Shown here: in pieces, positions 1 through 32,000 of the stretch
How positions within the stretch are numbered: the stretch's first letter is position 1
Layout of the letters: each line of letters opens with the position of its first letter
Assembly (NCBI RefSeq): GCF_000146505.1
Contig: NC_017448.1
Location: forward strand, 1,680,001 to 1,712,000
Source of the DNA: Fibrobacter succinogenes subsp. succinogenes S85
GTDB lineage: Bacteria > Fibrobacterota > Fibrobacteria > Fibrobacterales > Fibrobacteraceae
Direction of reading: 5' to 3'
Length of the DNA stretch: 32,000 nt
The notes under the pieces: generated by a model
Databases searched by the model: none
What the model saw: only the letters and a program-made list of their open reading frames with translations
What the model was told of the DNA's origin: nothing
Made by a program: the position numbers and the translations under genes

Positions 1-2
1 CA

Positions 3-1163
3 GTCAATCGCTTTGTCGTACATGAGCTTCTGCTCAAATTCAAAACCGCGCAGCCAGAGGTTGTTGGCATTTTCGGTGCTGAACTGGCTCACATCCTGCA
101 AAAGCGAATCATACATGTGGATTTCTTCGTCAAACAGCCCTGCCGCTTCCTTGCGGTAAAGCTTGAGGATAGCCTGAATCCACGACGGGCGCGGTTCCAC
201 ATTTTCAATCAGATTGCGATACTGTTCAATAGCATCTTCATTGCGGTTCAGCGAACGGAGCGCTGCCGCACGTTTTTCCCACAGGACAATTCGCGTATTC
301 AAGTCAAGCGTACTCTTTTTCAAACGAGCATAAGCCGGGTCATCGAGCACCACAACCGAAGCGGGATTCTTCTGGGCCTGCTGGGCATCCATAATCTGGA
401 TGGAATCAAGCAATTCAAGGCAGCTCTTCATCTCGTCCTTCGTGCAAGCCATCTTCGCATAGGCGACTTTTTCGGCAAGCGATTCCGGAGTGCCAAAGAC
501 TTCCCTCAGGCGGCGTACAGAAGCATAAGCAGAATCCTTGTACGATGTACGGCTCGTCAAAAGCTTCATGTACATGCGCTTAGCCTGCCTGAGCTGGTAA
601 GAATCTTCCAAATAGCGGGCATAGCGGTACTTCAACGGGTCCACATCATCGCCGTCCGGGTTACCATTCAGATAGACCATCAGCGAATCCGCACGAGCAA
701 CATCGTTCAGCGAATAATCCGCCATCGCAGCCTCGATTCTCAGGCGGTCAGCCGCATCGCGCCAGGCCCTGTCATTTTCCAGGCTCTTTTCCAGGCGAAG
801 CGTCTCGCGCATCTTCGCAAACTGTTCCTGCTTAAAATTCGCCTTTGCCATGCGAAGGATTACCGTTCCCTGCAATTCAGGTTCACGCTTGCGCAAGGAA
901 TTGTAAGCGGCATAGGCGCTATCCCACTGGCCACTGTAATAGTAATAGGCGGCGCGAGCAAAATCACGATGGTTCTGCGAAACTGCAATATCGTTCATTG
1001 TCTTCTTCGCACGGGCGGCACGGATTACGGCATCCTGGAACTGGTCCGGAGCAATCATTTCCTGTTCCGCAAACGGAGACTTGTACGTGGAATATACAGA
1101 GCCATCCACCTGAGCATACAAGGCGGCTGTGCAAGCAAACAATAAAGAATAAAATAATTTCAT
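3..1163 (-). CDS. Secreted helical-repeat (TPR-like) protein; 3' end runs off the left window edge (partial)
   Basis: Absent from the ORF track because there is no stop inside the window. A reverse-strand ATG at 1163-1161 opens a frame that stays open to position 3. The N-terminus MKLFYSLLFACTAALYAQ looks like a signal peptide. The body is Ala/Tyr/Leu/Arg-rich helical-repeat sequence (e.g. ARAAYYYYSGQWDSAYAAYNSL). The + strand ORFs 117-1145 and 845-2128 over the same DNA look like antisense artefacts. Function not recognised. Confidence 0.6.
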   Translation of the reverse strand, partial: MKLFYSLLFACTAALYAQVDGSVYSTYKSPFAEQEMIAPDQFQDAVIRAARAKKTMNDIAVSQNHRDFARAAYYYYSGQWDSAYAAYNSLRKREPELQGTVILRMAKANFKQEQFAKMRETLRLEKSLENDRAWRDAADRLRIEAAMADYSLNDVARADSLMVYLNGNPDGDDVDPLKYRYARYLEDSYQLRQAKRMYMKLLTSRTSYKDSAYASVRRLREVFGTPESLAEKVAYAKMACTKDEMKSCLELLDSIQIMDAQQAQKNPASVVVLDDPAYARLKKSTLDLNTRIVLWEKRAAALRSLNRNEDAIEQYRNLIENVEPRPSWIQAILKLYRKEAAGLFDEEIHMYDSLLQDVSQFSTENANNLWLRGFEFEQKLMYDKAID

Positions 1164-1180
1164 CGCCAAACCAACTGTTT

Positions 1181-3019
1181 TTATTTTTCGACCTGTCCCA
1201 CAAATCCAGATATACCAAGTTCCATGATGGTTTGAGCATACTTTTTATGCAAAAACTCATTTACACTCTCGGCATCATCCATTTGCAAGACAGTCAAAGC
1301 AGCATCACGAACGTCTTCAAAGTTGATAGAACGGATAATCTTCTTCGTGGTCATTACGCTCCACGGAGTCATCGAAAGTTCATCAACACCAAGTCCAACC
1401 AGCAAAAGCACGCTCATCGGGTCCGTACACATTTCACCGCAAACAGCCACCGGAATTCCTTCACGGTGCGCAGCGACCACAGTCTGGTAAATCATGCTGA
1501 GCACGGCCGGATGGTGCGGCTGGAACATGTCGGTAATAAGTTCGTTCGTACGGTCAACGGCAAGCGTAAACTGTATCAAGTCGTTTGTACCCAGGCTAAA
1601 GAAATCCACTTCCTTAGCAAGTTTATCCACAATCATCACTGCAGCAGGGACTTCAATCATCGAGCCGATCTTAACGACCGGGAGCTTATGCCCTTCATCC
1701 TCAAGCTGCTTGCGGGCTTTCGCAATGCAAGCCTTAGCACGGCGAAGCTCCGTCATGCTAGAAATCATCGGGAGCAAAATGCGCAAGTTGCCCTTCGTAT
1801 TTGCAAGCAACAGCGCACGCAGCTGCGTGATGAAAATATCTTCGCGGTCAAGGCACACGCGGATAGAACGCCAACCCATAAACGGGTTCGATTCGTTCAC
1901 CGCAGAGACTCCCGAAACAAGCTTATCACCCCCCGCATCAAGCGTACGGATGACAACCGGATACGGGTCCATCTTCTCGAGAATATGCCTGTAAGCGCTC
2001 TCCTGTTCCTTTTCTGTCGGAGTACCCTTTCTGAAGAACAGGAATTCCGAACGGTAAAGACCGATACCCGTAGCGCCAAAGTCTGTTACCTTGTCTGCTT
2101 CCGTCGGGATTTCGATGTTTGCGTGTAGCACAATGTACTTGCCATCACGGGTCATCGGTTCCAGCTGACGCATCGTGAAAAGTTCACGGCGCTGGCGTTC
2201 GAACATTTCCTGACGATCGTGGAACTTGCGGATATCTTCTTCGTTCGGGTTGATGATGACCTTACCATCGGCACCATCGACAATAATCGTATCGCCACTC
2301 TTGACGAGGGCAGCTACATTCCTAAGGCCCGATACCGCCGGGATCTGCAACGCTCTGGACAAAATAGCGACATGGCTCGTACGGCCACCCGTATCCATCA
2401 CGATAGCGTTCACTTGTCCGGGCTTGAGCGTCATCAAGAAGCTTGGAACAAACTCATGGGCCACGAGGACAACGCCATCTTCGTGAGACACGTCCTCCAA
2501 TACCGGTCCGGAGTCATCCATCGCAGACATCAAGCGGTTATACAAGTCCCTGAGGTCTGCCGCCTTGTCACGCATGGCGGGCGAATCAATCTTTTCAAAC
2601 TTTTCAATGTAGGCGCTAAATACAACATGTACCGCCCACTTCGCGTTCTTGTGCTTTTTCCTGATCTTGTCGAGAACTCCATTCACGAGTCCCGGATCCT
2701 GCAAGATCATCAGGTGCGTTGCAAAAATCAGGCTGTCCTTGATGCCAGCCCTGGTTTCCGAGATTTCCTTAATCTGGGCGATTTCCTTGGAGGTCTTGCT
2801 AATAGCCTTCAGGAACATCTGTTCTTCTGCAGCAAGGCGGCTCTCAGGGAGAGTCTCATCAACCACGGAAAATTCACGGTTTGCAACAGGAAAAACCGTT
2901 CCCATGGCAAAGCCAGGGGAAGACGGCACACCGACAAGCTCTATCCTAGAAGATTTCCGGGAAGCCTCGTCGGGAGCTTTAGCTACAAAATCAGCAGGGT
3001 TCTTCGTTGAAGTGGTCAT
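1181..3019 (-). CDS. ptsI: Phosphoenolpyruvate-protein phosphotransferase (PTS Enzyme I)
   Basis: Enzyme I motifs: GGRTSHVAILSRALQIPAV (phospho-His region), LGTNDLIQFTLAVDR, VAVCGEM. I trimmed the track ORF (to 3106) to the ATG at 3019-3017 (MTTSTKNPADF...), because the extension overlaps ptsH. The start is uncertain by a few codons. Confidence 0.9.
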   Translation of the reverse strand: MTTSTKNPADFVAKAPDEASRKSSRIELVGVPSSPGFAMGTVFPVANREFSVVDETLPESRLAAEEQMFLKAISKTSKEIAQIKEISETRAGIKDSLIFATHLMILQDPGLVNGVLDKIRKKHKNAKWAVHVVFSAYIEKFEKIDSPAMRDKAADLRDLYNRLMSAMDDSGPVLEDVSHEDGVVLVAHEFVPSFLMTLKPGQVNAIVMDTGGRTSHVAILSRALQIPAVSGLRNVAALVKSGDTIIVDGADGKVIINPNEEDIRKFHDRQEMFERQRRELFTMRQLEPMTRDGKYIVLHANIEIPTEADKVTDFGATGIGLYRSEFLFFRKGTPTEKEQESAYRHILEKMDPYPVVIRTLDAGGDKLVSGVSAVNESNPFMGWRSIRVCLDREDIFITQLRALLLANTKGNLRILLPMISSMTELRRAKACIAKARKQLEDEGHKLPVVKIGSMIEVPAAVMIVDKLAKEVDFFSLGTNDLIQFTLAVDRTNELITDMFQPHHPAVLSMIYQTVVAAHREGIPVAVCGEMCTDPMSVLLLVGLGVDELSMTPWSVMTTKKIIRSINFEDVRDAALTVLQMDDAESVNEFLHKKYAQTIMELGISGFVGQVEK

Positions 3020-3263
3020 CAAAAAGCTTTTCCAACTGCTGAACGACAAGCTCCTCATCATCACCATCGATTTCGAACTTGACTTCGGAACCGGCAGGGA
3101 TAGCAAGCATCATCACGTTAAGGATGCTCTTCGCATTGGCCTTTGAACCTTCAAACACGATAGACACATCACTTTTTGCCTGGCCCGTGATATCAACAAT
3201 CATACCGGCGGGACGGGCGTGAATGCCCAGTTTGTTGGAAACAGTAAATATCTTTGTAATCAT
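2991..3263 (-). CDS. ptsH: Phosphocarrier protein HPr
   Basis: The 90-aa product MITKIFTVSNKLGIHARPAG... has the His15 motif GIHARPAG and a Ser46-type region GSKANAKSILNVMML. A GAGGAA Shine-Dalgarno lies 5 nt upstream of the ATG at 3263-3261. The track ORF's N-terminal extension to 3362 overlaps the mlaD-like gene and was trimmed. Confidence 0.9.
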   Translation of the reverse strand: MITKIFTVSNKLGIHARPAGMIVDITGQAKSDVSIVFEGSKANAKSILNVMMLAIPAGSEVKFEIDGDDEELVVQQLEKLFDDHFNEEPC

Positions 3264-3270
3264 CAATTCC

Positions 3271-4191
3271 TCAGAAGAAATCCACGTTAATGTCAAGGCC
3301 ATCCTGCAGGATGATCTTGAACAGGCTATCAGCAGAATGCACTGTCTTGACCAAGTCGTCATGAAGCTGTCTGTCGTTTAACAAAATACCGACAGTATTG
3401 TCCTTCGAATCCATCTTGGCCTGCACCTTGGCAATCAGCCCATCCAAATGCTTAGTCACGCCTTCCAGGTCAGAAATCAGCTGGTTTGCGTTACCCATAA
3501 CCTTATCCGTTCCGGCAAAGAGCCCATTGATCGGTTCCTTGACGCCATCGACGAGCTCGTTCACCTTGACCGTCACCTTGTTCAGGTTCGCAAGGCTCTT
3601 CTTGAGCTGCGGATCAGTCGTCGTCACAAGCGACATCAGGCGGTCTTCAAGATTCTCAGCCTTCACGAGGAGAGTCTTGAATCGGTCCTGGAATTCCGGA
3701 TTTGCAATCGTTCCGTTCAAAGCCGTCTTTACCGCTTCAAGCAAGACCTTCGTGGAATCGCAAACTTCACCCGCAAGGCCAAGCGCTTCGGCAATGCCCG
3801 CATCGAACTGGCCCGTGATGGTATCGCCCGGCACGTAGTATTCTTCAGCATCACCGAGGATCATGCCAATCTGGCGTTCGCCCATGATGCCGATGTTCTG
3901 CACGCGGATTTCGGAATCCTTCGGGATTTTCACGTTGGACTTGAGCCTGACCGTCACCACGACGCGGTGGCCAGAAAGCTCAATAGACTCCACGCGGCCT
4001 AGCTTCACGCCATTGATTTTGACCGGGTCATCCAAAACTAGCGTACTCACCTGCGTAAAGCGCAAGTGATACACATCGAAAGTTTCACGCAGATCCTTCT
4101 CGTTCAAAAAGAACATGCCAAATATCAAGATGAAAATGGCTAAAAGAACGACAAGTCCGACGGAGAAGTATAAAGCGGTATTCTTTTTCAT
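3271..4191 (-). CDS. MCE/MlaD-family protein (single N-terminal TM helix, MCE domain, long coiled C-terminal region)
   Basis: N-terminal TM helix ALYFSVGLVVLLAIFILIFGMFFL, followed by an MCE-type core (VYHLRFTQVSTLVLDDPVKINGVKLGRVESIEL...VTVRL). The stop at 3271 lies 7 nt from the ptsH start. Confidence 0.8.
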   Translation of the reverse strand: MKKNTALYFSVGLVVLLAIFILIFGMFFLNEKDLRETFDVYHLRFTQVSTLVLDDPVKINGVKLGRVESIELSGHRVVVTVRLKSNVKIPKDSEIRVQNIGIMGERQIGMILGDAEEYYVPGDTITGQFDAGIAEALGLAGEVCDSTKVLLEAVKTALNGTIANPEFQDRFKTLLVKAENLEDRLMSLVTTTDPQLKKSLANLNKVTVKVNELVDGVKEPINGLFAGTDKVMGNANQLISDLEGVTKHLDGLIAKVQAKMDSKDNTVGILLNDRQLHDDLVKTVHSADSLFKIILQDGLDINVDFF

Positions 4192-4256
4192 TCTAAAACT
4201 AATCTAGCATATTTTAATTAAGTCCTGAGTTATGAATGACTTGTATTAGGCTATTT

Positions 4257-4286
4257 TTGACAAGGATAACAAAGAAAAACTATAAC
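4257..4286 (+). promoter_or_regulatory. Sigma70-like promoter for rpoC (TTGACA - 18 nt - TATAAC)
   Basis: TTGACA at 4257-4262 and TATAAC at 4281-4286, about 18 nt upstream of the rpoC ATG at 4304. Pattern match only. The very short leader has no obvious SD. Confidence 0.5.
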
Positions 4287-4303
4287 GAGCGTTTTAACAC
4301 CTT

Positions 4304-7300
4304 ATGATAGAAGAACCGATGAGCCAAGAAGGCGGCATTTCTATTCATCTCGCCTCCCCGGAGCAAATCCGTTTCTGGTCCTATGGCGAAGTGACAAAGC
4401 CGGAAACGATTAACTACCGTTCCTTCAAGCCTGAAAAGGATGGTCTTTTCTGCGAAAAGATCTTTGGACCGATCAAGAACTGGGAATGCAACTGCGGCAA
4501 GTACAAGCGCATCCGCTACAAGGGCGTCGTCTGCGACCGTTGCGGTGTTGAAGTGACTCACTCCAAGGTCCGTCGCGAACGCATGGGCCATATTGAACTC
4601 GTGTGTTCTCTTGCTCATACCTGGTTTGTCCGCAACCAGCCGTGCGTCATCGGAGCCCTCCTCAACCTCAATACCAAGGACCTCGACCATATCATCTACT
4701 ACGAAAAGTACGTGGTGATTGATCCGGGAACAACCAACCTCGAAAAGAACTCCTTGATTGACGAAGAAGAAAAGCAAAACCTCATTGACGAAGGCCGTGA
4801 ATTCGTAGCTAAGATGGGTGCAGCAGCAATCAAACAGCTCTTGGATAGCCTTGACTTGACCAAGCTCTCCGAAGAACTCCGCTTGCAGGCTACTTCCAAG
4901 TCCAAGACCAAGCAAGACGAAGCCGTAAATCGCCTCAAGGTCGTTGAGGCATTCCGTAAATCCCAGATGGAAAGCTTCCGCACTTACTACAATAACCCAG
5001 AAGCAGCACAAAAGCGAGACAGAGACAAAATTTGGCTCAAGGGTCTTGCCGAAGCTGTTGCCGAATTCAAGGTTGACTACGAAGCCAAGCACTCCGACTT
5101 TGTGCTTGCCGACGCCTACGAAGAATTCCGTCACAAGTATCCGACTGAGGCCCGTCTCTTTGCAAACCAACCATCTTGGATGATTCTCGACGTGATTCCG
5201 GTGCTTCCGCCGGACCTGCGTCCGCTCGTACCGCTTGAAGGTGGCCGCTTTGCCACCTCCGACTTGAACGAACTCTATCGCCGTGTCATCAACCGCAACA
5301 ACCGCTTGAAAAAGTTGATTGACATCCGTACCCCTAACGTGATTCTCTGCAACGAAAAGCGTATGCTCCAGGAAGCTGTCGACCAGCTGTTCGATAGCGA
5401 CCGCCGCACCGTTCGTGCTGGTTCTGCACGTCCGCTCAAGAGCCTCGCTGAACTCCTCAAGGGTAAGCAGGGTCGCTTCCGTATGAACTTGCTCGGTAAG
5501 CGTGTTGACTATTCCGGCCGTTCCGTGATTGTCGTGGATCCAGAACTCCGCCTAGACCAATGCGGCCTCCCCAAACGCATGGCACTTGAACTTTACAAGC
5601 CGTTCATCATCCAGCGCTTGGAAGAAGAAGGCATTGTCTACACGCACAAGTCTGCTAAAAAATACGTTGACGCAAATCGTCCTGAAGTCTGGGACATTCT
5701 TGAACAGATTATTGAAGACCACCCGGTCATGTTGAACCGCGCTCCGACGCTTCACCGCTTGGGTATCCAGGCCTTCTATCCGAAGCTCATCGAAGGTAAC
5801 GCGATTCACCTCCACCCATTGGTCTGTCCGGCTTTCAATACAGACTTTGACGGCGACCAGATGGCGGTGCATCTCCCGCTTTCTTTTGAAGCACAGCTTG
5901 AATGCCGCGTGTTGATGCTTTCTTCGAACAACATCCTTCACCCATCTTCTGGTCAGCCGATTACGGTGCCAAAACAGGATATGGTACTTGGCCTGTACTA
6001 CCTAACCAAGCCACGTCCCAACCGCAAGGGTGAAGGCATGCACTTTTATGCCCCGGCCGAAGCCATCAGCGCTTACGAAAACGGTGCCGTGGATTTGAAC
6101 GCCAATATTTATCTTAAACTAAAAGCGGGTCAAAAAATTTACAAGGGATCCGTTGAAAAAGACATCATCCTTGAAGAAGACTGCATCATCAAAACAACCG
6201 TCGGCCGTATCATCTTTAATGATATTGTCCCGCCTGCACTTGGCTACATCAATGAAACCCTTAACAAAGAATTTATCACAAATTCCATTGATAATCTCTA
6301 TCATCGTGCAGGCAACCGAGTGACCGTCGATTATCTCAACAACCTCAAGGCAATCGGTTTCAAGTGGGCCACAAAAGCAGGCACTTCCATCGCAGTAGCC
6401 GACATCCTAATTCCGAAGGAAAAGCAGGAATTGCTCAATGCCGCCACCAAAGAAATCAGAAAGATTCGCGCCCTTTACGAAGACGGTGTCATTACTGACG
6501 GTGAACGTTATAACCAGACAATTGACGTGTGGTCCAAGACGACGTCCAACGTTGCAGCCAAGCAGTGGGACTCGCTCTCTCACGACCGCAATGGCTTCAA
6601 CCCGCTTTATATGATGGCCGACTCCGGTGCTCGTGGTAACCGTGAGTACATCAAGCAGTTAGCCGCAATGCGAGGATTGACGCAAAAGCCGATCAAGCAA
6701 CTCGGTGGTCAGGAAGTTATTGAAAACCCGATTAAGTCCTGTTACCGAGAAGGCTTGAACGAAATGGAATACTTCATTTCATCTCATGGAGCACGCAAGG
6801 GGTTGGCCGACACCGCTCTAAAGACGGCTGATGCAGGTTACCTAACACGCCGTCTTGTGGACGTGGGCCTGGATCTCGTGATTACCGAGAAAGACTGCGG
6901 TACGGCGAACGGTATTGAAGTATCCGCACTCAAGGACGGGGACGATACAGTCATTCCTCTTGAAGAACGTCTTCTCGGTCGCGCACCGGTCGATGACATC
7001 AAGCATCCAGTCACAGGCGAAGTGATTGTCAAGGCAGGCGAACTCGTGAACGAACGCGACCTTCCGAAAATTTCTGCAGCAGGTTTTGAGCACATCAGGA
7101 TGCGTTCCGTACTCACCTGTGAATCCCGCAACGGCGTGTGTGCCAAGTGCTATGGGCGCATGCTTTCTTCCGGTCGTCCGGTTGACCTCGGTGAAGCCGT
7201 GGGCGTGCTTGCAGCACACTCCATCGGCGAACCGGGTACGCGTCTTACGCTTCGCACCTTCCACATTGGTGGTGTACATTCTCCTTTGACCGTTGAAAAT

Positions 7301-8617
7301 TGCAAGAAGGCTATCGTTGATGGCCGCATTAAGCTTGAACAGATCGAAACCATTGAACACGAAGGCCAGAAAATCGTGGTTTCCCGTATGGGCGAACTCG
7401 TCATCTTTGACAACACCGGCATTAACAAGGGCCGTTACCAGATTCCGTATGGCTCTATCATGCACGTTGGAAACAACGCTATCGTCAAGAAGGGCGACTG
7501 CATGTTCGAATGGGATCCGTACAACAGCCCGATTATCACGAACGTTGCCGGCAATGTCGTTTTCTTCAACATGGTGGACAAGCAGCACGGTAAGAACAAA
7601 TTGCATCCAGCCATTATCATCAATGATGACCGTGGCGAAAAGGTTGGCTACTTCATGTTGCCTGATGGTGCAATCCCCGCCGTGAAGCAGGGTGACAAGG
7701 TTGCCTCCGGTCAGGTTATCGCAAAGCTTCCGCGTGCTGCAGGTAAGACCCGCGATATTACCGGCGGTCTTCCGCGAATCGCAGAAATCTTCGAAGCGCG
7801 AGTCCCAAGAAACAAGGCATTCATCGCACCGGTTGACGGTCTCGTCAAGTACGGTAACGAAGTACGCAACTACCAAGAAATTGTTATTCAGCAGATGAAT
7901 GGCTACGAAATGAAAATGTTTGTTCCGCTTGGTATCCATCTAATAGTCAACGAAGGCGATCGCGTCCGTGCAGGTCAGAAGATTAGCGAAGGCTGCGTGG
8001 ACCCACACGACATCCTCGATATTCTCGGTCCCGAGCAAGCAGAGCTCCACTTGGTAAATGAAGTTCAAGCGGTTTACCGCCTACAAGGTGTGGCTATTGC
8101 AGACAAGCACATCGAATGCGTCGTTCGTCAAATGATGCGCAAGGTTCGTATTACTGATTCGGGTGATTCCGACTTCCTGCCGGGTGAAGAAATTACCAAG
8201 GACAGTCTCCGTACCGAAAACGATCGCCTAATCGCTCTTGGTAAAGCCATAGCGACATATCAACCGATGCTCCTTGGCATCACTAAGGCATCCTTGGCAA
8301 CGGACAGCTTCATTTCTGCAGCATCCTTCCAGGAAACCCAAAAAATCCTTACCCGCGCCTCCATCGAAGGACGTGTGGATCCGCTCATGGGTCTTAAGGA
8401 AAACGTAATTATAGGCAGGCTAATTCCATGCGGAACAGGCGCCCGCCACCTGCGAGACGCCCAAGTAATTGATGTCGATGCCGACGAAATGGAAGAACGC
8501 TCTCGTTATCTGAATGCCGTGTCTAGTTTTGTGAATGCAGTATCAGAAAATTCTGAAACCAGTACCCAAATCCAGATGCAGGATAACGAAATTGACACCT
8601 CTAACGAGGAAGAGTAA
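4304..8617 (+). CDS. rpoC: DNA-directed RNA polymerase subunit beta-prime
   Basis: Zinc ribbon [23 protein letters not shown]. Also [36 protein letters not shown] and [14 protein letters not shown]. The catalytic loop is [13 protein letters not shown]. The trigger loop is [16 protein letters not shown], followed by [13 protein letters not shown]. An alternative start at Met6 (4319) is possible. Confidence 0.97.
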
Positions 8618-8627
8618 TCGTCTTTAA

Positions 8628-9284
8628 CTATTCCCCAACCCTCACGATAGGGCTGTTTGTCTCAATGCCGTTCACATGGCGATCAAGCCAGTCAAGCAAC
8701 AAAGCATCGCGTTCTGCCTGCGGGAGCGCGAACTTTTCGCGGCCCTGCTTCTGCATGAACACGTCAAGGTAAGTCATCAGCACGCCACCGGCAACGGAAA
8801 CGTTCATCGATTCCGTAATGCCATACTGCGGGAGCTTGAATTCATAGTCTGCATGGGCAAGCGTATCCGGATGGTTCCCGTGGAATTCACTGCCCAAGTA
8901 AAAAGCCATCGGCTGACTCAAATCAAGGTCGAGCACAGAGTTCGTAGTGTTCGTGCTGGCGACCGCAATCTTGTAGCCCTTTTCACGGAGCTTTTCCATG
9001 CAGAGCATGCGCTTCTTGTACAGGTAAAGGCTCATCCACTTGTAGGAGCCCTTCAAGATGGACTTGTTCACGCTATAGGCGTTGTCTTCTTCAATGATGT
9101 GAACATCCTGGAGGCCAAAGACTTCTGCAGTACGGATAACGGCGGAAATGTTGTGCGGATCAAACAGGTCCTCGAGCACCATGCAAAAATGACGCGTACG
9201 GCGATTGACCACAGACGTCAAGAGTTCACGGCGGCGTTCCGTCACACGTGCAAGCAAAGTTTCCATATCCTTAGGTTCACTCAT
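8628..9284 (-). CDS. trmH: SpoU-family tRNA (guanosine-2'-O)-methyltransferase
   Basis: TrmH-like N-terminus (RRRELLTSVVNRRTRHFCMVLEDLFDPHNISAVIRTAEVFGLQDVHII) and the C-terminal SPOUT knot motifs YLGSEFHG and ITESMNVSVAGGVLM. Confidence 0.8.
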   Translation of the reverse strand: MSEPKDMETLLARVTERRRELLTSVVNRRTRHFCMVLEDLFDPHNISAVIRTAEVFGLQDVHIIEEDNAYSVNKSILKGSYKWMSLYLYKKRMLCMEKLREKGYKIAVASTNTTNSVLDLDLSQPMAFYLGSEFHGNHPDTLAHADYEFKLPQYGITESMNVSVAGGVLMTYLDVFMQKQGREKFALPQAERDALLLDWLDRHVNGIETNSPIVRVGE

Positions 9285-9287
9285 TTT

Positions 9288-10379
9288 TTATTCCTTTATT
9301 ATATAAGTATTTGCCCTGAAGTCAGGGGACTCAATAGTCTCTTTTTTCTCTTTCGGTTCAGCCGGCTTCACCACAGGCTTCGGCTTGGAAAGTTCCATCC
9401 TTGAACGGTCAAGGCGTTCGGCATCACCCAGCTTCCACGAGCCACCGGCAACCACCTTATCATATTCTGCAATATGGCGCTTGTTTTCGGGAGTCTGCAA
9501 CTTGGCATTTTCCTTAAGCGGTTTTCTGTTTCCGCCATAGTACATTGACGCAGCCTTCTTGATATCGTTCACGACATCGTCAATTTTCGAGTTCACAACA
9601 CTCTTGAAGACGCGCAGCTGCATGATAGAATTCAGCACCGAGTTTGCAGGGAACACAACTGCAGTAAGTTTGTACTTAAGCTTTCGCGGGGCGACAAGAT
9701 CCATGTCCAAATAGGCAACAGCGGTTCCCTTAAGGGACCATTTCAAAATTTGCGCATAGCCGTACCCAAAGAACATGTTACGAAGCATCGTCTTTGTACC
9801 AGCGCTATCCTGCAAGGCCCAGTAAAAGTCACCGGAAAGACCATGACCGTTGCTGCCCGAGAAATAGCGGCGGTTAAGGCTATTGTATTCCAGTGTATAT
9901 TCCGATTCCAGATAAGCGTTAATCAGGTCTGCAGTAAAGGGCATGTTATCGAACAGGTACGAAATTTCGTTGACCTCAAGCGGGAGCGTCCCCTCGCTAG
10001 AATAGATAGCCCTGTACTGGCGGCCAAGTCGCATAAAGATGTCCGTCATCATCGGAGCATTGACATCCAACGAAAAACCGCGCTTGACAATTTCCTTGTA
10101 CGGGCCACAGAACTCGTTATCATACTCAATCTTGGGCCACGGTTTCAAATCCGCTTCCGTGCAGGCCTCGTACTTGATATCAAGGCACTTATACATTCCC
10201 GAGCAGAACGAACGCATGTTATCGGCGTTGTTCTTCGTTTTCATCAAAAGCTGCCGGCGGGAAACTTCTGACGAAGAGACACTCTTTGTAGCGTAAGACA
10301 TTGACGTGCCAAAAGCAAGCACAAAGCCAATGCAAACACTCAAAAAAGAGAATCGCAAACCCTTACTCTGCATAAGCAC
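9288..10379 (-). CDS. Hypothetical secreted protein (no family recognised)
   Basis: Signal-peptide-like N-terminus (LRFSFLSVCIGFVLAFGTSMSYA). It is packed between the M16-like gene (13-nt gap) and trmH (3-nt gap). The C-terminal tail is Lys/Pro/Glu-rich. Confidence 0.65.
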   Translation of the reverse strand: MLMQSKGLRFSFLSVCIGFVLAFGTSMSYATKSVSSSEVSRRQLLMKTKNNADNMRSFCSGMYKCLDIKYEACTEADLKPWPKIEYDNEFCGPYKEIVKRGFSLDVNAPMMTDIFMRLGRQYRAIYSSEGTLPLEVNEISYLFDNMPFTADLINAYLESEYTLEYNSLNRRYFSGSNGHGLSGDFYWALQDSAGTKTMLRNMFFGYGYAQILKWSLKGTAVAYLDMDLVAPRKLKYKLTAVVFPANSVLNSIMQLRVFKSVVNSKIDDVVNDIKKAASMYYGGNRKPLKENAKLQTPENKRHIAEYDKVVAGGSWKLGDAERLDRSRMELSKPKPVVKPAEPKEKKETIESPDFRANTYIIKE

Positions 10380-10392
10380 CTCCCTTTGAGAT

Positions 10393-11913
10393 TTAACGGA
10401 ACTCTAGGCTGTCCAGAGGAATTACAGTGAACGGCTTGAGCGAATCAAACATAGCGACAGGACCAACGATCGAAATCGTCATCTTTTCGCGGCTAAAGTA
10501 CTTCGCAATCATCGTCTTCACCTGTTCCGCCGTCACAGCATTGATTTCCTTCACATACTCAAGATAATGGTCATCCGACTTGCCCAGGAGCTCACCCCTT
10601 GCAAAAATGGAAGCGGTTGCAGCCGGGGAATCAAAGAGACTCGGCAAGCTTTCAACAAGCGACTTCTTGGCCTGCACAAGTTCTTCGTCCGTAGGGCCGT
10701 TCTTCGCAAGCTTTTCCACTTCCTCAAAAATGAGCTTCATGGCAAAGTCCACGGTCTCCACTTTTGTCTGGAGAGCAATCGTCGTCATCGCCGTGTCGCG
10801 GTAATCGTTACCCACCGTGCTATAGACGCTATAGGCAAGGCCCTCGTCACTACGGACACGGTTCATAAGTCTAGAACTAAAGCTTCCACCGCCCAGGATG
10901 AAGCTAGCGACAGCAGTCGGGTAATAATCCGGATGCGGACGCTTCACAAACGGCTGGTTCATGGTGATGTTCGCCTGCGTGATATCCTTGTCGACCACGT
11001 ACACACCGGGCTTGCGGGCAAAAGCAAGCGGTGCTGGCTTCGGCGATTCGGCCTTCGGTGATTCGACCTTCCAGTCCGCAAAGAACTTCTTGAGCGCGAC
11101 TACCGCAGAATCCTTGTTGACATCACCGGCAAGCGCAAAGACGATGCGTTTCGAAGAGAACACGCCCTTTGCAAGGCGCTTCACGTCGGCAGCGGTGACA
11201 GCCTTGTATTCAGCGGCATTGGCATCCCAGAGTCTCGGATTCGGGGCGTAGTTCACCTTGGCCTTGAGCGCCGAGAGTACCTTGGCAGGAGTTTCATAGC
11301 GGCGTTCATAAGCGGTGACGTAATTCGCCTTCATGATTTCAAGCTGATTCTTGTCAAAGGCCGGGTCCGTCAGCACCTTTTTGGCGAGTTCAAGCATCGA
11401 CGGGAAGTTTGCAGAAAGGCAGTTGATATCAAATGCCGAGAGGTACGTGCCAACGCTCGTCGAAATGGACGCACTTACGAATTCCAGGGAATCTTCAAGG
11501 ACATGCGGAGAAATACCGCCACCCGCACCACGACGGATCATGGAACCAACCATTTCAAAAGCGGCTTCGTCCTTCAGGACCTGCGGCAAATGGCTTTCTT
11601 CAAAATAGACCGAGAAATCCACTAGCGGAAGCGTACTGTCACTGACGATATAGCCCGTAATTCCATCTGCAATTTCTACACGGAAATCCTTCGGGTACGG
11701 AGCGACATACTTATATTCAGGGAATTCAATCTTGCTATAATGTTCGGGCAATTGGCTAGACACCCCCATTGCAGAACTAGAACTATCCACAGCGGAAGCG
11801 TACATATCCGGCACATGCTTCACATGCGGTGACTTTTTTGGCATCATGGAGCATGATGTCATGGCCACCAAAGACACGCCTAGAGCGATATAAATCTTGT
11901 AATTCGTTTTCAT
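10393..11913 (-). CDS. Peptidase M16 (insulinase/pitrilysin) family lipoprotein, apparently lacking the HxxEH zinc motif
   Basis: Lipobox VAMTSC at the N-terminus. The M16-type two-lobe sequence includes FEMVGSMIRRGAGG, NQLEIMKANYVTAYERRYETPAKVL and RLMNRVRSDEGLAYSVYS. I found no HxxEH in the translation, so it is probably a non-catalytic or partner subunit. Confidence 0.7.
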   Translation of the reverse strand: MKTNYKIYIALGVSLVAMTSCSMMPKKSPHVKHVPDMYASAVDSSSSAMGVSSQLPEHYSKIEFPEYKYVAPYPKDFRVEIADGITGYIVSDSTLPLVDFSVYFEESHLPQVLKDEAAFEMVGSMIRRGAGGGISPHVLEDSLEFVSASISTSVGTYLSAFDINCLSANFPSMLELAKKVLTDPAFDKNQLEIMKANYVTAYERRYETPAKVLSALKAKVNYAPNPRLWDANAAEYKAVTAADVKRLAKGVFSSKRIVFALAGDVNKDSAVVALKKFFADWKVESPKAESPKPAPLAFARKPGVYVVDKDITQANITMNQPFVKRPHPDYYPTAVASFILGGGSFSSRLMNRVRSDEGLAYSVYSTVGNDYRDTAMTTIALQTKVETVDFAMKLIFEEVEKLAKNGPTDEELVQAKKSLVESLPSLFDSPAATASIFARGELLGKSDDHYLEYVKEINAVTAEQVKTMIAKYFSREKMTISIVGPVAMFDSLKPFTVIPLDSLEFR

Positions 11914-12149
11914 CTATTAGAAAATAGTAAACTTCTGGTAAAAAAAGATAAGCCAGGTCGGAGCATTCCAACATAGACCATGAAATTTACGGATTATTCG
12001 TCCCCATACCGAAATAAGTCATATATTAATACTTGAGCCTTCCTAGTGGCCACAACACGCGTAGTAAGCCTACCTCCGGCTTCCGCACAGTTCTCCAGTC
12101 GAGACACAAGCCCCACCAGGAAGGCTTCTTCAATCCCTCCTATGAAAAA

Positions 12150-12180
12150 GACCCGACGCGAGCGCGCCGGGCCTTTTTTA
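12150..12180 (-). terminator. Rho-independent terminator (bidirectional-looking) downstream of the VWA gene
   Basis: GC-rich hairpin: CCCG(A)CGCG at 12152-12160, loop AGC, CGCG(C)CGGG at 12164-12172. An A5 run lies on one side and a T6 run on the other. On the minus strand it sits about 37 nt after the stop at 12217. Confidence 0.65.
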
Positions 12181-12208
12181 GTAAACAGTGGTTAGTTAAT
12201 AGTGGCTA
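12181..12208. repeat. GT-initiated heptamer word array: GTAAACA GTGGTTA GTTAATA GTGGCTA
   Basis: Four in-phase heptamers. They share words, and the 11-mer CAGTGGTTAGT (12186-12196), with the arrays at 16929-16956 and 18716-18757. Confidence 0.7.
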
Positions 12209-12216
12209 GGTCCCCA

Positions 12217-13245
12217 TCAGCTAAAGCGACCATTGAGCTGTTTGCGGCGGCGGCCACGTTCCGAGATAACAGCCTCAATCAAAAACAGGAGGGCTGCAAG
12301 CCCGAGGAAAATCTGGTAGCGGTCCTGGTAATTTTCCATGCGGTCACTGCTCTGGTCCTTCTTTTCAAGCGTTGCAATTTCGGTCAAGACCTTTTGCAGC
12401 TGGAACTCGCCCGGACTTGCGTAAAAGTAAAGCGCACCCGTCACATTTGCAATTTCCTGAAGCGTCCCTTCTTCAAGGCGTGTCGTCACGATGTTGCCTT
12501 GCATATCCTTCTTGTAGACGCTACCGCCGTTCTTGTCCTTGAGCGGTATAGGCACGCCTTCGCGGGAACCGATACCGATTGTATAAATCTTGATGCCAAA
12601 TTCAGCCGCTTCCTTAGCGGCATTGACTGCTGCGGCTTCAAGTTCTTCGCCATCGCTCATGAGAATCATCACAGAATGTTGGCTTGCACCACCGGAGTTT
12701 TTGAACAAAGTCATACCCTTGCGGATAGCGCTTTCGAGGTTCGTACCCGGCATGAGCCACCCCGGATTGAGTTCACGAAGCACCATCTGCACCGTACCGT
12801 AATCAAGCGTCAAAGGCACCATGACCTGAGCTTCACCACTGAACGCCACAAGACCCACGCGGTCTCCCGTCAGAGATTCAAGGAAAGCCGAAATCTCGTG
12901 ACGACTACGCACCAAACGGTTTGGCTTCACATCTTCGGCAAGCATCGAAAGCGAAATATCCTGCAACAGCACAAGATCCTGGCCACGGCGTTCCACGTGT
13001 TCCATCTTGCGGCCCCACTGCGGACGGGCTAGTGCAACAAACAGGAATGCAATCGCGAGGAGCAAAAGCAAGACTTTAGTCAGGCGCCTCCACGGAGAAA
13101 CGCTCGTCGAAAGTTTCGAAAGCATAGGGAGCGATACAAAACGGGCAGCCAGTTTTTTACGGCGATGGTAAGCATACACAAACAGAAGTGCAAACAAGGG
13201 CAGAGTAAAAAGGCCCCACAAAAAATTCGGTTCGGCAAATCTCAT
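12217..13245 (-). CDS. VWA domain-containing membrane protein, BatA/BatB (aerotolerance) family
   Basis: N-terminal TM pair (FLWGLFTLPLFALLFVYAYHRRKK; VLLLLLAIAFLFVALARPQ). VWA MIDAS motif LLQDISLSM, then VGLVAFSGEA and ILMSDGE. A C-terminal TM anchor is present. Confidence 0.8.
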   Translation of the reverse strand: MRFAEPNFLWGLFTLPLFALLFVYAYHRRKKLAARFVSLPMLSKLSTSVSPWRRLTKVLLLLLAIAFLFVALARPQWGRKMEHVERRGQDLVLLQDISLSMLAEDVKPNRLVRSRHEISAFLESLTGDRVGLVAFSGEAQVMVPLTLDYGTVQMVLRELNPGWLMPGTNLESAIRKGMTLFKNSGGASQHSVMILMSDGEELEAAAVNAAKEAAEFGIKIYTIGIGSREGVPIPLKDKNGGSVYKKDMQGNIVTTRLEEGTLQEIANVTGALYFYASPGEFQLQKVLTEIATLEKKDQSSDRMENYQDRYQIFLGLAALLFLIEAVISERGRRRKQLNGRFS

Positions 13246-13403
13246 TATCTACTCCGATAAAACATCTTGTATCAACAAGCACCAAGAATATACAAAAGTC
13301 TGCGGAAAAAAACTTTTAAAATGGTTTTGATTTCTTTTCATAAAGTCTTCATACGAAAAGCTTGCAAATAGTTATATTTCCTACTAAGGTTCAGGTTGCG
13401 AGA

Positions 13404-14573
13404 ATGTCTTACGTAGGCTTAATAGAAATCAACATCATCTGCATAACAGTATTGCTCATTACACTGTTGCAGTTCAAGGATAGTATCCTCAGACACCTTG
13501 AAGAACGTATTCTCGGTTTTACCATCATCGATACCATCATCTACATCGTGTTAAGCACGGTGACCAAGATGCTGTACTCGGTGCATATCCAGAGCGACCT
13601 CTATTCCAGCAACCAGAAAATTTGCGTCATTTACGCCATCATGTACGCCCTGAGCTTGAGCTCTTCATTGCTCCTCGCCCAGCTGTGGTTCTCGTTTATA
13701 TTCCTACGAATCCGCAAAAGCGTCTACTCGTACAAACACCTGTTCCCGCTTTTTTCAACACCAAGCATTATCGGCATTTTCATCTGCATCGGCATCAGCA
13801 TCTACGGCTTTACAAACGACTGCCACACCACATCGTTGCAATTCAGGCGCCTACTGCCATTCCTCATCGGGCTGAACTTCATATACATTCTGGCGACAAT
13901 GGTGCTTGGCATTCAGCATGCCATTACGCAAAAGAATTCTACAAACCGCAAGGAAGCGTTCTACCTTTCATTTATAGCCCTTGTGCCAAGCGGAAGCTGC
14001 ATCATCCAGTACTTCGTTCCAGACATTCCGCTCACCGACCCGATTTTCGCGCTCACACTCCTGCACGTCTACGTCACGCTCTTGAAGTACAGAATCACGT
14101 CTGACCCACTTACCGGCGTGAACAACAAGATCCGACTGATCGAATACCTCCAGTACATCACACAGCACCAAGATCCGAGCAAGCGCCTGTTCATTCTCGT
14201 GATGGAAGTTGACTTTTTCAAGGATATTGTGCGCAACTTCGGTTATGAAATGTCCGACCGCGTCGTCGCCGACTTAGCATCTTTCTTCAAGCGCCAGTGC
14301 AGAGGACAAAACGCGTTTTTGGCAAGGACAAGGGACAACCAGTTTGCGATTGTCATGGAACGCGACGAGGTTTCAGAAATCGAATCTTTCTGCCAGAAGC
14401 TCGTACGTGAATGCGACCGCGACAGCATGCAGTCCGACATGACCACATGGAAAATTTCATTCAGCCTGCATTACGCTGAAATTTCAAACATCTCTACAAG
14501 CAATATTTCGCAAATCTTTGCCGAAGCCAAGAAGAACTGCTACAAGCCAGAAACTCCGGCACCGAAGGATTAG
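13404..14573 (+). CDS. Multi-pass membrane protein with a C-terminal degenerate GGDEF domain (RDNQF in place of GGDEF)
   Basis: About 6-7 predicted TM helices, then a GGDEF-fold signature: DPLTGVNNKIRL, FILVMEVDFFKDIVRNFGYEMSDRVV, and ARTRDNQFAIVM, where RDNQF (14331-14345) replaces GGDEF. There is no RxxD I-site upstream. The start was moved from the track's TTG (13362) to the ATG at 13404. Confidence 0.75.
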   Translation: MSYVGLIEINIICITVLLITLLQFKDSILRHLEERILGFTIIDTIIYIVLSTVTKMLYSVHIQSDLYSSNQKICVIYAIMYALSLSSSLLLAQLWFSFIFLRIRKSVYSYKHLFPLFSTPSIIGIFICIGISIYGFTNDCHTTSLQFRRLLPFLIGLNFIYILATMVLGIQHAITQKNSTNRKEAFYLSFIALVPSGSCIIQYFVPDIPLTDPIFALTLLHVYVTLLKYRITSDPLTGVNNKIRLIEYLQYITQHQDPSKRLFILVMEVDFFKDIVRNFGYEMSDRVVADLASFFKRQCRGQNAFLARTRDNQFAIVMERDEVSEIESFCQKLVRECDRDSMQSDMTTWKISFSLHYAEISNISTSNISQIFAEAKKNCYKPETPAPKD

Positions 14574-14611
14574 TCGGCAGAACTTAGTTGGCAGAGCTTA
14601 GAAATGCTTAA
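14574..14611. repeat. Tandem 14-mers TCGGCAGAACTTAG / TTGGCAGAGCTTAG followed by AATGCTTAA
   Basis: Two adjacent near-identical 14-mers (14574-14587 and 14588-14601), then AATGCTTAA (14603-14611). The same TTGGCAGAACTTAG ... AATGCTTAA unit recurs at 17057-17083. Confidence 0.7.
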
Positions 14612-14640
14612 AGAGAAAAGAGATGTTCTAAGTTCTAAAA

Positions 14641-15744
14641 TCACGGGATTCTCACGAATCGGGTGTTCGCAAGGATGAGTTCAAGCAGAATGAGGAGCGC
14701 ACCGACCAGAAGCCACGGGTAGAATTTTTCGGCATAGCGGGCGTAAGCAATCGTCTCAATTTCCGTTTTTTCGAGTTCATCGATTTCAGAGTAAATCTTT
14801 TCAAGTTCAGCCTTGTTTTCGGCACGGTAGAAACGTCCACCCGTCTTTGACGCAATCGCCTTGAGCACGTCCTCGTCAATGCCTTCCTCAGGCGTAATGT
14901 CGCGTTCGCCCCAGGAGATTTCACCAGTCCACGGGTTCTGCTGGAACGCAAGAATCTTGCCGGACTTTTTGCCGACACCGACAGTATAAACCTTCACGCC
15001 CAGGGACTTCGCCACCTCGGCAGCACGCACCGGCGGAACGACACTCGCATTGTCGCGGCCATCAGTCAAGAGAATCACCACGCGAGACTTGGCATCGGAC
15101 ATCTTGAGCCTGGCAAGCGCGTTCATCAAGCCATCGCCAATGGCGGTCCTGTTGTTCACAAGCGTATCGCGAGCAAGGTCGTCGCTTGCCTTCAAGATTT
15201 CAAGCAGGGAACCATAATCCATCGTGAGCGGACACTGCGTAAACGAGCGAGCGCCAAATGCCGAAAGGCCAATACGGTCGCTATGGCGCTTGCCAATAAA
15301 TTCGGCAATTACGTCCTGCGCGTAACCGAGACGGCTGTATTTCCAGTATTCGCCGCGTTTCAAGATTTTTTCGGCATTCATCACGCCAAGCTTCGCCTGT
15401 TCGGTACGGGTAAGCATGTCAAGCGTTCCCATAGAGCCCGAAACGTCAAGTGCAAGCATGATATCGACACCATCCGTCGAAGTGTATTCGACTTCCATCG
15501 CATTCTGCGGACGGGCAAGAGCCACCACAAAGCAAACGAGGGCAGCCAGGCGAAAAGCCGGAACAATATGCCTAAACCTTACACGACGGCTAGGAACCGC
15601 CTTCTTTGCAATGGCTAGCGCCGGGAACTTAATTGTACTCTTACGACGCTGCTGGCGGTAAACATAAAGCGCAACCAACAGCGGAACAAACAACAACAGC
15701 CAAAAGGCTTCGGGATTTTGAAAATGAAGGGCTCCAATATCCAT
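14641..15744 (-). CDS. VWA domain-containing membrane protein, BatA/BatB (aerotolerance) family
   Basis: N-terminal TM helices (AFWLLLFVPLLVALYVYRQQRRK; AFRLAALVCFVVALARPQ). MIDAS motif LALDVSGSMG, then ILLTDGRDN and VYTVGVG. C-terminal TM helix WLLVGALLILLELIL. Confidence 0.8.
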   Translation of the reverse strand: MDIGALHFQNPEAFWLLLFVPLLVALYVYRQQRRKSTIKFPALAIAKKAVPSRRVRFRHIVPAFRLAALVCFVVALARPQNAMEVEYTSTDGVDIMLALDVSGSMGTLDMLTRTEQAKLGVMNAEKILKRGEYWKYSRLGYAQDVIAEFIGKRHSDRIGLSAFGARSFTQCPLTMDYGSLLEILKASDDLARDTLVNNRTAIGDGLMNALARLKMSDAKSRVVILLTDGRDNASVVPPVRAAEVAKSLGVKVYTVGVGKKSGKILAFQQNPWTGEISWGERDITPEEGIDEDVLKAIASKTGGRFYRAENKAELEKIYSEIDELEKTEIETIAYARYAEKFYPWLLVGALLILLELILANTRFVRIP

Positions 15745-15830
15745 TTCAGCTCCAAAATAACGAAAAACGACAAATTACATGCAAGAATATACAATTTAGT
15801 CGTCGCGGAGACAATTCCGAAAACCGAATT

Positions 15831-16151
15831 CTACAACAGCATGAGTCCATCGACACCGAGCACGGTGAGACACGATACTACAGCGACTGTCACAAGGCCA
15901 CCACCGAGGAGCGATGCGACCACAGCGGCAAGGAGCGCGCAGGCGCCCGTCAAACGGCTATCCGTCGCAAAGAAGATCGCAGGCACGGTCATCGCACTGA
16001 GCACGGTATAAGGCACGTAAGCGAGGAACGAGCTCCAGAACACGCTCTTGAGCTTTTTGCGAAGCAAAATGAACGGCACCGCACGCAAGAACAGCGTCAC
16101 GCCAGCCATCACGAGCAAGTAAATCAAGTAAGTTTGCATGTTGATATTCAT
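15831..16151 (-). CDS. azlD: Branched-chain amino acid transport protein AzlD
   Basis: 106-aa hydrophobic protein (LVMAGVTLFLRAVPFILL...). Its start overlaps the azlC stop as ATGA (16148-16151), the classic azlCD arrangement. Confidence 0.75.
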   Translation of the reverse strand: MNINMQTYLIYLLVMAGVTLFLRAVPFILLRKKLKSVFWSSFLAYVPYTVLSAMTVPAIFFATDSRLTGACALLAAVVASLLGGGLVTVAVVSCLTVLGVDGLMLL

Positions 16152-16858
16152 TTGGCCACCTCGTCATCTGCATTGACGTTTTGCATCGGAAAGAGCCATG
16201 CTGCAATAAAGGATGCCACGAGTGCGCAAATGATAATTGCAAAACCGACAGACACGCCACTCAACGGCGGGAAGAACTTGAACGCGCAACTGAGCGCAAC
16301 CGCAATCACGACCGCAAAAACCGTCGGGCCATGCACCTTCATCTGCGGCACCACAATCGCCACAAACATGCCATAAAGAGCAACGCCAAGGGCATTCGTC
16401 ACCATCGCCGGGAGAATTTCACCGCAAATGGCACCAACCATCGTCCCAAGCGACCAGCCAATGTAAGGGAGCGTCGAAAGCCCAAAGAAGTAAATCGGCG
16501 TCACGCGCTTCTGCGACATTGCCACTGCAAAAATCTCGTCCGTGATGCCAGTCGCGAGCAAAAGGCGCTTTACCGTACCAAAATCCGACGAGACCTTCTG
16601 GGAAAGTGAAATCGCCATCAGCGAATAGCGGAGGTTGATAAAGAACGTCGCAAGCGCCATCTCGATAAACGTACCGGCAGCATCTGCCATGATCTGGAGC
16701 CCAGCAAACTGGCCTGCCGAGGTCAAATTCGTCATGGATATAAGCGTCACAAGCGGCCACGAAAAGATCTTTGAGCCCGCAATACCAAAAGAGAACGAGA
16801 CGGCAAAGTAGCCAAGCCCAATCGGGGAACCGTCCTTTAAGCCCTTCAAATAACTCAT
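16148..16858 (-). CDS. azlC: AzlC-family branched-chain amino acid permease/exporter subunit
   Basis: AzlC-like N-terminus GLKDGSPIGLGYFAVSFSFGI and the ...NLTSAGQFAG... motif. Polytopic membrane protein of 236 aa. Confidence 0.8.
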   Translation of the reverse strand: MSYLKGLKDGSPIGLGYFAVSFSFGIAGSKIFSWPLVTLISMTNLTSAGQFAGLQIMADAAGTFIEMALATFFINLRYSLMAISLSQKVSSDFGTVKRLLLATGITDEIFAVAMSQKRVTPIYFFGLSTLPYIGWSLGTMVGAICGEILPAMVTNALGVALYGMFVAIVVPQMKVHGPTVFAVVIAVALSCAFKFFPPLSGVSVGFAIIICALVASFIAAWLFPMQNVNADDEVAK

Positions 16859-16928
16859 GGGCGCAAAGATAGCATTTTTAAGAGACTTTGGGGTGATTTA
16901 TGCAAATATTTAAATACATGCAATTTTT

Positions 16929-16956
16929 GTAGGAAGTAGACAGTGGTTAGTAAACA
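16929..16956. repeat. GT-initiated heptamer word array: GTAGGAA GTAGACA GTGGTTA GTAAACA
   Basis: It uses the same vocabulary as 12181-12208 and 18716-18757, in a different order. It contains CAGTGGTTAGT (16941-16951) and GTAGGAAGTAG (16929-16939). Confidence 0.7.
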
Positions 16957-17056
16957 GCAGGACAAATGCGTAGGTCGAGTGTCGCGGTCAAGCTTGCTTG
17001 GACATGACCGAGGCCAGCATTTGGCACTTGAACGAAGTGAAAGTGCAAGTTAGAAG

Positions 17057-17083
17057 TTGGCAGAACTTAGACTCAATGCTTAA
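17057..17083. repeat. Second copy of the TTGGCAGAACTTAG ... AATGCTTAA unit
   Basis: TTGGCAGAACTTAG at 17057-17070 and AATGCTTAA at 17075-17083. Compare 14588-14611. Confidence 0.65.
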
Positions 17084-17095
17084 GGCTTAGGGCAT

Positions 17096-17125
17096 AAAAA
17101 AAGCCCGCAGCACTAAGCCACGGGT
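17096..17125 (-). terminator. Probable Rho-independent terminator after the 147-aa secreted-protein gene
   Basis: Minus-strand hairpin ACCCGTGGC-TTAGT-GCTGCGGGC with a 2-nt internal mismatch, followed by a U7 run (A-run 17096-17102 on the + strand). It lies about 25 nt past the stop at 17149. Confidence 0.5.
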
Positions 17126-17148
17126 TAAGATTCGAGAAAACTCAGCTA

Positions 17149-17592
17149 TTAGTTTTCGCCGTTGCGCATTTCCATCGTTTCACGGTCCATCGTGTGCTGC
17201 AAGTATTCCTTGAAATCACGGTCGATGTTCACACCGTCAAAGTCGATGTCGTCGTTTTCCAACACGAACACGGCGCTCGGGTTATCAAGCCAGCCCACGA
17301 TGTCCACGTCTTCCAACTTCATGGACTTGTCGCCAGCCTTCTGGGCAACGTATTCAACCTTGGACTTCGGAACCCAGCCCTGACCGCAGGCGCCCTTCAC
17401 GAGGACTTCGGTATCGCCTTCTTTCAAGACTGTCATTTCGTCGTTGAAGCTAGCCGTGCAGACTACGGAGCCACCATCTTTTTCTTTGGTGAGTTCCACA
17501 TCGCCCAGCTTGGACTTGACCTTCTTGGCTGCAAAAGAAGAGGCAACCAGCAAAGCGAAGGCGACAAACATAATTTTTTTCATCATTTTCAT
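17149..17592 (-). CDS. Small secreted hypothetical protein
   Basis: Signal peptide MKMMKKIMFVAFALLVASSFA. The 147-aa product has an acidic C-terminal half. No family recognised. Confidence 0.65.
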   Translation of the reverse strand: MKMMKKIMFVAFALLVASSFAAKKVKSKLGDVELTKEKDGGSVVCTASFNDEMTVLKEGDTEVLVKGACGQGWVPKSKVEYVAQKAGDKSMKLEDVDIVGWLDNPSAVFVLENDDIDFDGVNIDRDFKEYLQHTMDRETMEMRNGEN

Positions 17593-17688
17593 AGCGAATC
17601 CTCAAAACAAGGGAAATATTCAACAATGCTATACGAATATACCTTTTATTTTGCCAATCCGTTGCATTTTCTTTTAAATTTTTACGCA

Positions 17689-18702
17689 ATGAAGAAGATT
17701 TTTTCAATTGCCGCCATTATCCTCGTTTTAACCGCTGTTTTTGCGTATTTCCACGTAAATCAACGGTTGAGCGCCGTTTCACTCAACGAAAATACCGTCA
17801 TTTTGGAGATTCCAAAGGGCAGTTCCCCCACAAAAGTTTTACAAATTTTACACGAAAAAGAGGTCTGGACAGACGACCTGGCGTTCAATTTGTGGTGCAA
17901 ACTGAACAAACCGGCCCTAAAAGCGGGCTGGTACGAGGTCCCCGCCCACCAGTCGCTTGATGAACTCACCGAGCTGTTCGAAAGCGGCAAAAACGCCGTC
18001 CGCAAGGTGACGATTCCCGAAGGTCGAGCCTCCTGGGAAATCCCCGCCTACCTCCAGAAAAGTTTCCCTAACCTTGACACGGCCCGTTGGAACAAACTAG
18101 TCCAGGACCCGAAGTTCGCCCGATCGCTCGGCATCGAAGGAAACTCTCTTGAAGGCTACCTGTTGCCGGACACGTACCCGTTCGCCATCAATTCCGATGA
18201 AGAATCCATACTGCGACAGATGGTCGCCGCAAACTTCAAGGTACGCGACGAAATGAAGGCACGCAAAAGCCCCATGTGGGATAAGCTTAAAAACTGGCAC
18301 CGCGTGTTGACACTTGCAAGCGTGGTCGAAGAAGAAACGGGCATCCCGGACGAACGTCCGCTCATTGCAGGCGTGTTCCATAACAGATTGGACATTGGCA
18401 TGCCGCTCGGAGCAGACCCGACGGTGCGGTTCATCTTCAAGAACTTGACAGGTCCCATCTACAAGAGCCAGTTGAACAGCGACAGCCCCTACAACACCCG
18501 CAAGTTTCCGGGACTGATGCCCGGCCCGATTTCAAATCCGGGTCGCAAGGCTATTGAAGCAACGCTTTTCCCGGCAAAGACGAGCGCACTTTACTTTGTA
18601 GCAAAAGACGATGGTTCACACACGCATTTCTTCAGCACGAACCTCGCCGATCACAACAAGTACAAGGACGTCGCCGCCAAGAACCGCGGCGAAAAGAAGT
18701 AG
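17689..18702 (+). CDS. mltG: Endolytic peptidoglycan transglycosylase MltG (YceG-like)
   Basis: N-terminal TM anchor MKKIFSIAAIILVLTAVFAYF. YceG-family motifs are LKAGWYEV, VTIPEGRASWEI, LEGYLLPDTY, ASVVEEETG, IAGVFHNRL, LGADPTV, YNTRKFPGLMPGPISNPG and YFVAKDDGSHTHFFSTNLADHN. The track ORF's upstream 165 codons are antisense to the neighbouring gene and were trimmed. Confidence 0.9.
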   Translation: MKKIFSIAAIILVLTAVFAYFHVNQRLSAVSLNENTVILEIPKGSSPTKVLQILHEKEVWTDDLAFNLWCKLNKPALKAGWYEVPAHQSLDELTELFESGKNAVRKVTIPEGRASWEIPAYLQKSFPNLDTARWNKLVQDPKFARSLGIEGNSLEGYLLPDTYPFAINSDEESILRQMVAANFKVRDEMKARKSPMWDKLKNWHRVLTLASVVEEETGIPDERPLIAGVFHNRLDIGMPLGADPTVRFIFKNLTGPIYKSQLNSDSPYNTRKFPGLMPGPISNPGRKAIEATLFPAKTSALYFVAKDDGSHTHFFSTNLADHNKYKDVAAKNRGEKK

Positions 18703-18715
18703 CGGCGGAGCCGCA

Positions 18716-18757
18716 GTGGTTGGTGGTTAGTGGTTAGTAGGAAGTAGGAAGTAGGAA
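18716..18757. repeat. Two abutting tandem heptamer arrays: GTGGTTG (GTGGTTA)x2 then (GTAGGAA)x3
   Basis: Six in-phase heptamers read directly from the sequence, in the 119-nt spacer between convergent mltG and the patatin-like gene. The array puts TAG in all three + strand frames. Confidence 0.85.
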
Positions 18758-18821
18758 GTTCTGAGAACGTAACGTCACCTCATACCCCAGAGCACCCGTA
18801 AGGGTGCGAGCCCATACCTAA

Positions 18822-21086
18822 CTAAAACAGATTGTAGTCACCGATGCGGATAAAGTATCTGTAGTTTTTGAATTCTCTCAAATCACCAAACGTTTCCGTA
18901 TCAACAACGCGGTTAAGGCCTGCGTAAACAGTAAACGAACGGTACTTATAGCGGAGCGCCGGTTCAAACACAAACTTATTTGAATTCAGCTTTGCTGTTG
19001 CCTTGTCTTCAAAATCGTGGACATACGCAAACGAAAGCCATGCGCCAAAGCCATGACGGTGAACACCACCGTTTAAGCGCAACATCGCATAACCATGCGT
19101 TGAAAGTTCTGGATCTTGCCAGTCCCCGGACCACGGCGTTGCCGCCACATGCAGGCGATAACGGTCTTCCATCGCGGGATTGTCAAAATTCTTGGGGTAC
19201 GCCATGCTGCCACCATCACGATAAGCATCAAAGCCCATAGCCATGCCCATCGTTATCGAAGCATTCCTAGCCGGTGAATAGGAGAGCCTTCCATCAAGAG
19301 TGTAAATCCCGTGAATCGGGCCTCTCTGGTGGAACCCGACCCCAATCAAGTTCATGCCAAGGCTTGCATTTGCGGCATAGCCCTTTGTGGCAAACCAGGG
19401 GTCATCTTCGCCATTCAACAACGAATAGTGAACACTCTGCGTCACCGGACTAGTCTCATAATTACTACTCGTATTCACGACGACATCGTCAAAGAAGTCT
19501 TCTTCGGGAATGGCGCTCGGAGCAAGTTCAAACTCGCGACTGCCAAACAGGAACTTGACCTCGACTGACTGCATTTTATCAATCGCGTATTTTGCAGACA
19601 GGAAAAGATCGTTACGCTTTTCAAACTTGATACGGTTCTCTTCAGGCACATTATCCTTCTCGAACGTCTTCAAAAAACACAACTTCATCAAGTCATAGCC
19701 AAAGCTAAATTTCCAGCGACGGTTAATCAAGTTCGAAAGCTCCAAACGCGGACGGAATCCGTAAGACGACGTCCCATAAAAGCCAGCCAACTTAAAACTG
19801 ATTTCCATCTGGTTGACGTAATTGAGAGCCACTTCACCATAGGCGTTAGCACCAATCACGTTAGAACCAAAGCCGCCCACCGCTACATCGACAGTCGGGT
19901 GAACGCCCACATCAATCAGGAGATCGCCTTCAGGCTGCATATTGAACGAGATTGTATCGTAAGGAGCCTTCGCCGTAATTGAATAAGCAAAGTTTGATGG
20001 AGCCACAAAGCCCGTATCTTCGGGACTCCAGTAAGAAGCAACCGCCGAATGGTGTTCCGACGAAAGACTGTCAAAAACAGGATTGAAGGCGAACCAAGCT
20101 TCGGACTTTTGCTTGTCCGTGTATTCCCTACGTCCATCAACCAACGGAATAATCTCGCGCAAACGACCTTCCACTGCCGAGAATCCCGCCTGAATCATGG
20201 ACTTGCGGGACGTATCGCGAATGGAATGCGCCCTCACAAACACGCCCTGCACATCACCCAGCTTTGACAAGACGTTGTTCTTAAGTTGACGCGTTTCAAC
20301 ATTGCCGTCCAAATCGTAACGAACGGGATCCGGCACAACGATAAGCACCGCTTCTTGCGGGTTCTTGACCAGGGGCAAAGCCAAGTACGGACAAAGTTCA
20401 CCGGACTTTTCATTCCCTGAAAGCGGGAGCGATGCGACAATATCGGCATAAGACGGATTTTCAATCACGCTATCGCAAGTCTGGAGCGTAAAGGGGATAC
20501 GATAGGAACCACGCTGGCGGTAAAGAGACTCCTCAAAGCGGAGGCGCGAAAGCGAACGTTCAATGGAAGCGGTATCGGGGACAAGCGCATGCATACTGCG
20601 ATAGACATTCCCTGCCGAATCCGCATAGAACGAAAACCTTTGGCGAAGCGTCGGGATACCCTCTATCGATAGCGGAATATCAAAACCGCTATGCTCTGTT
20701 TTATCATGGATCGTATTCGCCCCAACGAACTCAACAATCGAAGGATCCATCATCAAGCGCTGGATATCGTCAATCGAGACACCGAGCGACCAAAGCGCAC
20801 CCATCCAGGCGCCCCACGAAGTGGCGACAATGGAATCCACGGGAATCTTGTATTCTTCCAAAGCGTACAAAGCGCCCAAATGGAACCATGGCGAACGCTC
20901 GCCACCGCCGAGATAAAGCACAGACTTGGTCTTCTTGGCCTGCAGTGAATCGGGAACAAGCTGCATAGCGCTCAAAAGCGTTTCATCAGCGGAATGTGCC
21001 GCCTGGGCAGGCGCCACATAAACAGCAGCAATCGCCACTGCCAAAAGGAGCGTTTTTTTAAGCCAGCCGTGCGGGGTTGGAAACAT
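18822..21086 (-). CDS. Patatin-like phospholipase domain protein with a C-terminal outer-membrane beta-barrel (PlpD / type Vd-like architecture)
   Basis: Signal peptide ...VYVAPAQA/AHS. Patatin oxyanion motif LYLGGGERS and nucleophile elbow ATSWG (a variant of GxSxG). The C-terminal ~350 aa show alternating beta-strand-like sequence rich in G/Y/F and end in ...IRIGDYNLF, with the terminal aromatic typical of OMPs. Confidence 0.7.
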   Translation of the reverse strand: MFPTPHGWLKKTLLLAVAIAAVYVAPAQAAHSADETLLSAMQLVPDSLQAKKTKSVLYLGGGERSPWFHLGALYALEEYKIPVDSIVATSWGAWMGALWSLGVSIDDIQRLMMDPSIVEFVGANTIHDKTEHSGFDIPLSIEGIPTLRQRFSFYADSAGNVYRSMHALVPDTASIERSLSRLRFEESLYRQRGSYRIPFTLQTCDSVIENPSYADIVASLPLSGNEKSGELCPYLALPLVKNPQEAVLIVVPDPVRYDLDGNVETRQLKNNVLSKLGDVQGVFVRAHSIRDTSRKSMIQAGFSAVEGRLREIIPLVDGRREYTDKQKSEAWFAFNPVFDSLSSEHHSAVASYWSPEDTGFVAPSNFAYSITAKAPYDTISFNMQPEGDLLIDVGVHPTVDVAVGGFGSNVIGANAYGEVALNYVNQMEISFKLAGFYGTSSYGFRPRLELSNLINRRWKFSFGYDLMKLCFLKTFEKDNVPEENRIKFEKRNDLFLSAKYAIDKMQSVEVKFLFGSREFELAPSAIPEEDFFDDVVVNTSSNYETSPVTQSVHYSLLNGEDDPWFATKGYAANASLGMNLIGVGFHQRGPIHGIYTLDGRLSYSPARNASITMGMAMGFDAYRDGGSMAYPKNFDNPAMEDRYRLHVAATPWSGDWQDPELSTHGYAMLRLNGGVHRHGFGAWLSFAYVHDFEDKATAKLNSNKFVFEPALRYKYRSFTVYAGLNRVVDTETFGDLREFKNYRYFIRIGDYNLF

Positions 21087-22065
21087 ACCTACCTGCCTCT
21101 TCGGCAGTCACATAGTTAGAGCGAACAAGTTCTGCCAAGCAATCGTCCATCAAGAGCATGCCTTCAGATGAAGAGGAAGCCATCACGGACGTGAGCTTAA
21201 ACTGTTCGCCGCTGCGAATGTGAGCAGCCACGTTTTGCGTGTTAAAAAGGATTTCCCAGGCCGAAACGGCGCCACCGCCTTCAGCTGCAGCGGGCAAGAG
21301 TCTCTGCACGACAACAGCCTTGAGAGATGCCGCAAGCATGGTACGGACAAGGTCGCGATTTTCGGGAGTAGCTGCAGAAAGGAGAGCATCGACAACGCCA
21401 ACGGCGTTACCCGCCGTCACGTTCATGACCACCAAGGCGCCCGATTCTGCAGCACGTAAAATGGAAATCAACGACGAGCCGTCAAAATCGCCAAGCCAGA
21501 AAAGGTCCGTTCCGCTACGGAGGCCCTGTTCCAGCTTTTCGGAGGTCGAGCCGACCGTATTCACAAGCTTTAAGCTTTCACCCGTTTTCACAGGCAGTTC
21601 ACGGCTTTCATCCAAATCGCAGAACCGCAAAATGCCAGAACTGCACAAAGCCGAAACGTAAGACAGCGCCGAGACCGTTTTTCCAGAGCACGCTGGCCCT
21701 GCAAAAATCACGAGACCGGAACTGAGACCGAGCAGGCTATCGAGAGCCGCAGGCGCGCCAAGAGATGTAAAATCCGGACATTCGGCCATGAGCGGGCGGA
21801 ATATCACCGCATTGCCAAGCGCTTCGCGGAAGTACTTCACGCGCCACTTGGTGTTCACCCAAGGACCACCGACAAACGTTCCTGACTCGCCATCAATCGC
21901 GCCTAAAAATTCAAGCAAAGAGCCGAACGGGAGTGCTGTAGATTCGGGGACCGCACAGACGCGACCTGCAAAGCGGACCGCCGAAGGTGCGCCCTCGGTC
22001 ACAATCAATTCGCTTGCCCCGATGTTCAAGGCGTATTCCAAAAGAGATTCAATTTCTGATGCCAT
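21058..22065 (-). CDS. PilT-family (type IV pilus retraction ATPase-like) protein with degenerate Walker B and His box
   Basis: It appears colinear with PilT by eye: GASELIVTEGAPSAVRFAG (PilT: GASDLHL..G.PP..R..G). Walker A is GPACSGKT. The Asp-box region is ILRFCDLDE (PilT: ILTIEDPIE). Walker B is DLFWLGDFDG (PilT: DIILVGEMRD). The His box is ESGALVVMNVTA (PilT: ETGHLVFGTLHT). Confidence 0.75.
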   Translation of the reverse strand: MASEIESLLEYALNIGASELIVTEGAPSAVRFAGRVCAVPESTALPFGSLLEFLGAIDGESGTFVGGPWVNTKWRVKYFREALGNAVIFRPLMAECPDFTSLGAPAALDSLLGLSSGLVIFAGPACSGKTVSALSYVSALCSSGILRFCDLDESRELPVKTGESLKLVNTVGSTSEKLEQGLRSGTDLFWLGDFDGSSLISILRAAESGALVVMNVTAGNAVGVVDALLSAATPENRDLVRTMLAASLKAVVVQRLLPAAAEGGGAVSAWEILFNTQNVAAHIRSGEQFKLTSVMASSSSEGMLLMDDCLAELVRSNYVTAEEAGRYVSNPARLA

Positions 22066-22076
22066 GATGAACCTCG

Positions 22077-23723
22077 CTAAACCTTGCGGTAAGACGCAAA
22101 ACGGCGGCTGTCGTTTGCACGTTTCCAGGCTTCATTGCCTTCGATGTAACCGGATTCTACGCACATCTGCAAAGAATCGTCGAGCGTAATGCCTTGGTCT
22201 TTCTGATTGCTAATCGCAGAGAGGATCTGCGACACATCGCACTTGCGGATCATGCCCGCAATCGTCGACGTGACTTTCATCGCTTCGGTTGCAAGCACAA
22301 GACCCTGGTTTTGCACAGCAGGAATCAAGTGCTGCACGATGACGCCCTTGAGTTGTTCAGCAAGCGAGCATGCAAAGGCGGCTCGGTTCTCGCTCGGTAC
22401 AGACATGAGGAGGCGCGAAAGAAGCGCGTTGATATTATTGCCGCTTGCGACGGCAAATACGAGAGCGCCCGCGTTCGAAGCCTGCATGAGCAGGGAAAGT
22501 TCCTCCATCGTTTCGAGATGGTCAAAGAGAATCACGTCGGCGCCGGTGCGGATGGCAAGTTCGATGCCAGCGGCACCGGAGCGCACATGCAAGCCAACTT
22601 CGCGCTGGGCGATGGAGCCGTTCGGATTCTGGAGCAAGCGTTCAATCGGCTTTTCGACCGTCTGGATGAACACCTGGCGATTCGCAGCGATGCACTCGGC
22701 AAAGGCGGTCATCGTCGTGGAGCGGCCGCTCGACGACGGGCCAGCAATGAGTACAAGCCCGCTATTGAGCGTTGCAAACTGCATGCTGAATTCGGGCAAG
22801 TAAAGATTCTCGAGTGCCACCGATTCCATCGGAATGATGCGAATAGAAATGCTCGGCGTGACGTCGTTCCACGTCACGGAAATGCGGGCACGACCAACAC
22901 CCGGGAGACCCATAGTCTTACTGAAATTGCGGCCGACCACAATCTTGTAGCCGTCTGCAAAACCTTCGGCCGCTTCGGCCAGGCGGTCCATCAAATGCGT
23001 TTTTTCAAGCACTTTCTCAGACGCAATAAAGAGCTTGCCGGACTGGCGCATGGTAATCTGGCGGTCGGCGTAAAGGTAAACGTCCGTGACGTTAAACTTG
23101 CGGGCGTAAGCGATGATTTTTGCAAGCGGCGTAATCGGGTGCAAGACATCGGGAGCTTCAACGGCTTCGCCTTCGCCGGTAGCAACGGCGAACTGCGACG
23201 GAAGTTCTTCGGTCGCAGTTTCTTCGGCGGGCGTTTCGCTTTCGACCGGAACTTGCACGCTCGCCATGCTCGTCGTTTCGAGGCCTTCAACCTTTTCGAT
23301 GACGACCGTCGAAGAAGAGGCTTCGCCGTAAAGGCTGCTGTTGCCTTCAATCTTTATGGCGGGTTCTTCTTCCGGCTGCGGAGCAGGCGCGGCTGAAACT
23401 GCAGCGGGTGCAGGTTGCGCGGGAGCAGTGGGATGAGCCGAGGCCGAAGACTGTGCCGGCGTTGATGCGGATGGCGCGGGGGCTGCAGACGAGGCTGCCG
23501 CGGGCTTTTCAGCAGGTTTTGAAGCGGGCTTCGCATTTTTCGCTTCAAGGTTCTTCACAAATGCAAGAACCTTATCGTACATGGACTGTTTCAAGATTCC
23601 CGCACGAACAAGAACCTGACCGATATCCATCGAGTCGGAGATTTCGCCCCAGTGGGCCTTGACCTGGTCCTCGGACACAACCTTGTTGTGTACAAGAACC
23701 TTTGCCATGTACTGATTTCTCAT
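22077..23723 (-). CDS. PilT/GspE-superfamily protein with all catalytic motifs degenerate, an N-terminal T2SSE_N/MshEN-like domain and a low-complexity linker
   Basis: The C-terminal ~350 aa are PilT-like. Walker A is GPSSSGRST (Lys to Arg). The Asp box is FIQTVEKPIE. Walker B is DVILFDHLET. The His box is NAGALVFAVASGNN. The N-terminus MAKVLVHNKVVSEDQVKAHWGEISDSMDIGQVLVRAGILKQSMYDKVLAFV resembles the GspE/MshE N-domain repeat. Residues ~61-190 are Ala/Pro/Ser/Thr/Glu-rich. The start ATG overlaps the permease stop (ATGA); Met6 (23708) is an alternative start. Confidence 0.75.
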   Translation of the reverse strand: MRNQYMAKVLVHNKVVSEDQVKAHWGEISDSMDIGQVLVRAGILKQSMYDKVLAFVKNLEAKNAKPASKPAEKPAAASSAAPAPSASTPAQSSASAHPTAPAQPAPAAVSAAPAPQPEEEPAIKIEGNSSLYGEASSSTVVIEKVEGLETTSMASVQVPVESETPAEETATEELPSQFAVATGEGEAVEAPDVLHPITPLAKIIAYARKFNVTDVYLYADRQITMRQSGKLFIASEKVLEKTHLMDRLAEAAEGFADGYKIVVGRNFSKTMGLPGVGRARISVTWNDVTPSISIRIIPMESVALENLYLPEFSMQFATLNSGLVLIAGPSSSGRSTTMTAFAECIAANRQVFIQTVEKPIERLLQNPNGSIAQREVGLHVRSGAAGIELAIRTGADVILFDHLETMEELSLLMQASNAGALVFAVASGNNINALLSRLLMSVPSENRAAFACSLAEQLKGVIVQHLIPAVQNQGLVLATEAMKVTSTIAGMIRKCDVSQILSAISNQKDQGITLDDSLQMCVESGYIEGNEAWKRANDSRRFASYRKV

Positions 23724-24529
23724 AAGAAATCCCTCCGGCTAAACCACCAACTTGCGATGGCCAAGAACACGCCGATATAACCAAGTGCATAGACGCTGTT
23801 CCAGAACACGTACATGTCCGGGAGCGCTACCCCATGCACCACATAGTTCGTCACGTTAAAGCGATAAAGTCCAGGGAATACGGCGTGAATCACGACCGCC
23901 GCCTTTTCAAGAATTGCAGAAGAAGTTCCCTGCAGTTCGCCCATGCGGCTTGCAAACTTGACCTGTTCCATAAGCTGGTCGCTCAAGTGGCCCGCAAAGT
24001 AAACGCCAAGCGTAAAGAGCGCAGAAAGCACCGTGCTACTGAAATTGCTGAACAGGAGTGCGACAGCAATCACGACTGCCATTTCACAGAAGATGAGGTA
24101 AATCGCCGTCAATAAGCTCAATGTCGGGCTAGAATTTGTAATCCACAGAATCGCATAATAGATTCCCGTGAGGAGCGTCAGGTGAACGGCAACAACCGCC
24201 AAAAGTCCAAAGTACTTGCCCACGATAAACGCGGCACGGCTAATAGGCTTTGACAAAAGCGTGAGCACTGTGCGCCGCTGGATTTCCTTTTGCACAAGGC
24301 TAATGCCCACAAATATGGAAATCAGAAGACCCGAAAGGCTCATCACCGAAAGCGTCGTAGACTTGATGACGTAAGCGCGGTCAAACACCGACCACTCGCC
24401 AAGCACAATGCTAAAAAGCGTAAGTGCAATCGCCAAAAAGTCAATGTTATAAAGAATCTTGTCGCGAATGGATTCGCGGAACGTATTGAGGGCAATAATG
24501 CCGATATGCTTAAGCGTCTGCACGGGCAA
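23720..24529 (-). CDS. ABC-2 type transporter permease (NosY/GldF-like, 6 TM)
   Basis: 269-aa polytopic membrane protein with a typical ABC-2 N-terminus (IALNTFRESIRDKILYN...) and the motif EIQRRTVLTLLSKPISRAAFIVGKY. It overlaps the ABC ATPase gene by 20 nt. Confidence 0.75.
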   Translation of the reverse strand: MPVQTLKHIGIIALNTFRESIRDKILYNIDFLAIALTLFSIVLGEWSVFDRAYVIKSTTLSVMSLSGLLISIFVGISLVQKEIQRRTVLTLLSKPISRAAFIVGKYFGLLAVVAVHLTLLTGIYYAILWITNSSPTLSLLTAIYLIFCEMAVVIAVALLFSNFSSTVLSALFTLGVYFAGHLSDQLMEQVKFASRMGELQGTSSAILEKAAVVIHAVFPGLYRFNVTNYVVHGVALPDMYVFWNSVYALGYIGVFLAIASWWFSRRDFL

Positions 24530-25445
24530 TTTCCTCCGTCAAAATATCTTCGAGACTCGGACGCTTGTGGTCCATCTTTTCTACGGCAATCCCATTCGAG
24601 AGACAGAAGCCGAGCAAACGATCGCGGGCGACATCGTCAGCGCAGATGTATTCTTGCGGGTGACCCGTTGCAGAAACACCGCGAGGCAAGTCCGCTTCCA
24701 AAATCGCCTGGCGCGTCCGCACATGATATTCCACACCGCAGGATTCCGTGATTTCATCGACGGTCCCTTCGCGGACAATCTTGCCATCGACAATCATCGC
24801 CACGCGGTGGCTGATGCTTTCCACGTCGCTCAATAAATGGCTCGAATAGAAAATCGTCACGCCATCGCGGTTGAGCTGCTGGATAGCCTCGCGCACGTCA
24901 CGACGACCCATCGGGTCCAGGCCGCTCATCGGTTCGTCGAGAATCAAAAGCTTCGGCTTGCCAAGAATCGCCTGGGCAATCCCCACGCGCTGCATCATGC
25001 CCTTGGAATACGAACGCAAGCGGCGGTCGATCCAGTCCTTGTTTGCGTGCAAAAGTTCAAGCGCCCAGCCAATACGGGATTCGAGTTCCGCGCCCTTGAG
25101 GCCCACAAGCTTTCCGTAAAAACGCAAAAGTTCACGACCCGAGAGATAATCGTAAAAATACGGCTGTTCCGGAGAATAACCGATATACTGGCGGCTCTTC
25201 ACATCGCGCGGGCTGATGCCGTTTACAAGCACCTTGCCCGAATCAAAATTCAAAAGTCCTGTCAGAACCTTGATAGTGGTGGACTTGCCCGCCCCGTTAG
25301 GTCCAATAAATCCATACACCTTGCCCGCTTCGACATTGAAGCTCACGTCCTTGAGCGCAAGCTTCGGCTTCATCGTAAAGCCACTGCGATACGTCTTGTG
25401 CAGGTGTTCAATTTCAATCATCAAATCACTCATACACGCAATCAC
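24510..25445 (-). CDS. ABC transporter ATP-binding protein (ABC-2/GldA/NatA-like, with C-terminal accessory domain)
   Basis: All motifs are intact: Walker A GPNGAGKST, Q-loop YSPEQ, signature YSKGMMQRV, Walker B LLILDEPMSGLD and H-loop YSSHLL. The start is either GTG at 25445 (GTGA overlap with the upstream stop) or ATG at 25433 (MSDLMIEIEHL). Confidence 0.9.
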   Translation of the reverse strand: MIACMSDLMIEIEHLHKTYRSGFTMKPKLALKDVSFNVEAGKVYGFIGPNGAGKSTTIKVLTGLLNFDSGKVLVNGISPRDVKSRQYIGYSPEQPYFYDYLSGRELLRFYGKLVGLKGAELESRIGWALELLHANKDWIDRRLRSYSKGMMQRVGIAQAILGKPKLLILDEPMSGLDPMGRRDVREAIQQLNRDGVTIFYSSHLLSDVESISHRVAMIVDGKIVREGTVDEITESCGVEYHVRTRQAILEADLPRGVSATGHPQEYICADDVARDRLLGFCLSNGIAVEKMDHKRPSLEDILTEEIARADA

Positions 25446-25759
25446 TTGTTAGAATTTTCGTCGGAATCGCTAGCCGCATCTTCGCTAGACACATCATCGG
25501 AATCGCTGAGACCAGCCGCCTTGTAGGATTCTTCAATTTCTCGACGGCGACGGTCCGCTTTCTCTTTCTTGTTGATGAAAAAGTAAATGACGGCACCGAC
25601 CAAATACACGACAATGCCCGAATAGAAAATCGGGTTGATAGATTTTCCCTCAAGACCGGGGAAAACGTTCAAAATAATCTCGTGACCAAAAAGCGAAAGC
25701 AGCACCAAGATAAAACCGAGCGCCCTAAGCACATGAGTGACAATCACTATTTTTTGCAT
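25442..25759 (-). CDS. Small membrane protein (2 TM helices, charged/acidic Ser/Asp-rich cytoplasmic tail); first gene of the operon
   Basis: The 105-aa product has hydrophobic segments LRALGFILVLLSLFG and IFYSGIVVYLVGAVIYFFI, then KKEKADRRRREIEE...SDSDDVSSEDAASDSDENSNK. An AGAGG SD-like element lies upstream of the ATG at 25759. Confidence 0.6.
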   Translation of the reverse strand: MQKIVIVTHVLRALGFILVLLSLFGHEIILNVFPGLEGKSINPIFYSGIVVYLVGAVIYFFINKKEKADRRRREIEESYKAAGLSDSDDVSSEDAASDSDENSNK

Positions 25760-25880
25760 CGTAAACCTCTAAACGATGCCGTACAACCCGCACGGCATTC
25801 ACATTTTGAATATATGTATTTATAGATGAAAAAGGCGAGCTAAATCGCGAATATCGTGCGATTTTAAGCGATTTACACGC

Positions 25881-25913
25881 AAAAAAGGCCTTGCGGTGGG
25901 ATGCCACAGGGCC
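25881..25913 (-). terminator. Rho-independent terminator after the 174-aa lipoprotein gene, insulating it from the six-gene operon
   Basis: An 11-bp stem (25887-25897 pairs with 25903-25913, one mismatch and two G-U pairs), a 5-nt loop, then U6 on the minus strand (A-run 25881-25886). A second hairpin, TGCCTGC-TCGGGG-GCAGGCA, sits at 25953-25972. Confidence 0.75.
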
Positions 25914-25987
25914 TTCTTGTTATGATTCAGCTAAGAGGATTGATTAGGGAGGTGCCTGCTCGGGGGCAGGCATGACAAATTTTAGCG

Positions 25988-26512
25988 CTATTTTACTTTC
26001 ACGCAGCGGACGGAGGCGGCGATGGTCTTGTTGTAATGCTCGTACGTTACTTTGTCCTGTACGCGGACCATCACAGCGCGGGATTCGTCGAATGCATCAG
26101 CAGTCCAGAAGCTTGCACTCACGTTTTCGTCGGCGAACTTGCCATCGTAATAGCGGAAGCCATCCTTACCGATGTTGAGAGCCTTGAAATCAGCCTTTTC
26201 GAAGTCAGCCTGTTTAGGGAGTTCCCAGCCTGTGGGGCATGCGTCATTGGCGGATTTCCAGTCATAGAGGCGGCCATACTTTTTGCAGTTGTCGAGGTTA
26301 TTGCCGTAGCAGTAACTGGAATCAAAATTCAGAAGGTTGGCGTTTTCAGCCATCCACACGCGGCCACCCGTTTCGACGGTGGAATAGGTTTGGCCTTGGC
26401 ATTTGAGCGTCTTGGCGGATTCATCGTAATGACAGTTTTCAACTTTTTCGCATGCAGTAAATGCAATGGCGGCGACAAAAAGAGCCAATACGGCAACGAA
26501 CTTGAACTTCAT
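25988..26512 (-). CDS. Lipoprotein consisting of a Fibrobacter succinogenes major paralogous (FISUMP, TIGR02145-type) domain
   Basis: Lipobox AFTAC. Domain hallmarks are GRVWMAENANL, YGRLYDW..A..ACPTGWELP and the C-terminal SVRCVKVK. Confidence 0.85.
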   Translation of the reverse strand: MKFKFVAVLALFVAAIAFTACEKVENCHYDESAKTLKCQGQTYSTVETGGRVWMAENANLLNFDSSYCYGNNLDNCKKYGRLYDWKSANDACPTGWELPKQADFEKADFKALNIGKDGFRYYDGKFADENVSASFWTADAFDESRAVMVRVQDKVTYEHYNKTIAASVRCVKVK

Positions 26513-26663
26513 ATGTTCAATCTCCTTAAGATTGTTTTTTTGAATTTTTCAAGAGCTCTTTTTTTCGGCTCCAAATTTAGATGGAATTAGCCCTTTTGAC
26601 TAATACTTTCTTTCAATAAGATTCATAATTAAAAATTATGAATTAGGGTTTTTCTATAAGGAG

Positions 26664-27419
26664 CTAGCCTTTCACGTGAATTGCGGCGGCGAATTCTTTG
26701 AGAAGAGCCGGGTCATTGACTTTTTCCCAAAGGGTGCCGGTGACAATGATCTGGGCGCCAGCGGCAACGCGGACAGCCGCTGTCTGCGGGTCCTTGATTC
26801 CACCACCGGTGATAATCGTCATTTCGGTCGACTTGCGGGTGTAAGCGATATGTTCGACCGGCACAGGTTCTTCTGCACCGCTACCCGCTTCGAGGTAAAC
26901 GTAGCGCATGCCCATGAGTTCTGCAGCGATGGAGTTCACCATGCTGAGCTTCGGCTTGTTGGCTGGCACCGGCATCGTGTTACTGATGTATTCGACCGTC
27001 GTACGCTTGCCACTGTTGATGAGCTGGTAAGCCGTCGGGATGGCTTCCATGTTGAGCGCACGCACGAGGGCGCCACCGCGCACCTGTTCGTCAATGAGGT
27101 AGTTCGGATTGCGGCCGCTCACGAGCGTCATGAAAAGCATGGCATCAAAGCCAGGAACGACCTGAGAAGCGCCACCCGGGAAAAGAATCACCGGCAAGTC
27201 GACAGCGGCTTTGAGGGCAGCGACCTGTTTCGGGAGCGTGAAATTGCCGAGATAAGAACCTCCGACCAAAAGCAAGTCCGCGCCGTTTTCAGCCGCCATC
27301 GAGCCTGCCTTGACAAAGGCGGCCTCGTCCGAAGTATCCGGATCCAAGAGCACAGCAAAAAGTGCACCGCGCTTTTCGATATCAGCATTCAAACGGAGTT
27401 CAGTCTTACCAGGTTTCAT
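26664..27419 (-). CDS. Geranylgeranylglyceryl phosphate synthase family prenyltransferase (GGGPS / PcrB family)
   Basis: TIM-barrel GGGPS/PcrB signatures: FAVLLDPD, ADLLLVGGS, PVILFPGG, LVSGRNPNYLI, YVYLEAGSGA and ITGGGIKDPQTAAVRVAAGAQIIVTG. The 251-aa length fits the family. Confidence 0.85.
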   Translation of the reverse strand: MKPGKTELRLNADIEKRGALFAVLLDPDTSDEAAFVKAGSMAAENGADLLLVGGSYLGNFTLPKQVAALKAAVDLPVILFPGGASQVVPGFDAMLFMTLVSGRNPNYLIDEQVRGGALVRALNMEAIPTAYQLINSGKRTTVEYISNTMPVPANKPKLSMVNSIAAELMGMRYVYLEAGSGAEEPVPVEHIAYTRKSTEMTIITGGGIKDPQTAAVRVAAGAQIIVTGTLWEKVNDPALLKEFAAAIHVKG

Positions 27420-27559
27420 AACAATTCCTTTTAACGCACCATGTGCAATACAGAGTAAAGATACAATATTTCTTCAAGGAGATTCCCGGTCAAGCCGGGA
27501 ATGACGATACAAAAGCGAGTGCGTATGCCGACCCCGGAATAAATCCGGGGTGACTATTC

Positions 27560-27591
27560 AAAAAAAAGGAGACGGACCGAAGTCCGCCTCC
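27560..27591 (-). terminator. Strong Rho-independent terminator (UUCG tetraloop, U8) after the split FISUMP gene
   Basis: Minus strand: GGAGGCGGAC-UUCG-GUCCGUCUCC (10-bp stem with one mismatch, 27568-27591), followed by U8 (27560-27567). Confidence 0.85.
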
Positions 27592-27665
27592 CCTCTTTTC
27601 CTCCTCACATAGTAAGGGTATTAGAATCATCTGTAGTAACGCCCGTCATAATCGCCTCCTGCCCG

Positions 27666-29415
27666 TTAGTTTTTGACGCAGCGAACACTTATGCGTACAT
27701 CCGGATCATCAGACACATTGTAATCCATCGGCTTCCAGTTATCCATTGTAAGTACCCATACCGACCACGCACCTTTGTATTCCTGATCTAAAAATGTCAT
27801 ATACTCCACCGTAATATCGCCAAATCCAATCTGGTGCAAATACTGTGAGGCGTACCATCCAAAGCCCTCATAAACCTCAAATTGTTCCCTGCAATCCTGA
27901 GAATAACATTCACCACTTTCTTTTTCGGCAAAGTAAAATACTCGAGACCATTCCTTACGAGTCGGGATATGCCACCCATCCGGGCAAATACCCTGGAAAT
28001 GCCCATTATCCATTACAATCGAATCGCCACCAATGACGTCAGAAACAGCGTATCCCGCATAAGTTTCCCAATACGAGGAATCACGCGAATTGATGTATTC
28101 TTCAAATTCACCATCGCGGCCCTGATTTTTAACAAAGAAAGCCGAATCAATTTCCAAAACAGGCTGAACAAGCGAATCGCTATACCTCAGGTTTTCAGCA
28201 AACCAGGTATAAGTTGAACCCTCGAAACTGTACGTCACCGTATTATAGACTTTTCCATCGCGAGCATCCGTCATCGTCCCTTTCGTAACAGAGAAAGCCT
28301 CTTCAATTTCTTCCGGGGTATTCTTATCCAAAATAGTCCACGCGCCCGAAACACACGTAATATCCTTAAACAGCTTTGACTCGCACGGAAGTTCTACAGT
28401 ACGCCCTTCCGATTCCGCAGTACACGTCCCAAGTTCATAAAGGGTTGCCAAGAAACCATCCAAGAATGCGGGATTCCCTGGTCCGGATTTCATACGGACT
28501 CGGAACGAATACGCATTATCAGCGAAAAAGCCCCTTATCGAATCTACCGACGTAAACGTCCCTGACGACCCAAACACATCAGCAAGAATAATCGGTGAAT
28601 TTGTCCGTCTCCAATAAGACGTAAACGCATTCATATAAAGCATCGCAGTTTCATATTTAGAATATGCGGGATACCTACCTTTATCGAAATAAAAACTACC
28701 ATTAGGCAAGCCAAAAGCACTGAGAATTTCACGATCGGCCCTGTTGTTTTGCAGCCGCGAAGTCCATTCCTTGACGGACAAGATAACGCAAGCGAGCGGC
28801 CTCCAAATAAGTCATGATGTTGATATCAACGCCACCAGAATCCCGCACATCAACGATTATGCTATACGTTATCGGATACTCTCCCCAAATTTCATCATAG
28901 GCATCAAAAGACCATGTTCCGTCCCACGTCCAAGAACCATCTTCAACGTAAGGTGCGATTTCAAGCATGACATACGGGCTGTTCAGCGAAACGCTGTCAA
29001 AACGGAATTCGCCGTCATAACCGTTGCACTTGGCAAAATAAAACACGCCTGTCGTATCCAAAGTCACCGAATCCAATTCAGCCATTCTTATAATCGTACC
29101 TTCTTTCGCGGCTACACTCCACGTGTTCATGGCAGAACTATCAACGACTTCAGTACTTTCAACATTACGAGCTAGCATTTTTGCACCACCCGTCACGTTT
29201 ATATTCGGAAGCAAAGCTTCAACAGAGGGTTCCTCGGAAGAGCCTCCTAAATAGCTCGTTTCTTCAGTGGAACCGCCCATAGAGCAGCCTACAACCATCA
29301 CAGCGAAGAACGTAGCGATAGCAAAGTTCAAGATTATACTCAAGCCAGCAATCAGGAACAATCGCAAGTTTGTCTTTTTACAGACAAGTTGTCCGCAATT
29401 TTTTGAGTAATTCAT
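27666..29415 (-). pseudogene. FISUMP-domain lipoprotein gene interrupted by a 1-nt frameshift (fragments 28729-29415 and 27666-28781)
   Basis: The upstream fragment carries a lipoprotein signal (VMVVGCS) and ends ...RQGMDFAAAKQQGRS*. The downstream fragment has only a TTG 'start' and continues ...ADREILSAFG.... Joined, the two fragments are colinear with the intact paralog at 30555->32000 (...KFGMSFAEAKKQASKEVLESFG...). Removing one G from the GGG run (+ strand CCC, 28739-28741) restores the frame. The C-terminal part has CPDGWHIPT and SVRCVKN. Confidence 0.8.
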
Positions 29416-29424
29416 GATATCCTC

Positions 29425-30255
29425 CTAACCCTTTTTAACACTCTTTTTTGTCAACGGGAAAAACTGAACGTTCAGTCGGTAGACCTCGTCCGTTTCGTCA
29501 TCGCGCGTGGCAATCGCAATGATGCGCTTGCGGAATGCAGCGATTTCCTCAACAATTTCATCGTAAGCAGATTGCGTGATACCGAGCGTGAGGCCAGAAA
29601 AATGGCGTTGATCTTGCGGCACACCTTCAATAGTTTCAAGTGCGAACTCGCCCATCTGGCGATGCATTCCGCGAACAGCCACAGGAGTCACATCCATAGG
29701 TCCTGTCGTTACGGATTTTTCAGTTTGGACATAATTGCCGTTTTCGTCTTTTTGCAACAAGTTCGCCTTGATCAAGAAACTCAGCGATTCAGAGACTTCG
29801 GCGGCAGTGATTTCCGGGCGGCAGGCTTTGGCAAGCGCAAGCGGTTTTGCGCCAGGCATGGCAGGGGCTAGTTCACGGAGTACCGGATTTTTCCAGCTAT
29901 CAAAATAACGGAAGGAATCTCCCTCAAGGACTCTTACTTTATGGATGTCAGCGATAGCGAGCATTTTGTTGAAAATGGACTTTTTCTCTTCGTCCGTTTT
30001 CGCATGGTCGAACCTGACCATTTCGCAAAAGTAATCCTGTTCGTAATTTGCAAGGCCCATCGCAGATGCCACTTGACCTGCAGTTTCTTCGCTCAAGTTA
30101 GAGCGGCCTTCACTCACGTATTTTAGGAACACCGGCGACGAAAACCCTGCCGCCCGCGTAAAAGTTTGCCAAGTAAACGCGGATTTTGCCTTTTTCTCGG
30201 CGTAATAATCCGCGATGTACTGGTGATAGTTCGTGTACTCTAGTACATCCTTCAT
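29425..30255 (-). CDS. TIGR02147-family protein (second F. succinogenes paralogous family; DUF4423-like, probable N-terminal HTH)
   Basis: The family-typical N-terminus is YHQYIADYYAEKKAKSAFTWQTFTRAAGFSSPVFLKYVSEGRSNLSEE. A strong RBS, GTTAGGAGGATA, precedes it. The stop lies 9 nt upstream of the FISUMP lipoprotein start. Confidence 0.75.
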   Translation of the reverse strand: MKDVLEYTNYHQYIADYYAEKKAKSAFTWQTFTRAAGFSSPVFLKYVSEGRSNLSEETAGQVASAMGLANYEQDYFCEMVRFDHAKTDEEKKSIFNKMLAIADIHKVRVLEGDSFRYFDSWKNPVLRELAPAMPGAKPLALAKACRPEITAAEVSESLSFLIKANLLQKDENGNYVQTEKSVTTGPMDVTPVAVRGMHRQMGEFALETIEGVPQDQRHFSGLTLGITQSAYDEIVEEIAAFRKRIIAIATRDDETDEVYRLNVQFFPLTKKSVKKG

Positions 30256-30282
30256 CGTATCCTCCTAACACAAAACAGTGTC

Positions 30283-30311
30283 TTGACTTGTAAGCCCGCA
30301 CCGTTTACAAT
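30283..30311 (+). promoter_or_regulatory. Near-consensus sigma70-like promoter on the + strand with no obvious cargo (TTGACT - 17 nt - TACAAT)
   Basis: TTGACT at 30283-30288 and TACAAT at 30306-30311. It faces the minus-strand promoter above. Downstream there is only AT-rich spacer, then the antisense of the next gene. Confidence 0.3.
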
Positions 30312-30315
30312 TTGA

Positions 30316-30343
30316 AATATATACTAAAATTTCAAAAAGTCAA
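30316..30343 (-). promoter_or_regulatory. Sigma70-like promoter for the TIGR02147/FISUMP operon (TTGACT - 16 nt - TATATT on the minus strand)
   Basis: On the + strand, AGTCAA sits at 30338-30343 and AATATA at 30316-30321. This predicts a leader of about 50-55 nt ending in the AGGAGG RBS. Pattern match only. Confidence 0.45.
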
Positions 30344-30485
30344 TAGTTTTTGTGATATATAATTAGCGTTTTTAGAGAAATTTAGGCAGTTTTAAAATAT
30401 TTAACAAAAAAATTTAGAAATTTTAAGGATATAGACAAAATAATAAAACCAAGAAAATAATGGATTTTTCCGCCTTCGGCGTCAG

Positions 30486-30515
30486 AAAAAAGAAGGCGGG
30501 GCGAACCCCGTCTTC
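30486..30515 (-). terminator. Strong Rho-independent terminator (UUCG tetraloop) after the FISUMP gene at 30555
   Basis: Minus strand: GAAGACGGGG-UUCG-CCCCGCCUUC (10-bp stem, 30492-30515), followed by U6 (30486-30491). Confidence 0.85.
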
Positions 30516-30554
30516 CCTTTCCTCCTAACAAATAATTGTATTACGTTTTAAGAT

Positions 30555-32000
30555 TTAGTCCTTGATGCAGCGGACATACGATTCAGCCATACTCGGAAAT
30601 TCATCTCCATAGCAACTGTATCTATCTACCGCAGAGCATGCCCTATTGTATTCATCAACCACGTAAAAATCATACTCGTCCGAAGTCAGCCCAAATCCAG
30701 TCGGATTACCCAAGAAAGTACGATGCAAATAATCCCCGACCAACCCTTTTCTGTCAATATTTTCGTGCTTCTTCGGAACAGTCGGATTATACGATTCCAC
30801 CATATAATCCAGCAAAGAATCCATTTCCCCACGCGTGGGAATATGCCAGCCATTGGGGCAAACGCCTTGATACACGCCCTTTTCAACCATAACGGAATCC
30901 ATATGTTGACGATACTTCAATGTATCAAGACTCCGTTCAAGGCCTTCTTCACACTCATTCCAGAAATCAGACTCTTCACACTCCGGGCAATCTTTCAAAT
31001 GGCGCTGAAAGCACATTTTTCTTGTTTCAATTATCGAAGCGTCCAAGCTAAAAGCGCCACCGACATCGTACATGCCACAACAGCTCGCTCGATGTTCGCA
31101 AGGCACCTGCAATTCAGAAGCGTTATAGTCCAAGCGTTCTGCGAGCCAAGTCTGCGTTTTTCCATTTATATCATAGGTCACGGTCTTATACGTTTTTCCA
31201 TCACGTTCATCCGTCATCGTTCCCATGGAATGTTTCATTTCTTTATACGAAAATTCCCATCCCTCTGAACGACATGTCAACATAATGTTTTTGTCGAGAA
31301 TTTCAAAAGCTTTTCCCTCATTTTCTGCAGTGCACAAGCCCGCATCAAGCAAATGAGCTACGAAGGATTTCAAGAAGAGAAGATTTCTACGAGATTTTTC
31401 AATGTCCAACATGGCATACTGATCTAGATCGTCATCATTCTCCGCACGAGTCATGTTCCAACTAAGGTCATTCAGCATATTCAGCGATTCCGTCAAGAAT
31501 CGCGTCTTCAAAAATTCCGTACCGCAAGTAAGATTGCCGCACTTTTCAATTTTTGCAACAACCGTATCCTCTGTCGTATATTTCATAAAATCTTCGATAA
31601 ACGCCATGTAGATTCTATAGTTAGGATCTTGCACATTTTCAGCTTCGGGTTTATCAAACAAATTAGCATAAAAACCAAACGATTCAAGAACTTCCTTGCT
31701 TGCCTGTTTTTTGGCTTCAGCAAAACTCATTCCAAATTTCATCAGATAACGAGCTCGAATACTTTCAAAGTACGTCTTCTTGTCAACGGCAAAGGCATTC
31801 GCATCCCGAACATCAACAATATTATAGCGTCGATTGGAATAATCCGTCGAAAGCATAACATAAGGACTTTTCAAAGATAAACTATCAATAACAATGCTAT
31901 CGATATCAGGAGTTACCAAATACAAAGGTTTACTACTAAAATTCCAACTATAAGGAACTCTTCTCGTGGTATCAAAAGTTACAGAATCAAGTTCATATAT
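30555..32000 (-). CDS. FISUMP (TIGR02145-type) domain protein, intact paralog of the split gene; 5' end beyond the right window edge (partial)
   Basis: The frame is open from the stop at 30555 through position 32000; the track's TTG at 31925 is not the real start. Hallmarks are MTDERDGKTYKTVTYDINGKTQTWLAERLDY, CPNGWHIPTRGEMDSLL and the C-terminal YVRCIKD. Confidence 0.85.
   Translation of the reverse strand: MYELDSVTFDTTRRVPYSWNFSSKPLYLVTPDIDSIVIDSLSLKSPYVMLSTDYSNRRYNIVDVRDANAFAVDKKTYFESIRARYLMKFGMSFAEAKKQASKEVLESFGFYANLFDKPEAENVQDPNYRIYMAFIEDFMKYTTEDTVVAKIEKCGNLTCGTEFLKTRFLTESLNMLNDLSWNMTRAENDDDLDQYAMLDIEKSRRNLLFLKSFVAHLLDAGLCTAENEGKAFEILDKNIMLTCRSEGWEFSYKEMKHSMGTMTDERDGKTYKTVTYDINGKTQTWLAERLDYNASELQVPCEHRASCCGMYDVGGAFSLDASIIETRKMCFQRHLKDCPECEESDFWNECEEGLERSLDTLKYRQHMDSVMVEKGVYQGVCPNGWHIPTRGEMDSLLDYMVESYNPTVPKKHENIDRKGLVGDYLHRTFLGNPTGFGLTSDEYDFYVVDEYNRACSAVDRYSCYGDEFPSMAESYVRCIKD

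Follow-up and report, generated by a model that had tools for sequence, protein, structure and literature searches.

Dispersed heptanucleotide repeat arrays in the intergenic DNA of Fibrobacter succinogenes S85 and other fibrobacters

Heptanucleotide repeats in bacteria

The short tandemly repeated repetitive (STRR) sequences of the heterocystous cyanobacteria Calothrix, Nostoc, and Anabaena have been known since around 1990. They are built of 7-nt units joined head to tail, form dispersed intergenic copies that belong to a few unit families per genome, and vary in length between strains. The report on the Calothrix STRRs is cited by Rehm et al. (2015; PMC4692102), who described the intergenic heptamers GGGAATC of Xanthomonas and GGGGA(C/T)T of Nostoc PCC 7120, in which some positions are fixed and others are free. 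In each Xanthomonas genome, 70 to 75 of the ∼185 GGGAATC repeat patterns form inverted pairs; sister species retain the site of an array but differ in its length, and no strand preference is seen (PMC4692102). The units of both families contain tracts of three or four G residues and form G-quadruplexes in vitro (PMC4692102). Direct repeats of another heptamer, TAACTGA, have a patchy spread over the marine Beggiatoaceae, some cyanobacteria, and Bacteroidetes (MacGregor 2015; PMC4679880). These TAACTGA sets are intergenic, are mixed in some genomes with other heptamers, and differ from strain to strain by indels in 7-nt steps; most of those in the Beggiatoaceae genome are sense-oriented and lie shortly before a start codon (PMC4679880).

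As summarized in these two papers (PMC4679880, PMC4692102), the survey by Mrazek et al. (2007) found heptanucleotides to be the most abundant class of long simple sequence repeats (SSRs, with units of 5 to 11 nt) in most bacterial genomes, mostly in intergenic DNA, and a link of such repeats to polymerase slippage and to the grip of the polymerase on DNA was proposed. That survey predates the S85 genome, and its summaries in the two papers do not include the anchor conservation or the genome-specific vocabulary shown here. No description of heptamer arrays in Fibrobacter was found in the searchable literature, in agreement with the preliminary description of the locus analyzed below, whose author was aware of none.

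Heptamer arrays of the S85 window

The sequence analyzed here is a 32,000-nt stretch of the F. succinogenes S85 chromosome (CP001792.1, around 1.23 Mb; hereafter the window), whose gene map, drawn from called genes and Pfam matches, leaves 2.2 kb of intergenic DNA (Table 1). The window further encodes a second, divergent β' subunit of RNA polymerase and includes a non-coding element that is conserved.

Three arrays of GT-initiated heptamers had been reported in the window, at positions 18716 to 18757 (GTGGTTG GTGGTTA GTGGTTA, then three copies of GTAGGAA), 16929 to 16956, and 12181 to 12208 (GTAAACA GTGGTTA GTTAATA GTGGCTA), and all three read exactly as given. Their intergenic location holds as well: the first one, referred to below as the focal array, starts 13 nt beyond the stop codon of the MltG gene, the second lies 71 nt upstream of the azlC start, and the third ends 9 nt from the stop codon of the minus-strand BatA/VWA gene. 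Reading all the spacers brought the number of arrays to five within 7 kb, with the one between the GGDEF and BatA genes taken as 14572 to 14640; according to the called genes and the Pfam map, all five are non-coding. They share a simple syntax, with AG every 7 nt, often as part of TAG or AGT. The motif GTGGTTAGT has exact matches at 12188, 16943, 18723, and 18730, all four of them intergenic and on the plus strand, and GTAGGAA is found in the window at 16929, 18737, 18744, and 18751. Tandem Repeats Finder reported period 7 at 18715 to 18738 and 18736 to 18759 and period 14 at 12178 to 12209 and 14570 to 14601.

Table 1. Coordinates of the genes, arrays, and associated elements in the window
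Feature	Start	End	Strand	Units or remarks
M16 peptidase	10393	11913	-	Gene map
BatA/VWA	12217	13245	-	Gene map
GGDEF	13362	14573	+	Gene map
BatA/VWA	14641	15744	-	Gene map
AzlD and AzlC	15831	16858	-	Gene map
147-aa protein, own terminator	17149	17592	-	Gene map
MltG/YceG	17626	18702	+	Gene map
Patatin-like protein	18822	21086	-	Gene map
Heptamer array by BatA/VWA	12179	12213	+	TAGTAAA CAGTGGT TAGTTAA TAGTGGC TAGGTCC
Inverted heptamer element	14571	14640	+	Fills the convergent GGDEF-BatA spacer
Heptamer array upstream of azlC	16929	16965	+	GTAGGAA GTAGACA GTGGTTA GTAAACA (GCAGGAC)
∼147-nt block	16936	17083		Left array, hairpin-rich unique core, right array; missing from L001 and L002
Second array of the azlC-upstream spacer	17048	17096	+	AGTTAGA AGTTGGC AGAACTT AGACTCA ATGCTTA AGGCTTA GGGCATA
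Short GC hairpin CGGCGGAGCCGC	18703	18714	+	Between the MltG stop codon and the focal array, abutting both
Focal heptamer array	18715	18763	+	AGTGGTT GGTGGTT AGTGGTT AGTAGGA AGTAGGA AGTAGGA AGTTCTG
92-nt block	18726	18817		Most of the focal array, unique tail, and hairpin GCACCC-GTAA-GGGTGC (18792-18807); from strain comparison
Weak AT-rich lag-7 region	26616	26655		Family membership uncertain; passes the relaxed 17/28 threshold only

The arrays of the window are real and lie far beyond chance. The intergenic DNA contains three runs of at least four GT dinucleotides phased with period 7 and none phased with periods 4 to 6 or 8 to 12; shuffled sequences contain 0.05 such runs on average, and none of 1,000 shuffles reached three. 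Lag-7 self-similarity likewise marks four intergenic regions of the window, a number that none of 500 shuffles reached, and no region is marked at lags 4 to 6 or 8 to 12. The units are directly contiguous and 7 nt each, unlike the 23- to 50-nt repeats with unique spacers that define CRISPR arrays. A tRNA scan of the window returned no match, and a scan against Rfam 15 gave none at the gathering score, only weak terminator-like matches at 11850 to 12260.

Several arrays have structured neighbors. The array at 12179 to 12213 lies between a two-way terminator hairpin (12150 to 12175, with a T run) and the minus-strand BatA/VWA stop codon (12217), and the one at 17048 to 17096 adjoins the minus-strand terminator (17124 to 17095) of the gene for the 147-aa protein. 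In the element between the GGDEF and BatA genes, the left arm AGTCGGC AGAACTT AGTTGGC AGAGCTT AGAAATG faces a right arm of two GTTCTAA units at 14626 to 14639; the TAG stop codon of the GGDEF gene sits at the junction into the first unit, and the segment from 14565 to 14645 folds as a hairpin with a z score of -2.5. A hairpin of the CGGCGGAGCCGC type directly follows the MltG stop codon in most close relatives, with small variants. The focal array itself has no inverted complementary partner.

Period-7 arrays in the genus Fibrobacter

The same MltG protein was used to fetch 63 loci from Fibrobacter and other Fibrobacteraceae and 15 unrelated control loci. In the close relatives, defined by 87 to 96% MltG identity, there are 41 intergenic lag-7 arrays and no coding ones, compared to 0 to 2 arrays per lag at lags 4, 5, 8, 10, 11, and 13. 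Other Fibrobacter loci contributed 54 intergenic lag-7 arrays, and the 15 controls contributed one, with 0 to 2 arrays at each of the lags 4, 5, 8, 10, and 11 in either set. The period-7 arrays account for 9.4% and 9.2% of the intergenic bases in close relatives and for 4.3% and 3.7% in more distant Fibrobacter, as against 0.2% in the controls; in close relatives, their density is ∼1 per 6 kb. The 23 lag-7 regions scored as "coding" in distant Fibrobacter fall mostly in the 5' parts of overlong naive ORFs. Despite the differing words, AG is phased in 34 of the 42 close-relative arrays and in 41 of the 54 from other Fibrobacter (∼78%). The proposed STRR-like family of phased heptamers, dispersed over intergenic sites, has thus stood up, and relatives share it as a phenomenon (4 to 9% of intergenic bases versus 0.2%).

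Variation between strains and species

Ten contigs encode an identical AzlC protein, and eight of these match S85 at every spacer that they reach. The other two, L001 and L002, represent a sister strain that has the same AzlC but lacks both the 92-nt and the 147-nt blocks (Table 1), so that its MltG-patatin spacer is 27 nt long compared to 119 nt in S85. The focal array is therefore dispensable in the sister strain. The right arm of the inverted element contains seven copies of GTTCTAA in L001 and L002 compared to two in S85, and the sister strain has another copy of this element, with 95% identity, where the SpoU gene ends (3' side); in L001, the 95% identity extends over a 65-nt stretch (∼80 nt by eye), and the two spacers are ∼6 kb apart. 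The array at 12179 to 12213 is unchanged in all the strain contigs (L001 to L009) that reach its spacer.

The site downstream of the MltG gene was compared in 14 species with 87 to 96% MltG identity, where the array ranges from 0 to more than 20 units. Units of the GGTT and AGGA types number 3 and 3 in S85, 4 and 2 in L069, 3 and 2 in L012, and 1 and 2 in L020; L019 has at least 20 units in total, and L014, L018, and L022 have none. Other words are found here in several lineages (AGTTACT, AGTTAAT, AGATACT, or AGACGAG), and more distant species have TGAGTTG, GTGTGGG, or GTGTGAG. The array upstream of azlC similarly has orthologues in L013, L015, L019, and L072 with differing numbers of units. 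From strain to strain and from species to species, the arrays thus differ by the gain or loss of whole 7-nt units and behave as the slippage hot spots that had been suggested; they can also be deleted, or copied to another spacer, within blocks of 65 to 150 nt. Arrays at different sites have 7-mers in common in 49% of the pairs within a genome and in 28% of the pairs between genomes, and none of 500 label permutations reached the observed result, which indicates that each genome has its own vocabulary.

Such discrete presence/absence blocks of 92 and 147 nt with arrays at their ends, the heptamer-hairpin element that is 95% identical at two spacers of L001, and the resemblance of inverted arrays to terminal inverted repeats could all point to the arrays being parts of small, non-autonomous, MITE-like mobile elements that insert by stop codons. 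The cores of both blocks speak against this. The tail of the 92-nt block has no second copy in L001 to L002 or L011 to L073, and the core of the 147-nt block (16963 to 17046) has no further copy in the other Fibrobacter loci searched; both recur only in contigs of the same strain. The search covered ∼1.15 Mb of Fibrobacter loci, and S85 itself was represented by ∼36 kb, made up of the window and L543. The block edges show no target-site duplication and no defined terminal repeat. In addition, relatives have arrays with different contents at the same site, so that a deletion in L001 and L002 fits better than an insertion in S85. The mobile-element reading of the two indel blocks was disfavored because their cores have no other copy in the loci searched outside same-strain contigs, and a MITE-like origin of the arrays at large appears very unlikely. 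Like REP/BIME sequences and MITEs, the Fibrobacter arrays are mosaic, intergenic, associated with hairpins at gene ends, and variably present among strains; however, their unit is a 7-nt direct repeat, with no fixed palindrome of ∼35 nt and no target-site duplication.

Comparison with the described heptamer families

Fibrobacter arrays resemble the cyanobacterial STRRs in being head-to-tail, 7-nt based, dispersed, intergenic, variable in length, and built from shared unit families, but they come from another phylum, use other units, and are more mosaic, in that one array combines several words around an AG/GT anchor. In the window and the 63 Fibrobacter loci, tandem dimers of the STRR1 to STRR3 units were found 0 times for CCCCAGT, once for TTGGTCA, and 0 times for CAACAGT. 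The arrays show all four features of the broad STRR/long SSR class, namely, 7-nt units, non-coding location, dispersed shared families, and length changes in 7-nt steps, and fall outside STRR1 to STRR3 in the strict sense.

With the GGGAATC repeats of Xanthomonas they have in common heterogeneous units, inverted pairing, variable length, and the lack of strand preference. However, the Fibrobacter units contain GG at most, in contrast to the tracts of at least three G residues in at least four consecutive units that characterize G-quadruplex repeats, and the same set of sequences contains no dimers of GGGAATC or GGGGAYT. The TAACTGA repeats are similar in their intergenic location and 7-nt steps, and AGTAACT, when rephased, becomes TAACTAG, which is close to TAACTGA. 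Unlike the Beggiatoaceae repeats, the Fibrobacter arrays lean toward gene 3' ends and have no fixed orientation; no TAACTGA dimers occur in the window or the 63 loci, and the arrays do not qualify as TAACTGA sets.

Position, folding, and orientation of the arrays

The gene end nearest to an array is a 3' end in 63% of the cases, compared to 51% for random intergenic positions, and convergent spacers hold 35% of the arrays as against 23% of the intergenic length (with the MltG site left out), although divergent and tandem spacers are used too. Almost half of the arrays (47 of 96) are accompanied by an inverted, complementary one no more than 250 nt away, and such inverted pairs fold as long hairpins, with z scores of -4.8 in L061 and -2.0 in L011. 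In the spacers between tandem genes, the mRNA sense strand is C-rich in 17 cases and G-rich in 6, counts that include many orthologous and hence non-independent sites.

One set of readings places the function of the arrays in RNA 3' ends: the inverted pairs would serve as terminator or stabilizer hairpins, and the unpaired arrays as G-free, C-rich, rut-like tracts for Rho loading (UUCCUAC, UAACCAC). The proximity to 3' ends, the enrichment in convergent spacers, the inverted partners of about half of the arrays, some with strong folds, and the C-rich sense strands in tandem spacers are all consistent with such a role, as is the fact that each of the five window arrays has a minus-strand gene whose 3' side faces it. 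The 45 nt from 18715 to 18759 lack C on the plus strand and hence G on the minus strand, and the minus-strand RNA of this tract is unpaired in the centroid fold. However, the focal region shows no significant folding on either strand (z scores of -0.35 and -0.86 relative to shuffles), and the reading of the focal site as a structured RNA was rejected on this basis; with the array unpaired in the centroid folds and no U run, it does not have the makeup of an intrinsic terminator either. Most of the hairpins elsewhere also lack a U run, 13 of the 62 arrays outside the MltG site are in divergent spacers, the array at 12181 already adjoins a canonical terminator, and the sister strain lacks the focal array although it has the same flanking genes. 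Taken with the absence of orientation bias described below, this makes a general 3'-end RNA function of the arrays, as judged from sequence and predicted folds, unlikely.

The preliminary description also offered a multi-frame stop-codon buffer, in which arrays would shut all three reading frames just beyond gene ends. The arithmetic behind it is sound: TAG repeated every 7 nt closes the three frames within 21 nt, as stated for runs of three TAG-containing heptamers. Of the 96 arrays, 78 have all three frames shut on one strand or both, compared to 21% of length-matched control intergenic segments, and at several loci the gene's own stop codon is found at the junction into the first unit or inside it. 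However, a phased stop is present in only 44 of the 96 arrays, close to the 49% that a back-of-envelope calculation gives for random heptamers of uniform base composition on either strand. The frequent units AGACGAG, GTGTGGG, and TTCGGAT lack a stop, the former two on either strand, and arrays are found in divergent promoter spacers as well. With stop-containing units not in excess, this explanation was rejected and can be regarded as extremely improbable.

All five window arrays are G-rich on the plus strand, and the GC skew of the window is negative. Larger samples from metagenomes (see the next section) revealed no polarity of either kind. The gene that flanks the G-rich strand on its 5' side points the same way as that strand in 39 of the 80 metagenome loci and the other way in 30, so that no transcription polarity could be discerned, and this evenness over independent loci counts against the 3'-end RNA function as well. 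Replication-strand polarity was likewise rejected, as the GC skew relative to array orientation is positive in 22 and negative in 24 of the 46 independent metagenome contigs. The small distances to minus-strand "starts" seen in the metagenome table are an artifact, since longest-ORF calls are bounded by the arrays' own stops. A strand-specific reader is disfavored by this lack of any consistent orientation with respect to genes or GC skew.

GTGGTTA arrays outside Fibrobacter

GTGGTTA arrays were detected in metagenome contigs, with a query of slightly over two units, and in viral contigs, at least 120 of each, with GC contents of 32 to 70%, so the family is not specific to Fibrobacter. The metagenome matches listed come from contigs with 33 to 68% GC and many kinds of samples, and nearly all of them are true arrays; these follow a GT....A pattern, frequently with inverted TAACCAC partners. 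Another 37 lag-7 regions in the same contigs are built from a wide variety of units. The range of GC contents and sample types suggests that multiple lineages carry GTGGTTA arrays. The "lineage-specific" part of the preliminary description is therefore not supported, and repeats of this kind are on record from several phyla (PMC4692102, PMC4679880).

In viral contigs, GTGGTTA gave at least 120 matches compared to 75, 83, and 57 for three permutations of the same composition, and at least 83 arrays of four or more units compared to 37, 39, and 20. Since the permutation controls also form arrays, GTGGTTA is favored rather than unique. Among the units that differ from GTGGTTA by one step in 240 arrays from many taxa, changes at positions 1 to 7 number 12, 12, 30, 42, 36, 34, and 33 (p = 5e-5), i.e., G1 and T2 vary ∼3 times less than positions 3 to 7.

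The preliminary description had named a protein- or RNA-binding array as one option, and anchor conservation of this kind would be compatible with it. In one version, the arrays would be landing pads for a putative single-strand-binding protein that covers ∼7 nt, by way of a cold-shock domain or an S1-type OB fold for example, each domain taking up one GT/AG-anchored unit. Bacillus CspB does prefer a heptamer that starts with GT. The strict period of 7, the retention of the GT/AG anchor in Fibrobacter species and many other taxa while the remaining positions drift, and the separate vocabulary of each genome would fit such a pad, and cold-shock, S1, and CsrA-type proteins have been proposed for the TAACTGA repeats (PMC4679880). 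However, the arrays show no orientation bias relative to transcription or GC skew and are polymorphic for presence or absence between strains. On the sequence features considered, a binding pad of this type seems quite unlikely.

Probable origin of the arrays

The arrays are probably best viewed as the Fibrobacter version of the STRR/long SSR class, driven by slippage and locally dispensable, as judged from comparison of the sequences. Slipped-strand mispairing in a 7-nt register during replication, combined with point mutation, would cause the arrays to grow, shrink, and diversify, which may account for the "shuffled words" of the S85 window. Recombination or copying between arrays could then homogenize the words within one genome, and arrays would be expected to persist where they disrupt nothing essential, chiefly just beyond stop codons. 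Where an inverted complementary array is nearby, the pair would form a long hairpin with several possible registers and might act as a 3'-end structure. The published heptamer families show the same traits, including heterogeneous units, inverted pairs, variation in length, and a proposed link to slippage (PMC4692102, PMC4679880).

Purely neutral slippage does not predict everything that is seen. The near-exclusive period of 7, with lags 5 and 8 virtually absent, hints at selection or a sequence-specific process, and so does the conservation of the GT/AG anchor, manifest in the phased AG and the low variation of G1 and T2. The lean toward 3' ends with the excess in convergent spacers is another hint of this kind, and the excess of C-rich sense strands (17 versus 6, at sites that are not independent) is one more. 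One conceivable sequence-specific process would be a "heptad code," in which a widespread single-strand-binding protein or a polymerase/primase step recognizes one GT-anchored unit at a time. Such a code is improbable but, if true, would provide a common cause for heptanucleotide arrays from the cyanobacterial STRRs to Fibrobacter.

Fibrobacter is a new lineage for a known phenomenon, with no new mechanism. The list of carriers now includes F. succinogenes S85, a cellulose degrader of the rumen that can be cultivated, together with its whole genus, where the arrays take up a considerable part of the intergenic DNA, ∼9% near this locus. They also place three constraints on any explanation of such repeats, i.e., the nearly exclusive period of 7, the GT/AG anchor, and the lack of an orientation bias relative to genes and GC skew. 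On the practical side, open frames are bounded by the arrays, which can thereby mislead ORF calling. The arrays may also break assemblies, as L019 ends within one and several metagenome contigs end at or within one. The same arrays can serve as hypervariable strain markers for Fibrobacter.

A lone RpoC-type gene

The window encodes a full-length RNA polymerase beta' subunit (RpoC). Its gene stands alone, flanked by those for MlaD and a SpoU methylase, and rpoB is not adjacent to it. The canonical Fibrobacter RpoC proteins (loci L545-L547) are encoded in the usual rplKAJL-rpoB-rpoC-rpsL-rpsG operon, and the protein from the window is 81% and 76% identical to such proteins. Judged by its sequence, it is a divergent paralog of the canonical RpoC. 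It carries two deletions, of 26 and 22 aa, and alterations in two near-invariant motifs, NADFDGD (changed to NTDFDGD) and GEPGTQ (changed to GEPGTR). Both S85 and one relative (L544, 95% identical) carry the paralog at this position. The sister-strain contigs L001 and L002 lack it, and tblastn gave no matches to it among the other Fibrobacter and Fibrobacteraceae loci compared (L011-L073). A literature search found no publication on the S85 paralog. An alternate beta' subunit has likewise been described in the paper on the TAACTGA heptamer repeats of Beggiatoaceae (MacGregor 2015, PMC4679880).

Features of the window
Feature	Position	Strand	Remark
RpoC gene, full-length, 1437 aa	4304-8617	+	
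Noncoding stretch, ~150 nt	12036-12185	+	Near-invariance across species
147-aa gene	17149-17592	-	Overlaps the 17194-18702 (+) ORF

A conserved noncoding element

The noncoding stretch is almost unchanged in sequence across eight Fibrobacter species. It could represent a small RNA, or else a leader or terminator region that has been conserved. It includes a terminator hairpin followed by a T run (12150-12180), and a conserved TATATTAATA lies upstream. The predicted fold has inner hairpins and a long-range helix, in which GAGCCTTCCT.GTGG pairs with CCAC.AGGAAGGCTT. Because compensatory change is seen in just two pairs, this fold stays putative. An Rfam search with the element returned terminator-like matches and nothing beyond.

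MltG and the overlapping gene

In the 502-aa ORF (17194-18702), the YceG domain begins only at residue 204; the start at 17194 is an over-extension, and gene calls place MltG at 17626-18702 (358 aa). The 147-aa gene overlapping this ORF had no match in Pfam and has its own terminator (17124-17095).

Spacers and repeats

The spacers of F. succinogenes are mosaics of short, variable segments. In the sister strain (L001), spacers 10851-11247 and 13624-14029 correspond to window positions 15745-15830 and 13246-13361, respectively. Here the sister strain has extra intergenic insertions. One, of ∼311 nt, is AT-rich and includes a called ORF of 93 aa; the other, of ∼248 nt, is GC-rich and hairpin-prone and shares CATGACCGAG with window 17005-17014.

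In distant Fibrobacter species (L026, L030, L031, L037, L039, L041, L049, and L070), lag-7 arrays with the units TTCGGAT, GTTCGAG, and GGCTCGA lie in the 5' part of the long ORF for the patatin-like protein, ∼2.1 to 2.6 kb 3' of the MltG stop. They may belong to the spacer, if the ORFs were called too long and took in the arrays, or they may be genuine repeats of 21 nt (7 aa) inside the gene.

A hairpin module of the type GTCATCCTCGC-NNNN-GCGAGGATCC, or GGATCCTCGCCTGCGCGAGGATGAC, is repeatedly found 3' of MltG in several Fibrobacter species (L011, L014, L031, L037, and L049), where it adjoins heptamer arrays; it resembles a REP-like dispersed palindrome.

Most genes of the window are on the minus strand, and the plus-strand GC skew is negative throughout (1-32000), even across the plus-strand rpoC paralog.

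Follow-up and report, generated by a model that had tools for sequence, protein, structure and literature searches.

The six minus-strand genes between positions 25759 and 18822 of the window (the 32,000-nucleotide stretch of Fibrobacter succinogenes S85 DNA analysed here) constitute an accreted, separable module built around an ancient tandem pair of PilT-family genes. On the line to Fibrobacter, (i) the pair gained a downstream gene for a PL-Omp85 protein, (ii) genes for a two-TM protein and an ABC-2 exporter were also gained upstream, and (iii) after these gains the pair lost its catalytic residues in the Fibrobacteraceae and remains full-length and conserved. The six genes form one constitutively expressed operon, Fisuc_1020-1015 in S85. 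We tentatively suggest (probability about 0.38) that this operon serves to remodel envelope lipids under the control of a non-catalytic PilT ring; we consider this reading the most likely one, and its main rival is an accessory role in type IV pilus function.

Organization and conservation of the operon

The operon and its borders comprise the following features.

25881..25913 (approximate), minus strand: intrinsic terminator of the upstream Fib_succ_major gene and upstream boundary of the operon; hairpin AAGGCC...GGCCTTTTTT and T-run
25760..25880, minus strand: intergenic leader of ~120 nt from terminator to g1 ATG, probable promoter region
25442-25759, minus strand: ORF g1, 105 aa
24510-25445, minus strand: ORF g2, ABC ATPase, 311 aa; alternative starts at 25433 and 25421
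23720-24529, minus strand: ORF g3, ABC-2 permease, 269 aa
22077-23723, minus strand: ORF g4, long PilT-like protein, 548 aa
21058-22065, minus strand: ORF g5, short PilT-like protein, 335 aa
18822-21086, minus strand: ORF g6, PL-Omp85 protein, 754 aa
18702..18714, minus strand: terminator-like G+C hairpin between the convergent g6 and mltG, by consensus match only

The initial annotation had described six packed minus-strand ORFs, and all six lie where it placed them. The ORF list likewise bears out the 20-nt overlap, the ATGA overlap, the 11-nt gap and the 29-nt overlap at the g2/g3 to g5/g6 junctions. At g1/g2 the GTGA overlap stands, whereas the gap to the alternative ATG at 25433 is 8 nt and not 9 nt; in the annotation of g2 orthologs the start is the following ATG, at 25421 (303 aa). 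The proposed upstream terminator is readable as a hairpin with T-run, and a terminator-like site is also predicted. A promoter probably lies in the leader, which has no Rfam family match and no sigma-70 consensus site. The convergent mltG downstream is confirmed by PF02618 in orthologous loci, and Pfam matches exceeding the curated cut-offs recover the assigned families: ABC_tran, ABC2_membrane_2, T2SSE (in two genes) and Patatin.

The junctions from g2 through g5 are overlaps or gaps of at most 14 nt in every locus, those of g1/g2 and g5/g6 are tight in most loci, and junction lengths are kept across loci, including the ATGA of the permease and long PilT-like genes. In S85 the orthologs of the six genes (g1 being Fisuc_1020) fall into one expression cluster with a mean r of 0.85 among the six and of -0.37 against the flanks, and their expression is flat across conditions. 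The tight conserved junctions and this co-variation support the single transcription unit originally proposed; co-transcription by itself is no proof of a common function.

The block is colinear and on the same strand in 69 of 69 Fibrobacter/Hallerella loci with enough sequence, which represent 66 species-level genomes, and colinearity persists although g6 identity drops to 30% and the flanks vary. The full six-gene module is also present in two distant metagenomic lineages, L070 and L072, with unrelated flanks and only 27-62% identity, and the six families are accordingly co-localized well outside the genus. From synteny, junctions and background loci, the linkage of the six genes appears to be beyond chance and selected.

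A different view would be that the operon is one of convenience, in which housekeeping genes for an exporter of the ABC-2 class, for PilT paralogs that are relics and for a PL-Omp85 lipase are merely co-transcribed, their products act independently and synteny is inherited rather than selected. Indeed, the three parts occur separately elsewhere, expression is flat, the catalytic decay of g4 and g5 could be a step to loss, and synteny reaches pcrB upstream and mltG downstream in many Fibrobacter loci, so that part of the conservation is plain inheritance. We nevertheless regard this view as unlikely: the six-gene order recurs in L070 and L072 between wholly different flanks, the stop/start overlaps at the junctions are kept, these neighbours are missing from each of 80 background PilT-like loci (a g3-type permease is absent from all 80), and 69 loci retain g4 and g5 at full length and with their replacement residues conserved, a pattern that speaks for purifying selection rather than decay.

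The PilT-like pair

Within g4 three parts can be distinguished.

23532..23723, minus strand: N-terminal domain of g4, aa 1-64, MshEN-like four-helix bundle of two ~24-residue repeats
23127..23531, minus strand: linker of g4, aa ~65-199, Ala/Pro/Ser/Glu-rich, length-variable
22077..23126, minus strand: ATPase part of g4, aa ~200-548, PilT-family fold, catalytically degenerate

Both proteins match PF00437, align with PilT structures (Aquifex PilT in the case of g5) and score below the TIGR01420 cut-off of 319.1 bits (g4, 186.9 bits; g5, 133.8 bits); they share only 28% identity. g4 has lost the Walker A Lys (always Arg), the Asp-box Asp, the Walker B Glu and both His-box histidines. The resulting motifs GPxxSGR[ST], EKPIE and FDH and the lost His box are found in 69 of 69 orthologs, and the replacement residues (Arg, His) are conserved as well. 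g5 keeps an invariant Walker A motif, GxxCSGKT, but its Asp box and His box are gone and Asp or Asn stands in for the Walker B Glu. The earlier claim that both proteins have lost their catalytic motifs is, therefore, correct for g4 and for g5 with the exception of the Walker A GKT; because this site is present, nucleotide binding by g5 would still be possible.

The N-terminal domain of g4 has no Pfam match and is conserved in distant family members. Its model (pLDDT 86, four helices) has as best PDB fold match MshE-N with c-di-GMP (5htl; probability 0.96, TM 0.66, rmsd 1.7 A over 53 columns), followed by PilF GSPII-A and PilB-N; it is without the (R/K/L)LG consensus residues and without the C-terminal subdomain. 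The linker, which is probably disordered, is the variable region of family alignments (g4 orthologs range from 522 to 617 aa).

On sequence comparison the tandem pair is ancient and widespread. It is found alone in L074, L076 (Chitinivibrionales), L077 (Omnitrophica) and L078 and together with a PL-Omp85 gene, without ABC genes, in L071, and these separate occurrences identify the module as separable and accreted. Outside the Fibrobacteraceae, homologs of the pair keep the Walker A, Asp box and Walker B motifs intact, together with at least one His-box histidine; the g4 homologs in L071 to L078 have all four motifs intact, and outside-group homologs of g5 are near-canonical PilT proteins. In the motif comparison with outgroups, degenerate motifs are confined to Fibrobacter, F. 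intestinalis and L070, which suggests that among the lineages examined both ATPases degenerated only in the Fibrobacteraceae. The pseudo-ATPase state is derived and no design feature of the system, given that L072 carries the full module with both ATPases intact.

The pair resembles PilT/PilU in that two neighbouring genes encode PilT-family proteins with a complete PilT fold and in having intact homologs outside the Fibrobacteraceae. It differs in that both Fibrobacter proteins are catalytically degenerate, in the MshEN-like bundle and long linker of g4 and in the VVSEL and GTMNT motifs of active g4 relatives. This likeness underlies the main rival explanation, according to which the operon is a type IV pilus accessory module: the inactive pair would dock on the pilus platform and modulate or block retraction, which would favour stable cellulose adhesion, the ABC-2 transporter together with the small TM protein would stand in for Myxococcus PilG/H/I, and the PL-Omp85 protein would adjust lipids around the secretin. 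A catalytically dead PilT reportedly acts as an adaptor for PilU, the g4 bundle is a regulatory domain typical of pilus ATPases, and an envelope-spanning machine could explain a link between cytoplasmic ATPases and an outer-membrane protein even in the ABC-less L071. Moreover, all Fibrobacteres genomes encode PilA/B/C/D/M/N/O/Q and 2-3 PilT genes (PMC4704652), pilins have been implicated in Fibrobacter adhesion (PMC3079729), and M. xanthus PilG/H/I, an ABC-like set in the pil cluster, is needed for pilus biogenesis (PMC3724824, PMC6060248). By description, this set likewise combines an ABC ATPase and membrane partners linked to PilT-family genes; however, it lies within a full pilus cluster and has no known PL-Omp85 partner, whereas no pilus gene adjoins the module in any locus examined and the papers found give no connection of PL-Omp85 proteins with pili. 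S85 also has a separate canonical pilT next to pilC, so that retraction does not require g4 and g5. On balance, we regard a pilus accessory role as doubtful.

The small membrane protein and the ABC-2 transporter

g1 is predicted to reside in the inner membrane and has two hydrophobic helices followed by a charged/acidic C-terminal tail. It belongs to no Pfam or NCBIfam family; the two-helix core with an FPGLEG motif is conserved in 66 loci and the tail is variable, and the equivalent place in the operon is taken by a small TM gene in both L070 (83 aa) and L072 (62 aa). g2 has a DrrA/NosF/ABCA-type nucleotide-binding domain (PF00005, 100.8 bits) and a C-terminal domain. Its Walker A, signature, Walker B and H-loop motifs are complete and do not vary among 55 orthologs, which makes it the sole intact ATPase in the Fibrobacter operon, as first noted. 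g3 is an ABC-2 (type V) permease (PF12679, 34.6 bits against a cut-off of 27.2) with 75-97% identity across Fibrobacter, 62% in L070 and 49% in L072, and it has no PDB sequence match.

The closest solved relatives of g2 are ABCA3/1/4/7, which give the best scores, and NosF, whose alignment covers the whole of g2, C-terminal domain included (E 8e-46). NosFY is an ABC-2 system that energizes a periplasmic process rather than pumping a solute, and NosY presumably belongs to the Pfam family of g3, ABC2_membrane_2; unlike NosDFY, the operon encodes no NosD/NosL-like periplasmic partner. Among subfamily models g2 scores 197 bits for drrA and 181 bits for GldA, both below cut-off. The latter score and the ABC-2 type of g3 recall GldA/GldF/GldG, but the GldA model sets its cut-off at 402.6 bits, far more than the 181 scored, and there is neither a GldF match nor a GldG gene; we conclude that the operon is not a Gld system member.

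The PL-Omp85 protein

g6 is a PL-Omp85 protein (PlpD/FplA, "type Vd") with a patatin domain, one POTRA unit and a 16-strand Omp85 barrel.

20997..21086, minus strand: signal peptide of g6, aa 1-30, ending ...APAQA/AH; from sequence and low pLDDT, cleavage site inferred
20097..20927, minus strand: patatin-like domain of g6, aa ~54-330, with GGG oxyanion motif and nucleophile Ser90 in [AG]-[TV]-S-W-G
19902..20084, minus strand: POTRA-like unit of g6, aa 335-395, model order beta-alpha-alpha-beta-beta
18822..19895, minus strand: 16-strand Omp85-type beta-barrel of g6, aa 398-754, ending ...GDYNLF, from the model

The signal peptide, patatin domain and barrel ending in Phe of the first description were borne out; the signal peptide is of the Sec type, the patatin domain is N-terminal, and the barrel has an Omp85 fold and follows a POTRA-like unit. 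In Foldseek the barrel matches BamA, TamA and Sam50 (E ~1e-11, probability 1.00), and the alignments to BamA/TamA span ~450-500 columns, more than the barrel alone; neither barrel nor POTRA unit has a Pfam family at the sequence level. These matches, and PlpD (5fqu) as the only PDB sequence match of the enzyme domain, with ATSWG aligned to GTSMG, support the PlpD-like identity given to the last gene. At ~728 aa, PlpD of Pseudomonas aeruginosa is close to g6 in length. g6 has the same layout as PlpD and Fusobacterium FplA, including a Gly-rich oxyanion motif and the Ser nucleophile elbow in the patatin domain, a single POTRA, a 16-strand Omp85 barrel and an aromatic C-terminus; unlike them it is very divergent, Pfam matching only the first third of the patatin profile (PF01734, 34.4 bits against 27.7, positions 5-60), and its gene lies in an operon with PilT-like and ABC-2 genes. 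Such a context is absent from PMC11116518 (in which 'operon' occurs 0 times) and from the other papers found.

Ser90 is invariant in orthologs, many of which carry Ala in place of the first Gly of GxSxG. There is no canonical DG[GA] Asp motif, and conservation of the candidate D253 does not extend beyond the F. succinogenes-like clade. Given the lack of a recognizable catalytic Asp motif and an L072 homolog without the nucleophile Ser, lipase activity seems not to be assured across the family.

The lipase domain of PlpD, the prototype of the PL-Omp85 proteins, is periplasmic and not secreted, its barrel does not translocate the patatin domain, and PlpD is tied to outer-membrane lipid homeostasis, with deletion of plpD raising many phospholipids (PMC11116518). 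The roles of outer-membrane conduit or secreted effector proposed for the patatin barrel are, therefore, unlikely. The same applies, more strongly, to the idea of a trans-envelope machine for secretion or transport, with export powered by the ABC ATPase, the pseudo-PilT ring as scaffold and the patatin barrel as outer-membrane channel or released effector. Its components are predicted to reside in the cytoplasm, inner membrane and outer membrane and their genes are tightly coupled, but L071 lacks the ABC part and the pair occurs elsewhere without both partners. Among the six ORFs and their Pfam matches there is no membrane-fusion, secretin, LptC/A-like, GldG-like or other periplasm-spanning protein; without an adaptor gene such a machine has no physical basis in the sequence, and we regard it as highly improbable.

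A proposed model: envelope-lipid remodelling

In the model that we favor, the PL-Omp85 protein would, by analogy with PlpD, be embedded in the outer membrane, place its lipase domain in the periplasm and act on inner-leaflet phospholipids. The ABC-2 transporter, as the only working ATPase, would move lipid or a lipid-derived substrate across the inner membrane or, alternatively, pass force across it like NosFY. The PilT-like proteins would form a non-hydrolysing ring on the cytoplasmic face that acts as a nucleotide- or signal-sensing regulator or adaptor and not as a motor, g5 still binding nucleotide and g4 taking input via its MshEN-like domain. The output would plausibly be control of outer-membrane lipid content and, hence, of vesicle release and surface adhesion.

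The lipid part of the model builds on the periplasmic lipase of PlpD, the lipid rise upon plpD deletion, and ABCA phospholipid exporters and NosF as nearest relatives of g2; the regulatory part builds on the invariant g5 GKT, the conserved g4 replacements and the MshE-N match. Several points speak against it: the patatin domain has no recognizable catalytic Asp motif, the MshEN-like domain is without its consensus residues and C-terminal subdomain, the resemblance of the g2 nucleotide-binding domain to ABCA proteins is common to the whole ABC-2 class and points to no lipid substrate, and a cytoplasmic ring has no reach to an outer-membrane protein. Taken with the ABC-less L071, the last of these implies that the link between the pair and the PL-Omp85 protein needs another inner-membrane component.

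A functional parallel exists in E. coli, in which the Mla ABC transporter and the outer-membrane phospholipase PldA, not encoded in one operon, jointly keep the outer-membrane lipid balance. The analogy is functional only, as the families are unrelated (MlaE/MlaD versus ABC-2; OMPLA versus patatin-Omp85), and, unlike the operon, Mla and PldA involve no PilT-like proteins. PldA has been compared with PlpD (PMC11116518). In line with the initial annotation, no paper found describes the combination of genes reported here, and this operon provides a genetic handle on the role of PlpD-type proteins.

Operon structure, conservation and expression

The operon is real, conserved and co-expressed, and it consists of three separable parts. 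An ORF check of the window located all six minus-strand ORFs where the initial annotation had placed them, and four of the junctions that it had described are correct, i.e. a 20-nt overlap between genes 2 and 3, an ATGA overlap between genes 3 and 4, an 11-nt gap between genes 4 and 5, and a 29-nt overlap between genes 5 and 6. For the junction between genes 1 and 2 it had offered either a GTGA overlap, which is present, or a 9-nt gap to the ATG at 25433, which measures 8 nt; gene 2 orthologs are annotated with the ATG at 25421 as the start. Both proposed boundaries were also found: a terminator consisting of a hairpin with a T-run closes the upstream gene, and mltG lies downstream and is convergent to gene 6. 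The operon and the features around it are as follows:

18822-25759, minus strand: operon of gene 1 (105-aa protein with two transmembrane segments), gene 2 (ABC ATPase, 311 aa), gene 3 (ABC-2 permease, 269 aa), gene 4 (long PilT-like protein, 548 aa), gene 5 (short PilT-like protein, 335 aa) and gene 6 (patatin/barrel protein, 754 aa)
23127-23531, minus strand: Ala/Pro/Ser/Glu-rich linker of gene 4
22194-23396, plus strand: example of a long spurious ORF in the G+C-rich linker stretch of gene 4
about 25881-25913: upstream terminator
25988-26512, 27666-28781 and 29425-30255, minus strand: two Fib_succ_major paralogs and a DUF4423 gene
26664-27419, minus strand: pcrB (PF01884, GGGP-synthase family)
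17149-17592, minus strand: 147-aa ORF, signal-like at its N-terminus and unassigned in Pfam
12217-15744: two BatA/VWA genes around a GGDEF diguanylate cyclase gene
3271-4191, minus strand: MlaD-domain gene (another lipid-transport family)

Among the products, the Pfam families ABC_tran, ABC2_membrane_2, T2SSE (twice) and Patatin all exceed their curated cut-offs, and gene 1 received no family assignment in Pfam and NCBIfam profile searches. An Rfam search of the window gave zero matches, arguing that the operon leader contains no riboswitch, and a promoter scan returned no more sites than shuffled sequence. The gene 4 linker differs greatly in length from one ortholog to another; the proteins carrying it total 522-617 aa among orthologs and 455-660 aa among distant relatives.

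Scanning a single genome for each species yielded 66 loci, which originate from Fibrobacter, Hallerella, one Fibrobacterales genome and three contigs with implausible labels, and three further loci were added in the colinearity comparison. Wherever the contig reaches, the six genes are colinear and on a single strand; the lowest identities across these loci are 65% (gene 2), 75% (gene 3), 42% (gene 4), 46% (gene 5) and 30% (gene 6), and the flanks vary. Gene 6 is 83% identical to its counterpart in Fibrobacter sp. UWB12. Junction lengths are kept across the loci compared, the overlap between genes 2 and 3 being 14-20 nt in 61 loci. Neighbourhood conservation of the six families, which the initial annotation had named as a check, is thus observed in 69 Fibrobacter-type loci and also in two distant metagenomic loci, L070 and L072. 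Three loci (L058, L059 and L061), whose contigs were submitted under the labels Eggerthellaceae, Oscillospiraceae and a Methanomethylophilaceae archaeon, have the full Fibrobacter-type module together with mltG; their module identities are those of F. intestinalis, and they are probably mis-binned Fibrobacter contigs.

In S85, the operon corresponds to Fisuc_1020 to Fisuc_1015 and adjoins mltG (Fisuc_1014). The six genes share one expression cluster in the data set of Neumann et al. 2018 (PMC6204037); over 14 conditions, their mean r is 0.85 (minimum 0.60) versus -0.37 with three flanking genes. The expression level of the operon is moderate and almost flat over conditions. The locus tags FSU_1469-1474, a guess at the operon's alternative names, do not occur in the S85 envelope-proteome files, which is evidence neither for nor against its products in the envelope.

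Several neighbours were recorded in addition. In 45 of the 69 Fibrobacter loci, pcrB shares the strand of the operon and precedes it by one or two genes, and in the F. intestinalis clade it adjoins gene 1; this proximity may reflect a lipid-related link to the module or mere inherited synteny. Fib_succ_major and DUF4423 are families expanded in Fibrobacter, and the first of these upstream genes (25988-26512), which sits between pcrB and the operon, is inserted in this lineage only. The 147-aa ORF is always found beside mltG, and its S85 ortholog, Fisuc_1013, is expressed at a very high level (log2 ~12). The BatA/VWA and GGDEF genes are 3-9 kb downstream of the operon, and the MlaD-domain gene is ~15 kb from it.

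The PilT-like pair

Both PilT-like proteins pass PF00437 and score under the TIGR01420 cut-off of 319.1 (gene 4, 186.9 bits; gene 5, 133.8 bits). They are old paralogs and share only 28% identity. Compared to Aquifex PilT, the Walker A Lys is replaced by Arg in gene 4, a substitution present in 69 of 69 orthologs, the Asp box reads EKPIE, Walker B has Asp-His (FDH) in place of Gly-Glu, and the His box lacks histidines (AVASG). Gene 5 has kept a full Walker A (GPACSGKT, with GKT in every ortholog compared) and has lost the Asp box (DESRE), the Walker B Glu, which is Asp (GD/GN in orthologs), and the His box (NVTAG). The suggestion that both proteins had lost their motifs therefore applies to the motifs for hydrolysis and had overlooked the retained Walker A of gene 5, a possible nucleotide-binding site. 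As had also been suggested, only the ABC ATPase is catalytically complete in the operon, and the motifs of gene 2 never vary across orthologs. The Asp box, the Walker B Glu and a His box with at least one histidine are present in outgroup homologs of both proteins, and the loss of catalytic motifs in both is specific to the Fibrobacteraceae lineage.

The N-terminal domain of gene 4 has no family in Pfam. A structure model built with family members (pLDDT 86) predicts a bundle of four helices made up of two ~24-residue repeats. Compared against 350,542 PDB chains, the domain is closest to c-di-GMP-bound MshE-N (5htl, TM 0.66 over 53 columns), PilF GSPII-A and PilB-N, and its small size leaves these three top matches with E-values of at least 1. 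The Pfam MshEN model (PF05157) covers the alpha/beta subdomain only and does not touch the helical repeats, for which the published consensus is (R/K/L)LGxx(L/V/I)(L/V/I)xxG(L/V/I)(L/V/I)xxxxLxxxxLxxQ. Gene 4 departs from this consensus: repeat I starts with Y-M-A and repeat II with D-I-G. For the most part, the repeats agree with it at the hydrophobic positions and at Gly10; they differ at the first residue and at the final Gln. Moreover, the C-terminal alpha/beta subdomain is missing, since PF05157 gives no match (the control protein P0544 matches at 1e-17) and the low-complexity linker follows directly after the bundle. Given these missing elements, binding of c-di-GMP by this domain is possible and not indicated.

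The ABC-2 transporter and the patatin/barrel protein

Genes 2 and 3 are adjacent and encode an intact nucleotide-binding domain and a six-TM ABC-2 permease, with PF00005 and PF12679 passing their cut-offs. The nearest solved relatives of gene 2 are the ABCA phospholipid exporters, and its full-length match is NosF. Gene 3 belongs to ABC2_membrane_2, as does NosY, and has no sequence relative in the PDB. Membership in GldAFG was rejected: gene 2 scores 181.4 bits versus the GldA cut-off of 402.6, and there is no GldF match and no GldG gene.

For gene 6, the initial annotation had described a patatin domain followed by an OMP-like barrel ending in Phe, a description confirmed by PF01734 (34.4 bits, cut-off 27.7), by the structure model and by Foldseek. 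The model, obtained from a 22-sequence alignment (pLDDT 78.7, pTM 0.70), consists of an alpha/beta domain, a beta-alpha-alpha-beta-beta element at aa 335-395 and 16 strands up to the C-terminal Phe. In Foldseek searches of the PDB, BamA, TamA and Sam50 are the top matches (E ~1e-11), and a single POTRA unit is predicted, the alignments to BamA and TamA exceeding the length of the barrel. The C-terminal NLF is the aromatic beta-signal of an Omp85 barrel. Pfam detects neither a POTRA nor an Omp85 family in gene 6, and because it is blind to both, the architecture is recognised by structure only. Gene 6 thus has the PL-Omp85 ("type Vd", PlpD/FplA) architecture.

In the enzyme domain, the oxyanion motif is Gly-rich with an invariant G61-G62, and Ser90 in the elbow [AG]-[TV]-S-W-G is invariant in Fibrobacter. 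The sole PDB sequence match of this domain is PlpD, which aligns across the oxyanion and nucleophile motifs (GTSMG in PlpD). Gene 6 has no DG[GA] motif for the catalytic Asp. The candidate D253 was rejected as a conserved catalytic Asp, as it is conserved in the F. succinogenes-like clade alone and replaced in F. intestinalis, in the Fibrobacter-type locus L068 and in the distant loci L070 and L071.

Distribution beyond Fibrobacter

A word-indexed search with gene 5 returned close Fibrobacter orthologs only, and an exhaustive phmmer search of representatives with gene 4 reached farther, delineating a wider family in which a ~65-residue N-domain is joined through a variable linker to a PilT-like ATPase. 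Most of the distant members have kept every catalytic motif, in versions marked by VVSEL and GTMNT, and the short member of the pair is near-canonical PilT in all outgroups. All six genes of the module are present between unrelated flanks in L070, where gene 4 is 37-40% identical and the motifs are degenerate as in Fibrobacter. L072, a marine locus from Tara Oceans (27% identity), has the full arrangement, again with unrelated flanks, and both ATPases intact; on this basis, we rejected the idea that the pseudo-ATPase state is intrinsic to the module. In L071, a full-length gene 6 homolog comes directly after the pair and ABC genes are absent, and the pair is alone in L074, L076 (Chitinivibrionales), L077 (Omnitrophica) and L078.

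These arrangements fit a history in which an ancient active pair was joined by the PL-Omp85 and small-TM/ABC-2 genes and in which catalysis was subsequently lost in Fibrobacteraceae. A control set of 80 PilT-like metagenome loci, picked by generic PilT patterns and therefore a background sample rather than extra copies of the module, contained 43 tandem pairs, no gene 3-type permease and one weak generic patatin match. That the six genes form an operon of convenience is an unlikely reading, which we rank after a pilus accessory role: the parts do occur separately, and they recur in the same arrangement between unrelated flanks.

In L072, the protein at the gene 6 position (12851-15307) has GSGWG for G-x-S-x-G and LGEDFK for GGG, and its patatin domain is probably inactive; with patatin motifs lost and both PilT-like ATPases intact, this locus is the reverse of the Fibrobacter state. 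In L078, an unrelated 533-aa patatin gene (14889-16490) lies on the opposite strand 5 kb from the stand-alone pair and adjoins PLD-like and scramblase-like genes, which may be a coincidence.

Discussion

All six genes belong to known families, within which they are divergent. In agreement with the initial annotation, which knew of no such module, we found neither the conserved combination nor the evolutionary series in the literature searched.

A periplasmic patatin domain, a homodimeric state and phospholipase A1 activity are properties known for PlpD only; loss of plpD increases many phospholipids, and the function proposed for the protein is lipid homeostasis of the outer membrane rather than secretion (Hanson et al. 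2024, PMC11116518). By analogy with this periplasmic domain, gene 6 as a secreted type Vd effector was rejected. The initial annotation had envisaged a trans-envelope machine; the operon encodes no periplasm-spanning part and the proposal conflicts with current knowledge of PlpD, making it very improbable. We tentatively suggest, with a probability of roughly 0.38, that the operon functions in envelope-lipid remodelling. In this model, the putative PL-Omp85 lipase would act facing the periplasm, the ABC-2 transporter would supply the only energy of the unit, and the PilT-like ring, being non-hydrolysing, would regulate it.

The main rival explanation is an accessory role in pilus function, which we consider rather doubtful. 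Every Fibrobacteres genome encodes a set of pilus proteins and has 2-3 genes with a PilT annotation (PMC4704652). A literature precedent for linking an ABC-like system with pilus genes comes from PilG/H/I of M. xanthus (PMC3724824, PMC6060248), which would be the counterparts of genes 1-3 in this reading. In S85, the canonical pilT is separate from the operon and located beside pilC, and in none of the examined loci are pilus genes present within 10 kb of the module.

Returning to envelope-lipid remodelling, a more speculative and improbable version is that the PilT-family ring, an ancestral motor turned into a non-hydrolysing switch in Fibrobacter, governs the ABC-2 transporter and, through it, the supply or removal of lipids for the PL-Omp85 phospholipase, in that way setting outer-membrane lipid and vesicle release. 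If true, ring, ABC-2 transporter and PL-Omp85 would together make up an envelope system of a kind not recognised before, and the PlpD family would for the first time have defined partners in a pathway.

In the 2024 study, the role of PlpD in outer-membrane lipid homeostasis was inferred only (PMC11116518), and the conserved, translationally coupled operon offers concrete candidate partners for a PL-Omp85 of the PlpD type in such a role. The loci also provide a natural series from a hexameric motor ATPase to a non-catalytic subunit, i.e. an active pair alone, an active pair in the module and an inactive pair in the module. In Fibrobacter, which is among the major cellulose degraders of the rumen, both adhesion and the production of vesicles rely on the envelope, and a constitutive, genus-wide envelope operon is therefore relevant to fibre digestion.

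What the first reader, a model, noticed from the sequence alone, without database searches (positions are those of the whole stretch)
21058..23723. Two adjacent PilT-family paralogs have mutated catalytic signatures, one completely
Seen in the 548-aa protein:
- Walker A GPSSSGRST (invariant Lys replaced by Arg)
- Asp box TVEKPIE (canonical TIEDPIE)
- Walker B DVILFDHLET (canonical ILVGEMRD; the Gly-Glu pair is lost)
- His box AGALVFAVASGNN (both His lost)

Seen in the 335-aa protein:
- Walker A GPACSGKT (retained)
- Walker B LFWLGDFDG (Glu to Asp)
- His box SGALVVMNVTA (both His lost)
- Asp box RFCDLDE

Known: in PilT/PilB/GspE hexameric ATPases these motifs bind and hydrolyse ATP, and the His box is required for function.

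Inference: these are pseudo-enzymes, or at best very weak ATPases. They have been retained as a pair and may form a mixed ring that binds but does not turn over nucleotide.
Basis: partly seen in the sequence, partly recalled or inferred. Interest (0 to 1): 0.65.

Follow-up and report, generated by a model that had tools for sequence, protein, structure and literature searches.

The report
Conserved degenerate PilT-like pair in Fibrobacter
Two neighbouring Fibrobacter genes encode relatives of the pilus-retraction motor PilT that have lost the residues needed to hydrolyse ATP yet are strictly conserved, inside a six-gene envelope cassette whose counterparts in other lineages still look catalytically intact.

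Summary
Window 22077-23723(-) (548 aa) and 21058-22065(-) (335 aa) both have the PilT fold.

- **548 aa:** Walker A Lys->Arg, Asp-box Asp->Lys, Walker B Gly-Glu->Asp-His, both His-box His lost.
- **335 aa:** Lys kept, catalytic Glu->Asp, both His lost.

The degenerate state is fixed in 33 of 33 species-level orthologs under strong purifying selection (dN/dS about 0.09). The non-catalytic pocket residues stay invariant: P-loop glycines, Mg-Thr, Asp-box Glu and the Arg fingers. The site looks remodelled, not decayed.

- The 548-aa protein starts with an MshEN/GSPII-type four-helix domain, itself off the c-di-GMP consensus, followed by a disordered linker.
- "Long then short PilT" is a bicistronic module found in several lineages, never next to pilus genes in the contexts I checked. 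In most of them both partners keep Lys and Glu.
- In Fibrobacter the pair sits in a conserved cassette: small TM protein, intact ABC ATPase, ABC-2 permease, long, short, PlpD-like outer-membrane patatin.

Best reading: a non-motor, nucleotide-binding PilT-like complex derived from an active ancestor. The mixed-ring idea is untested. I rate it a new variant of a known kind, of moderate to high interest.

The parts
22077..23723 (-). Long PilT-like protein, 548 aa (stop codon included): MshEN-like N-domain, disordered linker, degenerate PilT core
   Evidence: ORF. PF00437 49.6 bits. TIGR01420 187 bits, below the 319.1 cutoff. AF2 model core matches PilT4 6ojx with TM 0.93, rmsd 2.1 A.
23535..23723 (-). 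Residues 1-63 of the 548-aa protein: four-helix MshEN/GSPII-type domain with non-consensus c-di-GMP motif positions
   Evidence: The profile of this region (A1, which also includes long-protein N-termini closer to the consensus) hits T. thermophilus PilF GSPII domains (E 2e-15), V. cholerae MshE 5htl (4e-7) and PilB N-termini. AF2 gives four helices at pLDDT 86-93. Against the motif (R/K/L)LGxx..G....L...L..Q of PMC11731258, motif position 1 is Y5 and D33, G3->A7, G10->K14, Q24->I28 and V56.
23154..23534 (-). Residues 64-190: Ala/Ser/Glu/Pro-rich disordered linker of variable length
   Evidence: pLDDT below 50 for residues 65-174. Composition A30 S18 E18 P17 of 127 residues. Ortholog lengths range 530-575 aa.
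22713..22742 (-). 548-aa Walker A, GPSSSGRSTT (R334 in place of Lys)
   Evidence: R334 in 33/33 and T336 in 33/33 orthologs.
22641..22661 (-). 548-aa Asp box, TVEKPIE (E357 and E361 kept, Asp->Lys358)
   Evidence: E357 and E361 in 33/33; position 358 is K or R in 32/33.
22509..22538 (-). 548-aa Walker B, DVILFDHLET (Gly-Glu -> D401-H402; reads as a classical hhhhD)
   Evidence: D401 in 33/33, H402 in 31/33.
22434..22472 (-). 548-aa His box, AGALVFAVASGNN (H222->A420, H229->S427)
21058..22065 (-). Short PilT-like protein, 335 aa (stop codon included)
   Evidence: ORF. PF00437 42.1 bits. TIGR01420 134 bits, below cutoff. AF2 model matches PilT structures at E about 1e-26. An 11-nt gap with a GAGG element separates it from the 548-aa stop codon.
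21670..21699 (-). 335-aa Walker A, GPACSGKTVS (Lys129 kept)
   Evidence: K129 and T130 in 33/33.
21598..21618 (-). 335-aa Asp-box equivalent, DLDESRE (only E156 invariant)
21478..21507 (-). 335-aa Walker B, DLFWLGDFDG (Glu->D193; Asn in some orthologs)
21406..21444 (-). 335-aa His box, SGALVVMNVTAGN (H->A210, H->T217)
24510..25445 (-). ABC transporter ATPase, 311 aa, all catalytic motifs intact (same cassette)
   Evidence: PF00005 100.8 bits. Walker A GPNGAGKST, signature YSKGMMQR, Walker B LLILDEP, H-loop SSHLL. Syntenic in every Fibrobacter locus whose contig reaches that far upstream, plus L034 and L040. 52% identical to the L040 copy.
23720..24529 (-). ABC-2 family permease, 269 aa; its stop overlaps the 548-aa start (ATGA)
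   Evidence: PF12679. Conserved synteny. 49% identical to the L040 copy.
25442..25759 (-). Small membrane protein, 105 aa, first gene of the cassette; overlaps the ABC ATPase start
   Evidence: ORF. Two hydrophobic segments. A small ORF sits at this position in L034, L040 and the P0253 contig.
18822..21086 (-). 754-aa secreted patatin-like protein with a probable outer-membrane C-terminal part; its start overlaps the 335-aa gene by 29 nt
   Evidence: PF01734. Best PDB match is PlpD 5fqu. Signal-peptide-like N-terminus and C-terminal ...YNLF. A patatin gene follows the pair in L034 and L038, and the L040 818-aa protein shares the N-terminal region.

Best explanation
The two ORFs are the Fibrobacter version of a two-gene module found in several lineages. 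The first gene encodes a 'long' subunit: an MshEN/GSPII-like four-helix N-domain, a disordered linker and a PilT core. It is followed directly by a 'short' PilT-core subunit.

In most lineages both subunits keep the Walker A Lys and the catalytic Glu. In the genus Fibrobacter and its nearest relatives both have lost the hydrolytic residues. They keep the P-loop backbone, the Mg-coordinating Thr, the Asp-box Glu residues and the arginine fingers.

I therefore read them as non-motor, nucleotide-binding pseudo-ATPases. They would still assemble into PilT-type ring(s), either one mixed ring or two docked rings, and act as a scaffold or nucleotide-state sensor rather than a force generator.

In Fibrobacter they are co-transcribed with, and most likely work with, an intact ABC ATPase, an ABC-2 permease, a small membrane protein and a PlpD-like outer-membrane patatin. 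That would make an envelope (lipid or surface-remodelling or export) cassette in which the ABC ATPase supplies the energy.

Shown: homology, fold, substitutions, their fixation, purifying selection, synteny, and relatives that keep the Lys and Glu.
Inferred: loss of hydrolysis, retained ligand binding, complex formation, functional coupling to the ABC and patatin genes.

Sub-claim confidences:
- Non-motor pseudo-ATPase status: about 0.75 (long) and 0.65 (short).
- The two act together as a complex: about 0.65.
- They function with the ABC/patatin cassette rather than with type IV pili: about 0.5.
For: - Motif positions are fixed by alignment to solved PilT structures and to PaPilT.
- Both have the PilT fold.
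- The degenerate residues are fixed: R334 33/33, D401 33/33, H402 31/33; in the short protein D193 30/33, A210 30/33, T217 32/33.
- The non-catalytic pocket residues are invariant: T336, E357, E361, R278, R280, R295 in the long protein; K129, T130, E156, G192, R75 in the short.
- dN/dS is 0.093 and 0.085, close to the ABC genes at 0.066-0.075.
- The degenerate state persists down to 33-44% identity (P0248, P0253).
- The long-then-short order held in all ten further contexts examined beyond the Fibrobacter loci.
- The stop and start are 11 nt apart with a GAGG element.
- The two proteins diverge almost 1:1 across species.
- The cassette with ABC, ABC-2 and a patatin or large downstream protein is conserved in 31 Fibrobacter loci, L034, the P0253 contig and L040/L041.
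- Relatives of the long type keep K, E, E and the first His in 113 of 113, and the short partners are near-canonical. Those relatives pass the TIGR01420 cutoff (354-420 bits) while the Fibrobacter-lineage proteins do not (126-187 bits).
- The ABC ATPase motifs are intact.
- Precedent: PilU is a PilT-dependent retraction ATPase (title of PMC6762196), and PilT bridges PilU to the machine (section heading of bioRxiv 10.1101/2025.10.30.685630). From my own knowledge of PMC6762196, not re-read here, catalytically dead PilT still supports PilU-driven retraction.
- From established knowledge, not tested here: Walker A K->R and loss of the Walker B Glu generally abolish hydrolysis in P-loop NTPases while often sparing binding, and PilT E204, H222 and H229 mutants are non-functional (Chiang et al. 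2008).
Against: - No biochemical or expression data exist for these proteins.
- The long subunit's Walker B now reads as a classical hhhhD (VILFD) with an invariant Asp and a nearby His. The short subunit keeps Lys plus an Asp at the catalytic position. Slow or non-canonical hydrolysis therefore cannot be excluded.
- The ABC genes are absent next to the pair in several lineages (L036-L039, L042, L043), so coupling to the ABC transporter is at best lineage-specific.
- Co-transcription is inferred only from overlaps and short gaps. Promoter and terminator scans were no better than chance.
- No multimer modelling was possible, so complex formation is untested.
Confidence: 0.55

Rival explanations
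1. They are still working ATPases with a rewired active site. In the long subunit, Arg in the P-loop plus the classical hhhhD Walker B Asp401 and His402 would do the chemistry. In the short subunit, Lys129 plus Asp193 would. The pair would then remain a slow motor.
For: The pocket is remodelled rather than eroded. R334, T336, E357, E361, D401 and the Arg fingers are invariant, and K358 replaces D164 consistently. Another K->R lineage (L036) carries a perfect hhhhDE Walker B in both partners. The short subunit retains Lys, Thr and an acidic residue at the catalytic position.
Against: Both His-box histidines are gone in both proteins. H402 is not conserved outside the genus: it is Ser, Gly or Tyr in P0242-P0249. 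The short subunit's catalytic position is Asn in many orthologs. From general knowledge, K->R in Walker A normally abolishes turnover. Scores against the PilT/PilU model are less than 60% of the cutoff.
Confidence: 0.17
2. They regulate the canonical type IV pilus machine of Fibrobacter. Dead PilT look-alikes would occupy the PilC platform or cap PilT or PilB. That would keep the adhesive pili extended on cellulose in a non-motile organism.
For: F. succinogenes has a full T4P gene set with one PilB and three genes called PilT by KEGG, and its pilins are implicated in cellulose adhesion (PMC4704652). In M. xanthus, deleting the possibly homologous MXAN_6706 gives a partial S-motility defect (PMC13584747). 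Dead PilT can still dock on the machine (my recollection of PMC6762196, listed but not read here).
Against: No T4P gene lies within the 32-kb window or next to the pair in any of the contexts examined. The conserved neighbours are instead ABC, ABC-2 and patatin genes. The AIRNLIRE motif that PilT needs for retraction in vivo (my own knowledge, Aukema et al. 2005) is degenerate: TIAGMIRK and NVAAHIRS.
Confidence: 0.15
3. Architecture rival to the first reader's mixed ring: each protein forms its own homohexamer and the two rings dock on each other, as PilT and PilU do. The long subunit's N-domain and linker would serve as a tether.
For: PilT and PilU, the best-studied adjacent PilT paralogs, are homohexamers that coordinate, with PilT bridging PilU to the machine (PMC6821130 title and abstract; bioRxiv 10.1101/2025.10.30.685630). 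The two window proteins are only about 28% identical to each other.
Against: Tandem double-PilT fusion proteins exist, showing that two different PilT-type domains can share one assembly. They are not clear orthologs of the long and short families, though. Nothing here tests either architecture.
Confidence: 0.3
4. They are decaying relics with no function.
For: Loss of nearly all the catalytic signature residues. Scores are far below the family cutoff.
Against: Both reading frames are intact in 33 species-level genomes, with dN/dS about 0.09, invariant pocket residues and conserved synteny down to 33% identity.
Confidence: 0.02

Closest known systems
PilT / PilU type IVa pilus retraction ATPases (TIGR01420; P. 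aeruginosa, V. cholerae, G. metallireducens PilT4)
   Same: Same two-domain fold: the 548-aa core matches PilT4 with TM 0.93, and the 335-aa model matches at E about 1e-26. Best sequence matches in the PDB and NCBIfam. Two adjacent paralogs, as with pilT-pilU. In that system PilU depends on PilT (title of PMC6762196), which bridges it to the machine. From my own knowledge, a catalytically dead PilT still works as that adaptor.
   Different: Below the family score cutoff (187 and 134 bits against 319). The Walker A Lys (long subunit), the catalytic Glu and both His-box His are lost, and the AIRNLIRE motif is degenerate. An N-terminal MshEN-like domain and a disordered linker are present. No pilus genes lie nearby.
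M. xanthus MXAN_6705 / MXAN_6706, and possibly Geobacter mshE-pilT3 (GSU0435-0436)
   Same: Adjacent PilT paralogs conserved across an order. The first gene has a longer N-terminus. They lie outside the pil cluster (PMC13584747; PMC5065972). The layout matches the long/short module seen in L036-L043.
   Different: All four motifs are reported intact in the Myxococcus proteins. I could not verify homology to the window proteins by sequence here. No ABC or patatin neighbours are reported.
MshEN / GSPII c-di-GMP-binding domains of MshE, PilB and PilF
   Same: The N-terminal 60 residues form a four-helix module of two tandem ~24-residue motifs. The profile hits PilF, MshE 5htl and PilB.
   Different: Key consensus positions are replaced: position 1 is Tyr and Asp, Gly3->Ala, Gly10->Lys, and the terminal Gln->Ile and Val. 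The MshEN C-terminal subdomain is absent. The domain is fused to a PilT-type core, not a PilB-type core.
PlpD-type (type Vd) patatin autotransporters, for the downstream gene
   Same: The best PDB match of the 754-aa protein's N-terminal region is the PlpD patatin domain. The nucleophile Ser is kept. Signal peptide and C-terminal Phe are present.
   Different: Only about 60 residues match. No POTRA or Omp85 domain is detected by Pfam. GxSxG reads ATSWG.
Degenerate nucleotide sites in other ATPase assemblies (heterodimeric ABC exporters, CFTR site 1, Pex1/Pex6 D1 rings)
   Same: A functional analogy only: non-hydrolysing nucleotide sites kept under selection as structural or allosteric elements next to an active ATPase (papers listed).
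   Different: Unrelated folds and assemblies. In the window, both ring subunits are degenerate and the active ATPase would be a separate ABC protein.

Membership tests
T2SSE / PilT-VirB11 secretion ATPase superfamily (PF00437) | Score above the Pfam gathering threshold | tested here: met
   49.6 and 42.1 bits against 24.9.
PilT/PilU family type 4a pilus ATPase (TIGR01420) | Whole-protein score above the curated cutoff (319.1 bits) | tested here: not met
   186.9 bits (548 aa) and 133.8 bits (335 aa). The long and short relatives with intact Lys and Glu score 354-420 bits.
PilT/PilU family type 4a pilus ATPase (TIGR01420) | Two-domain PilT fold (N-terminal PAS-like domain plus RecA-like C-terminal domain) | tested here: met
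   Foldseek: 548-aa core against 6ojx, TM 0.93, rmsd 2.1 A, E 1.5e-31. 335-aa model against PilT4 and PaPilT, E about 1e-26, TM 0.64-0.71.
PilT/PilU family type 4a pilus ATPase (TIGR01420) | Walker A GxxGxGK[ST] with the invariant Lys | tested here: not met
   The 548-aa protein has R334 in 33/33 orthologs. The 335-aa protein does meet this feature (K129 in 33/33).
PilT/PilU family type 4a pilus ATPase (TIGR01420) | Atypical Walker B with the catalytic Glu (PaPilT E204) | tested here: not met
   D401-H402 in the 548-aa protein; G192-D193 (Asp or Asn) in the 335-aa protein.
PilT/PilU family type 4a pilus ATPase (TIGR01420) | Asp box (TIEDPIE) | tested here: inconclusive
   548-aa protein: both Glu kept, Asp->Lys or Arg. 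335-aa protein: only the last Glu (E156) is invariant.
PilT/PilU family type 4a pilus ATPase (TIGR01420) | His box with two His (PaPilT H222, H229) | tested here: not met
   A420 and S427; A210 and T217.
PilT/PilU family type 4a pilus ATPase (TIGR01420) | AIRNLIRE motif of retraction PilT | tested here: not met
   TIAGMIRK and NVAAHIRS.
PilT/PilU family type 4a pilus ATPase (TIGR01420) | Genomic or functional link to type IV pilus assembly genes | tested here: not met
   No pilus gene among the ORFs of 150 aa or more in the 32-kb window, nor next to the pair in the other contexts.
PilT/PilU family type 4a pilus ATPase (TIGR01420) | Hexamer formation and ATP hydrolysis | not testable with these tools
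   Needs purified protein or multimer modelling.
MshEN / GSPII c-di-GMP receptor domain | Four-helix bundle made of two tandem ~24-residue motifs | tested here: met
   Profile A1 hits PilF (2e-15), MshE 5htl (4e-7) and PilB. AF2 gives helices 2-12, 18-27, 34-40 and 46-63 at pLDDT 86-93. Pfam alone gave no hit.
MshEN / GSPII c-di-GMP receptor domain | Consensus (R/K/L)LGxx[LVI][LVI]xxG[LVI][LVI]xxxxLxxxLxxQ in both motifs | tested here: not met
   Motif I is Y-M-A...K14...I28. Motif II is D-I-G...G42...V56. These residues are conserved as such in 32-33 of 33 orthologs.
MshEN / GSPII c-di-GMP receptor domain | C-terminal alpha/beta subdomain | tested here: not met
   Residues 65-174 are predicted disordered.
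MshEN / GSPII c-di-GMP receptor domain | c-di-GMP binding | not testable with these tools
   Needs ITC or DRaCALA.
Long/short PilT-paralog module (defined here) | A long subunit with an MshEN-like N-domain, followed directly on the same strand by a short PilT-core subunit | tested here: met
   Window; 31 Fibrobacter loci; L034-L043 and the P0253 contig. N-domain identity to long relatives is 25-52%.
PlpD-type patatin autotransporter (downstream gene) | Patatin domain with a Ser-Asp dyad, plus POTRA and a 16-strand barrel | tested here: inconclusive
   The patatin N-terminal region matches (PF01734; PlpD 5fqu E 2e-4) and the Ser is kept. No POTRA or Omp85 hit was found, and the structure was not modelled.
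Anti-phage defence systems (PADLOC) | Match to any defence-system model beyond a generic ABC ATPase | tested here: not met
   No hits for either PilT-like protein, the permease, the small protein or the patatin.

The most novel reading that the evidence does not exclude
The long/short PilT pair is the core of a previously unrecognised, pilus-independent envelope machine. A PilT-family ring assembly, with an MshEN-type sensor domain, would work with an ABC-2 exporter and a PlpD-like outer-membrane phospholipase. In Fibrobacter the ring has evolved from a motor into a non-hydrolysing nucleotide sensor or scaffold that gates or organises the ABC-driven process, for example outer-membrane lipid remodelling, vesicle formation or surface-adhesin display on cellulose.
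Probability: 0.3. Interest if true: 0.78.

Novelty: new variant of a known kind. Interest (0 to 1): 0.6.

Why it matters
PilT-family hexamers are regarded as obligate ATP-driven motors. A naturally dead pair under strong purifying selection would be, to my knowledge, the first clear pseudo-ATPase case in this superfamily. It comes with a built-in evolutionary series from relatives that keep Lys and Glu to fully degenerate ones.

It also flags three wider points:
- The three "PilT" genes counted for F. succinogenes in comparative genomics (PMC4704652) probably include this pair, which are not retraction motors.
- An orphan "MshEN-PilT plus PilT" module occurs in Fibrobacterota and Omnitrophota contexts, with long-type homologs named in Acidobacteriota and a possible counterpart in Myxococcota. 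It has no assigned function.
- In a major rumen cellulose degrader, this module is wired to an ABC-2 exporter and an outer-membrane patatin. That gives a concrete handle on envelope or adhesion biology that remains poorly understood.

Tried and rejected
- **Pfam on the N-terminal 70 and 194 residues:** nothing meaningful. The MshEN relationship only appeared with a family profile searched against the PDB.
- **Neighbour-joining tree of the core domains:** it resolved the long and short clades that keep Lys and Glu, but put all the degenerate sequences together on long branches. That is probably long-branch attraction, so I base orthology on synteny and the N-domain instead.
- **Tandem double-PilT fusions as Rosetta-stone evidence for a long-short complex:** rejected. 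Their halves do not group with the long and short families.
- **Gliding-motility GldA/GldF assignment for the ABC genes:** rejected. GldA scores 181 bits against a 402-bit cutoff, and the permease has no GldF hit.
- **Defence-system assignment:** rejected.
- **Pseudogene or relic:** rejected by dN/dS.
- **Promoter and terminator scan:** counts no better than shuffled sequence. The only suggestive sites are terminator-like hairpins at 18702-18714 and 25892-25908 on the minus strand, flanking the cassette.
- **Look-up of the Acanthopleuribacter pedis homolog's context:** failed.
- **Literature searches** for degenerate or pseudo-enzyme PilT, and for Fibrobacter plus patatin or PilT expression: nothing relevant.
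- **tRNA and Rfam scans of the window:** empty.

Full report
**1. Observation**

The window contains two adjacent minus-strand ORFs at exactly the reported coordinates: 22077-23723 (548 aa) and 21058-22065 (335 aa). Both match Pfam T2SSE above threshold. Their best NCBIfam match is the PilT/PilU model TIGR01420, but far below its cutoff: 186.9 and 133.8 bits against 319.1.

I recalled the P. aeruginosa sequence from memory; it reproduces the published K136, E163, E204, H222 and H229 numbering.

| PaPilT residue | 548-aa protein | 335-aa protein |
|---|---|---|
| K136 (Walker A) | R334 | K129 (kept) |
| E163 (Asp box) | E357 (kept) | D152 |
| D164 (Asp box) | K358 | E153 (variable) |
| E167 (Asp box) | E361 (kept) | E156 (kept) |
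| G203-E204 (Walker B) | D401-H402 | G192-D193 |
| H222 (His box) | A420 | A210 |
| H229 (His box) | S427 | T217 |

The only correction concerns the 335-aa Asp box. It aligns as DLDESRE, not RFCDLDE.

AlphaFold2 models of both proteins have the PilT fold. The 548-aa core superposes on G. metallireducens PilT4 with TM 0.93 and rmsd 2.1 A. The 335-aa model matches PilT structures at E about 1e-26.

**2. Is it more than chance, and is it maintained?**

The window comes from Fibrobacter succinogenes. The exact 548-aa protein lies on a 3.84-Mb contig, and Fib_succ_major domains are nearby.

- Across about 120 protein clusters for each protein the degenerate motifs are conserved.
- In 33 species-level orthologs taken from GTDB representative genomes and one metagenome locus, the long protein's R334, T336, E357, E361, D401 and the three arginine-finger positions (R278, R280, R295) are invariant. 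H402 is present in 31 of 33.
- In the short protein K129, T130, E156, G192 and R75 are invariant. D193 is present in 30 of 33, A210 in 30 and T217 in 32.
- Nei-Gojobori dN/dS is 0.093 (long) and 0.085 (short), against 0.066 and 0.075 for the neighbouring ABC genes and 0.111 for the patatin gene.
- Among the 150 nearest non-orthologous PilT-like domains, 142 keep Lys and 140 keep Glu204. Only two lack Lys, Glu and both His together.

The pattern is therefore a rare, fixed state under selection. It is a remodelled pocket, not erosion.

**3.

(a) *N-terminal domain.* The first ~63 residues of the 548-aa protein form a confident four-helix module (pLDDT 86-93). It is followed by a disordered Ala/Ser/Glu/Pro-rich linker (residues 65-174, pLDDT below 50). 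A profile of this N-terminal region, built from 28 long PilT-like proteins, hits the GSPII domains of T. thermophilus PilF (E 2e-15), V. cholerae MshE (5htl, 4e-7) and PilB N-termini. So it is an MshEN/GSPII-type domain.

Measured against the published c-di-GMP motif (PMC11731258), the key positions are replaced and conserved as such:
- Motif position 1 is Tyr5 in motif I and Asp33 in motif II.
- Gly3 is Ala7 and Gly10 is Lys14.
- The terminal Gln is Ile28 in motif I and Val56 in motif II.
- The MshEN C-terminal subdomain is missing.

Canonical c-di-GMP binding is therefore doubtful.

(b) *Cassette.* The pair sits in a conserved, tightly packed, same-strand cassette:
- small membrane protein (25442-25759)
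- ABC ATPase (24510-25445), with all catalytic motifs intact
- ABC-2 permease (23720-24529), whose stop overlaps the long gene's start
- long PilT-like gene
- 11-nt gap with a GAGG element
- short PilT-like gene
- 754-aa patatin-like protein (18822-21086), which overlaps the short gene by 29 nt

The patatin-like protein has a signal peptide, a C-terminal Phe, and PlpD as its best PDB match. This order is identical in 31 Fibrobacter species loci.

**4. Relatives elsewhere**

An exhaustive search of 1.84 billion representatives, combined with motif tabulation, shows an orthologous clade (P0241-P0249) that keeps the degenerate state down to 42% identity. Context look-ups gave the following.

| Locus or protein | Identity to 548-aa core | Context | Motif state |
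|---|---|---|---|
| L034 (P0248) | 44% | Same six-gene cassette | Both degenerate |
| P0253 contig | 33% | Same cassette, Fib_succ_major gene nearby | Long degenerate |
| L040/L041 (P0266/P0391) | about 31% | Same cassette | Long keeps Lys, Glu, first His (GCGK, SELRD, TGH..TMNT); short near-canonical |
| L038 | about 33% | Long, short, patatin; no ABC | Lys and Glu kept |
| L037 | about 32% | Pair alone | Lys and Glu kept |
| L039 | about 28% | Pair alone | Lys and Glu kept |
| L042 (Fibrobacteres MAG) | not measured | Pair alone | Lys and Glu kept |
| L043 (Omnitrophica MAG) | not measured | Pair alone | Lys and Glu kept |
| L036 | about 32% | Pair beside a histidine kinase | Both partners K->R |
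| L035 | about 31% | Pair | Long keeps Lys but has lost Glu and His; short has Lys->Leu |

For L040, the ABC ATPase is 52% identical to the window's copy and the permease 49%. The N-terminal region of the downstream 818-aa protein is 43% identical over 56 residues.

All 113 relatives of the long type retrieved have Lys, both Glu and the first His, with Asn at the second His position. Their named sources are Fibrobacteres/Fibrobacteria MAGs, Acidobacteriota (including Acanthopleuribacter pedis) and Omnitrophica. These long and short proteins pass the TIGR01420 cutoff at 354-420 bits. L034 (178 and 126 bits) and L036 (285 and 276 bits) do not.

By outgroup comparison the state with Lys and Glu is ancestral. 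The Fibrobacter-lineage degeneracy is derived, and L036 is an independent case.

**5. How it most likely works**

From established knowledge, not tested here:
- Walker A Lys->Arg and loss of the Walker B catalytic Glu abolish hydrolysis in P-loop NTPases, while often sparing nucleotide binding.
- PilT E204, H222 and H229 are required in vivo (Chiang et al. 2008).

PilT-type motors also need sequential hydrolysis around the ring. The window shows invariant P-loop glycines, Mg-Thr, Asp-box Glu and Arg fingers, together with lost catalytic residues and strong purifying selection. The best reading is a nucleotide-binding, non-motor PilT-like assembly.

The two proteins almost certainly act together:
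- They are adjacent in every context examined.
- The 11-nt junction with a Shine-Dalgarno-like element suggests translational coupling.
- They diverge almost 1:1 across species.

The PilT-PilU precedent favours docked rings (PMC6821130). It also shows that one PilT paralog can bridge a second to the membrane machine. From my own knowledge of PMC6762196 (listed, not re-read here), this holds even when that PilT is catalytically dead.

In Fibrobacter the only intact ATPase in the operon is the ABC protein. I infer that the PilT-like assembly has become a scaffold or sensor for an ABC-2 plus outer-membrane patatin envelope process. This last step is the weakest, because several lineages carry the pair without ABC genes.

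**6. Rivals**

- **Rewired active site.** The long subunit's Walker B now reads as a classical hhhhD, and the short subunit keeps Lys plus Asp. This cannot be excluded without enzymology.
- **Regulator of the canonical pilus machine.** This is plausible biologically: F. succinogenes is non-motile, uses pilins for cellulose adhesion, and KEGG counts three PilT genes. But the pair is not linked to pilus genes in any context I checked, and the AIRNLIRE motif is degenerate.
- **Decay.** Rejected by dN/dS.

**7. Comparison with the known, and novelty**

The closest families are PilT/PilU, but membership fails on score, the Walker A Lys (long subunit), the catalytic Glu, the His box, AIRNLIRE and genomic context. 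The N-domain resembles MshEN/GSPII at fold level only.

The M. xanthus pair MXAN_6705 (long N-terminus) and MXAN_6706 is conserved across Myxococcales, has all motifs intact, and deleting MXAN_6706 gives a partial motility defect. The Geobacter mshE-pilT3 arrangement is similar. Either may be the same module, but I could not verify this by sequence.

I found no paper describing naturally degenerate PilT-family proteins, or this cassette. Databases label the window's proteins PilT, T2SS/T4P/T4SS ATPase or TadA.

I rate it a new variant of a known kind, with interest 0.6. The degenerate pair is a solid, conserved oddity with a clear evolutionary series and testable predictions. Its function, and that of the whole module, is still inferred.

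Noticed in passing
L037-L040 and proteins P0404-P0514 (relatives of P0391): Even the catalytically intact pairs are asymmetric in the His box. The long family has Asn at the second His position, and Ser before the catalytic Glu, in nearly all of its 113 relatives. The short partners have Ile or Met at the first His position (MG[IM]LVFGTLHT). Each partner lacks a different histidine.
   Followed up: partly
Proteins P0250-P0252, P0255, P0257-P0260, P0262, P0267, P0319 (metagenome representatives): These are tandem fusions of two PilT-like domains, 700-1000 aa long. Some have a degenerate K->R N-terminal half and a canonical C-terminal half (P0259, P0262). They do not group with the long and short families.
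   Followed up: partly
L036:8001-10420: This is an independent lineage in which both partners have Walker A Lys->Arg but a perfect classical hhhhDE Walker B (VVAVDELEA and VVVVDELGD). The long partner's MshEN motif is closer to consensus. The pair sits directly downstream of a 7TM-PAS histidine kinase.
   Followed up: partly
window 18822-21086 (-): The 754-aa patatin-like protein has a variant lipase motif, ATSWG instead of GxSxG, and GGGERS at the oxyanion-hole position. Only about 60 residues match patatin or PlpD. The large C-terminal part has no family hit but ends in ...YNLF, like an outer-membrane barrel.
   Followed up: partly
window 12217-15744: Two BatA/VWA (aerotolerance-operon-like) genes on the minus strand flank a plus-strand GGDEF diguanylate cyclase gene (13362-14573), about 7.5 kb from the MshEN-like domain protein.
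   Followed up: no
window 26664-27419 (-): This is a PcrB-family gene (geranylgeranylglyceryl / heptaprenylglyceryl phosphate synthase-like) in a Fibrobacter genome.
   Followed up: no
window 10393-11913 (-), 9288-10379 (-), 28729-29415 (-): An M16 peptidase homolog matched only the 'inactive' C-terminal domain model. The two other ORFs, of 363 and 228 aa, have no Pfam hit.
   Followed up: no
window 25988-26512, 27666-28781, 30555-31925 (all -) and 29425-30255 (-): Three Fib_succ_major-domain paralogs and a DUF4423 gene are clustered just upstream of the cassette.
   Followed up: no
window 18702-18714 (-) and 25892-25908 (-): Terminator-like hairpins lie just outside both ends of the six-gene cassette. 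That fits a single transcription unit, but the number of such sites in the region is no higher than in shuffled sequence.
   Followed up: partly
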